In this document: positions 1 to 59,103 of the stretch, in pieces
Position numbering within the stretch: the first letter of the stretch is position 1
How the letters are laid out: every line of letters begins with the position of its first letter
Assembly: GCA_038328755.1 (NCBI GenBank)
Contig: JBBQMH010000006.1
Location: forward strand, 1-59,103
Length of the DNA: 59,103 nucleotides
Direction: 5' to 3'
Source of the DNA: Candidatus Limnocylindrales bacterium
GTDB lineage: Bacteria; Chloroflexota; Limnocylindria; Limnocylindrales; CSP1-4
The notes under the pieces: generated by a model
What the model was told of the DNA's origin: nothing
Seen by the model: only the letters and a program-made list of their open reading frames with translations
Database searches by the model: none
Program-made: the position numbers and the translations under genes

Positions 1-17
1 TGCTACCGTTTCGGCTC

Positions 18-1253
18 GTGAGCATTGTCGTCCGAACCGTCACCCCTTCGGAGCTGCCAGCCTGGCTCGATGTGCTTGGAACCGCGTTCCTCAGTCGAAA
101 CGATACTGAGGCGATCGCCACGTATGTCCAGACGGTCTGGGATCTCCAACGGGCCTGGGCAGCGTTCGATGGATCGGCACTGGTCGGCACGACCCGATCC
201 TGGGCCACGGAGCTGACGATCCCCGGGAATACCCAGCTGCCGGCTTCGGCCATCGCCGCCGTCGCCGTACTGGCGACACATCGGCGCACGGGGATCCTCC
301 GCCAGATGATGGCGGCCGAGCATGCTGCTGCCAGGGAGCGGGGGGAGGCTCTCGCACTCCTCTACTCCGCCGAGTACTCGATCTACGGCCGCTTCGGCTA
401 TGGGCCTGGCTGCCAGATGGCGACCTGGACGATCGAGACCCGTAGGACGCAGGTACGACGGCAAGGATCCGGGTCGGTCGAAATCGTCCGGCCGTCCGCC
501 GCCGTCCGCGACACCATGATTGCCATCCACAGGGCGGCGCGGCTGCTCCAGGTCGGCGACATTGCCCGCCGCGATGACATGTGGGATCGCGAACTCGGGC
601 TCCGCCCGACCCTCTGGGGCGACGGCTGGAAGGGGTTCGTGGCTCTACATCGTGACGATGCGGGGACGGTTGACGGATTCGTCCGCTACCACACCGAGTC
701 GAAGTGGGAGCGCATGCAGCCACAGGGAATCCTGACAGTCGATGACTTCTGCACGCTCACCGACGACGGCTACGACCACCTCTGGGCGTTCCTGATCAAC
801 ACGGACCTGGTTCGCACCGTCACGGCGCCGCAGCGTCTTGTCTCCGAGCGGTTCCCGTGGCTGCTGACGAACGCCAGGGCGGCCTCGGTGACCGAGCTCA
901 ACGACAGCATGTGGGTCAAGCTGCTCGATGCGCCTCGAGCGCTCGCGGCCAGGGCATACGAACGCGCGGGGAGCCTGGTGATCGAAACCGTCGAGGACGC
1001 CGGGACCGACCGTGAGAGCCGGACGCGGGTTGCCCTCGACGTCGGCCCGGACGGCGCGACCTGCGTCCCGACGAAGCGGAGCCCGGATCTCACCATCCAC
1101 GCTGGAGCCCTTGGTGCAGCCTATCTCGGCGGGACGAGCCTGATCCATGCCTCGCTCGCCGAAGGCGCCGACGAGAGCCGCGAAGGGGCGCTCCAGGAGG
1201 CGGACGCCCTGTTCCGGACGGGAACGCCGCCCTGGTGCTCGGTCTTCTTCTAG
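18..1253 (+). CDS. Eis-like GNAT family N-acetyltransferase with C-terminal SCP2-like domain
   Basis: 411 aa; acetyl-CoA motif VAVLATHRRTGILRQMM, LYSAEYSIYGRFGYG, C-terminal LGAAYLGG and aromatic C-terminus typical of the Eis family. Confidence 0.9.
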   Translation: MSIVVRTVTPSELPAWLDVLGTAFLSRNDTEAIATYVQTVWDLQRAWAAFDGSALVGTTRSWATELTIPGNTQLPASAIAAVAVLATHRRTGILRQMMAAEHAAARERGEALALLYSAEYSIYGRFGYGPGCQMATWTIETRRTQVRRQGSGSVEIVRPSAAVRDTMIAIHRAARLLQVGDIARRDDMWDRELGLRPTLWGDGWKGFVALHRDDAGTVDGFVRYHTESKWERMQPQGILTVDDFCTLTDDGYDHLWAFLINTDLVRTVTAPQRLVSERFPWLLTNARAASVTELNDSMWVKLLDAPRALAARAYERAGSLVIETVEDAGTDRESRTRVALDVGPDGATCVPTKRSPDLTIHAGALGAAYLGGTSLIHASLAEGADESREGALQEADALFRTGTPPWCSVFF

Positions 1254-1259
1254 GGCAGT

Positions 1260-1291
1260 GGGTCCGGGTCGGGCGGCCCGACCGTGGACCC
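1260..1291. terminator. Hairpin between convergent genes (possible bidirectional terminator)
   Basis: GGGTCC/GGACCC outer stem and GGTCGGG/CCCGACC inner stem between stops at 1253 and 1296. Confidence 0.5.
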
Positions 1292-1295
1292 TGGC

Positions 1296-4200
1296 TCAGC
1301 TGATCGCGAACTCGTCCGGGATTTCCGGGTGCTCCTCGCCCGACCCGAATCGACGCCGGACGATGCCCTTGGCGTCACTCACCAGCGAGTAGACGACCGG
1401 GACCACGATCAGCGTGAGGACCGTCGAGGACAGTAGCCCGCCGATCACGACAGTGCCCAGTTCCGCGGCGATGATCGACCCCTGGTTGAGTCCGAGCGCA
1501 AGCGGGAAGAGGGCCATGATCGTGGCGACGGCGGTCATCAGGATCGGCCGTACGCGGGTTCTCCCGGCCTGGACCAGAGCGTCGTGCGTGGACATCCCCT
1601 TGTGGCGGAGTTGTTCCACGAGGTCGAGCAGGACGATCGCGTTGGTGACCACGATTCCGATCAGCATCAGGAAGCCGATGAGCGCGCTGATCCCGATCGG
1701 GCGACCGGTGATTGCCAGCGCCGGGAATGCGCCGATCGTGGCGAGCGGCAGGCTGAACATGATGACCAGCGGGTCCACCAGCGAGTTGAAGACCAGCACC
1801 ATCACGATGTAGACGAGCAGGATCGCGACCGCCATGGCGGCAAAGAGCCCACCGAATGCCTCGGACTGCTGGGCTGTCACGCCGCCGACGCTGACGTCGA
1901 CGCCGTCGAGCTGGCCAGCCGCGCGGAGCTCCGCGAGCCTGCTATCCACGAGTTTCGCGACGGCGCCCTGGTCGGTCCCACGGATGGTGCCCGAGACAGT
2001 GGCCGCGGTCGCCCCATCGACCCGGGTGACGCGGGCCTGGGCATCGACCTGGACGACATCGGCGATTGTCCCGAGCGGTGCCTGCCGCACGGTCCCGACC
2101 GGGACGGCCTTCAGGGCGTCGAGCGACGACAGGCCCGCGATGGCCATCTGCATGTCCACCTGGATCGGCTGGCCATCGACCACGATCCGACCTGCCGGGC
2201 CGCCAACGATGATGTTGCGCAGGTCACCGGCGACCTGCGCCGTCGTCGTCCCGAGGCCGATCGCCTTGTTCGGGTCCACCCGAACCTGGATCTCGGGCGA
2301 CGAGCGAACGAGATCGCTGACGACGTTGTTGAGCTCCGGGATACCCGCGAGGACTCCGAACACAGCGTCGTTGGCCGACACCAGCTTGTCGGCGTTGCTG
2401 CCGGTGATGACCACGCTGAGCGAGTTTCCGCCGAAGCCACTGGTCTCCTCGGCAGTGATCGAGAAGCCATCGGTCGCCAGTGAGGCCAGGTTTGCCTTGA
2501 CGACGTCGACCTCGGTCTTGAGGTCGGTCTCGGGGTCAAAGCGCACGAAGATTCGGGCGCTGTTCTTGGGCCGCCCGGATTGCGTGGCGGCAAGTGTCTG
2601 GAATCCCGTGTCGTCGTCGCCCGGGACCGTGGTGAGGGCCAGTTCCACCTGCGAGTCGGCCTTCAGGACTGCCTCGACCTTCTCGGCTCGTGCAATTACA
2701 TCGGCCGTCGAGGTGCCGGCCGGCGGGATGACCGTCACATAGGCGATCTTTTCGGAGCCGGAGTTGATGAACTGGGTCGGCAGCCCCGCGACGAGGCCAC
2801 TGGTCAGGATGAACAGCACGGCGGCGATGCCGAGCGTCCCCCAACGCGTGATCCGATTTTTCAGGGCGAGCTCGAGGGACGGCACGTACAGCCGCTGCCA
2901 GATGGTCGGCGGCAGCTCGCCGTCCGGGCCGACTTTGAGCTTGACCGTCCGCAACAGGAAGATCGCGAGGACCGGAACCACGGTCAGCGAGACGATCAGC
3001 GAGGCGATCAGGGCGAACGTGACGGTCAGCGCAAAGGGCAGGAAAAACTGGCTGATGAGGCCGCCCACGAAGCCGAGCGGCAGGAAGACGGCCACGGTCG
3101 TGAGCGTTGAGCTGGTGATGGCGCTGGCGACCTCGCGCGTCCCGTCGAGGACGGCGTCCTTCATGGAATCACCGCGCCCGCGGTGTCGATAGATGTTCTC
3201 GAGGACGACGATCGCGTCATCGACCACCCGGCCGATGGCAACCGCCAGGCCACCCAGGGTCATGATGTTGATCGAGATGCCGGAGACGAGCATCAGCGCC
3301 AGCGCGGTGACGAGGGACAGCGGGATGCTGACCGCGGCCACGAGCGTGGATCGGATGTTCAGCAGGAAGAGGAAGATCACGAGGACGGCGAAGGCCGACC
3401 CGAGTCCGCCTTCCTTGACCAGGCCGTCGCGCGATTCCTTGATGAAGTCGGAGGTGTCGATGAGCGTGCTCATCTCGAGCCGTCCGGCGTATTCGGTCTT
3501 GAGCTCCTCGATCCGGGCCTGGACGTCATCGGCGACCTGGACGGTGTTCCCGCCGGACGCCTTCGTGACCGACAGCGTGATCGACGGCACGCCGTTGGTC
3601 CGCGAGTAGCCGGTCGGACTCACCTGGATCATGTCGATCGTGCCCAGATCGCCGAGCCGGATCGGGGTCGGGGGCGCGAACGCGGCGGGGTTTGCAGGAT
3701 CGACGGGCACCGGCGCCGCAGATTTCACGCCGACGATCAGTGAGCGCAGCTCATCAACAGACCCGAACTGGTGCAGGGCGGAGACGGAGACCTGCCCGCC
3801 GTCGACGTTGAGCGATCCACTCGGGAGGGTCAGGTCATTGGCCTGCAGGACTCCCTTGATCTGCTGCAGTGAGATTCCCGCGGCAGCGAGCTTGGCCGGA
3901 TCGAGCAGAATCTTCACTCGCGACTCGGTGCCGCCGGTCACGCTGACCGCGGATACCCCTGAGACGCCGATGAGTTCCGGAACCAGCTCGGTGCGGGCGA
4001 TGCTCGCGGCATCATCAAGACTGGTCGAGCCGACTCCGCGTACCGAGGCGACGATGACCGCCTGGGCGTTGATGTCCTGGACGATGACCTTGGGGTTGAC
4101 GCCAGCAGGCAGACCCAGGGCGTCGAGGTTGGCCTGGACGGTCGCCTTGGTCTCCTTGATGTCCGTTCCGAACTTGAACTGGGCCACCACGAAGGTCAGG

Positions 4201-4463
4201 CTGTTGGTCGACGTCGAATTCAGCGCTTCCAGGCCGGCCACGCTCGAGATGGCTCGCTCGATTGGCTTCGTGACCTGGTCCGTGACATCGCTCGTCCCGG
4301 CACCCGGGTAGGTCGCGACGATCGACAGGATCGGGAATTCGACATCCGGCACGAGCTCCTGGCGGAGCTGCCCCCAGGAGAAGATCCCCGCTCCGAAGAG
4401 GCCCAAGGCGAGGAGCAGGGTCACGCTCCGCTTGGCGATGGCGAGCTGAGTCAGGCGGGTCAA
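1296..4463 (-). CDS. RND efflux transporter permease (AcrB/SwrC-like), no adjacent MFP or OMF
   Basis: 1055 aa; GRVVDDAIVVLENI and RVRPILMT motifs, two large extracytoplasmic loops; TTG start. Confidence 0.93.
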   Translation of the reverse strand: MTRLTQLAIAKRSVTLLLALGLFGAGIFSWGQLRQELVPDVEFPILSIVATYPGAGTSDVTDQVTKPIERAISSVAGLEALNSTSTNSLTFVVAQFKFGTDIKETKATVQANLDALGLPAGVNPKVIVQDINAQAVIVASVRGVGSTSLDDAASIARTELVPELIGVSGVSAVSVTGGTESRVKILLDPAKLAAAGISLQQIKGVLQANDLTLPSGSLNVDGGQVSVSALHQFGSVDELRSLIVGVKSAAPVPVDPANPAAFAPPTPIRLGDLGTIDMIQVSPTGYSRTNGVPSITLSVTKASGGNTVQVADDVQARIEELKTEYAGRLEMSTLIDTSDFIKESRDGLVKEGGLGSAFAVLVIFLFLLNIRSTLVAAVSIPLSLVTALALMLVSGISINIMTLGGLAVAIGRVVDDAIVVLENIYRHRGRGDSMKDAVLDGTREVASAITSSTLTTVAVFLPLGFVGGLISQFFLPFALTVTFALIASLIVSLTVVPVLAIFLLRTVKLKVGPDGELPPTIWQRLYVPSLELALKNRITRWGTLGIAAVLFILTSGLVAGLPTQFINSGSEKIAYVTVIPPAGTSTADVIARAEKVEAVLKADSQVELALTTVPGDDDTGFQTLAATQSGRPKNSARIFVRFDPETDLKTEVDVVKANLASLATDGFSITAEETSGFGGNSLSVVITGSNADKLVSANDAVFGVLAGIPELNNVVSDLVRSSPEIQVRVDPNKAIGLGTTTAQVAGDLRNIIVGGPAGRIVVDGQPIQVDMQMAIAGLSSLDALKAVPVGTVRQAPLGTIADVVQVDAQARVTRVDGATAATVSGTIRGTDQGAVAKLVDSRLAELRAAGQLDGVDVSVGGVTAQQSEAFGGLFAAMAVAILLVYIVMVLVFNSLVDPLVIMFSLPLATIGAFPALAITGRPIGISALIGFLMLIGIVVTNAIVLLDLVEQLRHKGMSTHDALVQAGRTRVRPILMTAVATIMALFPLALGLNQGSIIAAELGTVVIGGLLSSTVLTLIVVPVVYSLVSDAKGIVRRRFGSGEEHPEIPDEFAIS

Positions 4464-4676
4464 GGCGGATCTCCTCGAGTTGGCTGGGTCCGCGTCGTTG
4501 GGCGGATCGGCGGCGGATCAAGGTTGAAGCGGCCCGCGCAGCCGGCGGGGGTGCGGGAGTGCGGCGGCATTGTCGCGGATCGGGCAGGGGTCTGCCGTGG
4601 AAGCATCTCTCGGCATTCGGGCGCGAGGTTCGGCGGCCGGTCCGCTCCGGACGTGCGCCTATGCGACGATATCCGG

Positions 4677-5171
4677 ATGAGCCGCCAGATCAGCGCCGGA
4701 ATCCTGTTGTACCGCATCAGGGACGATCGGCTCGAGGTACTGCTGGCTCACCCCGGAGGACCCTACTTCACTCGCCGGGACGTCGGACACTGGACCATCC
4801 CCAAGGGAGAAGTGAGCGAGGGCGACACACTGCTCGCGACCGCGGCGCGTGAATTCGAGGAAGAGACCGGCCACTCCCTGGCGAGCGTCGCCGGTGACGC
4901 AGCGCGCGAGCCGATCTCGCTCGGTACCGTCACCCAGGCCAGCGGCAAGATCGTGCATTGTTGGGCCGTGGAGGGAACCCTGGATCCGGCCGCGGCATCC
5001 TCGAACACCTTTCAGATGCACTGGCCACCGGGGACCAGGGAGCTGCAGACGTTCCCCGAAGTCGATCGGGTCGCATGGTTTTCGGTCCGCGAAGCACAGC
5101 GGCGAGCCAATCCGTCCCAGGCCGCGTTCGTGGGCCGGCTGCGCGAGGCACTGGCATCGGCCACGGCCTGA
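4677..5171 (+). CDS. NUDIX hydrolase domain protein
   Basis: SAGILLYR...LLAHPGGP...WTIPKGE...AAREFEEETG Nudix box; start placed at ATG 4677. Confidence 0.9.
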   Translation: MSRQISAGILLYRIRDDRLEVLLAHPGGPYFTRRDVGHWTIPKGEVSEGDTLLATAAREFEEETGHSLASVAGDAAREPISLGTVTQASGKIVHCWAVEGTLDPAAASSNTFQMHWPPGTRELQTFPEVDRVAWFSVREAQRRANPSQAAFVGRLREALASATA

Positions 5172-5191
5172 GGGCCGGATACCATCGCTCG

Positions 5192-6457
5192 ATGCCCGCT
5201 CCTCAATCACCGCTGAGCCGCGCCGTCGCGCGACGGTTCATGGTCCTGCGCCACCTCCTGGCGCCACCGAGAGCCCTTGCCGCCGAACCCGAGAGCGTCC
5301 TGCGAGTGATCGATCGGCTTGGATCGCTGCAGTTCGATCCGCTCGAGATTGCCGGCCGGAACCATGACCTCGTGCTCCTGTCCCGGATCAAGGGCTACCG
5401 GCGGACCTGGACGGAGCACTGGCTGTACGAGGATCGGCGGCTGTACGAGACCTACAACAAGATGCTCTCGATCGTCCCCGTCGCCGAGCTGCCGTGGCAT
5501 CGACTCACATGGGACCGGGAGCGCGTCGACCACGAGGCGAAGACGTTCGACACCCATGCCCCGCTGGTCGAAGAGCTGGTCACCCGGATCCGGGATCAGG
5601 GGCCGCTGCTGCCGCGAGACGTCGAGCCACGGCAGGCCATCGAGTGGTACTGGCGGCCCACGAACCAGGTCCGGGCCATCCTCGAAGCCCTCGCCGAGGC
5701 GGGCATCCTCGGGATCTCACGGCGCGAGGGCAACCTCCGGGTCTACGACCTCGTCGAGCGGCTGTTCCCGGCGCAAATCCTCACCACCCGGGTCCCGGAG
5801 ATGGAGCAGCGACGCCATCGCCTCCTGTCGCGCTATCGCGGCAACGGCCTGCTCGGGAGCACCGGCGAATACACGCTCTGGTACTCGACGGGCCGGACCG
5901 CCGGCGAGCGCGGCCAGCTCCTCGCTGAGCTCGTCGACCGGGAGGAGCTGGTCCCCGTCAGCGTCGAAGGCTTCAAACGGGACCGGTTCGTGCTGGCTGA
6001 AGAGCTGCCACTTCTCGATCAAGCCCGCGAGGAGGTGGCGGCCGGCAGCCCGCCAGGCGGGATCGAGCCGGGCGTCACATTCCTCGCTCCCCTGGATTCG
6101 TTCTGCTGGGACCGGGACCTGCTGCGCAGGCTGTTCGACTTCGACTATGTCTGGGAGGTCTACGTCCCGGCCGCAAAGCGACGCTGGGGCTATTACGTGC
6201 TGCCGATCCTGTACGGAGACCGACTCGTCGGCCGGATCGAACCGCGGATCGAGCGGCGCTCCGGTGCGCTCCGGATCGCCGGCCTCTGGTGGCAGGACGG
6301 GTTCGATCCGATGGCGGAGCCGGGGTTTGCGCCAGCCTTCGCAGCGGCGATCAAGGCGCATCGAGAATTCGGTGGCATGGAGCGCGTCGTGTTTCCACGA
6401 ACGGTGCGAGACCGGCCATTCGTCACGATGGTTCGCGCGCACCTCGGGGGCGGTTGA
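5192..6457 (+). CDS. YcaQ/AlkZ-family winged-helix DNA crosslink-repair glycosylase
   Basis: LQFDP catalytic QxD motif, FDFDYVWEVYVPAAKRRWGYYVLPIL; start placed at ATG 5192. Confidence 0.88.
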   Translation: MPAPQSPLSRAVARRFMVLRHLLAPPRALAAEPESVLRVIDRLGSLQFDPLEIAGRNHDLVLLSRIKGYRRTWTEHWLYEDRRLYETYNKMLSIVPVAELPWHRLTWDRERVDHEAKTFDTHAPLVEELVTRIRDQGPLLPRDVEPRQAIEWYWRPTNQVRAILEALAEAGILGISRREGNLRVYDLVERLFPAQILTTRVPEMEQRRHRLLSRYRGNGLLGSTGEYTLWYSTGRTAGERGQLLAELVDREELVPVSVEGFKRDRFVLAEELPLLDQAREEVAAGSPPGGIEPGVTFLAPLDSFCWDRDLLRRLFDFDYVWEVYVPAAKRRWGYYVLPILYGDRLVGRIEPRIERRSGALRIAGLWWQDGFDPMAEPGFAPAFAAAIKAHREFGGMERVVFPRTVRDRPFVTMVRAHLGGG

Positions 6458-6521
6458 CGGCCGTCCGTGGGACGATGCGTCCGAACCGCAGGGTCCAATC
6501 CAGCGGTTCGAGGAGGTTCCC

Positions 6522-6962
6522 ATGGCTGAAACACGACACGCCAGCGTCACCTGGAACGGTGACCTGATCTCGGGCGCCGGGACCATCGACTACGTCTCGA
6601 GCGGCGTGTTCGCCCGCATGCCGGTGTCATGGGCGTCGCGAACGACCGCCCACAACGGCAAGACATCGCCTGAGGAACTGCTTGCCGCCGCCCACGCCAG
6701 TTGCTTCTCGATGGCGTTCTCGGCCCGGCTCGCCAAGAACGGCACGCCGGCTACGAGCCTGAAGGTCAGGGCCGAAGTTGTCTTCGACAATGCGAGCGGC
6801 GGCTGGAAGGTCACGACCAGCACCATCACGGTCGTGGGTGATGTGCCCGGCATCGATTTGGCGACCTTTCAGACGATCGCCGAGGACGCCAAGGAGAACT
6901 GCCCGATCTCCATCGCCCTCAAGGGCAACGTGGAGCTGCGCGTGGTCGCCTCGCTCGCGTGA
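6522..6962 (+). CDS. osmC: OsmC family peroxiredoxin
   Basis: SPEELLAAAHASCFSMA and AKENCPIS two-Cys motifs; RBS GGAGG before ATG 6522. Confidence 0.92.
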   Translation: MAETRHASVTWNGDLISGAGTIDYVSSGVFARMPVSWASRTTAHNGKTSPEELLAAAHASCFSMAFSARLAKNGTPATSLKVRAEVVFDNASGGWKVTTSTITVVGDVPGIDLATFQTIAEDAKENCPISIALKGNVELRVVASLA

Positions 6963-7100
6963 GCCTGACCCGCGGGTGCTCCAGAGAAATCAGAGGCGGG
7001 CGGCGCCCTCGGGCCGGGGAAATGGTCAGGATTGAACGGTTATCGCGATCCACGACGCCATTAGATTGACAGTCCCATTCGGGACGTTTGTGGAGCTGAG

Positions 7101-7655
7101 ATGTACCGTGACCTCCTCGATGAGGCCCAACATGGCTCCGGTGAGGCATTCGGGATGCTGGTCGCCGGCTCGGTAGACCGCTGCTATGCGATTGCGTACC
7201 GGATCCTTCGTGACGCCGAGCGGGCGCACGACTCGGTGCAGGAGGCGCTCGTCGGGGCGTGGATCGACCTTCCGAGCCTGCGTGATCCGGCCCGTTTTGA
7301 AGCCTGGCTGACGCGACTGGTCGTCAACGCCTGCTACACCGAAGCTCGTCGCGAGCGCCGCTGGCAGACCAAGCTTCGCCTGCTCCCCGTTGAGAACCCG
7401 GTGTCGCCTGATACGACGGGCGCCGTGGCCGACCGGGACGAGCTCGAGCGGGCATTTGGGCGATTGACGGTTGAGCAGCGGACGGTCGTTGTCCTCCACT
7501 ACTTCGGCGGCCAGTCGTCGGAGGAGATCGCATCGATGCTTCGCATTCCGGCCGGGACGGTCCGGTCCCGCCTGCATCACGCAATGCGGCAGTTACGCGC
7601 CGCAGTCGAGTCCGATGGCCGCGCGGTGCCGAAGAGGGGAGATCGCTCCGCATGA
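7101..7655 (+). CDS. ECF RNA polymerase sigma factor
   Basis: Region 2 (AHDSVQEA...FEAWLTRLVVN) and region 4.2 (EIASMLRIPAGTVRSRLHHA). Confidence 0.92.
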   Translation: MYRDLLDEAQHGSGEAFGMLVAGSVDRCYAIAYRILRDAERAHDSVQEALVGAWIDLPSLRDPARFEAWLTRLVVNACYTEARRERRWQTKLRLLPVENPVSPDTTGAVADRDELERAFGRLTVEQRTVVVLHYFGGQSSEEIASMLRIPAGTVRSRLHHAMRQLRAAVESDGRAVPKRGDRSA

Positions 7656-8404
7656 CGATGGATCGCGAAACTGACCGCCTGATCCGGGAATGGTTACTGG
7701 ATGGTCCATCCGCCGCTCCGCCGGATCTGCTGGCATCGGCCTTCTCGGAGATCCCGGCGATGAACGCCCGGCGGGGCGGGTTGGCAGGAACAAGGAGCTT
7801 TCTGATGCTCAGGCGTTTCACAGGCGTGGCGGCATCGGCCGTCGCGATCGTCGCCGTGGTCGCCTTGGCGGCGTTCATGCTCCCTCGTGCCTTCCCACCC
7901 GGAAACAGCATCGGTGGCTCCGTGACGACGCCGACGCCGAGCTACACCCCGACTGATACGCCTCTGCCGACGATCGGGCCGATGGGGCTATGCGACGCGT
8001 CCAACCTCGTTGCGGCGATCACCAGCTGGACGGGCGCCGCCGGCAGCCGTATCGCCGAGGTGAGCCTGCACAACACCGGACTGTCAACCTGTGAAACGCC
8101 TGCACTCGACCAGGCTCAGCTTCTGGGACCGGACGGTTCGATCCTCATCGGCGGCTCGCCGACGTCATCGCCTGCTCAGTTGGTCATGAGCCCGGACGCG
8201 ATACTCAGGACGATGATCCGGGTGTCGGACTACTGCGGCCCTGCCGTGACCTCAGGTCCGGTGACGGTCGCTTTCCTCCTGGGTAACGGAGCGGGTCGCG
8301 TGGTGGCGAACCCATGGAATCCGACCGACCTGAGCGGAGTGCCGCCCTGCAACAGCGCACCCGGGACGCCCGGCTCGATCGAGATGCAGCCATGGACCCC
8401 GTGA
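7652..8404 (+). CDS. Putative membrane anti-sigma factor with extracytoplasmic DUF4232-like domain
   Basis: ATGA overlap with the sigma gene; short cytoplasmic N-terminus, one TM helix, Thr/Pro linker, Cys-containing beta-rich C-domain (CDASNL...GAAGS...NTGLSTC). Confidence 0.7.
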   Translation: MTMDRETDRLIREWLLDGPSAAPPDLLASAFSEIPAMNARRGGLAGTRSFLMLRRFTGVAASAVAIVAVVALAAFMLPRAFPPGNSIGGSVTTPTPSYTPTDTPLPTIGPMGLCDASNLVAAITSWTGAAGSRIAEVSLHNTGLSTCETPALDQAQLLGPDGSILIGGSPTSSPAQLVMSPDAILRTMIRVSDYCGPAVTSGPVTVAFLLGNGAGRVVANPWNPTDLSGVPPCNSAPGTPGSIEMQPWTP

Positions 8405-8428
8405 CCAGCCCCGGTAGCGGGTGCCGGC

Positions 8429-9019
8429 TCAGCGTCTGAAGGCGAGGAGCTCGCCCCGCCCGATCGGCACCACGAGACCGCTGAGTCGCGAGTCGGCCAG
8501 GGCCGTGTCCCGAAACTCCGCGAGGGCCTCCTCGTGCGAGGTCAGGTTGTCGGCCACCAGCATCCCGCCGGGCCGGAGCGCCTGGATGGCCTGCTCGAGC
8601 ATGCTCAGGTAATCGTCCTTCTCGGCGTCGAGGAAGACGAGATCGGCGGTGCCGGCAAATGACGTCAAACCGGCTGAGCCATCCGAGGCGCGCAACTCCA
8701 CGCGATCCCCGACTCCAGCGTCGGCGAACGTGGTTCGAGCCAGCTCGACCTTCGCCGGATCGACCTCGTAGGTGATGACCCGGCCATCGTTGTGTTGCGC
8801 TGCGACAGCCAGCCAGAGGGTCGAATAGCCCGAACTTGTCCCGATTTCGACGATCGTTTGGGCCCGGGTGCCAAGTGCGAGCGTCAGCAGGAATTCGCCG
8901 ACATCAGGGGAAATCGCCCGGAGTCGGCGCGACATCGGCGTCCCGTCGATGCGATCGGCCTGATCGCGGGCCTCGAGGGTTGCCATCACGCGGCGTACTG
9001 GCGCCGGGACGAGATCCAT
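8429..9019 (-). CDS. SAM-dependent O-methyltransferase (YrrM/CCoAOMT-like)
   Basis: VEIGTSSGYSTLW, DLVFLDAEK, GGMLVADN motifs. Confidence 0.9.
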   Translation of the reverse strand: MDLVPAPVRRVMATLEARDQADRIDGTPMSRRLRAISPDVGEFLLTLALGTRAQTIVEIGTSSGYSTLWLAVAAQHNDGRVITYEVDPAKVELARTTFADAGVGDRVELRASDGSAGLTSFAGTADLVFLDAEKDDYLSMLEQAIQALRPGGMLVADNLTSHEEALAEFRDTALADSRLSGLVVPIGRGELLAFRR

Positions 9020-9044
9020 GAATGCCTCCCGGGTTCGTGGGTGA

Positions 9045-10016
9045 TTACGAGATGGTCAGGATCCGACGAGGGTTGGCGACGGTCATCTGGTCGATGTCCG
9101 CCTCGGAGACGCCGCGCTCCCGGAGCCGTGGCAGGAAGGTCTCCTGGAGGTACGTGTAGCCGTTGCCCTCGTAGTGACGCAATTGGGAGTTGTGACAAAC
9201 GTCCTGGCTCAGGAAGACGCGATCCGAGTGGCCGCGCGACAGAAGTTCGAGCAGCAGGTCGATGATCCGCGACTCGCCGTGGCGCTCCTGCGGCGAAAAG
9301 GACATCCCGAGGAAGTCGAATTCGATGTTCGCGCCGCGCCCGATGAGCTCGAGATAGTGATCCAGGTGCGGGTATGAATCCGCATGACCGATCACGACCC
9401 GTGAGGGATCGGCGCCTTCCTCTTCGAGGACCTCGAGCTGGGCCAGGCCGACGTCGCTGAGCACGGCGTGAGTCGTGATCGCAAGGCCGGTTCGTCGCGC
9501 GGCACGGGCCACGGCACGATGGACTCGCTCCTCCTTCGCCGACAGCCACGGCTTGTCGGTCCCGATCTCCCCGATGATCCCGGGTCGGACGGGTGCATCG
9601 GTTCCTTCGACCTCGATCCCCTCCTCGATCTCGCGAACGAGGTCATCAGCGAGAGAATCGACCGAGCGGCGGTCGATCAGCGCCTCGGCTGGGTAGTAGG
9701 ACTCGCGGTACCAGCCGCAGCCCATCACGACGTGGAGGCCTGACGTCCGCGCCAGCCGGACGAGCCAGGCGGGGTCCCGCCCGACACCCGGAAGGGTCAG
9801 GTCTGTCAGTGCGGTCCCACCCCGCTCGCGATAGCGCTCCAGTTCAGCGGTGATGACCGGCTCGTCGGCGGTGAGTTCCCAGTAATCCCAGCGATTCGGG
9901 ATCTTCCAGAGGGCGATTGCCGTGTGCTCGTGGGGCAGGGTGAACCCGAGTTCGGCCGGGTCGATCGGGCCCAGGACCGTCTGAACGCGGGGCGAGCGCG
10001 ACGAGGAAGTGACCAT
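9045..10016 (-). CDS. Phosphotriesterase-related amidohydrolase (Php-like)
   Basis: GFTLPHEH, IIGEIG, ITTHA, IGHAD, LSQD binuclear-metal motifs; start placed at ATG 10016. Confidence 0.9.
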   Translation of the reverse strand: MVTSSSRSPRVQTVLGPIDPAELGFTLPHEHTAIALWKIPNRWDYWELTADEPVITAELERYRERGGTALTDLTLPGVGRDPAWLVRLARTSGLHVVMGCGWYRESYYPAEALIDRRSVDSLADDLVREIEEGIEVEGTDAPVRPGIIGEIGTDKPWLSAKEERVHRAVARAARRTGLAITTHAVLSDVGLAQLEVLEEEGADPSRVVIGHADSYPHLDHYLELIGRGANIEFDFLGMSFSPQERHGESRIIDLLLELLSRGHSDRVFLSQDVCHNSQLRHYEGNGYTYLQETFLPRLRERGVSEADIDQMTVANPRRILTIS

Positions 10017-10195
10017 CCCGGCGAGTCTACGACGGTGACGCTGGCACGGTCCCGTGGACCGCGTTCGCCCCCGGCGCTGCCCGCGCGCGGGCCGGCGCCC
10101 GCGAACGACCCACGAGTACATTCACTACCCTTGACGGATCGAGTTCGTCAGGTCGGCGCTCGTGGGCGCCGCCGTCTCGCCACCGAAAGGATCAG

Positions 10196-12517
10196 ATGTT
10201 CAGTCGCTGGGGTGCGTTCGTCTATCGACGTCGCCGAATCTTCCTCATCGTCATGATCGCCATTGCGGCCGGGGCCCTGCCGCTCGCCGCGGGCACGTCC
10301 GCCCAGCTCAGCTCGGGCGGATGGCTCGACAAGAACTCTGAATCCGCGAAGGTCTCCCAGCGCCTGGAGGCGGAATTCGGCGGCGGTCAAAGCGCCTTCC
10401 TGGCCCTCTTTCGGGCAGATGCATCAGGCGCTGACGCTCGGGGCGCCGACTTCCAGGCGGCGATCGCGACGACGCTCGCGGGCCTCTCGACCGACAGCCG
10501 TGTCGGGGCCATCACGGGCTATGCCCAGACTCGCGACGACCGATTCGTCAGCGTTGCGGGTGACGCCACGTATGTCGTGATCGGCCTGAACATGACCGAT
10601 GACGAGTCCCTCGCCGCGGTCGATGGCATCCAGAGCCTCCTCACTCCGCCGGCTGGATACGAAGTCAGCCTGACCGGCTTCGGACCCATCCAGCGGGACT
10701 CAGCGGCTCTCTCGGAGAAGGATCTGCTGCGGGCTGAGACCGTCTCCCTGCCGATCGCAGCGATCGTCCTGATCCTGGTCTTTGCTTCGATCGTCGCAGC
10801 CGGCATGCCGTTGCTGGTGGCCGGCCTTGCGATCCCGGTCTCGCTGGCGATCATCAACCTGCTCGCCCGGCAGACCGACATGAGCATCTACGTCCTGAAC
10901 ATCGCAACCATGCTCGGGCTGGCGCTCGCAATCGACTATTCCCTCTTCATCACCAGCCGCTTCCGGGAGGAACTCGGGAAGGGCCGCACGGTCGAGCAGG
11001 CCGTCATTACCGCAGTCGCGACCGCCGGCAAGGCCGTCATGTTCTCCGGCATCGCGGTCGCCATCGGACTGTCGGGGCTGCTCTGGTTCGAGGCGAGCGC
11101 CCTGAACTCCATCGGGAAGGGCGGCGCGGTCGTGGTCCTTTGCTCCGTGGTCTTCTCGCTGACCTTCCTGCCCGCACTCCTCGGCGTCATCGGGCCGCGG
11201 GTCAACGCCCTCTCGGTCCGGGGCCTGCTCCGGCACATCGGCCTCGGCGGCGACCCGGCCGCGACGCGCTCCTCGCGTTGGGAGCGAATGGCCCATGCGG
11301 TCATGCGGCGCCCGATCGCGGTCCTCGTGCCCGTTCTGGCGGTCCTGTTCATCGCCGGCTCACCGTTCTTCCGGCTCCAGCAGGGCGTCCCCGACGCGAG
11401 CATCTTCCCGGCCGGACTGCCAAGCCGCGATGCCTGGGTTGCACTGATGACCGAGTTCCGCCCTGGCGAGACCACGCCGATCACGATCCTGGTCGACACC
11501 AAGGACGGCGTGACCGACGCCTCGACGATCCAGGCAGTCATGGACTACTCGGCACAGGTGACCGCTCTCGAGGGTATCGACCGGGTCGAGGGACCGTTCT
11601 CGCTGACCGATCCAGCAACCGGCGGCCCACTGTCCGCCGATCAGGTTGCCCAACTGTATGCCGCGCCAGCTGGGGCGCTGCCCCCGGCTCTCGAGGGCGC
11701 GGTTACGGAGCTGCGCAAGGCCTACATCCGGGACGGCGTGGTCCGGCTCGATGCGATCAGCCCGCTGGAGCCCGCCATCCCGGCCGGAACCGCCGTCATT
11801 CCACGAGTTCGTGCGGTGCCCGGCGGGGACGCCATCACGGGCATCAAAGTCGGCGGCGTGGCTGCCATCTCCGAGGACTTCCTGCGCGCCCAGAACGACC
11901 GGATGCCGTGGGCGATCGGAACGACGCTCCTCGCATCGGCGATCATCCTCTTCCTGCTGTTCGGGTCCCTGGCGATCCCACTGAAGGCAGTCGCGATGAC
12001 GCTCCTGTCGCTATCAGCAAGCTTCGGAGCGCTCGTCTGGATCTTCCAGGAGGGCAACCTCCACGAGTTCCTCAACTTCACGCCCATCGGCTACACCATC
12101 GCCGGCAACCCGATCATCATGTTCGCGGTCCTGATCGGCCTGTCCATGGACTACGAGGTCCTCCTGCTGTCGCGCATCCAGGAGTCGTATCGCCGGACTG
12201 GCGACAACACGGCGGCCGTGGCCGAGGGCCTCGCGAAGACCGCGGGGGTGATCACCGGAGCGGCCATGGTCATGGTGGTCGTCTTCGCAGCGTTCGCCCT
12301 GGCGGACGTCATCACGATCAAGAGCATCGGCGTCGGCATGTCGATCGCCGTCCTCGTCGACGCCACGATCATCCGGGTCCTGCTGGTGCCAGCCGCGATG
12401 CGCCTCCTGGGCGAGTGGAACTGGTGGGCGCCCGGTATCCTCGGTCGACTGGCGGACCGCCTCGGTTTCAGCCACGTCGAGGTCGAAGATCAGCCGAGTG
12501 GAGGACTTCAAGAGTGA
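10196..12517 (+). CDS. MMPL family transporter
   Basis: 773 aa; GLALAIDYSLF and GLSMDYEVLLLSRI motifs, two repeated TM bundles. Confidence 0.93.
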   Translation: MFSRWGAFVYRRRRIFLIVMIAIAAGALPLAAGTSAQLSSGGWLDKNSESAKVSQRLEAEFGGGQSAFLALFRADASGADARGADFQAAIATTLAGLSTDSRVGAITGYAQTRDDRFVSVAGDATYVVIGLNMTDDESLAAVDGIQSLLTPPAGYEVSLTGFGPIQRDSAALSEKDLLRAETVSLPIAAIVLILVFASIVAAGMPLLVAGLAIPVSLAIINLLARQTDMSIYVLNIATMLGLALAIDYSLFITSRFREELGKGRTVEQAVITAVATAGKAVMFSGIAVAIGLSGLLWFEASALNSIGKGGAVVVLCSVVFSLTFLPALLGVIGPRVNALSVRGLLRHIGLGGDPAATRSSRWERMAHAVMRRPIAVLVPVLAVLFIAGSPFFRLQQGVPDASIFPAGLPSRDAWVALMTEFRPGETTPITILVDTKDGVTDASTIQAVMDYSAQVTALEGIDRVEGPFSLTDPATGGPLSADQVAQLYAAPAGALPPALEGAVTELRKAYIRDGVVRLDAISPLEPAIPAGTAVIPRVRAVPGGDAITGIKVGGVAAISEDFLRAQNDRMPWAIGTTLLASAIILFLLFGSLAIPLKAVAMTLLSLSASFGALVWIFQEGNLHEFLNFTPIGYTIAGNPIIMFAVLIGLSMDYEVLLLSRIQESYRRTGDNTAAVAEGLAKTAGVITGAAMVMVVVFAAFALADVITIKSIGVGMSIAVLVDATIIRVLLVPAAMRLLGEWNWWAPGILGRLADRLGFSHVEVEDQPSGGLQE

Positions 12518-13053
12518 CCACCAACGACGACGAGGGTCGAGCCACGCCGGTCAGCGGCACGATCCACGCCTACGGCTGGCAGTGGGGACCGGACGACGAG
12601 CGCCGACCGGGCCTGCCCTGGATTGGCGTGTTCCTTGTCGTGTTCGGGGCACTCCTGATCGTTCAGAACCTCCTTCCTGAGTACCGCAGCCTCGGCAATA
12701 CCGCCGTCCTCGCAGCAGGATTGGCGTTCCTCCTGGTCTGGGCAATCCGCCGTGGCACGGCTGCGCTCTACGTCGGCGCGTTCCTCACGGCGGCCGCGAT
12801 CCCGGGGACGCTGCGCGGCCTGGGACTCGAGCTGGGTAGCGGCTGGGGAACGCTGTTCTTCGGAGTCGCGCTGTTGTTCATCGCCCTCGTCCGCGCGTCG
12901 CGGAATGGCGGCTGGGGATGGCAGGCGATCGTCGGCGCCGGCCTGGTCCTCTTGGCCTCGTCCGAAATCGCCGTCCCGGAGGTGTCGAACCTCGTGGTCC
13001 CGGCGCTGTTGGTCGTCCTGGGCGTGATCCTGCTGTTCCGCGGGCGAAAATAG
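12514..13053 (+). CDS. Hypothetical multi-pass membrane protein
   Basis: GTG start overlapping the MMPL stop (GTGA); about six hydrophobic helices. Confidence 0.75.
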   Translation: MTTNDDEGRATPVSGTIHAYGWQWGPDDERRPGLPWIGVFLVVFGALLIVQNLLPEYRSLGNTAVLAAGLAFLLVWAIRRGTAALYVGAFLTAAAIPGTLRGLGLELGSGWGTLFFGVALLFIALVRASRNGGWGWQAIVGAGLVLLASSEIAVPEVSNLVVPALLVVLGVILLFRGRK

Positions 13054-13086
13054 CCACCTAAGGAGCTGGTCGAGAGACGCCCGGCG

Positions 13087-14430
13087 TCAGCCCCTACCGA
13101 GCCCCACGCCTGCGGTCGCAGTTTCGACGGACTCGGCGACCACATCGGCGATCCGGACCAGTTCCTCGTCGGTGATGACGAAGGGCGGACCGAGCAGGAT
13201 CGAATCCCCGTCCGTTCCATCTGCGATGCCGGTCCCCGAGTACAGGAGGACCCCCTGGTCCCGAGCGGCGTGAACGATCGCCTCCGTCAGCCGCGCGGAC
13301 CGAGGGAACGGATCTCGCGACTCCCGATCCGCCACGAACTCAAGACCGACCATCAGGCCACGCCCGCGGATCTCGCCGACGTTGGGGTGATCGGCAAGGC
13401 GGGCGGTAAGCAGCCCGCGTAGGCGCTCTCCCTTGGCCGCACTTGCCTCGACCAGCGATTCGTCCTCGAGGATCCGGAGGACCTCGCCTGCAACCGCAGC
13501 ACCAACCGGCTGATGCGAGTAGGTGAAACCGTGGGTGAACCCGCCGCCCGCCTTGATCACGTCGTGGATCTCGCCGCGGGCGGCGGCGAAGCCGAAGGGC
13601 CAGTAGCCGGAGGTCGCCCCTTTTGCTGCGACGAGGATGTCCGGGCGCACCGCCCAGTGGTCAATCCCGAACCAGCGACCGGTTCGCCCAAAGCCGGTCA
13701 TCACCTCATCCGCGATCAGAAGGACACGGTGCCGGCGACAGACCTCGCTGATGGCCTGCCAGTACCCATCGGGTGGTTCGGCGGCGGCAAGGCTGGCCCC
13801 AACGATGGGCTCGGCCACGAACGCGGCCACGGTTCCGGGCTCGGCGGCCGAGAAGGCGCGATCGAGCTCATCCGCGAGCTCTGTCGCATCACCGAGCGCA
13901 TTCGAGCCGGACATCCCCGCCCGATACGGGTAGGCCGCCGAGACATGTCGAAACCGACCGAGCCAGCCCTCGTACGGACGGCGAAGCGGCTTGCGACCCG
14001 AAAGGTCCAGGGCGCCGAGCGTGTTCCCGTGGTAGCTGGACCAGCGGGCGAAGACGATGAGGCGATCCTTCTCTCCACGCGCGAGGTGATACGCGCGGGC
14101 GAGCTTCAGCGCGGTCTCGATCGCCTCGGAGCCACCACTTACGGGGTAGAGGCGCGGCTCGTCAACCGGAAGGTGCGGCCCAACGGCCGCGGCATATGCC
14201 TCGAGCGCCTCGGTCGTGAAGACGCTGCCGTGGGCGTAGCTCAGCCGCCCGGCCTGTGCCGCCATCACGTCCGCGATGGACTGACGGCCATGACCGACAT
14301 TGACCACGATTGCGCCGCCAGCGGCATCGAGGTAGGCACGGCCATCCGAATCCCAGATCGTGCTGCCTTCGGCGCGCACCGCAACCGGGGGCTCGGCATC
14401 CGTCGAGCGGCGGAAGACGCGACTGGTCAT
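13087..14430 (-). CDS. Class III PLP-dependent aminotransferase
   Basis: SGGSEAIETALK, SYHGNT, LIADEVMTGFGRTG, AAKG (PLP lysine). Confidence 0.93.
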   Translation of the reverse strand: MTSRVFRRSTDAEPPVAVRAEGSTIWDSDGRAYLDAAGGAIVVNVGHGRQSIADVMAAQAGRLSYAHGSVFTTEALEAYAAAVGPHLPVDEPRLYPVSGGSEAIETALKLARAYHLARGEKDRLIVFARWSSYHGNTLGALDLSGRKPLRRPYEGWLGRFRHVSAAYPYRAGMSGSNALGDATELADELDRAFSAAEPGTVAAFVAEPIVGASLAAAEPPDGYWQAISEVCRRHRVLLIADEVMTGFGRTGRWFGIDHWAVRPDILVAAKGATSGYWPFGFAAARGEIHDVIKAGGGFTHGFTYSHQPVGAAVAGEVLRILEDESLVEASAAKGERLRGLLTARLADHPNVGEIRGRGLMVGLEFVADRESRDPFPRSARLTEAIVHAARDQGVLLYSGTGIADGTDGDSILLGPPFVITDEELVRIADVVAESVETATAGVGLGRG

Positions 14431-14782
14431 GGCAGTTGGCTCAGGGGGGACTGGCTCACCGCCGGATTGTAGGCGCCATCGCGAGGAGGACGCGCCTCGA
14501 GAAGGGCCGCCGGCACGGGCGCGGCGTGGCCGCGGCGTGGGCGCACAGGGCTCGATATCGCGCGCGACCGGTCTGGCAGTCCTGAATTCCCGGCTGCGCA
14601 GTCACAAACCGGACCATGCGTCCGATTTGCGACACATCTGAGCGGCCGACGACGCGAAAGTGACCGCATTACGGACTGTCAGTCCGGATCACGACACGAT
14701 GACCCGGAAAAGGGGACGGGCAGTCCGGTTGCGCACCTGGCGCCAGTCGGGCGGGCGGCGGATCACGCTCCTGGTTGCCGGA

Positions 14783-14829
14783 CGGGTGGGCGGCACCTGG
14801 CGCCTGGCGGGTGGGCGGCACCTGGCGCC
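14783..14829. repeat. Intergenic direct repeat, 22 bp x2 at 25-bp period
   Basis: CGGGTGGGCGGCACCTGGCGCC at 14783 and 14808; partial copy GCACCTGGCGCC at 14733. Confidence 0.8.
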
Positions 14830-14884
14830 GGACGGGCGTGCTGGCGGGTCATGCCGGCGCCCGGCCCACGCACCGGACACGGAG

Positions 14885-14916
14885 CAGCGCCCCGGGGGAA
14901 GGGACCCGGGGCGCTG
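14885..14916 (-). terminator. GC-rich hairpin downstream of the sqr operon
   Basis: Perfect 12-bp stem CAGCGCCCCGGG / CCCGGGGCGCTG, 8-nt loop, 70 bp after the sqr stop. Confidence 0.65.
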
Positions 14917-14985
14917 AAGGCCGCGTTAGGAGCGGCAGACATTGGCGATTGATCGCCTTGCTCAGGCGCGGCCTTTCGGAACGGC

Positions 14986-16143
14986 TTAGACGCGGCCCTT
15001 CGGCACGGTGTGGAAGTAGGTCTTGTTGAAGACGATCTTCCCGAGGTGCCAGAGCTGATTTGGCTTCGGTGGCTTGGGTGGATGGTCGTAGTCGAACTGG
15101 AGGACAGTGCCCTTGCCATCTCCGATCTCGAAGAAGCACATGACCTTGCCCTCGTACGTTGCGTGCGCACCGGACGGAGCCCGGTCCTCGATCGCCGCGA
15201 CGATGCTCTCGACCACCACCGGCGCCTCGAAGTGCGCCGTGGATCCGGCCTTGGACAACGGCAGGTCAGTCGCGTCCCCGAGTGCGTACACGTTGGGTCG
15301 GCCACCCACCTTCAGGGTGAAGCGGTCGGTTGGCAGCCAGCCCCCTGGCGCCGGAGCCAGACCGGAGTCCATCAGGAACTGCTGACCCTTGTGCGGCGGC
15401 ACCAGGATGAGCAGGTCGTACGGCAGCTCCTCTCCCTCGAGACTCTGGACGACCTTTCGCTCCGGATCGATGGTCTCGACGTTGAAGAACGTGTGGAGTT
15501 CGATCCCCTTCTCCTCGAGGATCGGAGTCGCCATCTCGCTGACCGACTCGATCGTGAAAGCACGACCGATTGGCGAGGCATAGTGGAGTTCCGCTTTGTC
15601 CCGGAGCCCGCGCTCGCGGAGTTCGGACTCGATGAGGAACGCCACCTCGAGCGGAGCCGGCGGGCACTTGTACGGCATCGAGGCAATCCCGATGACGATC
15701 TTGCCGCCCGTGAAGGCATCCAGCGCGTGACGCAATTTCAGGGCCGCATCGGCGGTGTAGAAGTGGTGCGCCTCGGTCTCGAAATGTTCGATGGACTCGG
15801 GCAGGATGCGAGCACCCGTGGCGATCACCAGCTGGTCGTAGGACAGAGCCGGGCCATCCTTGATCTGGACGGTCTGAGCCTCCTCGTCGACCCGATCGAC
15901 CGTCCCGATGACGAGCTTGATCCGATCGTCGAGCAGCGCACGCTCGGGCTTCTGGAGCTTCTCCGCCCGCTCGCCACCCATGGCGATGTACATGAAGCCG
16001 GGCTGATAGACGTGGGCTCCGGTCGCGTCCACCACCGTGACTTCGACGTCACCGCGGTCGATCTGCTTCTTGAGTTTCTTGGACAGGAGGTTGGCGGTCA
16101 GCGTCCCGCCGACGCCGCCGCCAAGGATGAGGATCCGGTTCAT
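14986..16143 (-). CDS. sqr: Sulfide:quinone oxidoreductase-like flavoprotein (type III-like)
   Basis: GGGVGG FAD motif, YQPG, KCPPAPLE and CFFEIG redox cysteines, GDAT...KAGS; TusA/DsrE context. Confidence 0.82.
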   Translation of the reverse strand: MNRILILGGGVGGTLTANLLSKKLKKQIDRGDVEVTVVDATGAHVYQPGFMYIAMGGERAEKLQKPERALLDDRIKLVIGTVDRVDEEAQTVQIKDGPALSYDQLVIATGARILPESIEHFETEAHHFYTADAALKLRHALDAFTGGKIVIGIASMPYKCPPAPLEVAFLIESELRERGLRDKAELHYASPIGRAFTIESVSEMATPILEEKGIELHTFFNVETIDPERKVVQSLEGEELPYDLLILVPPHKGQQFLMDSGLAPAPGGWLPTDRFTLKVGGRPNVYALGDATDLPLSKAGSTAHFEAPVVVESIVAAIEDRAPSGAHATYEGKVMCFFEIGDGKGTVLQFDYDHPPKPPKPNQLWHLGKIVFNKTYFHTVPKGRV

Positions 16144-16146
16144 CGG

Positions 16147-16398
16147 CTAGCGCGCCTTCTCGACGAGGATCTCGTCGAAGCCGTCGCGGGTGTCCACCGA
16201 GATCAGCCGATGGCCGGCCTTCTCGATCCACTTGGGGATGTCCACCTTGGAGCCCTTGTCCGAGGACAGGACGGCCAGGATGTCGCCCACCTGGGCTTCG
16301 CGGATCCCGCGAATCAGTTCCATGAGCGGTCCCGGACAGAAGCTGCCGCGGGCGTCGATGGTTCGGGTTGGGGTCGGGGTTGTGGTTGCTTCAGTCAT
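16147..16398 (-). CDS. tusA: TusA family sulfur carrier
   Basis: IDARGSFCPGP CPxP motif. Confidence 0.9.
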   Translation of the reverse strand: MTEATTTPTPTRTIDARGSFCPGPLMELIRGIREAQVGDILAVLSSDKGSKVDIPKWIEKAGHRLISVDTRDGFDEILVEKAR

Positions 16399-16444
16399 TG
16401 GATAGTTCCCTTCCCAGGCCCTTGCGGGCCCGCTGGTTGATCCG

Positions 16445-17029
16445 TCAGATAAAGAGTGGCGAGGAGCCTTCGGACATCAGTCCGATGACCGTTGCCGCGC
16501 CGACCGGCTCGCCCATGCCCTCGATGAGGTCATCGCGGGTGAGACCGAACATGTCCATGGTCATCTGGCAGGGGATGAACTCGACGCCCATCTCCTTGGC
16601 GACCTCAAGGAGCTCCTTGGGGCTCATGTTGTTCATCTGCTTGGCAAGCGTGCCCATCATCCAGGGACCCATACCCATGAAGTTCATCTTCGACAGGGGG
16701 CGGTGGCTGATGCCGGGTCGTGACATCACGGACAGCATCTTCTGCATCCAGTTCTTGCCGGTGACGCGCTTCTCGTCCTTGACGAAGTTCTGGAGTCCCC
16801 AGAACGTGACGAACACGCGGCAGGGAACCTGCATGGCACCGGCCGTCGAGGCCAGGAGCATTGTCGCCCAGACCTTCTCCAGCTCGCCGCTGTAGTTGAT
16901 GAGGAGGATGTCGTGGAGCTTCTTGGGCTCCTCGGCCGCTACCTCCGCCTCGGGCTCCGTGAGGCCTTCGGCATCGGCGATGGCTTGTGCCACCGGATCC
17001 ACCGTGGGTCGTTCAGCTGTCATGGTCAT
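16445..17029 (-). CDS. DsrE/DsrF/DrsH-like (DsrE2-type) sulfurtransferase
   Basis: VFVTFWGL and IPCQMTMDMFG motifs; start ATG 17029 (alternative GTG 17044). Confidence 0.85.
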   Translation of the reverse strand: MTMTAERPTVDPVAQAIADAEGLTEPEAEVAAEEPKKLHDILLINYSGELEKVWATMLLASTAGAMQVPCRVFVTFWGLQNFVKDEKRVTGKNWMQKMLSVMSRPGISHRPLSKMNFMGMGPWMMGTLAKQMNNMSPKELLEVAKEMGVEFIPCQMTMDMFGLTRDDLIEGMGEPVGAATVIGLMSEGSSPLFI

Positions 17030-17040
17030 TGGTTCGTGCC

Positions 17041-17277
17041 TCACTTCCGGCGAATGACGAAGCGGTAGACCGCGCCATCCGATGTCTGCTCAATCAGCGC
17101 GTTGCCGGTGGACCGGCACCAGGCGGCGAAGTCCTTGACGGACCCCGGGTCGGTGGCCAGGACCTCCATGACAGCGCCGGAAGCCAGGGGCTTCGCGGCC
17201 TGTGCCGTTCGGACGATCGGCATCGGGCAGGACAGCCCGCGGGCGTCCACCTGGACTGCGATCTCGAGTGCTTCCAC
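17041..17277 (-). CDS. tusA: TusA family sulfur carrier (second copy)
   Basis: VDARGLSCPMP, DPGSVKDFAAWC. Confidence 0.9.
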   Translation of the reverse strand: MEALEIAVQVDARGLSCPMPIVRTAQAAKPLASGAVMEVLATDPGSVKDFAAWCRSTGNALIEQTSDGAVYRFVIRRK

Positions 17278-17324
17278 GTTCGTACTCCTTCCGGATCGAG
17301 CGAACTCGATCGATTGACTTGGGA

Positions 17325-17738
17325 CTAGATGAAGACCATCTGGCCATCGCCGGCGTTCAGGTAGAACGACGTGACGCCTTCGACGCCATCGACGAGCGGG
17401 TCGAGATCGGTTTCTTCAATGCCCAGCAGGTCCATCGACAGCGAGCAGGCCTGGATATCGACGCCGCCCAGCTCCTTGGCCTGGCGGAGGGTATCGGCCC
17501 AGCTCGCCTGACCGGCCTTGCGAAGGGCATCCACGTGCTGGCGGCCCTCGTCGCCGGCCTCTGGGGCGAGACCGTGGTCGCGATCGATCCGGTCGCGCCG
17601 GAACGCCTCGAGCGCCCAGTACTGGAGGAAGACGTTGACCGGCTTTCCCAGCGCCGCTGCGCCCGCGATGAGGACAACCGAAGCGTTGAGCTTGTCGTCC
17701 GTCCCCGAGAAGAGGACCAGGTTGATTGGTTCGTCCAC
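17325..17738 (-). CDS. DsrE/DsrF/DrsH-like protein
   Basis: LFSGTDDKL, VFLQYWAL, IQACSLSMDLLG. Confidence 0.85.
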   Translation of the reverse strand: MDEPINLVLFSGTDDKLNASVVLIAGAAALGKPVNVFLQYWALEAFRRDRIDRDHGLAPEAGDEGRQHVDALRKAGQASWADTLRQAKELGGVDIQACSLSMDLLGIEETDLDPLVDGVEGVTSFYLNAGDGQMVFI

Positions 17739-17750
17739 GAGTGGCTCCTT

Positions 17751-18140
17751 CTACGAGCGTGCGGTTGCGAGGTCACGAGGTGCTGATCGCGAGCCGGACT
17801 TGGCCGGCAGCACGGGTGCTGCGAGTTCGCCAAGCCGCGTCAGGCGGCGACCGAGGACCCCGCGCATGAGGTCACACGCCCGAATCACATCCGGGTCGGT
17901 GAGCCGGTAGTGGACCTCTCGTCCGTCGCGCTCGGCCTCGACGAGACCGGCTGTCCGGAGCACCGCGAGGTGCTGGGAAACGTTGGGCTGGCTCGCGTGG
18001 GTTTCAGTTGCGAGGCGCCCGACGTCCATCGGTCCATCGGCGAGCCGATGGAGGATTTCCAGTCGGCGCGGGCTGGCGAGAACCTTGAGGATCTCGGCCT
18101 GCAGGATCGTGATTTCGTCCATGGCCGAAGCATCCGTCAT
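17751..18140 (-). CDS. ArsR/SmtB family transcriptional repressor
   Basis: LKVLASPRRLEIL, SQPNVSQHLAVLR HTH, single Cys in the C-terminal helix (RACDLM). Confidence 0.92.
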   Translation of the reverse strand: MTDASAMDEITILQAEILKVLASPRRLEILHRLADGPMDVGRLATETHASQPNVSQHLAVLRTAGLVEAERDGREVHYRLTDPDVIRACDLMRGVLGRRLTRLGELAAPVLPAKSGSRSAPRDLATARS

Positions 18141-18158
18141 ATGCGCATGCGCGCATGA
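18137..18158. promoter_or_regulatory. Putative ArsR operator (imperfect 22-bp palindrome over its own start codon)
   Basis: TCATATGCGCATGCGCGCATGA, 18 of 22 positions self-complementary. Confidence 0.5.
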
Positions 18159-18202
18159 GTGCCGAGAGTCCCGATCCGGACCGCGGACGGCACCTCCCGC
18201 CC

Positions 18203-18216
18203 GGGACCTTCGGCCC
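18203..18216. promoter_or_regulatory. DosR-box-like site
   Basis: GGGACCTTCGGCCC upstream of the ArsR-sulfur operon; identical copy at 49601. Confidence 0.65.
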
Positions 18217-18223
18217 CACCGGC

Positions 18224-19036
18224 TCAGATTGAGCGGTTCGCGATGGTCAACTCGCGGCGCGTCCAGCCGATGAGAGCCTCGAGTTGGCTGGCATCAAGCC
18301 GCTCGCAGGCCCAGTCCCAGTGGATCGAAATAGCGTCGCCGGGCTCGGCCGAATCGAGGAACGACGCACCGTCCCACCAGGCCCGGATGCGCTCCGAACG
18401 TGGGGGCCCGAGGACCAGCTGGCCTTCGGCAAGCTCCAGCGGCACGGTCGAGACAACGAGCCAGTCGCCGTCGCGCTCGAGGACGCGGCCCCACCGAATC
18501 CGGCACGAATCCATGACCCGCAGCACGCCGTCAGCCTCCTCGCCGCGAAGCAGACCGACTTTCGGGAACACATCGAGGACGTGGAAGGCGTGGACCGGAA
18601 CCGCGCCGGCCTCGGGCGTCTCGGCCATCCAGCGCCAGGAGCCGGACCGTAGTCGCGGCCTGAACCGGACCTCGAGCGATCGCCCGAGAGATGCAGGCGT
18701 TACCGCGGACAGGAGGTCGTTTCCGAGCCAGTAGGCGTCGACGACCCGGGCGTCGAGGGGATCCGGAAGGCCGTTAGCTCCGGCGATGAGCTCGAGGTAC
18801 GGCCAGGCGCCCTCGAAGTCGCGGGCGAGATGCCGCAGGCCGGCGTCATCTCCCCCGTTCGTCGCCGATTCGAACAGCTCCTGGGATGCATCCGGCCCGC
18901 AGTACCCGAGCCGGTTCGGACCGAACGCATAGCGAGCGAACCGGATCGGCCCCGGGACCGGGCGGATCGGGCGCGGAGCGCGCCGAGGACGCTCTCGTCC
19001 GTCCAGCCCAGGTGGTCCGGCAGCGGCGATTTCCAT
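18224..19036 (-). CDS. DUF6390-like protein with HypC-like C-terminal region
   Basis: FARYAFGPNRLGYCGP, VVDAYWLGN, VPVHAFHV, MDSCRIRWG, GDAISIHWDW; family assigned by recall, not by search. Confidence 0.78.
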   Translation of the reverse strand: MEIAAAGPPGLDGRERPRRAPRPIRPVPGPIRFARYAFGPNRLGYCGPDASQELFESATNGGDDAGLRHLARDFEGAWPYLELIAGANGLPDPLDARVVDAYWLGNDLLSAVTPASLGRSLEVRFRPRLRSGSWRWMAETPEAGAVPVHAFHVLDVFPKVGLLRGEEADGVLRVMDSCRIRWGRVLERDGDWLVVSTVPLELAEGQLVLGPPRSERIRAWWDGASFLDSAEPGDAISIHWDWACERLDASQLEALIGWTRRELTIANRSI

Positions 19037-19984
19037 TCAAGCTCCGGAGGCGGCGGTCCGCGCTGTCATTCGGGTGGCGTACACCGCCAGGGCGATCGCG
19101 CCAGCCAGGATCAGGAGCTCGCCCGCCAGGACCGGGGTCGCGGGGAGCGTGCCCTTCTGGATCAGCTGCAGCGTCGCGGTGATCGGCGCACCGACGACGA
19201 GGACCGCGGTGACGAGGCTCGCCGGCGCCCGCTTCAGGGCCGCGAACCAGGTCGCGACATAGGCGGAGAGCACGACGCCCGTCCCCAGGGCCCACGCCCA
19301 CTGGACTGTGGTCAGGGCAGCAATGGTGCCGAGTTTGCCGGTCACGCCGAGGTAACCAATCAGCACGACGAGGCCGATACCCAGTCGGCCGGCGCCGACG
19401 ATGCCGGATGGCACGGCGCCCAGCAGCCGCCTGGCGATCACGACCTCGACCGCCCACAGGAGCGTCGCGGCGGCAATCATCGTCTCGCCCGCGCCCCACA
19501 TGACGCCACTCGGGCGCACGACAAGGAACTGACCGACGAGGAGGACGCCCAGAGCACCGAGCTGGGCAAGGCCCAGTCGTTCGCCGAGGAATGGGACCGC
19601 GAGCATGGCGACCCACACGAAGAGGGTCTTCTGGATGAAGGCCGCGGACGGAGCGCTGGCCTCCGCCAGTCCGACGAAGAAGAGGAGGAACGGCACGCTC
19701 CCACCGACGACGCCGATCACCAGGAGGCGGGCCCAGGAAGCGCGACCCAGGGACCGGACCTCGGCGGGACGGACCGTCATCGCGGCAAGCCCGATGAGAA
19801 TGACCGCGGCGACGCCGTTCTTGAGGGTCGTGTAGACGGCGGCGTCCGGGAGCTGCTTGACCGCGAAGCCGTTGATGAAGATCGCGAACCCGCTGATGAG
19901 AGCCGCAGTAAACGCGAGCCCGACGCCCCAGCGGAGCGATTCGGGGACGCGCCGAGCGACGGCGAATCGGTCGATGGCACCCAT
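19037..19984 (-). CDS. EamA/DMT family transporter
   Basis: About ten TM helices in two repeats, PFLGERLG motif; ATG 19984 overlaps the hypC stop (TAATG). Confidence 0.85.
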   Translation of the reverse strand: MGAIDRFAVARRVPESLRWGVGLAFTAALISGFAIFINGFAVKQLPDAAVYTTLKNGVAAVILIGLAAMTVRPAEVRSLGRASWARLLVIGVVGGSVPFLLFFVGLAEASAPSAAFIQKTLFVWVAMLAVPFLGERLGLAQLGALGVLLVGQFLVVRPSGVMWGAGETMIAAATLLWAVEVVIARRLLGAVPSGIVGAGRLGIGLVVLIGYLGVTGKLGTIAALTTVQWAWALGTGVVLSAYVATWFAALKRAPASLVTAVLVVGAPITATLQLIQKGTLPATPVLAGELLILAGAIALAVYATRMTARTAASGA

Positions 19985-20244
19985 TACGTGGTTCCTCCTT
20001 GCATCGCCGAGGTACTGGCCTCGGCATCCTCGAGCGCGATCGCCTCGAGCAGCGTCGCGCGGATCAGCTCGGCCTCCGCCGGATCGAGACGTTGAACGAC
20101 GGTGCCCGCGGCGACGAAGACCCAATCGCCAGGCTGGAGGTCCGGAATGAGCAGCGTGGAGGCACGCCGAACGCGCCCCTCCTGGTCAACCGTCGCGCCG
20201 GACTCATCGACGGCTACAACGTGCCCGGGAAACGCCACGCACAT
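19984..20244 (-). CDS. hypC: HypC/HybG/HupF family hydrogenase chaperone
   Basis: N-terminal MCVAFPG, GDWVFV; start ATG 20244. Confidence 0.88.
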   Translation of the reverse strand: MCVAFPGHVVAVDESGATVDQEGRVRRASTLLIPDLQPGDWVFVAAGTVVQRLDPAEAELIRATLLEAIALEDAEASTSAMQGGTT

Positions 20245-20275
20245 CCTCAGGACCTCCCGCTCGCGTTCGGGCTGC

Positions 20276-20755
20276 TCATATCCCCAGCCTCTCATCCAGG
20301 ACCTGGCTGGCGGAGGGCCGCGAGTCACGCGCGGCGGGGCGGTTTGGCCCTTCGCGCGCGGGCGCTTTGGGGTGAGAGCCTGGCTCGTGGACGTTGTGGT
20401 CGTGCCATTCGCGCACCTCAGACCGTGCCGGTCCATCCCCGAACTCCAGCTCGATCGACTCCGGCTCGGACACGCTCAATGCAGGTCCGCCGCAAGCGGG
20501 ACAGGCGGCGTCCGGCGCGGGATCGCGGAAGAGGTTCGCGCAATGCGCACACAGGTGGGGCGCGGCCGCATGGACGATTCCAATGGAATCAAGCCCGAGG
20601 CCCGGAGCCGTCACCTCGAGGTGCGCGCGGAGTGCCGCATCGAATGAGACCGGATCCCCATGCCCGCCCGAGATCACTATCTGGATGCGCAGAGGGTCCA
20701 GCCCCCGGTCGCGGATCTCGGCTGCAATGGCAACGGCGATTCCGGCCTCGTGCAT
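20276..20755 (-). CDS. hypA: HypA-like nickel metallochaperone (divergent)
   Basis: N-terminal MHE nickel motif, CAHC and CPAC zinc pairs; start ATG 20755. Confidence 0.8.
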   Translation of the reverse strand: MHEAGIAVAIAAEIRDRGLDPLRIQIVISGGHGDPVSFDAALRAHLEVTAPGLGLDSIGIVHAAAPHLCAHCANLFRDPAPDAACPACGGPALSVSEPESIELEFGDGPARSEVREWHDHNVHEPGSHPKAPAREGPNRPAARDSRPSASQVLDERLGI

Positions 20756-20759
20756 GGGA

Positions 20760-21242
20760 TCAGTCGGCCCCGACCATCGCGAGCTCCCGCCGGACGGCGT
20801 CGGCGGCAAGCGGGACGGCGGCCGCGACAGCGGCCGTCAGCTCGAGTCCGATCGCGATCGTGCCGGGCTGGATCCCGACCAGTGAGACGTGTCGCGGCAG
20901 GGTGCCCATCAGTCGCGCGGCAGCGATGAGATCGCCGATCCCCACCTGGTGTGGCGAGACGTGCCCGGCAAGCACGCCGTGGATGTCGTCGTCGCGGATC
21001 ACAGCGATCGCTCCAGGCTCGCGGCCAAGGTCAACCGCATCGACCATGACCATGGCGCCGGCGTCCCCGATCAGGGGCAGCAGGTCCAGGCCCAGCGTGC
21101 CGCCATCCACGACCCGAGTGCCCGGCGGCAAGCCTGCCTCGTCCTCAGAGATGGATCGGGCAACGGCGATGCCAACGCCCTCATCCTGGAGAAGGATGTT
21201 GCCGACTCCGAGGACGAGCGGAAAGCCGGTTGGCCCGGTCAC
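20760..21242 (-). CDS. Hydrogenase maturation endopeptidase (HyaD/HybD family)
   Basis: LGVGNILLQDEGVG, VDGGTLG, VDAV, SPHQ; GTG start overlaps the cytochrome b stop. Confidence 0.92.
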   Translation of the reverse strand: MTGPTGFPLVLGVGNILLQDEGVGIAVARSISEDEAGLPPGTRVVDGGTLGLDLLPLIGDAGAMVMVDAVDLGREPGAIAVIRDDDIHGVLAGHVSPHQVGIGDLIAAARLMGTLPRHVSLVGIQPGTIAIGLELTAAVAAAVPLAADAVRRELAMVGAD

Positions 21243-22024
21243 TCGACTGATTCCTGGATCTCCATCCCGCCGTCGCGGGCGTCGTCGATCTCGCGCCGGG
21301 AGACGAACTTGTACCCGCTGAAGATCGACGCCATCAGGCCGTTCCGCTCCCAGTGGTCCACCAGGAGGGCGCTGTAGACGTGGTGGATCATGAAGGCGAT
21401 GACGCCCCACATCAGGAGGTGATGGATGAGGCGAACGCCCTGGAGGCCGCCCAGAAGGCCGGGCACCCAGCCGAAGATCGTCGCCCATGGCTCCGTGCCG
21501 TCGGCGCCGGCGAGGGCGAAGCCCGTCGCAGTCTGGAGCAGGAAGAGGAAGAAGACCACGAAATAGGTCCCGGCGGCCAACGCGTTGTGGCCGAGAATCT
21601 TGGGAACCTCACGGCGGAGGAACAAGTACCAGCCGGCCTGGTTGGCGAGCTCGGCGGCGTGGCGGCGGTTCGTCGGCACGAAGGCGGTCCAGCGACTGAA
21701 CCGGTTACCGGCGAAGAGCCAGTAGGTCCGGAGGATCCCGGACCCGAGGAAGGTGAACGCCGCGACCATGTGGACGAAACGGACGACCGTCATGAACGGC
21801 CCGCCCGGCGGGATGATGAAGGGATCCGCGATGTACCCGCCGGTCACCGACAGCACCATCACGCTCCCGAAGGTCAGCCAGTGGGTGATCCGGACCGGCA
21901 CCTGCCAGACGTAGATCCGGAAGCGGGCATCCGACTTGTCACGGATGACAAGCGGGCGCGGAGATGAGGGAAAGGCTCCCGCCCCGCTGGAGTCCGCGGG
22001 CCTGGGCTGCTCGAGGATGGCCAT
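21239..22024 (-). CDS. cybH: Ni/Fe-hydrogenase b-type cytochrome subunit
   Basis: VWQVPVRITHW, VRFVHM, GHNALA, IHH...IHHVY heme histidines; start ATG 22024. Confidence 0.93.
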   Translation of the reverse strand: MAILEQPRPADSSGAGAFPSSPRPLVIRDKSDARFRIYVWQVPVRITHWLTFGSVMVLSVTGGYIADPFIIPPGGPFMTVVRFVHMVAAFTFLGSGILRTYWLFAGNRFSRWTAFVPTNRRHAAELANQAGWYLFLRREVPKILGHNALAAGTYFVVFFLFLLQTATGFALAGADGTEPWATIFGWVPGLLGGLQGVRLIHHLLMWGVIAFMIHHVYSALLVDHWERNGLMASIFSGYKFVSRREIDDARDGGMEIQESVE

Positions 22025-22034
22025 CGTCGTCTCC

Positions 22035-23740
<1,706 letters not shown>

Positions 23741-23744
<4 letters not shown>

Positions 23745-24898
23745 GCCTGGACCCCCTTTGCCGACTCAGCGTCGTCGCCGGCGGTCGGGCCGACGTTGGT
23801 TGGCGGCGGCTCTGGCTCACCTGCCCCGTCCTTTTGCCGACGGTTCCTCGCGTACGAGGCAACCCCGTGGGCGGCCGACAGAGCGGCAACGGCGCCGACG
23901 AGCGTCAGCCCGATCTGGTCGGCCGTGACGTCGTTGGCGACGCCCGGAGCCTTCGGCAGTCGGCCGTAGAACGGACTCATCCGATCCCAGAACTGGGGCA
24001 TCGTGCAACCGACGCATCCATGGCCGGTCTTGACTGGCCAGCTCGTGCCGTCGTTGAACCGGGCCGTCGGGCAGTTGGCATACGTCTCGGGACCCTTGCA
24101 GCCCATCTTGTAGAGGCACCAGCCGTCGCGGTGGCCTTGGTCGCCCCAGGACGTGACGAAGCGCCCGGACTCGTAGTGGGCACGTCGCTCGCACTGGTCG
24201 TGGATGAGCTGGCCGTAGGCGAACAGCGGCCGGCCCAGCGGGTCGGTGGCCGGGAAGGACCCGAACGTGAGGTAGTGGACGATCGTCGCGGTCAGGTTCT
24301 GGACGTTCATCGGGCAGCCCGGCAGGTTGATGACCGTCGACTTCGGGACGACGGCCGAGGTCCCCACCGCTCCGGTTGGTCCACCTGATGCTGCAGGCAG
24401 CCCACCGTCGAAGGCGCACGAGCCAACGGAGATGACCGCCAGCGCGTTGGCGCAGACATCCTCGACGATGCTCTTGAAGGTCTTGCCGCCGATCGTGCAG
24501 TAGACGCCGTCGTCGGCGATCGGGATGGATCCCTCGACGACCACGATGTAGCCGCCCTTGAAGGCAGCCATGGTGTCGTGCTTCGACTTCTCGGCCGCCT
24601 CGCCGGCCGGCGCCATGATGGTTTCGTGGTAATCGAGCGAGAGCGTGTCGAGCACCAGCTCGGCGACGGTCGGATGACTCGCCCGGAGGAACCCTTCGGT
24701 ATTGCCGGCGCAGTCCTGCCCTTCCAGCCAGATGACGGGAGTCCGCGGCGCCGTCTCAAGCGCCTTCGCAATCCTGGGTGCGTACGACATTGGCAGGGCC
24801 AACGCCGTGGTCATGGCAGCCGAGAACTTGAGGAATGTCCGGCGGGAGACCCCCCGCTCGACAAGGCTCCGATAGATCGGATCGGTCGTCACGGTCAT
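23741..24898 (-). CDS. hyaA: Group 1 [NiFe]-hydrogenase small subunit, Tat-exported and membrane anchored
   Basis: SRRTFLK twin-arginine signal; FeS ligands DCAGN, GSC, PGCP, HDQC, CLYKMGC, NCP, CVGC; C-terminal TM helix; start ATG 24898. Confidence 0.94.
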
Positions 24899-25032
24899 CA
24901 GCGCCACCCGTGTCGATGGGGCATCCGTGCAGTCAGGACACGACGCTTGGGCGTCGACCGCGGGCCCCACTTGCGGGCTATTACCTCCTGCCAGACGGCC
25001 TGAGCGGCCCTGCCAGGTGGACCCTAGTCGCA

Positions 25033-25118
25033 GGCCCAAAGGTCACAAAGGGCTCGGCCTGCGGCGCGCCCCCGCCGCTCGCAGCCCGGTTCCGGACTCT
25101 CCGGATGACCCTCGGCCC
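25033..25118. promoter_or_regulatory. Two DosR-box-like sites in the divergent hydrogenase/vor promoter
   Basis: 25033-25046 (reverse complement GTGACCTTTGGGCC) and 25105-25118 ATGACCCTCGGCCC. Confidence 0.55.
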
Positions 25119-25189
25119 TCGAGGGAGCGCCATCCGGCCCTCCCGGATCGGCTGACGCCCGCGCACGATCTGGCTGGAGGTATGCGTCC

Positions 25190-25468
25190 ATGATCGTCGC
25201 ACTGAAGCGCGCCGCGGCTGCAACGGCCGACGAGCCGCCCTTGAGTTGGACTCCCCTCGCCATCGCGCGGGATCGATGCAAGGGCTGTGAACTCTGTATC
25301 GGCGCCTGCCCGCACGGCGTGCTTGCCCTTGAGGTCGGGGCGGTCAACCGCCTTGGCTACCACCCGATCCAGCTCACCGACGCTGCGGGCTGCACGAGCT
25401 GCGCGCTCTGTGCCCGGGTCTGCCCTGACGCAGTCTTCACCGTGTACGCGCCACGAAAGGAGGCCTGA
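25190..25468 (+). CDS. 2x[4Fe-4S] ferredoxin-like delta subunit of 2-oxoacid:ferredoxin oxidoreductase
   Basis: [12 protein letters not shown] and [12 protein letters not shown]. Confidence 0.9.
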
Positions 25469-25469
25469 C

Positions 25470-26558
25470 GTGGCGATCGATGCCCCCGCCCGCGTCCTGA
25501 TGAAGGGGAACGAGGCAATTGCGGAGGCCGCGATCCAGGCCGGTTGTGATGCCTATTTCGGCTACCCGATCACGCCCCAGGCCGAGCTGCTCGAGTGGAT
25601 GGCCCGGCGGATGCCGGAACTCGGGCGTGTCTTTCTCCAGGCCGAAAGCGAAGTCGCGGCGATCAACATGGCGCTGGGGGCCGCAGCCACGGGCGCCCGG
25701 GTCATGGTCAGCTCGTCCTCCCCGGGGATCTCGCTGATGGCCGAGGGCATGTCCTACATGGCCGGCTCCGAGATCCCGATGGTCCTCGTGGACATCATGC
25801 GCGGCGGACCGGGCCTCGGATCCATCGGGCCTGCCCAGGGCGACTACTTCCAGATCGTAAAGGGCCACGGCCACGGCGACTACCGGACGCCGGTGCTCGC
25901 ACCATCGTCGATCGCCGAGGCCATCGAGCTCGTTCCGGCGGCGTTCGAGATCGCCGAGCGGTACCGGACTCCCGTCGTCGTCCTTGCGGACGGCGTCCTC
26001 GGACAGGCGATGGAGCCAGTTGTGCCCGCCTATCGAACACCGGAACGCATCGAGTCGGACTGGGTAGCAGACGGCGCGGCGGGGCGAACGCCTCGTGTGG
26101 TCAAGTCCCTGCACCTCGACCCAGAGGACCTGGAGCAGCACAACCAGCATCTCCAGGCGAAATACCGGGTCATCGAGGCCGCTGAGGTCCGCTGGGCCGG
26201 CGAGATGCTCGAGGACGCGGAGCTGGTGGTCGTTGCCTACGGCACCGCTGCACGGGTCGCGCGGACCGCCATCCGGCGCGCTCGTGACGGCGGGCTGCGG
26301 GTTGGACTGTTCCGACCGGTCAGCCTGTGGCCCTTCCCTTCAGCCGCGCTCGCCGAAATCGCGAGCCGGACGCGCGGGCTCCTCGTCGTTGAGCTGTCGG
26401 CCGGGCAGATGGTCGAGGACGTTCGCCTCGCCGTCGAGGGCCGGGCACCGGTTGCCTTCCATGGACGCACCGGCGGCATGGTCCCGTCGCCCGATGAGGT
26501 CCTTGGGGCACTCCGGCAACTGTGGGCGGTCACGACCGAACGGGAGAACGACCGATGA
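25470..26558 (+). CDS. vorB: 2-oxoacid (2-oxoisovalerate-type) ferredoxin oxidoreductase alpha subunit
   Basis: [42 protein letters not shown]; GTG 25470. Confidence 0.9.
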
Positions 26559-27352
26559 CCACCGACAGGCTCGTACACGGGGCTGAGCGGGGGCGAATCA
26601 TCGCGACTCGACCCGCCCTTCTCACGGACCGGTCCACCCATTACTGCCCGGGATGCGGGCATGGAGTCGTTCACCGGCTCATCGCCGAGCTCCTGGGCGA
26701 CCTCGGACTCGCCGAGCGCACGATCGCGGTCGCGCCCGTTGGCTGCTCCGTCTTCGCCTACGACTACCTCGACGTCGATTGGATCGAAGCACCACATGGG
26801 CGAGCGCCGGCCGTCGCGACCGGCGTCCGACGGGTCCAGCCGGACGCGTTCGTGCTGATGTACCAGGGCGACGGCGACCTTGCCGCGATCGGTACGGCCG
26901 AGATCATCCACGCGGCTGCGCGGGGCGAGCGGATCACCGGGGTCTTCGTCAACAACGGGATCTACGGAATGACCGGCGGCCAGATGGCACCAACGACGCT
27001 GGTCGGACAGAAGACGACCTCATCGCCCGAGGGTCGGGACCCGCGGCTGGTCGGAGAGCCACTCCCGATCACGGAGATGCTCGCCATCCTTCCCGGTGTT
27101 GCCTACGCAGCCCGTGGCACCCTGGCCGACGCGGCATCGATCGGCAAGTTGCGGGCAATGCTCAAGCGGGCGATGCAGATGCAACTGGATGACGAGGGCT
27201 TCGCGATCGTCGAGGTGCTCGCCAACTGCCCCGTCGGCTGGAACATGACCGCGCAGCAGTCGATCGACCATCTCAAGGACGTAGCCGAGACCTACCCGGT
27301 CGGAGTGATCGTCGACCGGCCGAAAGCCCGAGCCGCATCCCCGGAGGCGTGA
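26555..27352 (+). CDS. 2-oxoacid:ferredoxin oxidoreductase beta (TPP-binding) subunit
   Basis: [22 protein letters not shown]...[11 protein letters not shown]; ATGA overlap. Confidence 0.92.
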
Positions 27353-27912
27353 CCATGGAACAATCGACCGTCTTTGCCGGCTTCGGCGGGCAGGGAATCC
27401 TGTTCGCCGGCACGGTCCTGGCCCGCGCGGCGACCGCGGAGGGCATGGAAGTCCTCTGGATTCCGTCCTACGGCCCCGAGATGCGCGGCGGGACCGCCTC
27501 CTGCACGGTCATCGTGGCCGATGAGCCAATCGGCTCGCCGATCGTGGATCACGCCGACGCGGTCGTTGCACTCAACCCGCCGTCCCTCGCGAAGTTCGAG
27601 CCGATCGTGGCGCCGGGTGGGCTCCTCGTCGTGAACACCAGCCTGATCGAAGCTGAGCCATCGCGGGAAGATCTGTCGCAGGTCGCGCTGCCATGCACAG
27701 CTCTGGCAAAGGCCGCCGGCGATGATCGCCTCGTCAGCGTCGTCGCGCTGGGTGCGCTCCTGGCACGCCGACCATTTGTTCCGATCCAGGCCGTTCGCGA
27801 TGCCCTCGCGACGATCCTCGAAGCGAAGGGATCGGCGCTCCTCGAGGCGGACCTGGCGGCGCTCGATGCCGGGTTCAAGGCGGCCATGGAGGGCGCACCA
27901 AGCCCGGCGTAG
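27349..27912 (+). CDS. 2-oxoacid:ferredoxin oxidoreductase gamma subunit
   Basis: AGFGGQG, PSYGPEMRGG. Confidence 0.92.
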   Translation: MTMEQSTVFAGFGGQGILFAGTVLARAATAEGMEVLWIPSYGPEMRGGTASCTVIVADEPIGSPIVDHADAVVALNPPSLAKFEPIVAPGGLLVVNTSLIEAEPSREDLSQVALPCTALAKAAGDDRLVSVVALGALLARRPFVPIQAVRDALATILEAKGSALLEADLAALDAGFKAAMEGAPSPA

Positions 27913-27989
27913 ACGGGGCAGGCGCCGGGCGGCAGTTGCCGTCGCGGCGATGAACTCCGGGATCCCCCGGCAGAGGGCAGAATGGCTGC

Positions 27990-30900
27990 GTGCCGACCGC
28001 CGACCCCGTACCGGACGCGCCAGCCGCCGCGCAGGACAACCCCGAGGCCTACATCGCGCGTGACCGGCGTCGAGCGCTGTCGGCCGGCGTGGAGCTGCCC
28101 GACCGGGTCAGCGGGTCGGCGCTCTTCGCGGACATCAGCGGGTTCACGCCCCTGACCGAGGCCCTCGCCAACGAACTTGGCCCCCAGCGCGGTGCCGAGG
28201 AGCTCACGGTCAACATCGGCCGCGTCTTCCAGGCGGTCATCGGCGAACTCGATGCCTTCGGCGGCGATGTCATCTACTTCTCGGGCGACGCGATCACGTG
28301 CTGGATCGATGGTGACGACGGAACACTGGCGTGCGCCGCGGCAATCGCCATGCAGGAGGCGATCGGTCGAACCGGCAACGTCGTGACGCCCGGCGGTTCC
28401 GAGGTGAAACTCGCGATGAAGGTCGCCATCGCGGTCGGCGATGCCCGGCGGTTCATCGTCGGCGATCCAGAGAGCCAGCTCATCGACGTCCTGGCGGGCC
28501 GCCTCATCGACGATCTTGCCGCCGCGGAGCACTTCGCCCAGAAAGGCGAGGTCGTGCTTGAGCCGTCGGCGATCCGGCGACTTGGGGACCGGGTATCACT
28601 CGGCGAGCTGCGTCATGACGAGGAGACCGATCGGACCTACGCGGTCCTCGAGCAGCTTCACGTGGCAGTCCCGAGAACACCGGTGGTGGAGCCCCCTCCC
28701 CTCTCCGAGGATCTCGTTCGCTCCTGGCTGCTGCCGCCCGTCTTCGAACGGATCCGCACGGGACGCGGTGAGTTCCTGACCGAGCTCCGGCCCGCCATCC
28801 CGGTCTTCGTGCGGTTCACCGGGATCGACTACGACAACGATCCCGACGCGATCCCCCAGCTCGATGAGTTCGTCCGCGGGGCGCAGAAGATCATGTCCGG
28901 CTACGGCGGCAACGTCCTGCAGCTGACGCTCGGCGACAAGGGTGCCTACCTGTACGGCGTCTTCGGATCGCCCATCGCTCACGAGGACGATGCCGCGCGG
29001 GCGGCCGGTGCTGCCCTTGAGTTGCGCGACCTGGAAAAATCCACCGCGGCACGCGAGATCCAGGTCGGGGTCACGCGCGGGACCCTTCGCAGTGGCACAT
29101 ACGGCCATGAGATGCGGCGGACCTTCGTCTGCCTGGGCGACGAGGTCAACCTCTCGGCGCGCCTGATGTCCGCGGCACCGCCGGGTCGGATCTATGTCAG
29201 CCAGCGCATCCGGGAGGGGGCTGGAGACGGCTTCATCTGGGAGCAGCTGCCTGACATGAAGGTCAAGGGCAAGGCCCAGCCCGTGGCGGTCTACTCGCTG
29301 GGCGGATCCCTCGAGCGCTCGTCACGCCGCAAGACGCGGTTCGAGCTTCGCCTCGTCGGGCGCAAGGCCGAACTGGAACAGCTGACCTCCGGCCTCGAGA
29401 CGGCCCTCCAGCATCGAGGCCAGATCGTTGGTATCGCGGCCGAGGCTGGCCTCGGAAAGTCGCGGCTCGTCGCGGAGTTCGTCCGGGCAGCCCGGCGACG
29501 CGGCATCTTCGTGGCCTTTGGTGAGTGCCAGGCGTTTGGCACCAATACCGGGTACTTCGTCTGGCGCGAGATCTGGCGACGGCTGTTCCGGCTCGAGGAC
29601 GGCGACTCCGAGGCCGCCCAGATCGCGCAGGTCGAGGCGGAACTGGCGGCCATCGATCCCGGCTACGTCGCTCGTGCGCCGCTGCTCGACGACCTCCTCG
29701 AGCTCCCGATCCCGGACAACGACCTCACTCGCAGCTTCGATCCGAAGCTCCGCAAGGCATCACTCGAGGATCTGCTCACTGGCTGCCTGCGCGCTCGCGC
29801 GGCCACCGAACCGATCGTGGTGGTCCTGGAGGACTGCCACTGGATCGACGAGCTGTCGCGGGACCTGCTGCAGGTGCTGGCGCGAGCGTCCGGAGACCTG
29901 CGGCTCCTGTTCCTTCTGGCCTATCGACCCGCCGCCGAGAAGGGCGGGGGCCTTGGCCTCGAGCGGCAACAGAACCTGGCCGAGATCGAACTGGATCACC
30001 TCGACGATGCCGAGGCAGCCGAAGTCGTTCGATCGAAGCTCGAGCAGGTCCTCGGTCAGGGCGAGACACCCTCGGACGAGCTCGTGCAGCTCGTGACGGA
30101 GCGGGCCGGCGGCAACCCGCTCTATGTCGAGGAGCTGGTGAGCTTCATCGCCAGCAAGCAGATCGACCTGCACGATCGTGCCGCGATGGCCGATCTACAT
30201 CTGCCGGAGAGCCTCCAGACCCTGATTCTCAGCCGGATGGACACGATCGCCGAGGATGCCCGGCGCTCCATGAAAGTCGCCAGCGTGATCGGGCGCGTCT
30301 TCGAAGCGCCGATGCTGCCCGGAGCCTATGCCGAGCTCGGAACCCTGGATGACGTCCTTGGGCATCTCGAGACCCTGCGGACGGCCGACCTCGTGGGCCT
30401 CGACCGGGCGGCCGACCTGGCCTACCTGTTCAAGCACGCGGTGACCCAGGAGGTCGCCTACGACAGCATGCCGTTCTCCGTTCGCGCGAACCTTCACGGC
30501 CGCGTCGGCGCCTACATCGAAGCGCGTGATCCGGACGAGATCGATCGCCATCTCGACCTGCTCGCTCACCACTACTGGCTGAGCGACGACAAAACGAAGA
30601 AGGTTGAGTATCTCGGTCGCGCTGCGGAGGCGGCTCGGGGCTCGTTTGCGAACGCCGCGGCCATTGGCTACTACGAGCGACTCATTCCGCTCCTCGATGG
30701 GAGTGAGCGGGTCGCGGCTTCCATCAACCTGGGGGAAGTCCTCCAGCTGGTCGGCGACATGCCCCGCGCCGAGACAGTCGTCGGCGAGGCACGCGAGATG
30801 GCGGTGCAGTCCGAGGACGTCGCGAACACCGCACGGTGTGACCATTCCCTCGCCGAGTCCGCGCGCCGTCAGGGACGGTTCGACGACGCGGAGGAACGGC

Positions 30901-31694
30901 TCGCGGCCGCACGGGAGGGGTTTGCGGCGAGCGACGACGATGCCGGCCTCGCTCTCGCGCTCCAGGTGACGGGCACCGTCAACGCCCAGCGAGGCAACCT
31001 CGACGCGGCGCGCGCGCACTACGAGGCGAGCCTCGCCATCCGCGAGCGGATCGGGGATGCCTCGGGCGTTGCGGCCGTGACGAACAACCTTGGAATCGTC
31101 GCCCAGCACGCCGGCGACGCCGATCGGGCGCGGGCGTTGAGCGTTCGCGCGCTCGAGCTGTACGAACGCCTCGGCGAGCCGCGACGGATCTGCTCGTGCG
31201 AGATCAACCTCGCCTGGATGGATGCCCAAGCGGGCCGCAACGATGAAGCCCTGGCCCACGGCGAACGCGCGGTCGACCTCGCCCGGCAGGTCGGCGATAC
31301 GCTCAACCTTGCGATCGCCCAGAACAACATCGGCGACGCGCTCCGCGACCTTGGACGACTGGACGAGGCCGGCAGGGCCTACGCCGCTGCCGTCGAGGCC
31401 TATCGCGACCTGGGCGACACGGGACCGCTCATGGCGCTCCTGGAGGACGTGGCGGTCCTGAGCGCCATGCGGCACCGACACGCCGACGCGTTCGTGCTCG
31501 TCGGGGCCGCGGATTCGCTGCGGGCGGCGCTCGGTTCTCCCCGCGCCGCAGCCGCTGAGGCCGCTCTGATGGAGCGACTCGAGGTCGCCAGGTCTGAGGT
31601 CGCTGACGAGGCGGCCGAACGGGCGCGCGGGGCGGGCAGAGCCTTGACGCCCACCGCGGCCATCGATCGAGCGCTTGAACTCGCGGCGACCTAG
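27990..31694 (+). CDS. Tandem class III nucleotidyl cyclase + STAND/AAA NTPase + TPR protein (soluble adenylyl cyclase-like architecture)
   Basis: C1 FADISGFT...FSGDA; C2 ELRP...GDKG...VNLSARLM; Walker A AEAGLGKS, Walker B VVVLEDCHW; GNPLYVEE; C-terminal TPRs. Confidence 0.92.
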   Translation: MPTADPVPDAPAAAQDNPEAYIARDRRRALSAGVELPDRVSGSALFADISGFTPLTEALANELGPQRGAEELTVNIGRVFQAVIGELDAFGGDVIYFSGDAITCWIDGDDGTLACAAAIAMQEAIGRTGNVVTPGGSEVKLAMKVAIAVGDARRFIVGDPESQLIDVLAGRLIDDLAAAEHFAQKGEVVLEPSAIRRLGDRVSLGELRHDEETDRTYAVLEQLHVAVPRTPVVEPPPLSEDLVRSWLLPPVFERIRTGRGEFLTELRPAIPVFVRFTGIDYDNDPDAIPQLDEFVRGAQKIMSGYGGNVLQLTLGDKGAYLYGVFGSPIAHEDDAARAAGAALELRDLEKSTAAREIQVGVTRGTLRSGTYGHEMRRTFVCLGDEVNLSARLMSAAPPGRIYVSQRIREGAGDGFIWEQLPDMKVKGKAQPVAVYSLGGSLERSSRRKTRFELRLVGRKAELEQLTSGLETALQHRGQIVGIAAEAGLGKSRLVAEFVRAARRRGIFVAFGECQAFGTNTGYFVWREIWRRLFRLEDGDSEAAQIAQVEAELAAIDPGYVARAPLLDDLLELPIPDNDLTRSFDPKLRKASLEDLLTGCLRARAATEPIVVVLEDCHWIDELSRDLLQVLARASGDLRLLFLLAYRPAAEKGGGLGLERQQNLAEIELDHLDDAEAAEVVRSKLEQVLGQGETPSDELVQLVTERAGGNPLYVEELVSFIASKQIDLHDRAAMADLHLPESLQTLILSRMDTIAEDARRSMKVASVIGRVFEAPMLPGAYAELGTLDDVLGHLETLRTADLVGLDRAADLAYLFKHAVTQEVAYDSMPFSVRANLHGRVGAYIEARDPDEIDRHLDLLAHHYWLSDDKTKKVEYLGRAAEAARGSFANAAAIGYYERLIPLLDGSERVAASINLGEVLQLVGDMPRAETVVGEAREMAVQSEDVANTARCDHSLAESARRQGRFDDAEERLAAAREGFAASDDDAGLALALQVTGTVNAQRGNLDAARAHYEASLAIRERIGDASGVAAVTNNLGIVAQHAGDADRARALSVRALELYERLGEPRRICSCEINLAWMDAQAGRNDEALAHGERAVDLARQVGDTLNLAIAQNNIGDALRDLGRLDEAGRAYAAAVEAYRDLGDTGPLMALLEDVAVLSAMRHRHADAFVLVGAADSLRAALGSPRAAAAEAALMERLEVARSEVADEAAERARGAGRALTPTAAIDRALELAAT

Positions 31695-31849
31695 TCCCCG
31701 ACTTTGGGTCCGATCCCGGCCACCTGGCCCGGACGCTGGTGCACGGGCGCACCGATTGCGGGAATTCGATTGCACAACGGTCCCAATGCGCCGTACCCTA
31801 AGCGGAATCGCGGGACCGCTTTCCATACCGCGGGCTTGAGGAGCTAAGC

Positions 31850-34800
31850 GTGTCCGTGCCCACACGCGAGGTCCCGGCGTCCCCCCGCCGTGTCACCTCG
31901 TCCGTCGCGTCCCATCGACTCCCCGGCACCACGCGACGGAGCGGCGGTGCGCTACTCCTGATCTGGTCTCTCCTTGCCCAACTGACGATCCTGGCCGTGC
32001 CATTGGCGGCACCGACCGTCGTGCTGGCCGCTCCGCCGGTAAGCGTCGTCGTCAGCACGCCGGGGGTCTGGGTGGGAGCCGGGACGGGCACCACGACCGT
32101 CACCCACAACGGGGGTGGCGGCATCGCCGAGTTCCAGTACTCCTACGACAACCCGGCGCACTCGGGAGCGACCGGCTCCTGGTCGTTCGCGACGATCGCG
32201 GGAGCGACCGGGACAGTGTCCCTTCCCTACTCGTTCACTGGATTTCACGCGTACTTCCAGGTCCAGGTCGGGTTGGAGGCCTACGTGAAGCACGACGGGA
32301 CAGTGTCGAGCGCGCCGCTCGAAACAGGTGGACCGGTCAACTGCTGCACGACCCCTTCGGCGGGGTTCTCGTATTCGGGGACGGCCACGCTGTCCGTGGC
32401 CAGCGGCGACGAATACGGATTCACGATCACCGGCAGCAACGGCGACAGTGATGCGCGCCTCATTGGGACCCTGACGGTCGGGCAGGAGGTCGTCGTCAAC
32501 GGCGGCTTCGAGGCGCCGCAGGTGGCGAGCCCGAACTTCGATAGCTACGGGACTGGCTCGACGGCAGTCGCGGGCTGGACGGTCGGCGGTGACTCGATCG
32601 ATCACATCGGCGCCACCTATTGGAACGCCGCCGAAGGGGTGCAATCCATCGATCTGGACGGCAGCGCGCCCGGCGCTGTGTCCCAGACGCTGACGACCAT
32701 CCCGGGCCGTGCGTACAACCTGCGTTTCGCGTACTCCGCGAACCCTGATCTGCCGGGCATCACGCCGGGGATGATCATCACGGTCGACGGCGCCCAGATC
32801 GGCGGTTCCGTCACCCACATCGCCACCGCGCGCCCGCTCGACTGGACGACCGGGACTCGGACATTCACAGCGACCGGAACCTCTACGGTCCTGTCGTTCG
32901 CGTCCACCGACGGTTCCGAGGCTCGGGGAATCGCGCTCGACGCCGTCTCGGTCATCCCGGATGTTACGGTCGCGCCGCCCGCCAACACGGAAAATGCCCC
33001 GCTCCTCTATCGCGCTGCTCCAACGGCCGGTGGCATCCACGTCGAAGGAGTTCTTGGGGGCGCGGCGAACAGCACGTTCTCCGTCCTGTTCCTGACGTCG
33101 ACGACCGGCTGCGGTACCGACGCTCAACTCGTGGACCCCGTGGGCGGACCGACCGTGACCGGCATCTCGACCGATGCCCAGGGCCGGGCGAATTTCTCCG
33201 CACAGATCGCCATCTCCCCGAGTTCGACGCCGGCGATGTACATCGCCGCCAAGGTGACAGGCCCGGGACAGAGCAACCTCGGCCCGTGCATCGTGGTCAC
33301 CGACCCCAACGACACGTGGACCAACGCGATCGAGGTCGGTGCCAATGGCTCCACGACGGGCTACCTCGACGACTACGGTCGATCGCGCTGGTACAAGTTC
33401 CCGGTCGCCCCTGGCGGCGTCGTGAGCGTGTCCGTGGCCGGAACCCCGGGCGGGGATCTCCCGGCTGACTACGACGCCTTCCTGTTCTCCGATATCTCGA
33501 AGGCCTACAACGCCCTGACGGGCCCGAATGCCCAGAGCCTGGCGCAGCTCACCGCGCAGTTCGCGGGCAATCCGTCGTACATCGGCAACCCGAGCTACAT
33601 CGGCAACCCGAGCTACATCGGGAATCCCTCGTATATCGGCAACCCGTCGTACATCGGCAACCCGAGTTACATCGGCAACCCGAGCTACATCGGGAATCCC
33701 TCGTATATCGGCAACCCCAGCTACATCGGCAACCCTTCGTACATCGGCAACCCGAGCTACATCGGCAACCCGAGCTACATCGGGAATCCCTCGTATATCG
33801 GCAACCCGAGCTACATCGGAAACCCGTCGTACATCGGGAACCCGTCGTACATCGGGAACCCGTCGTACATCGGCAACGAGATCTTCGGGGCGTATTCGAC
33901 GGCGGCCCGGAACAGCCTCGTTGGGTGGAACGTCGAGGAGGGCACCGGTCCGGCCAGCATCCCCGCCAACACCTGGACGAACGACGGGTACTACTACGTG
34001 CACGTCACCGGCAAGAACGGCGTATACGATCTCCAGAATACGTTCACGATCGCGATCACGACCCAGCCAAGCGCCTGTTCCGGCGTCGTCGCGTCAGGCG
34101 CCGCTCCGGTAGCGGTCGGCTCCACAAGCACCACGCTCATCCTCTGGGACCGCGACCGGATCACTGGTACGGATGACGAGAAGAACACCCTCGCGCTCAA
34201 GCTGAGCAGCCTCGCGGCAGCCACGGGCGGCACGGTCGTCAACGTCAGCGGGAACGGCCGCGTCGCGACCCTCCAGGCCCAGGCCACCGCCAACCCGTCC
34301 TGCGTCTACGCCAAGAATCTGGTCGCGTCGGCGATTCGCGATGTCGTGCAGTCGTACCGCAACCCGAACCTGAAATATGTCGTCCTCGTCGGCGGCGACT
34401 CGTCGATCCCGTTCTTCCGCTACCCGGACCCGTCCGACCTGGCGCCGGAATCGTGGTACGTGCCGCCGGTGGCGGCAACCTCGCCGTCCGAGGCCAGCCT
34501 CCGCGATAACTACGTCCTCGGACAGGACGAGTACGGAGCCACCACCATCCTGTCGCTCGGCGGGACCCGATTCCCGATTCCCGACCTCGCGGTGGGCCGA
34601 CTGGTGGAGACCGCCGCCGAGGCGTCACACATGATCGATAGCTACGTCACGGGTGCGTCCGTGAACGTCGCGACGCCACGCACGTCGCTCGTGACCGGGT
34701 ATGACTTCATCGCCGACTCTGCTGTCTCCGTCAAGGACCAGCTGGACGCTGGCACGGGCGCGGTTGGTGACAGCCTCATCAACGACGGGTGGACTGCGGA

Positions 34801-37800
34801 CCAGCTCCGCGCGAAGCTCCTTGGGCCGTCCCGCTACGACCTCGTCTACCTGGCCGGCCATTTTGACGCGAACTCCCTCCTCGCCGCGGACTTCAACTCG
34901 ACGATCAATGCGTCGGAGCTGGCACCGGCCTCGGTGAACCTCACCGGGACCCTGGTTTGGAGCACGGGCTGTCACGCCGGCTACAACGTCGTCAACACGG
35001 ATGGGATCGCCGGCGTGACGCAGACACTGGACTGGGCGGAGGCCTTGGCCCAGAAGGGCGCGACCCTCGTGGCCGGGACCGCATTCCAGTACGGCGACGA
35101 TGAGCTGATCGAGTACAGCGAGCGGATCTACGCCGAGTTCGCCCATCAGCTTCGGGTCGGCAGCGGCCCCGTCGCCGTCGGAACCGCCCTCGTACGCTCG
35201 AAGCTCGCCTACCTGGCCGCGACCCCGGACATCAAGGGCATGCACGAAAAGGCGCTCCTGACCGCCGCCGTCTTCGGCCTCCCGATGTTCTCGGTCGACA
35301 TGCCGGGCAGCCGCGACACGAGCGGCACCGGCGGCTCGATCGTTCCCGCCACGAACAGCACCCTCGGTGTTCCGTCCGCTGACATCACGATCGACACCTC
35401 GGGTGTCGACGCGAAGACTTCCACCACCAACCCACCCGCGAACTACCTCTCGGGTCCCGACGGCGTCGCCTCGAACCCCGGCGAGCCGGCCCTGCCGCGC
35501 TTCGTCAAGAACGTTGGGGTTCCCGGCAAGGTGCTCCGCGGTGTCGGATTCCGGAGCGGCATCTTCACCGAGACGACCGGCGTGGTGCCCCTGATCGGTG
35601 CCCCCGGCACCGAGTTCGGCGGATCACAGACGCCGTTTACCGCAACCACCTGGTTCCCGACCCGGATGTGGACGGCAAGCTACTTCGCCGACCTGGCCGG
35701 GGGATCGACATCGCTCCTCGTGACTCCGGTCCAACACAAGGTGACGAACCCGGGTGACACGACGGCGAGCCGGCGGGCCTACTCCGCGCTCGGCCTTCGC
35801 CTGTTCTACGCCGACGCCTCGAGCGCAACGGCTGGGCAGGCGTCCGCCCCGACGATCTCGGGTGTCAGCACGAGCGAGTCCGGCTCGGACGTGACCTTCA
35901 ACGCGACCGTGCAGAGCACCGACTCGAACGGGGCGAACAACGCCAGATCCGTCTGGGTCACGTACACATTCGGCAACACCGGGTGCGACTGTTGGCAGTC
36001 GGTCGACCTTGTCCAGTCGCCGAGTGATCCAACACTCTGGTCGAAGACGCTGACGCTGACCGGCGGTTCTGCCTCCGACCTGCGCTTCATCGTCCAGGCA
36101 GCCAACGCGGCGGCCCTCGTCGGGATCGACGACAACTCGGCGGCCTACTACGCCCTCACCGGCGCTCCGGTCGCGACCCAGGACCCGACGGCGCTCGCTA
36201 TCAACGCTCCGTCCGCCGGTACGTCCGGTACGTATGGCGACGACGCAACGATCTCGGCGACGCTCACCAGCAATAGCCTGCCGTTGGCCGGTCGTGTCGT
36301 CAGCCTCCGCCTCGGCTCCACGGTCCAGACCGCGATCACCGGTGCCGGGGGCGTCGCGTCCGTGACCCTCCCGATCTCGGCGACACCCGGGGTGGCCCAG
36401 GTCGCGGCGACCTATGCAGGCGACACGACGACGAAGCCGTCGAGCGCTTCAGTCGCGTTCACCGTCGCCAAGCTCGGGACGAGCCTCACCCTGATGACGC
36501 CGCCGAGCGGGGTCCGCCCGGGCGCGGACAGCGGCGTGTTCGCGACCCTCACGGACGCCAACAATCAGCCGCTCAGCGGCCGATCCATCATCTTCGTCGT
36601 CGGCGACAGCACGCACCCCGGCCTCGCGCGCCAGGTCTCGACGGGCGCCGACGGTCGAGCCTCGCTTGGTTCCGTGCCGACGCTCCCGGCGGGCGGGTAC
36701 GCCGTGTCGGCGTTCTACAACGGAACGGTCACGCTCGACCCTTGGGCCACGTCGCCGTCAATGATCTCGTTGACGAACCCGATCTACAACGCAAGTTCGG
36801 CAGGCCCAGGAGCCCTGCCGGTCAAGGGCGACCAGACCATCACGTTCAGCGCGCCGGCGACGCACACCTATGGTGATGCCGACTTCGGGATCTCCGCGAC
36901 CGCCAGCTCCAGCCTCGTGGTTACGTTCACGTCCGAGACGTTGGGTGCCTGCACCCTGAGCGCTTCGACCGTCCACATCGTGGCTGCGGGCACCTGCACG
37001 ATCCGCGCGGATCAGGCTGGCGGCACGTACTTCGAGCCGGCGCCGCCCGTCACGCGCTCCTTCTCGATCGCCCAGCGGGCACTGACGGTCACGGCCAACA
37101 ACGAGGCCAAGAAATACGGGGCCACGCTCTCCCTCGGCGGGGCAGCGTTCTCGACCGGCGCCGGGCAGCTCGTCAACGGCAACACCGTGACCGGCGTCAC
37201 GCTCGGGAGTGCCGGCACTCCCGCCGCTGCAGCCGTCGGGACCTACCCGATCACCGTCAGTGGGGCGGTCGGCACGGGTCTTGGCAACTACACCATCACC
37301 TACATAGATGGCACGTTGTCCGTCGTCATCCCGGACCGCTACGTAACGAAGCTCAACACGACCCTCAATGTCCTGGCTTCGGGCATCTTCGGGGCTACGA
37401 GCGGAACGGTCACCGGTGTCAGCGTGACCACGACACCCAAGGGTTCCGTCACGATCCAACCGAACGGATCCTTCACGTTCGTGCCCAAGACCGGGTTCAG
37501 CGGCAGCGACACGTTCGCCTATCGGGCGACGATCGGTGGGGTCCTCCAACCCGCGGTAACGGTGACGGTCTACGTGATCGGCAACGGCGGGACGAGCTGC
37601 TCCGGGTGCAACTTCTCGGGCCTTGACCTCCGTGGCTACAAACTGTCCGGCGGCGCCTTCAGCAGCGCCAACTTCAGTGGCGCACATCTGACTGGTGTCA
37701 ACCTGAGCGGGTCGAACATGGCAGGTGCCAACTTCAACGACGCGACGCTTGCTGGGGCCAACCTCAGCGGGGCAAACCTGTCGAGCGCCACCTTCCAGAA

Positions 37801-38188
37801 TGCCGACCTCACGGGTGCCAGCCTCGCGGGTTCCAACCTCTCGAAAGCGAACTTCACGAACGCGCTCCTCACGAACGCGAACCTGAGTGGCGCGAACCTG
37901 TCGAGCTCCATCCTTGCCGGCGCTCAGCTTCCGGGAGCCAACCTCACCGGCAGCAACGTCTCGAGCGCCAACCTGAACGGTGCCAACCTCCAGGGTTCGA
38001 CGGCGCAGGGCACGAACATGTCGAAGTCGACGTTCATCGGCGCCAACGCGTCGCACGTCAACTTCAAGGGCTCGAACCTGTCGAAGGTGAACTTCACCAA
38101 CGCCAACCTGTCCAACTCCATCCTGACCGGCACCAATCGGTCGGGCGCGATCTTCGCCGGAGCGAACCTGACCGGGGTCGTCTATTAG
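31850..38188 (+). CDS. 2112-aa secreted multidomain protein: DUF642/choice-of-anchor C-like, PPC-like domain with (GNPSYI)17 insert, peptidase C25-like domain, Ig-like/MBG domains, C-terminal pentapeptide repeats
   Basis: RBS GAGGAG and signal-peptide-like N-terminus; VVNGGFE...SIDLDG; YVVLVGGD, PDLAVGRL, LAGHF, TGCHAG; LTVTANNEAKKYG...NYTITY; A(N/D)LxG repeats. Confidence 0.85.
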   Translation: MSVPTREVPASPRRVTSSVASHRLPGTTRRSGGALLLIWSLLAQLTILAVPLAAPTVVLAAPPVSVVVSTPGVWVGAGTGTTTVTHNGGGGIAEFQYSYDNPAHSGATGSWSFATIAGATGTVSLPYSFTGFHAYFQVQVGLEAYVKHDGTVSSAPLETGGPVNCCTTPSAGFSYSGTATLSVASGDEYGFTITGSNGDSDARLIGTLTVGQEVVVNGGFEAPQVASPNFDSYGTGSTAVAGWTVGGDSIDHIGATYWNAAEGVQSIDLDGSAPGAVSQTLTTIPGRAYNLRFAYSANPDLPGITPGMIITVDGAQIGGSVTHIATARPLDWTTGTRTFTATGTSTVLSFASTDGSEARGIALDAVSVIPDVTVAPPANTENAPLLYRAAPTAGGIHVEGVLGGAANSTFSVLFLTSTTGCGTDAQLVDPVGGPTVTGISTDAQGRANFSAQIAISPSSTPAMYIAAKVTGPGQSNLGPCIVVTDPNDTWTNAIEVGANGSTTGYLDDYGRSRWYKFPVAPGGVVSVSVAGTPGGDLPADYDAFLFSDISKAYNALTGPNAQSLAQLTAQFAGNPSYIGNPSYIGNPSYIGNPSYIGNPSYIGNPSYIGNPSYIGNPSYIGNPSYIGNPSYIGNPSYIGNPSYIGNPSYIGNPSYIGNPSYIGNPSYIGNPSYIGNEIFGAYSTAARNSLVGWNVEEGTGPASIPANTWTNDGYYYVHVTGKNGVYDLQNTFTIAITTQPSACSGVVASGAAPVAVGSTSTTLILWDRDRITGTDDEKNTLALKLSSLAAATGGTVVNVSGNGRVATLQAQATANPSCVYAKNLVASAIRDVVQSYRNPNLKYVVLVGGDSSIPFFRYPDPSDLAPESWYVPPVAATSPSEASLRDNYVLGQDEYGATTILSLGGTRFPIPDLAVGRLVETAAEASHMIDSYVTGASVNVATPRTSLVTGYDFIADSAVSVKDQLDAGTGAVGDSLINDGWTADQLRAKLLGPSRYDLVYLAGHFDANSLLAADFNSTINASELAPASVNLTGTLVWSTGCHAGYNVVNTDGIAGVTQTLDWAEALAQKGATLVAGTAFQYGDDELIEYSERIYAEFAHQLRVGSGPVAVGTALVRSKLAYLAATPDIKGMHEKALLTAAVFGLPMFSVDMPGSRDTSGTGGSIVPATNSTLGVPSADITIDTSGVDAKTSTTNPPANYLSGPDGVASNPGEPALPRFVKNVGVPGKVLRGVGFRSGIFTETTGVVPLIGAPGTEFGGSQTPFTATTWFPTRMWTASYFADLAGGSTSLLVTPVQHKVTNPGDTTASRRAYSALGLRLFYADASSATAGQASAPTISGVSTSESGSDVTFNATVQSTDSNGANNARSVWVTYTFGNTGCDCWQSVDLVQSPSDPTLWSKTLTLTGGSASDLRFIVQAANAAALVGIDDNSAAYYALTGAPVATQDPTALAINAPSAGTSGTYGDDATISATLTSNSLPLAGRVVSLRLGSTVQTAITGAGGVASVTLPISATPGVAQVAATYAGDTTTKPSSASVAFTVAKLGTSLTLMTPPSGVRPGADSGVFATLTDANNQPLSGRSIIFVVGDSTHPGLARQVSTGADGRASLGSVPTLPAGGYAVSAFYNGTVTLDPWATSPSMISLTNPIYNASSAGPGALPVKGDQTITFSAPATHTYGDADFGISATASSSLVVTFTSETLGACTLSASTVHIVAAGTCTIRADQAGGTYFEPAPPVTRSFSIAQRALTVTANNEAKKYGATLSLGGAAFSTGAGQLVNGNTVTGVTLGSAGTPAAAAVGTYPITVSGAVGTGLGNYTITYIDGTLSVVIPDRYVTKLNTTLNVLASGIFGATSGTVTGVSVTTTPKGSVTIQPNGSFTFVPKTGFSGSDTFAYRATIGGVLQPAVTVTVYVIGNGGTSCSGCNFSGLDLRGYKLSGGAFSSANFSGAHLTGVNLSGSNMAGANFNDATLAGANLSGANLSSATFQNADLTGASLAGSNLSKANFTNALLTNANLSGANLSSSILAGAQLPGANLTGSNVSSANLNGANLQGSTAQGTNMSKSTFIGANASHVNFKGSNLSKVNFTNANLSNSILTGTNRSGAIFAGANLTGVVY
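33566..33871 (+). repeat. 17 x 18-bp in-frame tandem repeat encoding GNPSYI
   Basis: 306 bp read unit by unit; all 17 units translate identically while codons vary. Confidence 0.98.
37600..38185 (+). repeat. Pentapeptide repeat region (right-handed beta-helix type)
   Basis: ANFSG/ANLSG/SNLSK/ANFTN units to the C-terminus; start boundary approximate. Confidence 0.9.
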
Positions 38189-38191
38189 GGT

Positions 38192-38211
38192 CGCCCGCGG
38201 GCGCGCGGGCG
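38192..38211. terminator. Hairpin between convergent genes
   Basis: CGCCCGCG-ggcg-CGCGGGCG between stops at 38188 and 38221. Confidence 0.45.
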
Positions 38212-38220
38212 TTGGCGGGC

Positions 38221-39957
38221 TCAGCGAATCCCGGCCAGCTCCTGGAGCGAATGCCAGTAGGCGAGGCGGTCGTCCTGCGTGGCGTTGATCTCGGGCGTTC
38301 CGGCGGGGTCCTTGCTGAAGTGCTGGCGGAAGCGGCCCTCGGTCCGGGCAAAGGCGAGGAAGTCGACGGGAGTTCCGTCGGGTGACTTGGCCCAGTCCTC
38401 CTTGAGCGCCGGATTGCCCTGCAGGGAGAGGCGCTCGGCCATCGACTCGCCGCGGCGCGGGTCATAGGTGAAGAGCGGGAAGGCTCGCGAGTCGGCGGCC
38501 AGTTTCGCCTGCCGCGTTGACGCGTCGTCTCCGATTCCGTGCTCGGGCTGGCAGGGCGTGTAGGCCACGATCACGGCCGGGCCGGGATACTCGTTGGCCT
38601 CGATGATCGAACGGTAGAAGTGGTTGATGTGGGCCGGCGTCGTCTGGGCGACGTAGACCTCGCCATGCGCCATCAGGATCCGGGCCAGCTCCTTGCGCCG
38701 CTCGGGCCGCCCGTGGAGGGCCGTGCCGTAGGCGGACATCTTGGTCACCTGGCCGCCGAAGGATGCCGTGGACGCCTGTCCCCCGGTGTTCGAGTAGACC
38801 TGCGTGTCGAGGACGAGGACCTTGATGTCGGAGCCCGAGGCCACCATCCGGGACAGGCTCTGGAAGCCGATGTCATACATCGCGCCGTCGCCGCCCAGGA
38901 CCCACAGGCGCCGATCCTCGTGCCCGCCCGCGTCCCAGCGCGCCCGGACGCCGAGTGCAACCGCGGGAGCATTCTCGAACAACGAGTTGGTCCACGGCAC
39001 GCGGTATGGGTTGAACGGATAGGTGCTGCCGTAGACGGTGTTGCAGCCGGTCGCGGCCACGATCCCCATCGACTCGGGCCCGTGGAGCTGGCGCGTCGCC
39101 GCCACGAGCATGCGGATGGCCGTAGCTTCGCCGCATCCTGCGCAGGATCCGGCGCCGCCGACGTAACCGATAGCGTGCTCGCCGAGCATCAGGTCGGCGA
39201 GGGCCTTGTCATTGCGGTATTCCGGCGGGGTCATCGGAAGCGAGCGGAAGAAGCTGATATCGCGTTCGTAGCGATCCAGGGTTGACTCGCCGCTGGGGGT
39301 TTCCTCAGCGACCTTGTCGATCATGATCAGGGCGTCATGCCCGAGCGCGGCACAGACCTCCACGCACTCGGCGCAACCCTTGCAGTGGACGGGGTCCACG
39401 AAGATCCCGAACTGACCGCGGTCGATGCCGCGACGCGCCGGAACCTCGCCGTATTTCTGCGTGGCGGCGAAGTGTGACGCCGCAGTACGGGTAGCCAGCG
39501 TCGCATCGGGCCGGTCGGCGGCGAAGGTCGTGATCCGCCCGTCGAGCTCCGACTCCGGAACCACGACCCCGAGGATTGCCGTGTCTGGGCAGGCGTTGAC
39601 GCAGGCCATGCAGCCCACACACTTTTCGGCCAGCAGGTCCGGAATGCGCGGCGCGAGACGGGAGAAGTCGCGGACTGCCGACGTTGCCGGCGGAATGATG
39701 CTGCGGGCCAGGCCCACGTCGGCGGGCAGTTCCCGATCAGCGATGCCGCGGCGATAGGCGGGAACCACGCTGCGCCCGAACTCCTCGACGTAGGCATCGA
39801 TATCCAGCAACGGCGGCGCGATCGTCGCCAGGCGTTCCAGTTGCAGCTCCTTGAGCTCACCGGCGTCCTTCAGGAACGGGCTGTCGTCCGGGTGCGGGTC
39901 ATGCGTCGCGGGTACCTGCGCCGTGACGGCGCGGTCGGTCGTCGGCGCCTCAGACAT
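38221..39957 (-). CDS. Pyruvate:ferredoxin oxidoreductase, C-terminal half (ferredoxin + TPP domains)
   Basis: CVGCMACVNACP, CKGCAECVEVC, CAGCGE, ATGC, NSLFEN, GGDGAMYDIG, YSNTGGQ. Confidence 0.9.
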   Translation of the reverse strand: MSEAPTTDRAVTAQVPATHDPHPDDSPFLKDAGELKELQLERLATIAPPLLDIDAYVEEFGRSVVPAYRRGIADRELPADVGLARSIIPPATSAVRDFSRLAPRIPDLLAEKCVGCMACVNACPDTAILGVVVPESELDGRITTFAADRPDATLATRTAASHFAATQKYGEVPARRGIDRGQFGIFVDPVHCKGCAECVEVCAALGHDALIMIDKVAEETPSGESTLDRYERDISFFRSLPMTPPEYRNDKALADLMLGEHAIGYVGGAGSCAGCGEATAIRMLVAATRQLHGPESMGIVAATGCNTVYGSTYPFNPYRVPWTNSLFENAPAVALGVRARWDAGGHEDRRLWVLGGDGAMYDIGFQSLSRMVASGSDIKVLVLDTQVYSNTGGQASTASFGGQVTKMSAYGTALHGRPERRKELARILMAHGEVYVAQTTPAHINHFYRSIIEANEYPGPAVIVAYTPCQPEHGIGDDASTRQAKLAADSRAFPLFTYDPRRGESMAERLSLQGNPALKEDWAKSPDGTPVDFLAFARTEGRFRQHFSKDPAGTPEINATQDDRLAYWHSLQELAGIR

Positions 39958-40396
39958 CGGAACCGCCCTGGGGAAGGACCTCGAGCTCTTCGGTGATGGC
40001 GTGGATCAGGTCCGTCGTGGACAGGACGCCGATCGGGATCGTCGGATCCGCATCGTCGACCACCACGAGGCGGTGGATCTTGTGCCGTTCCATCTTTCGA
40101 GCCGCATCGTCGAGGCTCATCGAGCAGTGCACCGTGATGGCGGGGCTGGTCATGAGGTGGCGGACGGCGAGGCCCGGCCAGTTCGACCAGAGGTACTCGG
40201 TGGCCCGAGCCCGGGTGAGGTCAGTCTGGGATAGAACGCCCACCAGGGCCCCCACGGAGTCGACCACAGGTAGCCCGTGAACGTGACGGTGGTCCATCAG
40301 CGCGGCGGCCTCGGTCAAGGTGGCGTCGGCGCGAATGACGATCGGTTCGAGCGCCATGCGGTCGCCGACGGTGGCGGTCTTCGTCGATTGAGTCAT
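39950..40396 (-). CDS. CBS-pair domain protein
   Basis: Two CBS repeats (LPVVD...GVLSQTD; LVVVD...GVLSTTD); overlaps both neighbours. Confidence 0.92.
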   Translation of the reverse strand: MTQSTKTATVGDRMALEPIVIRADATLTEAAALMDHRHVHGLPVVDSVGALVGVLSQTDLTRARATEYLWSNWPGLAVRHLMTSPAITVHCSMSLDDAARKMERHKIHRLVVVDDADPTIPIGVLSTTDLIHAITEELEVLPQGGSDV

Positions 40397-42369
40397 CGGG
40401 TGATTCCCTCCAGGACGCGCTCGTCGGACGTGTCGTCGCTTGAGCGAATGGCGCCTATGGCGGCGGTGATATCGATGAGGCCGTCATACGCCTCGGTGAT
40501 GACTTCGAGATTGGCATCCACGACGGACCCGCCGCGCTTCCCGAAGAAGCGGCCCAGGCGATCGCGGACGGCGTTGAGCAGTTCGTCCCGGTCGAGACCC
40601 GCCCGCTTCGCGAACGGCGAGACGCGCAGGAAGACGCCGACCAGGGCAACGCCCTGCATCCGGACCTCGAGGTCCGCTCGTGGCGCGTGGCGGCTGGCGA
40701 TCTCGGCGGTGTCGAGCGCAGTGACGCGGATGTCCCGGGCGAGGATCTCCGCGCGGAACGACGCCGGGATGGAGGCCCAGATGGCATCAGGGTCACTCAT
40801 CGGCGACTGGATGAATACGTCGCCCCCGTCGCTGAGGCCAGCCAGTGGGTCGCCGAGGCTGAATGCCGACACGCCGTGGAGCGGCACGAACTCGACCCGT
40901 TCGAGTTCCGAATGCAGCCGGATCGGTGCATCAGCGATGGTCAGGTAATACGTCGTCGGGAGGCCCTTCTTCTCGGATCCGTAGCGCGGATAGGCCTGGA
41001 CCTGCTTGCCGAACAGCTCGCCCGCGAGCGTGGCGACGAGCTTGTTGGTGGTCACGCTGCCGAACCCGCCGATGGAGTGGCCGCGCAGGCTGTACGCCCC
41101 TTCGGGACGCAGGTCCACGGGGGCAGCCTCAAGGGCCAGCGGGTGACGGATGCCGACGACGAGGTGCCGCTGCTGGGGCTCGTCGTGGTTGGCAAGTCGA
41201 TCGAAGATCGCCACCAGGTCCCCGGCCGCGATATCGCGCGAACCGAGGCCCGCCGAAACCGACAGGATTCGCGGGACCAGAACCCCTTCCGCGGCGGCGG
41301 CGTAGAGCGCCGACTGCACCTCGCGGGTCAGGGGGTTTGCTGCCGCCAGCGGATCGTCTGTGCGCTCCACGACCGCAACGGCCCCCGCGGCCTGGAGGAC
41401 CGCGACCAGCTCGTCCACCGGGAAGGGCCGGAATGCCGTGATGGCCACGCAACCGACCAGACGACCCGCGGCGCGAAGGTGATCCACGACTGCGATCGCA
41501 GTGTCGGCCATGGTACCCATGGAGACGAGGATCTCCCGAGCATCCTCGGTCCGATACGCATCGATCGGTCCGTAGATGCGCCCGGTCAGCCGCTCCCACT
41601 CCGCGTAGGCATCGGCGAGGATCGCCGGGAGACGATCCGTGTAGGCCCGCTGCCCGATGCGGCCCTTCATGTAGCTGTCCTGGTTCTGGACGACACCCGT
41701 CATGAGGGCCTCGGCCGGATCGAACAGGTCACGGATGTGATCCCGCGGATCACCCACGAATTCGCGCAGGAGGTCGTCCTCGGGGAGCAACGCGTTCTCG
41801 AGGGTGTGCGTCGTCAGGAACCCGTCCTGGGCCACCATGAACGGTGTATCCGATGCCTCGGCCGCGCGACGGGCGATGACGGCGAGGTCGGCCGCCTCCT
41901 GGGCATTCCGGGCGAACAGCATGCCCCAACCACAGTCGGCCACGGCCATCATGTCGTCGTGTCCGGCGTGGATATTGAGGGCCTGGCTGGTCAGCGCGCG
42001 GGCTCCGACATGGAAGACCGCGGGCAGTCGCTTGCCGCTGATGACGTAGAGAACTTCCTTCATCAGCACGAGGCCCTGACCGGCCGTGAAGTTCGTCACC
42101 CGGGCGCCAGCGAGTGCGGCTCCCTCGGCGGCCGACGCGGAGGAGTGCTCCGATTCGGGCTCGATGAAGCGCAGTGGGGTGCCCCACAGGTCCGTGCGGC
42201 CATCGGCAACGGCGGCCTGGTAGACGGCGGCCATCGTGGTTGACGGGGTGATGGGATAGACGCAGGCGACCTCGGCGAGCCGGCTTTCTACGTGGGCGAC
42301 GGCCTCTGAGCCGTCAACGATCGCCGGGATGCCAGGGAACTGCGGACGCGGGCGGGCGTGAGACGTCAT
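40393..42369 (-). CDS. Pyruvate:ferredoxin oxidoreductase (NifJ-type), N-terminal half (domains I-III)
   Basis: YPITPST, ESEH, FTAGQGL, HVGARA, QDGFLTTH, GGFGSVTTNK, YGSEKKG; start ATG 42369. Confidence 0.9.
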   Translation of the reverse strand: MTSHARPRPQFPGIPAIVDGSEAVAHVESRLAEVACVYPITPSTTMAAVYQAAVADGRTDLWGTPLRFIEPESEHSSASAAEGAALAGARVTNFTAGQGLVLMKEVLYVISGKRLPAVFHVGARALTSQALNIHAGHDDMMAVADCGWGMLFARNAQEAADLAVIARRAAEASDTPFMVAQDGFLTTHTLENALLPEDDLLREFVGDPRDHIRDLFDPAEALMTGVVQNQDSYMKGRIGQRAYTDRLPAILADAYAEWERLTGRIYGPIDAYRTEDAREILVSMGTMADTAIAVVDHLRAAGRLVGCVAITAFRPFPVDELVAVLQAAGAVAVVERTDDPLAAANPLTREVQSALYAAAAEGVLVPRILSVSAGLGSRDIAAGDLVAIFDRLANHDEPQQRHLVVGIRHPLALEAAPVDLRPEGAYSLRGHSIGGFGSVTTNKLVATLAGELFGKQVQAYPRYGSEKKGLPTTYYLTIADAPIRLHSELERVEFVPLHGVSAFSLGDPLAGLSDGGDVFIQSPMSDPDAIWASIPASFRAEILARDIRVTALDTAEIASRHAPRADLEVRMQGVALVGVFLRVSPFAKRAGLDRDELLNAVRDRLGRFFGKRGGSVVDANLEVITEAYDGLIDITAAIGAIRSSDDTSDERVLEGITR

Positions 42370-42427
42370 GGCTATAGGGTCGGCCTCCGTGGTCGCCAAG
42401 GGGAGGACCGCGTGGCCCGAACCATGG

Positions 42428-42441
42428 GGGCCGCATGGCCC
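42428..42441. promoter_or_regulatory. Weak DosR-box-like site in the PFOR/glucosidase divergent promoter
   Basis: GGGCCGCATGGCCC (reverse complement GGGCCATGCGGCCC). Confidence 0.4.
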
Positions 42442-42512
42442 ACGACGTCGGAACGGGGTCGCCGACGCTCCCCTACCATCGCGGCTGAACACCACCATGC
42501 CGAGGTACTTGA

Positions 42513-44189
42513 GTGACCGAATCGAGCGAGGGGCCGCGCCCAACCGGCGACTGGTGGCGGCGTGCCGTCGTGTACCAGATCTACATCCGGAGTTTCTCCG
42601 ACGCGAACGGCGACGGCATCGGCGACATCGCCGGGATCCGGGGGCGGCTCCCCTATCTTGCGGATCTCGGCATCGACGCGATCTGGATCACGCCGTGGTA
42701 TCCGTCGCCAATGGCGGACGGCGGCTACGACGTTGCCGATTACCGCGACATCGAACCCCTCTTCGGGACCCTCGAGGATGCAGACGCGCTCGTACGGGAC
42801 GCCCACGCCGCGGGCATCCGGGTCCTGATCGACCTCGTTCCGAACCACACCTCGGACCAGCACGAATGGTTCAAGGAAGCGCTCGCGAGCCCCCGCGGGT
42901 CGGCGGCACGGGCGCGCTACCTCTTCGTCGACGGGCGTGGTCCGGGCGGAGAGCAGCCGCCAAACAACTGGCCCAGCCTCTTTGGCGGCCCGGCATGGGT
43001 CCGGGTGCCTGAGCCCGCCGCAGAGCAGCCCTCCGAGCCCGACCAGTGGTACCTCCACGTGTTTGCGCCCGAGCAGCCGGACCTGAACTGGGAGAACCCG
43101 GAGGTTCACGCGGAATTTGCGACCACACTCCGCTTCTGGCTGGACCGCGGCGTCGATGGTTTTCGGATCGACGTGGCCCATGCCATGGTCAAGGCCGAGG
43201 GCCTGCCGGATCTGTCAGGCGCCCATCTCCTCGGGGACAGGAGGGCACCGGGCCAGCATCCGCACTGGGATCTCCCCGGCGTTCACGACATCCACCGCGC
43301 CTGGCGCCGGATCACGGACAGCTACGGCGATGGACGCGTGCTGATCGGCGAGATCGGGGTGGAGGACCAGGAACGGCTCACCGACTACCTGCGACCGGAC
43401 GAACTCCACGCCGCGTTCAACTTCCCGTTCATGGGCACGCCCTGGGACGCGCCTGCATACCGGGCAGTGATCGATGACACGCTCGAGGCCCACCGTCGCG
43501 TGGGAGCCACCCCGACATGGGTGCTCTCGAACCACGATTCGACCCGCCAGGTCACGCGCCTGGGCCGAGCGCACTCGGGATTCCGGAACCGGGAGCTCGA
43601 TGACGTCCTGCCGACCGATCTCGAGCTCGGGACGCGTCGAGCTCGCGCGGCCATCCTGCTGATGCTGGCGCTTCCTGGATGCGCTTACCTGTACCAGGGC
43701 GAGGAACTGGGGCTCTGGGAAGTCGAAGACCTACCGGAATCCGTCCTGCAGGATCCAATCTGGGAGCGAAGTGGTCACACCATCCGAGGCCGCGACGGAT
43801 GCCGGGTCCCGCTGCCGTGGGACGGCGACGCAGCGCCATTCGGCTTCAGCCCGGCCGGGTCCGAGCCATGGCTGCCCCAGCCGGCCGTCTGGCGAACCAT
43901 GACCGCCGAGGCCGAGTCACGGGATGACGAGTCGATGCTGGCGCTCTACCGAACGGCCCTCAGGCTGCGCCGCGAGACGAGCGACCTCGGCGCGGGCGGG
44001 CTGGACTGGCTCCCGAGTCCGTCCGGGACCCTGCTCTTCCGACGCGGGGACGAGTTCCATTGCGCGGTCAACGTGAGCGCCGACTCCATGGCCCTGCCGC
44101 CCGCGCGTGGGCAGCTGGTCCGCTCGGTCGCCGATTCGGACGTCCTTCCACGGGACGCCGCTGCGTGGTACCTGGTGCGTACCGACTAG
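42513..44189 (+). CDS. GH13 alpha-glucosidase
   Basis: WWRRAVVYQIYIRSF, DLVPNH, GFRIDVAH (nucleophile), IGE, SNHD, YQGEELG. Confidence 0.93.
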   Translation: MTESSEGPRPTGDWWRRAVVYQIYIRSFSDANGDGIGDIAGIRGRLPYLADLGIDAIWITPWYPSPMADGGYDVADYRDIEPLFGTLEDADALVRDAHAAGIRVLIDLVPNHTSDQHEWFKEALASPRGSAARARYLFVDGRGPGGEQPPNNWPSLFGGPAWVRVPEPAAEQPSEPDQWYLHVFAPEQPDLNWENPEVHAEFATTLRFWLDRGVDGFRIDVAHAMVKAEGLPDLSGAHLLGDRRAPGQHPHWDLPGVHDIHRAWRRITDSYGDGRVLIGEIGVEDQERLTDYLRPDELHAAFNFPFMGTPWDAPAYRAVIDDTLEAHRRVGATPTWVLSNHDSTRQVTRLGRAHSGFRNRELDDVLPTDLELGTRRARAAILLMLALPGCAYLYQGEELGLWEVEDLPESVLQDPIWERSGHTIRGRDGCRVPLPWDGDAAPFGFSPAGSEPWLPQPAVWRTMTAEAESRDDESMLALYRTALRLRRETSDLGAGGLDWLPSPSGTLLFRRGDEFHCAVNVSADSMALPPARGQLVRSVADSDVLPRDAAAWYLVRTD

Positions 44190-44686
44190 GTTGATGCCCG
44201 CGCTGGAAGAAGGTCCTCGATGGCCTGCCGGATGGCCGCCGTCAAGGCTGGCAGTCCGGCCGTGACGGGGCGCGAGAACCGTTCGCTGTAACCGAACCAG
44301 CGGCCCCCAATTCCCACGAAGGCCCCCGAAGGCAGCGAGCCTCGAACCACTTCCGCGATGCACAGTGCGTCGCCGATCGTCAGGGCATGGGAGGACCGTG
44401 GCGTCATGCCGTCCGTGCGCTGGCTGAGCTCCTGGAGTGAGAGGGTGACGATCGATCCGGGCTCGACCCCGACGACGGTGTCGATCACCAGGCAGGCCTC
44501 GCCGTCCGAGACGTTGATGAGGTCGGTCACGTCGAGTTGTGGGCACCGGTGAACCGCGATCCGCGAGGCCAGGTCCGACGGGAGGGCCGGAAGGACCTGC
44601 GCGATCGCCGCCAGGGCCGCACGGTCGTCGCCTCGATCGGCCGCTCCGCAGACCATGATCAGAAGCTCGGGTGCCCGGGCAGTCAT
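44186..44686 (-). CDS. Hydrogenase maturation protease (divergent)
   Basis: RGDD, VIDT, SSH motifs; ATGA coupling to the large-subunit stop. Confidence 0.75.
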   Translation of the reverse strand: MTARAPELLIMVCGAADRGDDRAALAAIAQVLPALPSDLASRIAVHRCPQLDVTDLINVSDGEACLVIDTVVGVEPGSIVTLSLQELSQRTDGMTPRSSHALTIGDALCIAEVVRGSLPSGAFVGIGGRWFGYSERFSRPVTAGLPALTAAIRQAIEDLLPARAST

Positions 44687-45987
44687 GGCGATCGATCCAC
44701 CCGAAGATCCAGGAAGTGCGTTGCGCACGAGATGCACGGGTCGTAGGACCGGATGAGCTGCTCGAGGCGGTGCGTCGCTTCGCCGATGGGCAGATCCAGG
44801 ATCCGCGGGGCGAACGCCGCCAGATCTGCCTCGATCGCCGCCTGGTTCTGGGACGTGGGCGGGACGATGGTGGCGGCGGCGACCTTACCGTCTTCACCCA
44901 CGACATACCGATGGAACAGGAGTCCGCGTGGTGCTTCCGTAGCCCACGCTGCCACACCACTTCTCGGAGTAACGGGTGTGGCGGGACGCGCCGGCCGCTC
45001 ATACGCATCCACGATGTCGAGGGCCTCGGCCGTGGCGTGGACCAGTTCGACTGCACGCGCCACGATGCTCCGGTACGGGTTGGTGCGGATGGATTCGAGC
45101 GCTCCACTGCGCGCCAGCGCCTCCCGGGCGATCGGGTGCAACTGGTCCCCGGCCAGGGAGATGCGAGCCGACGGACCCAGCAGGTACGGATACCCATCCT
45201 TGGCTCGGGCCTGCAGCGCATTCGACCAGGGAACCTGTACTTCCTGGAATGCCCGCCCCCAGTCCGAGAGCGCCAGGTCCACGCCGTCCGAGGAAACGAT
45301 TCGACCATGGTTGAGCGGGTACTCGGTGGGGTGCTTCATCGAGACGAGCCGCGGCACCCGGTCGAATGACGGGGTATCGAGACCGGCCGTGACCTCGACG
45401 GTTGCGAGGGCCAGTTCCAACGCCTCCTCGAGCGACGGCCGAAGGGCCACGAGCTCCGACCGACGGGGCATCCTCGAGAATCCCCCGACCTTGACGCTCA
45501 CGGGATGGATCGGTCGGCCGCCCAGGATCGAGAGCAGCTGATTGCCCGCCTTTTTGAGGCGCAGGCCACCAGCGACCAGATCCCGATGGTCACGAGCGAG
45601 CTCGACGGCACTCGGATATCCGAGGAAGTCTGGCGCATGGAGCAGATACACGTGCAGTGCATGGCTCTCGATCCACTCCCCGCAATAGAGGAGGCGACGG
45701 AGGGCCGCCACCTGCGGGTGAACCTCGACTTCGAAGAGTGATTCAAAGGCATGAACGGCACTCATCTGGTACGCGACCGGACAGATTCCGCAGATCCTCG
45801 CCACGATGTCGATGACCTCGTCGGGGGTTCGTCCGACCACGAGTGCCTCGAAATAGCGCGGCGCCTCGAAGATCTCGAGATGCGCTTCCTCGACCACGCC
45901 GTCGCGCACTCGAAGGTGGAGCGAGCCCTCGCCCTCGACGCGCGTCAGGTTCTCCACCTGGAACCGGAGGTCACCTCCGTGGCCCAT
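44683..45987 (-). CDS. Group 3b [NiFe]-hydrogenase (sulfhydrogenase-type) large/alpha subunit
   Basis: LTRVEGEG, L1 ARICGICPVAY, L2 RSYDPCISCATH; start ATG 45987. Confidence 0.95.
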   Translation of the reverse strand: MGHGGDLRFQVENLTRVEGEGSLHLRVRDGVVEEAHLEIFEAPRYFEALVVGRTPDEVIDIVARICGICPVAYQMSAVHAFESLFEVEVHPQVAALRRLLYCGEWIESHALHVYLLHAPDFLGYPSAVELARDHRDLVAGGLRLKKAGNQLLSILGGRPIHPVSVKVGGFSRMPRRSELVALRPSLEEALELALATVEVTAGLDTPSFDRVPRLVSMKHPTEYPLNHGRIVSSDGVDLALSDWGRAFQEVQVPWSNALQARAKDGYPYLLGPSARISLAGDQLHPIAREALARSGALESIRTNPYRSIVARAVELVHATAEALDIVDAYERPARPATPVTPRSGVAAWATEAPRGLLFHRYVVGEDGKVAAATIVPPTSQNQAAIEADLAAFAPRILDLPIGEATHRLEQLIRSYDPCISCATHFLDLRVDRSP

Positions 45988-45988
45988 C

Positions 45989-46948
45989 TCAATCCTCCGA
46001 TTCGGTCGGGTGTGCTGGTGATGCGTCGACCGGACCCCATGCCGGCGGACCATCGACCAGGGTCTCGGGGGGCGAGGCCAGGGTCGGACGGAGTGGCATC
46101 GGCGGACGGCCGCCCAGCGAAACCGTCACGGACCGGAACGCTGGTGCCGCGCCCGTGAAGCCGGCAAAGAGGCGTCCGATGTCGACGGCGCTCATCCCGA
46201 GCTGATCCACGCCCGGACGGGCCGCGCCAAAGGCAGCGACAAGGCCAGCCGTATTTGCGGCCTCTCGCGGGCCGAAACAGCCATAGCACCCGCGCCGGAA
46301 CGCCGGACAGATGGCACCGCACCCCGTGCGGGTCACCGGACCGAGACACGGTTGGCCGTCCACAACCACGACACAGGGAATGCCGCGCCGCTTGCATTCG
46401 AGGCAGACGGCCTGATCAGGAAGCTGCGGGCGCCGTCCGACGCTCAGACTCGTGAGCAGCTCCAGGAGCTGCCGCGGATCGATGGGACAGCCGCGCAGTT
46501 CGGCATCGACCTGCACGTAATCGGCAACCGGATGTGCCGTCGCCAGCGAATCGACGTAGGCGGGCACCGGGTAGACCGCTTCCCGGAAAGCCTCGTGTTC
46601 GGCGGCAGTCCGGAGCGCCTGGATTCCTCCGGCGGTCGCGCAGGCTCCAATCACGACGAGGCGGCGAGCCTCTGCGCGAAGGCGGGCGATCTCAACGACC
46701 TGTTCTGGCGTGGAAATCGAGCCCTCCACGAGCAGAACGTCGAACGGGCCTGAGGACCGGCGCGACGTCGCTTCGGCAAACTCGACGATTTCAAAGCGCT
46801 CGGCGATCTCAAGCAGGTCGTCCTCGAGATCGAGAATGGTCAACTGGCAGCCATCGCAGGAGGCGAACTTGACGACTCCGATCCGGGGACGGCGAGGCGC
46901 CGGTCCGTGGCCAGGAATCGCAACCGCGGCGCGAACCCCGACATCCAT
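45989..46948 (-). CDS. Group 3b hydrogenase small/delta subunit
   Basis: KFASCDGCQL, VEGS, GACA, RGCP, CLEC, CLGPVTRTGCGAICP, CYGC; TGATG coupling. Confidence 0.92.
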   Translation of the reverse strand: MDVGVRAAVAIPGHGPAPRRPRIGVVKFASCDGCQLTILDLEDDLLEIAERFEIVEFAEATSRRSSGPFDVLLVEGSISTPEQVVEIARLRAEARRLVVIGACATAGGIQALRTAAEHEAFREAVYPVPAYVDSLATAHPVADYVQVDAELRGCPIDPRQLLELLTSLSVGRRPQLPDQAVCLECKRRGIPCVVVVDGQPCLGPVTRTGCGAICPAFRRGCYGCFGPREAANTAGLVAAFGAARPGVDQLGMSAVDIGRLFAGFTGAAPAFRSVTVSLGGRPPMPLRPTLASPPETLVDGPPAWGPVDASPAHPTESED

Positions 46949-48972
46949 CAGAGACCCTCGATCTGGAGCTTGGAGCCAAGCTCGGCGACGCTGAACACGG
47001 GGCCGTCGCGACAGACGAACCGGGAGCCCATCTGACAGTGGCCACAGAGCCCGACGCCGCACTCCATCCGCCGCTCGAGCGTCAGCCACATGTGCTCGGG
47101 GGGAATGCCCAGATCTCCGAGTGTGTCGGCCGTCGCCCCCATCATTCGTTCCGGGCCACAGATGAAGGCGGTGGCGTCGGCGCCAGTACCCACCACCGAG
47201 CTGAACAACTGGGTGACGATTCCAACCCGGCCCAGCCACTCGGGCCCGGCCCGGTCTACCGTGACTCGGACGATCAAGTCGTCCCGGATGGCGAGGGCGT
47301 CGATCTCCTCGACGAACAGGCGGTCACGCGGCGTCCGGGCTCCGATGTACAGGCGAACGTCGGCGAAGCGATCGCGGTCCCGGATGATCGCGTCGATGAC
47401 CGGCCGCAATGGCGCGAGCCCGATCCCGCCCCCAACGATGACGACGTCGCGACCTTCGGCGTCGTGCAGCGGCCAGGGACGACCGAGCGGTCCACGCAGC
47501 CCGAGCGTCGCCCCTGGTCGCAGGCGCGTCAGGAAGCTCGTAGCGGCTCCCGCGGACCTGATCGTCAGCTCGAGCCCATCGGGGTGGAAGCGCGAAATCG
47601 AGATAGGCGGGATCGCAAAGGCCGGGACGGCAACCATCACGAACTGTCCCGGGAGGCCCCGCAGGAGGCCCGGGTCAGTGGTGGTCAGGCGCAGGGTCGT
47701 GGTGTCGGCCGTCTCGGGGCGAACCTCGGTCACGGTGGCCTCGACGAAGTCGAGCTGAATGGTGTCCGGGCCCACGGGCGCGTGGGCGGCGGCGCCGGCA
47801 GCTCTCGATCGCTCCACGGACTGTGCCGCTGGCAGCGTGTCAGGGAGCGGAACCGACGAGTTGGCGAGAGCGGTGAGTTCCTGACGGACGTCGATTCCAA
47901 CCGGGCACCACGCGATGCACCGTCCGCAACCCACGCAACCGGATGTCCCGAACTGGTCCCACCAGGTACCGAATTTGTGCGTGAGCCACTGGCGGTAGCG
48001 GTCCCGCGGGCGTGACCGGAAGTTGCCCCCGGCCACCTGGGCAAAGCCCTCCGTGAAGCACGAATCCCAGGTCCGGACCGACGTGGAGGCCCGCCCGTCC
48101 ATCCCCGACCGGACCACCTGACCGGTGCAGAAACATGTCGGACACACCAGGGTGCAGTTGGCGCACGACACGCATCGCTCGGCAATCGCGTCCCAACGCG
48201 GGTGCTCCAGGTTGGCGAGCAGTAGCTCGCGAGCGCGGTCCGGAATCGCCCCCTCACCCATCGCGGCGCGGGTTGCGGCCACCTGCCCATCGGCCTGACT
48301 GACCACCTCAGGTTTGGCGGGGGTAAGGCCGAGGCCCGTCACCAGGCGCTCACCGGCCACCGTGGTGCTGCGGACGACGAAACCGTCATCGAGCTCGCTC
48401 AGGACCAGGTCGGCTCCGGTCGTCACCTCCGGGCCGGTTCCCATGGTCGCGCAGAAACAGGTGCTGCCGGCAACCGCACATTCGACGCCGATGACCAGGA
48501 GATCCTTGCGGCGTGATGCATAGTCGGGATCCGTCGCTGGTCCTTCGATGAGGACGCGATCGTGAACGGCGAGGGCCGCGAGGTCGCAGGCACGGGCGCC
48601 GAGGATCGCAACCGGCTCCGCCTCAGCCTGGGCCACCACACGGACGGCCGTGCCGCCTTCGGGTGTCGTTTCAACGGTCAGGCTGTCAACGCGACTCGGA
48701 AAGGTGATCTGCTTGATCCCATCCCCCGTAACCGGGTATTGGAAGGCACGACGGGAACCGAGCCCATCCGGCAGGCGCGAGAGCGCGACACGGCCCGGGG
48801 CGCTCTCCAGCGTCCAGCCGGCCGGAAGATCATCTGCTCGCTCGATGTCGGCCATCACGATGGCGCCGTCATCCAGGGTCGGGCCAACCACCCGGCGACC
48901 GCCGTTGGCCAGCGAAGCGATGAAATCATCCAGACGTTCGCGCGGCAGGAACAGGCGATCGTCGATCACCAC
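46948..48972 (-). CDS. Fused group 3b hydrogenase beta (4Fe-4S) + gamma (FAD/NAD(P), 2Fe-2S) subunit
   Basis: N-half GARACD, CVSCANCTLVCPTCFC, CVGCGRCIAWCP; C-half PGQF, RGPLG, GGGIGLAP, CGPE, CGVGLCGHC. Confidence 0.92.
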   Translation of the reverse strand: MVIDDRLFLPRERLDDFIASLANGGRRVVGPTLDDGAIVMADIERADDLPAGWTLESAPGRVALSRLPDGLGSRRAFQYPVTGDGIKQITFPSRVDSLTVETTPEGGTAVRVVAQAEAEPVAILGARACDLAALAVHDRVLIEGPATDPDYASRRKDLLVIGVECAVAGSTCFCATMGTGPEVTTGADLVLSELDDGFVVRSTTVAGERLVTGLGLTPAKPEVVSQADGQVAATRAAMGEGAIPDRARELLLANLEHPRWDAIAERCVSCANCTLVCPTCFCTGQVVRSGMDGRASTSVRTWDSCFTEGFAQVAGGNFRSRPRDRYRQWLTHKFGTWWDQFGTSGCVGCGRCIAWCPVGIDVRQELTALANSSVPLPDTLPAAQSVERSRAAGAAAHAPVGPDTIQLDFVEATVTEVRPETADTTTLRLTTTDPGLLRGLPGQFVMVAVPAFAIPPISISRFHPDGLELTIRSAGAATSFLTRLRPGATLGLRGPLGRPWPLHDAEGRDVVIVGGGIGLAPLRPVIDAIIRDRDRFADVRLYIGARTPRDRLFVEEIDALAIRDDLIVRVTVDRAGPEWLGRVGIVTQLFSSVVGTGADATAFICGPERMMGATADTLGDLGIPPEHMWLTLERRMECGVGLCGHCQMGSRFVCRDGPVFSVAELGSKLQIEGL

Positions 48973-49475
48973 GCGTTGATCTCACTGCCCTGGAACAGAT
49001 CAAGGAGCTGGACTCGGGTGGCCGCGAGGCGCTTGACCACGGTGTCGAGGATTTGCGGTAGCAACGCGGCGGCCAATTCGCAGTCGTCGGCCAGGAGACT
49101 GCGGAGGGTTTCAGCATCGACGATTGCGAGTTCGGTCGCCTCCAGAGTTGTCGCGCTGGTGGTCGCTCGGTAGGGGGCCACGATGGCCGACCAACCCACG
49201 ATGTCGCCCGCCTCGAGCGTCAGGATGGTTACGCCGCCGCGCTCGGGAACCCGCATACGAAGTCCAACCCGCCCGCGAACCACAACGGCAAGAGACGCGG
49301 TCACCTCACCTTCGTTCATGAACGTCACGCCGGGTTCGAACTCCAGGCGCGTGACGACATCGGCCAGCCGATCACGTGGCCCCGGGGGCATCGAGGCGAA
49401 GATCGGGATCTCCGAATAGGACGCTCGGTCGCCCTGTGCGGTGGCTTCACCGCCCGCTCGATTGACGTTGCGCAT
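48966..49475 (-). CDS. Stand-alone cyclic-nucleotide-binding (cNMP) domain protein, no HTH
   Basis: IPIFASM...EGE...VVRGRV...AGDIVGWSA; RBS GGAGG before ATG 49475. Confidence 0.85.
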   Translation of the reverse strand: MRNVNRAGGEATAQGDRASYSEIPIFASMPPGPRDRLADVVTRLEFEPGVTFMNEGEVTASLAVVVRGRVGLRMRVPERGGVTILTLEAGDIVGWSAIVAPYRATTSATTLEATELAIVDAETLRSLLADDCELAAALLPQILDTVVKRLAATRVQLLDLFQGSEINAW

Positions 49476-49600
49476 CCGTCTGTCCTCCGACCTGAAGGTA
49501 GACACCGGAACGCGCCCCTTACACCGCCATCAGTCCCGAACGCGGGCGCGGTACGGCCCTGCACTGGCCGGGATTGGCGCTGACGAGTCCCGACCAACTC

Positions 49601-49614
49601 GGGACCTTCGGCCC
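49601..49614. promoter_or_regulatory. DosR-box-like site
   Basis: GGGACCTTCGGCCC upstream of the group 3b operon, identical to 18203. Confidence 0.65.
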
Positions 49615-49733
49615 TATCAGCGGTTCATCGGCGGCTCAAGAATGCTGGTGCGGTGGATATCGGAGGGGACGCCCGGTATCCACCCTTTCGATTCCCGGGA
49701 AACCGCCCGACGCGTCAGGTTTCGCGTCGCCAG

Positions 49734-51005
49734 TTAGAGCACGTACAGGCGCCGGGCCTCGATGCGCAACTCCTCACGGAAGGCGGGGTCGGCAATCGAG
49801 ATCAGGGCCTCGGCCCGCTCGCGGAGCGAACGACCCCACAGCTCGGCGACGCCCCATTCCGTCACGATCGTTCGCGCGTGGGCCCGCGTCGTGACAACGC
49901 CGGCACCTTCCTTCAGGGTCGCCACGATCCGGGACATCGATCCGTCGCTGGCGGTCGATGGGAGGGCGATGATCGCCCGCCCCTGTTCGGCCAGGGTTGC
50001 CCCCCTGACGAAGTCCATCTGGCCACCGACGCCGGAGTACATCCGGTGACCGATGCTATCGGCCACAACCTGGCCCGTGAGATCGACCTCGATCGCCGAG
50101 TTGATGGCGGTCATCCGGCTGAACGTTCGAATGATGGACGTGTCGTTGGTGAAGTCGACCGGCCGCATCTCGACCATCGGATTGTCATTCACGAAGTCGT
50201 AGACCCGCTTCGAGCCCATGAGGAACGCCGCGACGATCTTGCCCCGATTTCGTTCCTTGCGGCTGCCGGTGATCACACCACGCTCAACGAGATCGACGAC
50301 GACATCGGTGAACATCTCCGTGTGAACGCCCAGATCCCGCTTGTCAGCGAGAGCGGCGCCGACGGCTGACGGGATGGCGCCGATCCCCATCTGGATCGTC
50401 GCGCCGTCGGGGACGAGGTCCGCCACGAACTGGCCGATCCGCCGCTCGATCTCCCCGAGCTGGCCGCTCTTGTGCTCGTATGGCGGCACGTCGCATTCGA
50501 CAGCCAGGTCGATCTGGTCAACGTGGATGAAGCTGTCACCCAGCGTTCTTGGCATCGCCGAGTTGAACTGGACGATGACCTTCTTCGCGGCCCGGATCGC
50601 CGCATGCATCGCCTCGATGCTGGTACCGAGCGAGCAGAACCCGTTCCGGTCGGGCGGCGTCGCGTTGACGAAGACCGCGTCGAGCGGCATCAACCCCGTA
50701 TCGAACAGCCGCGGCACGTCCGACAGGAACGTCGGCACGTACTCGGCCCGGCCCTCGTTCACCGCGGCCCGGGCGTTGGGACCGATGAACAGGGCGATGT
50801 GGCGGAAATGGGGAGCCATCTCCGGCGCGAGGTGCGGCCCTGGCCCCTCGCAATGCAGGTGCACGACCCGGACGTCGCTCAGTTCGGGGGCGCGAGCCAC
50901 GAGCGCATCGAGAAGGACCGACGGTGTCGCGGCGGCGCACTGGAGATAGATCTGATCGCCGGACCGGATCCCGGACACGGCCTCATTGGCTGTAACAATC
51001 TTCAT
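49734..51005 (-). CDS. Acetyl-CoA hydrolase/transferase family (4-hydroxybutyrate CoA-transferase-like)
   Basis: IQMGIGAIP, GVHTEM, AINSAIEVDLTGQV, SGVGGQMDF, VTEWGVA. Confidence 0.93.
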   Translation of the reverse strand: MKIVTANEAVSGIRSGDQIYLQCAAATPSVLLDALVARAPELSDVRVVHLHCEGPGPHLAPEMAPHFRHIALFIGPNARAAVNEGRAEYVPTFLSDVPRLFDTGLMPLDAVFVNATPPDRNGFCSLGTSIEAMHAAIRAAKKVIVQFNSAMPRTLGDSFIHVDQIDLAVECDVPPYEHKSGQLGEIERRIGQFVADLVPDGATIQMGIGAIPSAVGAALADKRDLGVHTEMFTDVVVDLVERGVITGSRKERNRGKIVAAFLMGSKRVYDFVNDNPMVEMRPVDFTNDTSIIRTFSRMTAINSAIEVDLTGQVVADSIGHRMYSGVGGQMDFVRGATLAEQGRAIIALPSTASDGSMSRIVATLKEGAGVVTTRAHARTIVTEWGVAELWGRSLRERAEALISIADPAFREELRIEARRLYVL

Positions 51006-51040
51006 GGCCAGAGCATACGGCCCCGTCCGCGCAGGTCGGG

Positions 51041-51076
51041 AGTCCGGAGGTCCCCTCGTGACGGGCCGAAGGTCGG
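51041..51076. promoter_or_regulatory. Two DosR-box-like sites
   Basis: 51041-51054 (reverse complement GGGACCTCCGGACT) and 51063-51076 (reverse complement CCGACCTTCGGCCC). Confidence 0.6.
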
Positions 51077-51127
51077 CGCGTTGGCGTGCCGCCAGTCGGT
51101 GGGTCGGCGATGGCGTGCCGTGATCCT

Positions 51128-51581
51128 ATGATTGCCACGACCGACCAGCGGATCAGGGAGGCCGAATTGAACGAGCGCGAGGCCCTGGTAGCTCGCTACT
51201 GGCAGGAGTTCTGGTCCGATGGCCGGATGGATTTCGCCGTCGAGTACTACGCACCCACGTATCACCGAGAACCTGGAGTCACTGACGCCGGAGGCTTTCG
51301 TTGTCCGTGCCTCGCGCTGGCGAGCGCATTTCGAGGACTTCACGGTCCGACTCGACGAAGTGTTCTCGGTGGGAGATCGCGTGGTCAGCCGTGTCACGTA
51401 TCGCGGGCGGCACACAGGCGCCTTCACGTATCTTCCTGCCCGCAGCCTGACGTTCGAACAGAGCGGGATCGACATCTTCGAATTCCATGCCTCACGCGTC
51501 GTTCGGCACTGGCACGAGACGGATCACCTCGAGCGCTTCGATCAGATCGGCGCGAAGCTGGTCGACGCCGGGGTTACCTGA
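51128..51581 (+). pseudogene. SnoaL-like ester cyclase interrupted by a +1 frameshift
   Basis: N-terminus (ALVARYWQEFWSDGR) in one frame, remainder (GDRVVSRVTYRGRHTG...SGIDIF) in the next; junction near 51261-51267. Confidence 0.8.
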
Positions 51582-51602
51582 ACGGCCATCGAGGACAGGC
51601 TC

Positions 51603-51976
51603 GTGCGCCCGGGGCACCACTCGGCGATAGGCGCGCTCCGGCCCGGGCGTCCTGAGCTCCGGGCTTCGTGCTCTGGACCCGAGTGCGCGCTCCAGAGCAC
51701 AACTCGGCGACGGGACGGCCTTCGGACTGGGAAACATCTGACTCCCGGCGCCGCTCCGTGGCCGGACGTGCTGCCCAGCGCACCACTTGACTACGAAACC
51801 CCGCTCAAGACAAGGCCGCGGCGGCCAGACCAGTACGATGGAGGTCGCCCGCGGTCGAGTGGTGCTCCCACCGGCACATTCAGCCGCCGTGGAGGCCTCG
51901 GCCGCGCCATATCCGGCGTCTTGAGCGCGTGCTGAAGGAATCGGTGCCCGAGTGGTGCTCCCACGGAACATTCGGC
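51603..51976. repeat. REP-like cluster of five short hairpin-type repeats
   Basis: Core GCAC(C/A)ACT(C/T)G at 51614, 51697, 51780 and inverted CGAGTGGTGC at 51856, 51949. Confidence 0.65.
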
Positions 51977-52063
51977 GTGCCGCGCGGGCGTGGGCGCGCG
52001 TTGCCGCGCGGGACGAGCGCGTGCCGCGCGGGCGTGGGCGCGCGGTGCCGCGCGGAACGCGCC
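51976..52063. repeat. 44-bp GC-rich tandem duplication
   Basis: CGTGCCGCGCGGGCGTGGGCGCGCG... begins at 51976 and 52020. Confidence 0.8.
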
Positions 52064-52075
52064 CGCGATGGATTC

Positions 52076-52747
52076 CTAGGCGCCGTGATCCATGCGGTGC
52101 TTGGCGACGAAGGCCGCAGCCTGGGCGCGGCGCTCCAGGTTCAGTTTCGACAGGATCGAACTGACGTAGTTCTTCACCGTCTTGTCCGACAGGAATACGT
52201 CGGACGCAATCTCCTTGTTCGTCTTGCCCTCGGCGACCAGCAGCAGGATCTTCCGTTCCTGCGACGTGAGTTGGGCAAGTTCGTCCGTGTAGGTGCCCGT
52301 CGCGATTCGCCGGATCCGCTCAAGGACCTTCTCGGTCACGGCCGGATCCAGGAGCGATTCTCCCCGGCCAACGGCTTCCAGCGCGGCGACGAGATCCCGG
52401 GCCCTGATCTGCTTGAGGAGGTAGCCGGACGCACCGGCCACGATTGCCGACAGGACGGCCTCCTCATCGGGGAACGAGGTCAGCATCACGACGCGGGTCG
52501 CCGGCAGTTCGGCCCGGATCTCCCGGCAAGCCTCGATCCCCGACCCATCCGGCAGGCGGACATCCATGATCACGAGATCGGGTTCATGCCTGATCGCCTG
52601 TTCGATCGCCTCGGCTACCGTCCCTGCCTCGGCGACGACCTGGAAGCTCTCGCGACGGTCAAGGAGCGCGACGAGACCCTGGCGGACGACCTCATGGTCG
52701 TCGACGACGAGCAGACGGAGAGGGCGGACTGACTTGGCATCCGTCAC
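52076..52747 (-). CDS. DosR/DevR-like NarL-family response regulator
   Basis: VDDHEVVRQG, MDVRLPDGSGIEACR, MLTSF, GASGYLLKQI, KTVKNYVSSILSKL closely resemble DevR. Confidence 0.9.
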   Translation of the reverse strand: MTDAKSVRPLRLLVVDDHEVVRQGLVALLDRRESFQVVAEAGTVAEAIEQAIRHEPDLVIMDVRLPDGSGIEACREIRAELPATRVVMLTSFPDEEAVLSAIVAGASGYLLKQIRARDLVAALEAVGRGESLLDPAVTEKVLERIRRIATGTYTDELAQLTSQERKILLLVAEGKTNKEIASDVFLSDKTVKNYVSSILSKLNLERRAQAAAFVAKHRMDHGA

Positions 52748-53952
52748 GAGGAGCCTACCTCCAGGTTCGATAGGGGTAACCGGACGATGATACGGGTACC
52801 GGCGCCCGCATGGCTTTCGATCTCGAGCGAGCCTGATACGGCGGCCGCTCGATCACGCAGGTTGGCCAGCCCGAGGTGCCCGGCCCGGGGAGCGACCGAT
52901 GGATCAAAGCCGATCCCGTCATCCTCGATCGTCAGGATCGCCTCGCCATCGCTCGCGTGCATCGAGACGCGGGCCGCCGAAGCGCCACTGTGGCGGATGG
53001 CGTTGCTCAGCGCCTCGCGGGTTATCTGGAGCAACTGGCTCGATACCTCGGGTGACAGCCTTGCGTCGACATCGGCCAGGTCACCCAGGTCGTGTTCCAC
53101 GGACATACGACCCCCGGAGCTGAGGAGCAACTCGTCCGCCAGCCCGGCGAGCCTCGATCCGAGGGCCGCCTCGGACGAGTCGGTCGCGAGGTCCATGATG
53201 AACGACCTGATTTCGCCGATCGAAGAGGTCAGCCGATCGATCGCATGGTCCACCCGGTCGGCCGCCTCGGCCGGAGCGTCGGCCATGATTTCGGGGACGT
53301 CCTCGAGGGACAGCGCCACCGCATAGAGGCCCTGGATGATCCCGTCGTGGAGGTCACGGCCGATCCGGAGTCTCTCGTCCAGGACCGCGAGCCGCTGGAC
53401 CCGGCTGTGCAGGCGCGCGTTCTGGATCGCGATCCCGGCATGGAGCGCAAACAGTTCCACGAGTCGCTGGTCCTGCTCACTGAACTCCTCGGCATTGGCC
53501 CTGTCCGTCAGGTAGAAGTTGCCGATGATTGCCCCTCCGGACCTGATCGGAACGCCGAGGAGGGTTTGCATCGCGGGGTGACCCGGCGGGAACCCGGAGC
53601 TCGCCGGGTGGGCGGCGATATCCGGGATGCGATAGGCGCGGCCTTCGCTGATGATCAGCCCGAGCAGGCCGTGGCCACTCGGCGGAGGGCCCATGGTGGC
53701 GCGCTCGTCAAGCGTGATACCACTCGTGATGAACCGCTCGATGCGCCCCCGTCCATCCATGATTCCCAGGGCCGCGTAGCGCGCGTGAACCAGGGTCCGC
53801 ACGCTATCCACCATCGATTGAAGCACGCGGTCGAGGTCCAGCTCGCCCGAAATGGCGCGGGTCGCCCGGTCAAGGGCATCGATCGCATCGACGTGGGAGA
53901 AATCCCCAGCCGGAAACTCCGCGAAGGGCCGCGAAGGCGAAACGTCGGTCAT
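52744..53952 (-). CDS. DosS/DevS-like GAF sensor histidine kinase (HisKA_3)
   Basis: GAF with GFPPGHPAMQTLLGVP, RIGRDLHDGIIQ, EALSNAIRHS, DDGIGF, GLANL. Confidence 0.9.
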   Translation of the reverse strand: MTDVSPSRPFAEFPAGDFSHVDAIDALDRATRAISGELDLDRVLQSMVDSVRTLVHARYAALGIMDGRGRIERFITSGITLDERATMGPPPSGHGLLGLIISEGRAYRIPDIAAHPASSGFPPGHPAMQTLLGVPIRSGGAIIGNFYLTDRANAEEFSEQDQRLVELFALHAGIAIQNARLHSRVQRLAVLDERLRIGRDLHDGIIQGLYAVALSLEDVPEIMADAPAEAADRVDHAIDRLTSSIGEIRSFIMDLATDSSEAALGSRLAGLADELLLSSGGRMSVEHDLGDLADVDARLSPEVSSQLLQITREALSNAIRHSGASAARVSMHASDGEAILTIEDDGIGFDPSVAPRAGHLGLANLRDRAAAVSGSLEIESHAGAGTRIIVRLPLSNLEVGSS

Positions 53953-54004
53953 CAGCGGAGGGTAGCAGTCAGGGCGTTGGTGGCATGGCCGGCCCCGTGA
54001 CGCG

Positions 54005-54040
54005 ACGACGACCGGCCCACGTTTAGGGGCCAGGTGTCAC
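54005..54040. promoter_or_regulatory. Two DosR-box-like sites in the kinase/USP divergent promoter
   Basis: 54005-54018 ACGACGACCGGCCC and 54027-54040 (reverse complement GTGACACCTGGCCC). Confidence 0.5.
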
Positions 54041-54075
54041 TTTCCATCCCTGCGATGTGATCCCACCATTCGTCC

Positions 54076-54579
54076 ATGCGCACAGAAGTCGTCCCAGGGC
54101 CTGCCGATTCCCCGCGCGGCATCCGACGGATCCTCCTGGCGACCGATCTCTCGCCCTCATCCGAAGAGGCCGGCCTCCAGGCGCTTGACCTGGCCCGCGA
54201 CCTCGGCGCGGAGCTGCTGGTCGTCAGCGTGATCGATCCGGGCACCCTGCGGATGCCCGGGGGTCGCTTCGGCACGAGGGTCGACCAGGTGCGGGTGACC
54301 CGCGAAGCCGCCGCGCAGGGACTCGTCTCACGCGGTCGCGCGGCTGGTGTGCACGTCAACTTCCTGATCTGGGAAGGAGACCCCGGCGAGTCGATCGTCG
54401 AGGCGGCGGAGAGCGAACAGGTCGATCTCGTTGTTGTGGGCAGCCACGGTCGTGGGTCGGTTGGGCGCTTCTTCCTGGGAAGCGTGTCCGACCACGTTGT
54501 CCATAACGCGCACTGCCCGGTCGTCGTCGTGCGCGCCCGCGCCTCAGAGGAGCGCGCGCTGCAGCGCGAGAACGCCTAG
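54076..54579 (+). CDS. Universal stress protein
   Basis: ILLATDLS, DLVVVGSHGRG...FLGSVSDHVV...CPVVVVR. Confidence 0.93.
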   Translation: MRTEVVPGPADSPRGIRRILLATDLSPSSEEAGLQALDLARDLGAELLVVSVIDPGTLRMPGGRFGTRVDQVRVTREAAAQGLVSRGRAAGVHVNFLIWEGDPGESIVEAAESEQVDLVVVGSHGRGSVGRFFLGSVSDHVVHNAHCPVVVVRARASEERALQRENA

Positions 54580-54591
54580 ATCCCAGGCTCC

Positions 54592-55452
54592 TCATGCGGT
54601 GTAGGCCCCGCCCGGGTCGAGTTCAAGACGAATCAGGTCGAGTTCAGCTTCGGTTGGAGCTGCCGTGATGGCGAGATCGTCGGCGATGCGCGGCTTCCAG
54701 CCGATCGTCGCGTGGATGTCATCAAGCGTTGCGCCCGGATGAAGCGAGTCGAGCCGCATCTCCCCGTCGTCGTCGAAATGCCAGATCCCCATGTCAGTCA
54801 CCACCACCGATGGTCCGCGCCCCAGCCAGCCCTGTTCGCGCCGGATCCGTTCCGCCTTCTCGGCCCCGCCGAGGTTCCCGGGCGATGTCCGGAAGTCGAT
54901 CTGCTCGACGAAAGAGCGGGCGCTCTGGCGCATGATCACGAAGATCTCGCGCGCGTTGATCGCGATCTCGCACGCCCCGCCGCTCCCCGGCAGACGCGTT
55001 TTCGGCCGATCGTATGGCCCGATGACGGTGGTATTGATGTTGCCGAACCGATCGATCTGCGCGGCACCCAGGAATCCGACGTCAACCAGGCCGCCCTGCA
55101 GGTAGAAGCTGAAGAGTTCGAACATCGAGACGACGGCGGTAGCTCCGGTCACGATCGTTGGATCGCCGATCGAAAGTGGTAGTCGGGCCGGTCGGGCTCC
55201 GAAGACGCCGGCCTCGTAGATCAGCTCGAGATCCGGGGCGACGGTCCGCTTGGCGAGGTTGACGGCGATGTTCGGCAGGCCGACGCCGACGAAGCAGACG
55301 CGCTGCCCAGCCAGCTCGCGGGCCGCGGCGACGATCATCATCTCGGACTTCGAGAAGGGCGCAGCGGGCGTGGGCGCAGCGCCGGGCGTGGGCGCAGCGC
55401 CGGGCGTGGGCGTGCTGCCCGGGCCTGCGGAGCCGGCGTCGTGGGCGCTCAT
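54592..55452 (-). CDS. CoA-transferase beta subunit (glutaconate CoA-transferase GctB-like)
   Basis: FVGVGLP, LIYEAG, GAAQIDRFGNINT, RLPGSGG; ATG 55452. Confidence 0.88.
   Translation of the reverse strand: MSAHDAGSAGPGSTPTPGAAPTPGAAPTPAAPFSKSEMMIVAAARELAGQRVCFVGVGLPNIAVNLAKRTVAPDLELIYEAGVFGARPARLPLSIGDPTIVTGATAVVSMFELFSFYLQGGLVDVGFLGAAQIDRFGNINTTVIGPYDRPKTRLPGSGGACEIAINAREIFVIMRQSARSFVEQIDFRTSPGNLGGAEKAERIRREQGWLGRGPSVVVTDMGIWHFDDDGEMRLDSLHPGATLDDIHATIGWKPRIADDLAITAAPTEAELDLIRLELDPGGAYTA
55361..55412 (-). repeat. Short 18-bp tandem repeat encoding a TPGAAP linker
   Basis: GCAGCGCCGGGCGTGGGC units, about three copies. Confidence 0.75.
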
Positions 55453-56369
55453 CGGTAATCCCCGTAGTCGACGGATCCGGACGGCGCGGAACCGGGCTTC
55501 AGGGCCGCAAGGCGCTCCGGTCCCAGTTTCTCGAGGTAGCCGGCCCGCCCTTCCAGCTCGAATACCCAGTCGCGCAGCCACGCCTGCAGAGCTTCTTCGT
55601 CTCGAGTGATGGCGTCCCAGTCCAGGTAGAACTGGTTGTCGCGGTCATATGCCCCCTGGACATATGAAGGGTGGGCCCCGAATGGCTCGACGACGACGGC
55701 GTCCACGATCAGGCCGGGGATGATCGTCCGATTTGGATCGGCCCGGATCACCGCTTCGTCGACCAGCTCCTCGACGACCACGATGACCCGCTCGGCGGCG
55801 AATGCCGCCTCCTTCTGGCAGCCGAGAAGCCCCCAGACCTGGGTATTGCCGGCGGCGTCGGCCCGTTGCGCGTGGACGATCGTCACGCCGGGCTTGAGCG
55901 GCGGCACGGCGAACACCTTGCCGTCACCGTAGGGCGATTCGACCTCGCGGATCAGTGGATTCGCGGACGGCATGTCCGACTCGAAGTAGGAGCGCAGCGG
56001 ATAGAACGGCAGATTGGCAGCACCCGCCGTATAGCGACCCACCATCCCGAAGTGGGAGTACTCCTCGATCTCGAGCGGTGCGGGCTGACGGGTCTCGATC
56101 CGCCGGCGAATGGCCCCGAGCCCACCGACCCCGGGGTTCCCGAGCCAGCTGAAGATGAGCTTGCGGGCAACGCCGGCGGCAATCATCTGGTCATAGATGA
56201 GATCCGGGGTCAGCCTCGCGAGCGTCAGGTCGCGACGGCCCTGGCGAATGATCTCGTGACCGGCCGCGAACGAGATGAGATGGGTGAAGCCCTCGATGGC
56301 CACGGTATCGCCATCGCGAACGAACTCGGCGATTGCGTCGTGCATGGACGCCACCTTGGAAGTCGACAT
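55449..56369 (-). CDS. CoA-transferase alpha subunit (GctA-like)
   Basis: EGFTHLI, IEEYSH, HAQRADAAGN, PFGAHPS; ATG 56369. Confidence 0.88.
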   Translation of the reverse strand: MSTSKVASMHDAIAEFVRDGDTVAIEGFTHLISFAAGHEIIRQGRRDLTLARLTPDLIYDQMIAAGVARKLIFSWLGNPGVGGLGAIRRRIETRQPAPLEIEEYSHFGMVGRYTAGAANLPFYPLRSYFESDMPSANPLIREVESPYGDGKVFAVPPLKPGVTIVHAQRADAAGNTQVWGLLGCQKEAAFAAERVIVVVEELVDEAVIRADPNRTIIPGLIVDAVVVEPFGAHPSYVQGAYDRDNQFYLDWDAITRDEEALQAWLRDWVFELEGRAGYLEKLGPERLAALKPGSAPSGSVDYGDYR

Positions 56370-56446
56370 GGGCCAAGTATCGGCGATGCGGGTCGGACCC
56401 GGGGGCTGCGGGCACGGGCCTCTCATCCTTGCATCGCCGCCGTACG

Positions 56447-56775
56447 ATGACCTGCGGAGGGTTCCGGTCGCTGGACTCGCCGCGGGTACTCGTGGCCAGC
56501 GATCACGCCGCGTTCATCGGCGTGATCACGAACCTGGTTCTCGGGCTGATCCTGACGATCACGGCAGATCGCGGGGAGGACACCGGGATGCTCGGTCAGA
56601 TCGGGTTCTGGGTCATGGACCTCGGCTCGTCGTCTTCCTCGTCGGGTTGATGACCGACAGCACCTCGATCATCGCCTACGGGGCTCCGGCCATGGGGGTC
56701 GGCATCCTGCTGGTCCTGTGGGTCGCCGCCATGCGCCTACGCGACTCGGACTTCTCGGTCGCAGCAGTGTCCTAG
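56447..56775 (+). pseudogene. Frameshifted or truncated membrane-protein gene remnant
   Basis: Hydrophobic segments continue across a frame change near 56625 (..FWVMDLG | LVVFLVGLMTD..); no convincing start. Confidence 0.55.
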
Positions 56776-56801
56776 CGAGCGCGCTCCCTCGCGCACGAAT
56801 C

Positions 56802-56837
56802 AGCAGAGCCGCCGGGAAGGGATCCGGCGGCTCTGCT
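56802..56837. terminator. Strong hairpin between convergent genes
   Basis: Perfect 14-bp stem AGCAGAGCCGCCGG / CCGGCGGCTCTGCT followed by TCTT. Confidence 0.7.
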
Positions 56838-56865
56838 TCTTGGTGGCCGGCGATCCGGCCCGTTG

Positions 56866-57231
56866 TTATGCGGCTTTCGGGAACAGATCGACGATGAACT
56901 CGAAGATCGGCGGGAACGTCAGCGCGAACCCGGCAAAGACCAGGATCAGCGCCGCCGCGAACCAGCGGCTGAAGTTGACTTCCTTGCCCCGCGTGTAGAG
57001 GTGGAGTGCCACCCACGACACGAAGTAGGCGATCGTCCCCAGGGCGACCTTCCCGGACAGCGGTCCGACGCCCGAGCCGAGGCCATAGTTGGCGTCGAAC
57101 TTCAGGAATGAGTTGATGTCCGGCGAGATCTCGTTGAGCACCACGAAAAGGCCCACAACGAGAGACCCGATCCCCGCGGCGACGAACGCCGCAGCCACCG
57201 GACCATTTGGCTTGGTCTGCATGTCCTGCAT
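56866..57231 (-). CDS. Hypothetical membrane protein (about 3 TM)
   Basis: RBS GAGGAG before ATG 57231; PNGPVAAA, VGPLSGK, TFPP motifs. Confidence 0.8.
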   Translation of the reverse strand: MQDMQTKPNGPVAAAFVAAGIGSLVVGLFVVLNEISPDINSFLKFDANYGLGSGVGPLSGKVALGTIAYFVSWVALHLYTRGKEVNFSRWFAAALILVFAGFALTFPPIFEFIVDLFPKAA

Positions 57232-57242
57232 GGTTCGACTCC

Positions 57243-57794
57243 TCAAGAGACCGGAGCGGCCTTCGTGATGAAGGCTCCGAACATGCCTGCCGCGCCAGCA
57301 GCGAGGAAGGCAAGGGTGAAGAAGATGACCAGAGCTCGGCGGATTTCACCGCGATGCGCGAGCTGGGCACCGTAGTAAAGGACCGCGAAGGCAACGGCCG
57401 TGGCCAGGTACGGGGCCAGCCATGCAACGTGCTCCTTCCACTCCATGCCGAACTTGTGCCATTCGGCCGTCTTCTCGGACGCCAGCAGCCAGGACCGCGG
57501 GAACGCGGCAAGCGCGTCGCTCTGGACAGTAGCGTCCAGGCCCTCGGTGGGCTTGGCCCGATACCACGGGTAGACGATGAACGTGCCCGTGATGACCGTC
57601 AGCCAGGCGACGATCGCCATGACCCACGTCCCGATGAGCAGGCGCGGGGTGCGCTCGGCAATCCCCTCTTCGGTCAGATAGAGAGCCTTGAGGCTGTACA
57701 GCCCCGCGAACCCGCCAGCAAACGTGATGAGGAATAGCGTTCCAAGCCCGAGCCCGTGTGCGACGGCCCAGAACTCTCGTTCCGTGAACTCCAT
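57243..57794 (-). CDS. Hypothetical membrane protein (about 4 TM) with His-rich motifs
   Basis: RBS GGAGGAG before ATG 57794; AHG, YPWYRA, WHKFGMEWKEH. Confidence 0.8.
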   Translation of the reverse strand: MEFTEREFWAVAHGLGLGTLFLITFAGGFAGLYSLKALYLTEEGIAERTPRLLIGTWVMAIVAWLTVITGTFIVYPWYRAKPTEGLDATVQSDALAAFPRSWLLASEKTAEWHKFGMEWKEHVAWLAPYLATAVAFAVLYYGAQLAHRGEIRRALVIFFTLAFLAAGAAGMFGAFITKAAPVS

Positions 57795-57914
57795 GAGCTC
57801 CTCCCTCGATTCGGTCAAGTTGCCCGGCGGCGCCGGGGCCCAACCGTCTTACCTATGGCACGGACATTGGAGCATCTCGAAAGAGAACTGACCGGGCATC
57901 CTGCCCTGTAGCGC

Positions 57915-57928
57915 GGGCCATTGGTCAC
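57915..57928. promoter_or_regulatory. DosR-box-like site
   Basis: GGGCCATTGGTCAC (reverse complement GTGACCAATGGCCC) upstream of the membrane-protein pair. Confidence 0.5.
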
Positions 57929-58041
57929 ACGCAGTTCGTGCCGATGTGGCCCGGTCGAGAGCCAAATTGCACGGCGCGATGGACGATGCAGGCCGCAAGA
58001 TCTGTTGTCAGTTGGTATTGCACCCGGACTTGAGGTGGGAA

Positions 58042-58392
58042 ATGGGCCGGAGAACAGCAGCGTTCCTGGCAGCCGCGTTCGGCGGCACCTATGAGATCTT
58101 CGGAGCCATCGTCGGGCAGGGCATGCTGGGCCACGGCATGCTCTTCGGTCTGGGCGGGGAAGAGACGAAATCGGCCGCCGTCGTGATCAGCTTCGCCCTG
58201 GCGACGGTGACCATCGTCAGCGCCGTGGCGATCATGCTCGTTCGCGAGACACGCTGGCTGAGCGCCACGATCATTGGTGCGGGGGTCGTCGGCACGCTGG
58301 TCGCCGGTCAGACCTTCGGGTACGGGGCCGCGCTCGCACTGCTTGGCGCCCTCGTTGCGACACGGATCGACCGCACCGCGTCGCTGACCTGA
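58042..58392 (+). CDS. Hypothetical membrane protein
   Basis: RBS GAGGTG before ATG 58042; four hydrophobic segments. Confidence 0.7.
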   Translation: MGRRTAAFLAAAFGGTYEIFGAIVGQGMLGHGMLFGLGGEETKSAAVVISFALATVTIVSAVAIMLVRETRWLSATIIGAGVVGTLVAGQTFGYGAALALLGALVATRIDRTASLT

Positions 58393-58433
58393 CGGACCTC
58401 ACTGGCCGAGATCATGCACGAGGGCGCGACCGG

Positions 58434-59102
58434 CTAGCCGCCGACCTCGCCCTCGTGCATGGCGCCAGCTGCCGCTGCTTCCCGGGCCAGGCCAAGACCC
58501 CGGAGGCTCACCTCCGCGACGGCCTCACTGAAGATCCGCGCCGCCGTTTCCATTTCCGTCTCGGTCACGGTCAGGGCCGGCGACATCCGGACTGTCGACT
58601 TCCCGCATTCGAGGACCAGGAGTCCGCGCTGGAAGCAGCCCCACTGGACCTCCTCCGCATGGAGGGCGGTGTCGAACTCGACCCCGATCATGAGCCCGCG
58701 TCCCCGAACCTCCCGGATAAGGGACGGGTAGCGCTCCGCAAGAGAGCGCAGGCGCGTCATGGCCTGGGCCCCGCGAGCCCGGGCGTTGTCGATCAATCCA
58801 TCCTCGATGAGGTCGATGGTCGCCAGCGCCGCCGCGCAGGCCACGGGATTGCCGCCGTATGTGGACCCATGAGCCCCGGCAGTCCACTTCTCCATGAGGT
58901 CCGCCCGCGCGATCATCGCGCCGAGCGGCATGCCCGAGGCAATGCCCTTGGCGGTCAGCAGAATGTCCGGCTTGACGTCCCACAGATCGACCGCCCACAT
59001 CGCCCCGGTCCGTCCAGCGCCGGACTGGATCTCGTCCGCGATGAGGAGGATTCCGTGCTTGTCGCAGAGTTCGCGGAGGCCGGGCAGGAAGCCATCCTCG
59101 GG
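58434..59102 (-). CDS. Class III aminotransferase (GABA/acetylornithine-type), 5' end outside the window
   Basis: LIADEIQSGAGRTG, TAKGIASGMPLG, HGSTYGGNP, VRGRGLMIG. Confidence 0.9.
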   Translation of the reverse strand, partial: PEDGFLPGLRELCDKHGILLIADEIQSGAGRTGAMWAVDLWDVKPDILLTAKGIASGMPLGAMIARADLMEKWTAGAHGSTYGGNPVACAAALATIDLIEDGLIDNARARGAQAMTRLRSLAERYPSLIREVRGRGLMIGVEFDTALHAEEVQWGCFQRGLLVLECGKSTVRMSPALTVTETEMETAARIFSEAVAEVSLRGLGLAREAAAAGAMHEGEVGG

Positions 59103-59103
59103 A

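What the first reader, a model, noticed from the sequence alone, without database searches (positions are those of the whole stretch)
33566..33877. Seventeen perfect GNPSYI hexapeptides held constant at protein level inside a secreted protease-like protein
Seen: 17 tandem 18-bp units all encode Gly-Asn-Pro-Ser-Tyr-Ile with no amino-acid change. The DNA differs at synonymous sites (Gly GGC/GGG/GGA, Asn AAC/AAT, Pro CCG/CCC/CCT, Tyr TAC/TAT). Ser uses both codon blocks (TCG and AGC/AGT), and one variant, GGGAATCCCTCGTATATC, recurs at units 4, 8 and 13. This argues for selection on the exact peptide rather than recent slippage. The array lies in a loop of a PPC-like sandwich (between DYDAFLF and GYYYVHV) just before the protease domain. 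Known: read as I-G-N-P-S-Y it fits the left-handed beta-helix consensus [LIV]-[GAED]-X-X-[STAV]-X. Inference: it is either a uniform beta-solenoid or amyloid-like rod of about 6 rungs with Tyr ladders, or a multi-copy core-peptide cassette released by proteolysis.
Basis: partly seen in the sequence, partly recalled or inferred. Interest (0 to 1): 0.9.

Follow-up and report, generated by a model that had tools for sequence, protein, structure and literature searches.

The report
Perfect peptide array beside a gingipain-like protease
A secreted bacterial protease-like protein carries 17 identical six-residue peptides in a row; this is the local form of an undescribed, strongly selected feature of a large protein family, and its function is still unknown.

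Summary
Window 33566-33871 encodes 17 perfect GNPSYI units in 9 DNA variants, and every difference is synonymous.

The array sits in a loop of a PPC-like beta-sandwich, just before a gingipain-like (C25) domain with an invariant His/Cys pair.

It is not a one-off insert. In 126 of 150 top homologues where both flanks could be read, the same loop holds a tandem array, usually pentapeptides such as PSVFS. The median insert is 92 aa. On a 204-sequence tree the unit changes at least 105 times and the period at least 10 times. Within arrays, peptides stay uniform while codons are scrambled.

Thirteen loci keep (PSVFS)4-PDAY[S/A/T]-(PSVFS)13 at 98-100% peptide identity. Their protease domains are only 59-80% identical.

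AlphaFold2 gives no structure for either a hexamer or a pentamer array. The beta-helix reading is therefore not supported.

A cytoplasmic cyclase-AAA-TPR gene lies next to the array gene in 52 of 68 loci.

My best guess, at 0.35, is a cis-encoded cassette of identical recognition or cleavage motifs for the adjoining protease.

The parts
31850..38188 (+). Gene for the 2112-aa multidomain secreted protein that carries the array (start codon not verified)
   Evidence: ORF list. Domains.
31940..32029 (+). N-terminal hydrophobic segment (aa about 31-60) after an RR motif; signal peptide or membrane anchor (inferred)
   Evidence: The only Kyte-Doolittle windows of 1.6 or more in the protein lie here.
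32492..32953 (+). DUF642 / choice-of-anchor C domain (aa 215-368)
   Evidence: Pfam PF04862 E 2.8e-12. NCBIfam TIGR04362, 129.9 bits against a cut-off of 120.
33314..33565 (+). First half of the PPC-like beta-sandwich, plus two helices (aa 549-557 and 564-572) that lead into the array and end in ...LTAQFA
   Evidence: Pfam PPC E 0.056, below cut-off. AF2 strands and helices with pLDDT 86-94. Foldseek to PPC and collagen-binding domains, TM 0.69-0.77.
33566..33871 (+). The array: 17 x GNPSYI (aa 573-674), 9 DNA variants, 72-bp higher-order period
   Evidence: AF2 pLDDT 28-42.
33872..34063 (+). Partial unit GN, exit helix (GNEIFGAYSTAARNS...) and second half of the PPC-like sandwich (...GYYYVHVTGKNG...)
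   Evidence: AF2 helix 197-210 and strands 211-259 of P0001, pLDDT 84-94. Conserved 'AQ.R' and 'NTWN..G.FYV' motifs in 47- and 39-sequence alignments.
34325..35215 (+). Gingipain-like (Peptidase_C25) catalytic domain, aa 826-1122
   Evidence: Pfam PF01364 E 3.9e-8, 33.4 bits against a cut-off of 23. Foldseek RgpB 1cvr E 7e-11. pLDDT mostly above 90.
34859..34861 (+). His1004 (LAGHF), putative catalytic His
   Evidence: Invariant column H525 of P0001 in 47 sequences and H521 in 39 sequences. The catalytic role is inferred.
34970..34972 (+). Cys1041 (STGCH), putative catalytic Cys
   Evidence: Invariant column C562 of P0001 and C558. The catalytic role is inferred.
27990..31694 (+). Neighbouring gene: 1234-aa cytoplasmic cyclase-homology + AAA_16 + TPR (STAND-like) protein, a conserved partner of the array gene
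   Evidence: Pfam. No TM-like window. A homologue lies next to the array gene in 52 of 68 loci. Best NCBIfam is TIGR03903, 205 bits, below the cut-off of 705.

Best explanation
WHAT IT IS (shown).
- The GNPSYI array is the local version of a hallmark of a large, unnamed family of secreted multidomain proteins.
- The constant core of the family is a PPC-like beta-sandwich followed by a gingipain-like (C25) cysteine-protease domain.
- One loop of the sandwich is framed by two conserved helices (...L.AE[F/Y]A before, F[S/A]SAQ.R after).
- That loop always carries about 18 head-to-tail copies of one short peptide, usually 5 or 6 residues. A unit typically has one aromatic residue, usually a Pro and Ser/Thr, and almost never Lys/Arg/His.
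- Each array is kept uniform at the peptide level by purifying selection while its codons drift apart. Different lineages carry different units.

HOW IT MOST LIKELY WORKS (inferred).
- The loop is flexible and unstructured on its own.
- Each unit is one copy of a short linear motif that a specific peptide-binding site reads. The most likely reader is the substrate cleft of the protease domain about 90 residues downstream in the same chain.
- The array would then be a cis-encoded tandem substrate or pseudosubstrate cassette, held beside the protease in the way the inhibitory loop of the RgpB propeptide is held.
- Cutting the array would nick the prodomain-like sandwich and release identical penta- or hexapeptides.
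- Whether those peptides are then used, for example sensed by the neighbouring TPR-cyclase protein, is a further and less likely step.
For: 1. Family-wide feature. phmmer found 2712 relatives at E<=1e-3, of which 1003 at E<=1e-30. In 126 of the top 150 both flanks could be located; 122 of these carry a period-5 or period-10 array and 4 a 7-12-residue repeat. In 73 of 80 named genome loci the array lies between both anchors, and 5 of the other 7 show array sequence at a contig end or frameshift.

2. Selection on every unit.
- Window: 308 differing codon pairs, 0 residue changes.
- 72 family arrays: 16863 same-residue against 3415 different-residue codon pairs. 15 arrays have no residue difference at all.
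- Examples: 16 units / 16 DNA variants / 2 peptides (L031); 17 / 17 / 3 (L038).

3. The array can be the most conserved part of the protein. In 13 loci labelled as three phyla, 78 pairs show array peptide identity of 0.98-1.00 and array DNA identity of about 0.74. The protease-domain flank has median identity 0.69 (minimum 0.59) and the N flank is 0.39-0.60 in the 25 pairs with the lowest protease-flank identity that were listed. Generic stickiness would not hold Val in all 17 units when other lineages use Ala, Ile, Thr or Met there.

4. Lineage-specific units: 82 distinct units and at least 105 changes on the 204-row tree. The window's hexamer clade (11 rows) is sister to a PPSYA/PPAYA pentamer clade. 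This is the pattern expected if motif and reader co-evolve.

5. No fold of its own. pLDDT is about 30 for the hexamer array and about 27 for the PSVFS array, while the flanks are confident.

6. Position. A beta-sandwich sits directly N-terminal to a domain whose best structural match is RgpB (1cvr, and 4ief = complex of RgpB pro- and mature domains). RgpB is made as a zymogen blocked by a propeptide inhibitory loop (PMC13366090; only the start of the abstract in the search listing was seen).

7. His/Cys are invariant in 47 and in 39 aligned sequences, so the protease is probably active.

8. Unit junctions and the array's entry share one grammar. The aromatic residue is followed by S/A/T in 69 of 77 cases and then by P/G/N in 67 of 77. 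The lead-in ...EFA / ...QFA continues that grammar in phase.
Against: - No cleavage has been observed, and no peptide product is known.
- Characterised C25 enzymes cut after Arg or Lys (recalled). Only 1 of 78 distinct 5/6-mer units contains K, R or H. If this domain kept that specificity the array would resist it, which would favour the uncleaved-loop rival.
- I could not map the S1 pocket.
- One copy would be enough for a pseudosubstrate. The tight length distribution (median 92 aa, interquartile 82-98, 25 of 126 exactly 92) and the fixed position of the odd unit PDAY[S/A/T] look more like a structural or length constraint.
- No spacer or recognition sequence lies between units. No maturase-type gene is a conserved neighbour.
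- The AF2 coil may only mean that the array folds as an oligomer or on a partner.
Confidence: 0.35

Rival explanations
1. Uncleaved flexible multivalent loop. The array stays in the mature protein as a roughly 100-residue, uncharged or acidic, protease-resistant 'sticker-and-spacer' loop with one aromatic residue every 5-6 residues. It binds a periodic or hydrophobic ligand (a polysaccharide chain, a surface, unfolded substrate, or copies of itself), or it sets reach and spacing for the protease.
For: - AF2 coil for two array types.
- Exactly one aromatic residue in 73 of 78 distinct 5/6-mer units. Basic residues in 1 of 78 but acidic residues in 30 of 78. That fits resistance to an Arg/Lys-specific protease next door.
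- Narrow length distribution, median 92 aa.
- The same protein has a carbohydrate-binding-type DUF642 / choice-of-anchor C domain.
Against: - Generic stickiness or reach does not explain why every residue of every unit is held constant with scrambled codons.
- It does not explain why PSVFS is kept at 98-100% peptide identity across proteins whose flanks are 59-80% identical, while other lineages use A, I, T or M at the same place.
- It gives no role to the conserved TPR-cyclase neighbour.
Confidence: 0.25
2. Ordered rod. The array folds into a regular beta-solenoid (a left-handed beta-helix for hexamers, a pentapeptide-type helix for pentamers) or a cross-beta / oligomeric assembly with aromatic ladders.
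For: - I-G-N-P-S-Y fits the hexapeptide consensus: Pfam Hexapep 29.5 bits against a cut-off of 27. There are weak LpxD and GlmU matches.
- Uniform units, a conserved copy number and a fixed odd unit are what a packed repeat fold would need.
- Two helices frame the array and could run back along a rod.
Against: - AF2 gives pLDDT of about 30 and no strands for the hexamer array, and about 27 for a pentamer array, with 47- and 39-sequence alignments.
- Period is 5 in 168 of 204 rows, 6 in 25 and longer in a few, with at least 10 switches. No single solenoid geometry is conserved.
- PSVFS-type arrays in the seven family members scanned do not match the Pfam pentapeptide models.
- There is a Pro in most units (64 of 78).
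- The NCBIfam acyltransferase matches are far below their cut-offs.
Confidence: 0.12
3. Scaffold for post-translational modification. The Ser/Thr-Pro-rich units are sites for O-glycosylation or another modification, producing a bottle-brush that shields or anchors the protease.
For: S or T in 67 of 78 unit types and P in 64 of 78. The protein is extracellular. There are weak Extensin_1 matches on PSVFS arrays, 27-29 bits against a cut-off of 105.
Against: - Some unit types have no Ser, Thr or Pro, for example VGGNAF.
- No modifying enzyme is a conserved neighbour.
- N-P-S is not an N-glycosylation sequon (established rule, recalled).
- Modification sites rarely need every other residue fixed.
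Confidence: 0.08
4. Neutral low-complexity insert made by replication slippage, with no function of its own.
For: In the window's own clade the order of DNA variants and of S/A units differs in every genome, so units are gained, lost or converted. A 72-bp block duplication is visible in the window.
Against: - All 308 differing codon pairs are synonymous.
- Synonymous divergence between units is 0.2-0.8 with 1-3 peptide variants per array.
- The array is present at one site across at least three phyla, with conserved length.
- The array is better conserved than the catalytic domain in 13 loci.
Confidence: 0.02
5. Assembly artefact: the array or its length was created by mis-assembly of short reads.
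For: No Logan contig of runs X1-X4 spans the whole array. One contig of X1 shows a join that skips 347 bases and one that goes back 265 bases, as repeats often produce.
Against: - Contigs of three studies match the array edges and inner pieces exactly.
- Eight other genome records, several on 2-Mb contigs, carry 11-20 units of the same peptide at the same site.
- Only the exact number 17 remains unverified.
Confidence: 0.01

Closest known systems
Gingipain RgpB zymogen (Peptidase C25 with an N-terminal beta-sandwich prodomain and inhibitory loop), Porphyromonas gingivalis
   Same: The catalytic domain is the best structural match (1cvr E 7e-11; 4ief) and reaches Pfam PF01364. A beta-sandwich lies directly N-terminal to it, with a long projecting loop. 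The His/Cys pair is conserved.
   Different: - Sequence identity is only 14-16%.
- The sandwich here is PPC / collagen-binding-like.
- The loop is a tandem array of about 100 residues without Arg or Lys, instead of a single loop bearing an Arg (the RgpB detail is recalled; PMC13366090 was seen only as the start of its abstract).
- The hosts are Chloroflexota, Actinomycetota and Pseudomonadota MAGs, not Bacteroidota.
PPC + Peptidase_C25 proteins of archaea and bacteria (ESM Atlas cluster; Pfam PF04151 + PF01364)
   Same: Same two-domain core. The nearest Atlas cluster scores 0.93, with PPC on 99% and C25 on 77% of its members.
   Different: Nothing in that cluster's description or in Pfam mentions a tandem array inside the PPC domain. 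I did not inspect its members.
Multi-core ribosomal peptide precursors: fungal Kex2-processed repeat proteins (ustiloxin type) and multi-core microviridin precursors
   Same: Many copies of one short core in one polypeptide. Cores are uniform within a gene and differ between lineages (PMC7329392 and PMC5934393; only the starts of the abstracts were seen).
   Different: - Those precursors are small dedicated peptides with spacers or cleavage sites and a leader, and they sit in clusters with modifying enzymes.
- Here units abut directly, inside a folded domain of a 2112-aa enzyme.
- The only conserved neighbour here is a cyclase-AAA-TPR gene.
Left-handed beta-helix hexapeptide-repeat proteins (LpxA/LpxD, GlmU; Pfam PF00132)
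   Same: The window's unit fits [LIV]-[GAED]-X2-[STAV]-X and touches the Pfam cut-off.
   Different: No predicted helix. Most family members have period 5. Acyltransferase family scores are an order of magnitude below their cut-offs.
Perfect protein repeats with divergent codons: polyubiquitin and the RNA polymerase II CTD heptads (recalled, not looked up)
   Same: Identical units at the protein level with many synonymous differences. In the CTD, a disordered Tyr/Ser/Pro-rich array is read unit by unit by other proteins.
   Different: Those are eukaryotic and cytoplasmic or nuclear. Here the array is extracellular, bacterial, inside a domain loop, and its unit sequence changes between close lineages.
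TOMM system kinase/cyclase fusion protein (NCBIfam TIGR03903), for the neighbouring gene
   Same: The cyclase-AAA-TPR part aligns over residues 298-1212 at E 1.6e-60.
   Different: The score is 205 bits against a cut-off of 705, so it is not a member. There is no kinase domain and no TOMM genes nearby.

Membership tests
Left-handed beta-helix hexapeptide repeat (Pfam PF00132) | Hexapeptide consensus [LIV]-[GAED]-X2-[STAV]-X recognised by the family model | tested here: met
   Hexapep 29.5 bits against a cut-off of 27, E 5.3e-7, although no single stretch passes on its own.
Left-handed beta-helix hexapeptide repeat (Pfam PF00132) | The repeat region folds as a beta-helix | tested here: not met
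   AF2 with 47 sequences: residues 96-195 of P0001 have pLDDT below 50 (block means 28-42) and no strands.
Left-handed beta-helix hexapeptide repeat (Pfam PF00132) | Period of six kept among homologues | tested here: not met
   Period 5 in 168 of 204 rows and 6 in 25; at least 10 changes of period on the tree.
Left-handed beta-helix hexapeptide repeat (Pfam PF00132) | Trimer formation | not testable with these tools
Pentapeptide-repeat proteins (Pfam PF00805), for the pentamer arrays of homologues | Match to the A(D/N)LXX family models | tested here: not met
   No pentapeptide family hit on the seven array-bearing homologues scanned. The window protein's hits lie only at its C-terminus, aa 1915-2112.
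Peptidase family C25 (gingipain) | Family model above the curated cut-off | tested here: met
   PF01364 33.4 bits against a cut-off of 23 on aa 826-1122. Also 42.3 and 39.1 bits in two homologues.
Peptidase family C25 (gingipain) | Clan CD fold like RgpB | tested here: met
   Foldseek 1cvr E 7e-11, TM 0.58 on the target; 4ief; also CHAT and PorU.
Peptidase family C25 (gingipain) | Conserved catalytic His and Cys | tested here: met
   H1004 and C1041 are invariant in 47 and in 39 aligned sequences. Their equivalence to the gingipain dyad is inferred, not superposed.
Peptidase family C25 (gingipain) | Arg/Lys specificity (acidic S1 pocket) | not tested
   The profile search of PDB sequences did not reach gingipain.
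PPC domain (Pfam PF04151) | Family model above the curated cut-off | tested here: inconclusive
   14.8 bits against a cut-off of 25.9, E 0.056, on the N-terminal half only. The domain is split by the array.
PPC domain (Pfam PF04151) | PPC / collagen-binding-type beta-sandwich fold | tested here: met
   Foldseek 5sv5 TM 0.69; 1nqd, 2o8o and 1nqj TM 0.74-0.77 on the target. The Atlas cluster has PPC on 99% of members.
Multi-core RiPP precursor | Tandem identical core peptides | tested here: met
   17 of 17 identical units. Arrays are uniform across the family.
Multi-core RiPP precursor | Spacer, recognition or cleavage sequences between cores | tested here: not met
   Units abut directly with no spacer.
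Multi-core RiPP precursor | Co-located modifying enzymes | tested here: not met
   Clustering of ORFs from 68 loci finds a single conserved neighbour, the cyclase-AAA-TPR gene. Genes farther than 6 kb away were not examined.
Multi-core RiPP precursor | A released or modified peptide product | not testable with these tools
   Needs mass spectrometry.
RRNPP-type oligopeptide signalling | Cytoplasmic TPR receptor encoded beside a secreted precursor of a 5-7-residue peptide | tested here: inconclusive
   A TPR protein without TM segments is adjacent in 52 of 68 loci and the units are 5-6 residues long. However, it has a cyclase-AAA-TPR architecture and no RRNPP family was matched.
RRNPP-type oligopeptide signalling | Receptor co-varies with the peptide | tested here: inconclusive
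   At matched AAA-domain identity, TPR identity is 7-14 points higher for same-unit pairs in five of seven bins. In 18 phylogenetically independent pairs there is no support (medians 1.69 against 1.36, p 0.42).

The most novel reading that the evidence does not exclude
The array is a polyprotein of lineage-specific penta- or hexapeptide signals.
- The protease domain in the same chain cuts out about 18 identical oligopeptides outside the cell.
- The peptides are taken up and bind the TPR sensor of the cytoplasmic cyclase-AAA-TPR protein encoded next door.
- That protein answers with a cyclic-nucleotide signal.

The frequent switches of unit sequence between close lineages would then be 'pherotypes'. 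This would be a new architecture of bacterial peptide signalling: precursor and processing protease fused, with a STAND-cyclase receptor. It would be spread over Chloroflexota, Actinomycetota and Pseudomonadota.
Probability: 0.12. Interest if true: 0.95.

Novelty: new variant of a known kind. Interest (0 to 1): 0.8.

Why it matters
The finding leads to an undescribed hallmark of a large protein family.
- The family has 1003 clusters at E<=1e-30 in metagenomes and 528 stretches encoding relatives among 185,579 species genomes.
- Source databases call its members 'hypothetical' or name them only after accessory domains.

A loop of about 90-100 residues is made of one short peptide repeated about 18 times. 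It is held identical residue by residue while the codons drift apart. In places it is better conserved than the catalytic domain, yet the unit is replaced wholesale between lineages. That pattern is rare in bacteria.

It points to a unit-by-unit reader: an enzyme cleft, a receptor or a lattice. This makes a concrete question testable with a recombinant fragment and a mass spectrometer.

If the units are released, this would be a fused precursor-protease system for small peptides, with a candidate receptor next door.

If they are not released, it is a natural example of a codon-scrambled, sequence-perfect disordered polymer. That would be of interest for repeat-protein evolution and design.

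Tried and rejected
- Left-handed beta-helix. The weak Pfam and NCBIfam matches were followed by AF2 on the window protein and on a PSVFS-type homologue. Both left the array unstructured, and the family mostly has period 5. I rejected it as the family-wide fold.
- Trimer prediction of the PPC domain with the array: no result.
- Mapping the S1 pocket onto gingipain. A profile search of PDB sequences found only chance hits, a single-sequence search found only low-complexity matches (FLVCR2, acyltransferases), and model coordinates are not in the script box. Abandoned.
- TPR-peptide co-variation. A matched-bin comparison was suggestive. A check with 18 independent pairs gave no support (p 0.42). 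The test has low power and I treat it as inconclusive.
- Paralogous 'channels'. 5 of 5 genomes searched hold one full-length copy. One of them also has a partial C25 match that does not cover the array region of the query.
- Known defence systems. PADLOC gave only weak TPR and PycC-cyclase matches for the neighbour and nothing for the core.
- Expression: no RNA holder listed. All four runs laid were contigs, so they say nothing about transcripts.
- Parts of the array without contig cover in X2-X4 say nothing either way.
- Nei-Gojobori pN/pS between units is inflated, because TCN/AGY serine switches are counted as replacement steps. The window gets pN 0.095 with no residue change. I replaced this measure with a census of same-residue against different-residue codon pairs.
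- Literature. 'GNPSYI' gave one irrelevant paper. PSVFSPSVFS, PSAFSPSAFS, PSYAPPSYA and FSPSVFSP gave none. 'peptidase C25' / 'PPC domain' / Chloroflexi / 'gingipain-like' gave nine listed papers, none of whose titles or abstract starts describes this family. I therefore found no description in print within that library.

Full report
OBSERVATION. Window 33566-33871 holds 17 head-to-tail 18-bp units that all translate to Gly-Asn-Pro-Ser-Tyr-Ile. They are aa 573-674 of a 2112-aa ORF on the + strand (31850..38188). There are 9 DNA variants and one peptide. Among unit pairs, 308 codon pairs differ and none changes the residue. Only 11-13 of 54 possible single-base changes in a unit are synonymous, so even the minimum of seven distinct synonymous states has a chance of about 5e-5. 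Moving between TCN and AGY needs a two-base change (PMC6872785; only the start of the abstract was seen). The two serine unit types are therefore old relative to the array. The recurrence of one variant at units 4, 8 and 13 is explained by a 72-bp, four-unit higher-order period. It is not separate evidence of selection.

READS. Short-read contigs of four public runs reach into the array from both sides and match inner pieces. None spans it, so the count of 17 is not independently checked.

THE PROTEIN. The only hydrophobic segment lies at aa about 31-60, after an RR motif. Downstream come the following domains:
- DUF642 / choice-of-anchor C.
- The array-bearing domain.
- A Peptidase_C25 domain (PF01364, 33.4 bits against a cut-off of 23).
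- Ig-like domains.
- A true pentapeptide-repeat C-terminus.

AlphaFold2 with a 47-sequence alignment gives mean pLDDT 78.7. It models a beta-sandwich whose chain leaves through two helices, runs through the array, and returns through a third helix. A catalytic domain follows with pLDDT mostly above 90. By Foldseek the catalytic part is nearest to gingipain RgpB (1cvr, E 7e-11; 4ief). The sandwich is nearest to PPC and collagen-binding domains of clostridial and Bacillus collagenases (TM 0.69-0.77 on the target). The ESM Atlas places the fragment beside a cluster annotated PPC + Peptidase_C25. His1004 and Cys1041 are invariant in 47 and in 39 aligned homologues.

THE ARRAY IS A FAMILY HALLMARK. 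A full HMMER scan of 1.84 billion cluster representatives found 2712 relatives, 1003 of them at E<=1e-30.
- Of the best 150, both flanking anchors could be located in 126. The other 24 are N-terminally cut fragments that start at or after the array.
- Of the 126, 113 have a period-5 repeat and 9 a period-10 (double) repeat between the anchors. Four have 7-12-residue repeats. A few are degenerate: 7 of 204 rows in the later census.
- The commonest unit is PS[V/A/I/T/M]FS. Others include P[D/E]AFS, PPSYA, GQAFS, SNAFT, PSQWS and PGSPS.
- The insert is 92 aa at the median (interquartile 82-98; exactly 92 in 25 of 126).

In one-genome-per-species collections, 528 of 577 candidate stretches encode relatives. 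The nearest are Chloroflexota / Candidatus Limnocylindria MAGs (62-75% identity). Others are labelled Gaiellaceae, Acidimicrobiia, Solirubrobacterales, Caldilineaceae, Anaerolineae, Casimicrobiaceae and Halieaceae, plus the cultured Motilibacter deserti. In 73 of the 80 loci kept, the array lies between both anchors. Hexamers exist too: GNP[S/A]YI, GNSSFI, VGGNAF, NPAAFT, NPFAVS, NPYAVT, NPDVYS and NPDAFS. Within the window's own genus the orthologous site holds GNPSYI, GNPS[Y/F][V/A/I], GGA[F/Y]TG, [G/A/P]QAFS or GTAFS.

HOW THE ARRAYS EVOLVE. A tree was built from the protease-domain flank, with the array left out.
- 204 rows carry 82 distinct units, with at least 105 unit changes and at least 10 period changes.
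- The window lies in a well-supported clade of 11 hexamer rows, sister to a PPSYA/PPAYA pentamer clade. Two other hexamer clades arise elsewhere.
- Within arrays the peptides are uniform while codons are scrambled. Synonymous divergence between units is 0.2-0.8 with 1-3 peptide variants per array. Over 72 arrays, 16863 differing codon pairs keep the residue and 3415 do not.
- Thirteen loci labelled as three phyla keep (PSVFS)4-P[D/E]AY[S/A/T]-(PSVFS)13 at 98-100% peptide identity and about 74% DNA identity. Their protease-domain flanks are 59-80% identical (median 69%), and their N flanks are 39-60% identical in the 25 pairs with the lowest protease-flank identity that were listed (78 pairs). 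There the array, its copy number and the place of its odd unit are the best-conserved part of the protein.
- The window's own clade behaves differently. Nine arrays (151 units) contain only GNPSYI and GNPAYI, but the order of DNA variants and of S/A units differs in every genome. Units turn over there, and Ser/Ala at position 4 is tolerated.
- The grammar of 78 distinct 5/6-mer units is as follows: exactly one aromatic residue in 73, Pro in 64, Ser/Thr in 67, Asp/Glu in 30, Lys/Arg/His in 1. The aromatic is followed by S/A/T (69 of 77) and then by P/G/N (67 of 77).
- The rare 7-9-residue units do carry Lys.

STRUCTURE OF THE ARRAY. AF2 leaves the GNPSYI array at pLDDT 28-42. It leaves a PSVFS array, predicted with 39 well-aligned sequences of the same type, at 26-32. 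Both flanks are confident. Together with the changing period, this removes support for a conserved beta-helix.

CONTEXT. ORFs from 68 loci were clustered (the window plus 67 loci longer than 9 kb). The only conserved neighbour is a homologue of window ORF 27990..31694. It is present in 52 of 68 loci, mostly directly upstream on the same strand. It lies downstream in 6 loci and on the other strand in 5. It is a 1234-aa protein with cyclase-homology, AAA_16 and TPR regions and no TM-like segment. Its best NCBIfam match is 'TOMM system kinase/cyclase fusion protein', far below cut-off (205 against 705 bits). PADLOC gives nothing decisive. No radical-SAM, YcaO, glycosyltransferase or similar gene recurs within 6 kb. 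The array gene is single-copy in the five genomes checked. Source databases call family members hypothetical or name them after accessory domains only. Three literature searches found no description of the family.

INTERPRETATION. What is shown is a selectively maintained, sequence-uniform array of fixed size, probably flexible, held on a helical neck beside an apparently active gingipain-like domain, with a lineage-specific unit. The strict identity of every unit, with other residues tolerated at the same position in other lineages, argues that each unit is read by a specific site and is not simply bulk material. The nearest candidate reader is the protease cleft in the same chain. The arrangement (a beta-sandwich with a projecting loop N-terminal to a C25 domain) recalls the RgpB zymogen.

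I therefore rank a cis substrate or pseudosubstrate cassette first, at 0.35. It would possibly release identical oligopeptides and nick the prodomain-like sandwich. Against it stand the near-absence of Lys/Arg (if the enzyme kept gingipain specificity), the tight length control, and the lack of any observed cleavage.

The rivals rank as follows:
- An uncleaved multivalent aromatic loop: 0.25.
- An ordered or oligomeric rod: 0.12.
- A modification scaffold: 0.08.
- Neutral slippage: 0.02.
- Assembly artefact: 0.01.

The boldest reading still allowed is a polyprotein of lineage-specific peptide signals sensed by the neighbouring TPR-cyclase protein. It fits the unit length, the unit switching and the conserved gene pair. 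Its one testable prediction here, TPR-unit co-variation, was suggestive in matched bins but not supported in 18 independent pairs. I give it 0.12.

VERDICT. The feature is undescribed and lies in a widespread family. It deserves experimental follow-up.

Noticed in passing
window 27990-31694 (+) and 52 of 68 related loci: A cyclase-homology + AAA_16 + TPR (STAND-like) gene is a conserved partner of the array gene across phyla. Between Limnocylindria genomes its core is more conserved (71-78% identity) than the array protein (about 43-51%). The TPR part is its fastest-evolving region.
   Followed up: partly
window about 37592-38185 (aa 1915-2112 of the same ORF): The C-terminus of the same protein is a canonical pentapeptide-repeat region (Pfam PF00805, E 7e-55). 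It is unrelated in sequence to the array. C-terminal and N-terminal accessory domains differ widely among family members (vWA, Kelch, PxKF, tandem-95, delta-60).
   Followed up: partly
L005/L010 (G005), L030, L032: In G005 the orthologue is frameshifted inside the protease domain. In L030 and L032 the reading frame shifts inside the array. All are from long-contig MAGs, so these may be indel errors, not real pseudogenes.
   Followed up: no
representative proteins: 24 of the 150 best representatives begin at or just after the array. This suggests that short-read assemblies often break at this repeat, so the family's arrays are under-sampled in metagenome protein sets.
   Followed up: no
window 22035-25039 (-), 25287-27912 (+), 38221-42543 (-), 42513-44189 (+): Neighbourhood genes: NiFe hydrogenase large and small (Tat-signal) subunits, two separate sets of 2-oxoacid:ferredoxin oxidoreductase subunits, and an alpha-amylase-family enzyme. 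None is conserved next to the array gene in other loci.
   Followed up: partly
window 51975-52062 and 55357-55412: Two further GC-rich tandem repeats: 24/44-bp units, and an 18-bp unit with 100% matches over 2.7 copies, reported by Tandem Repeats Finder.
   Followed up: no
L020 (record labelled Candidatus Saccharimonadales) and L061 (labelled Nitrosopumilus): Family members with typical arrays sit on contigs whose bins are labelled as Saccharimonadales or as an archaeon. On the tree they fall inside Chloroflexota or proteobacterial/actinobacterial clades, so mis-binning is the simplest reading.
   Followed up: no
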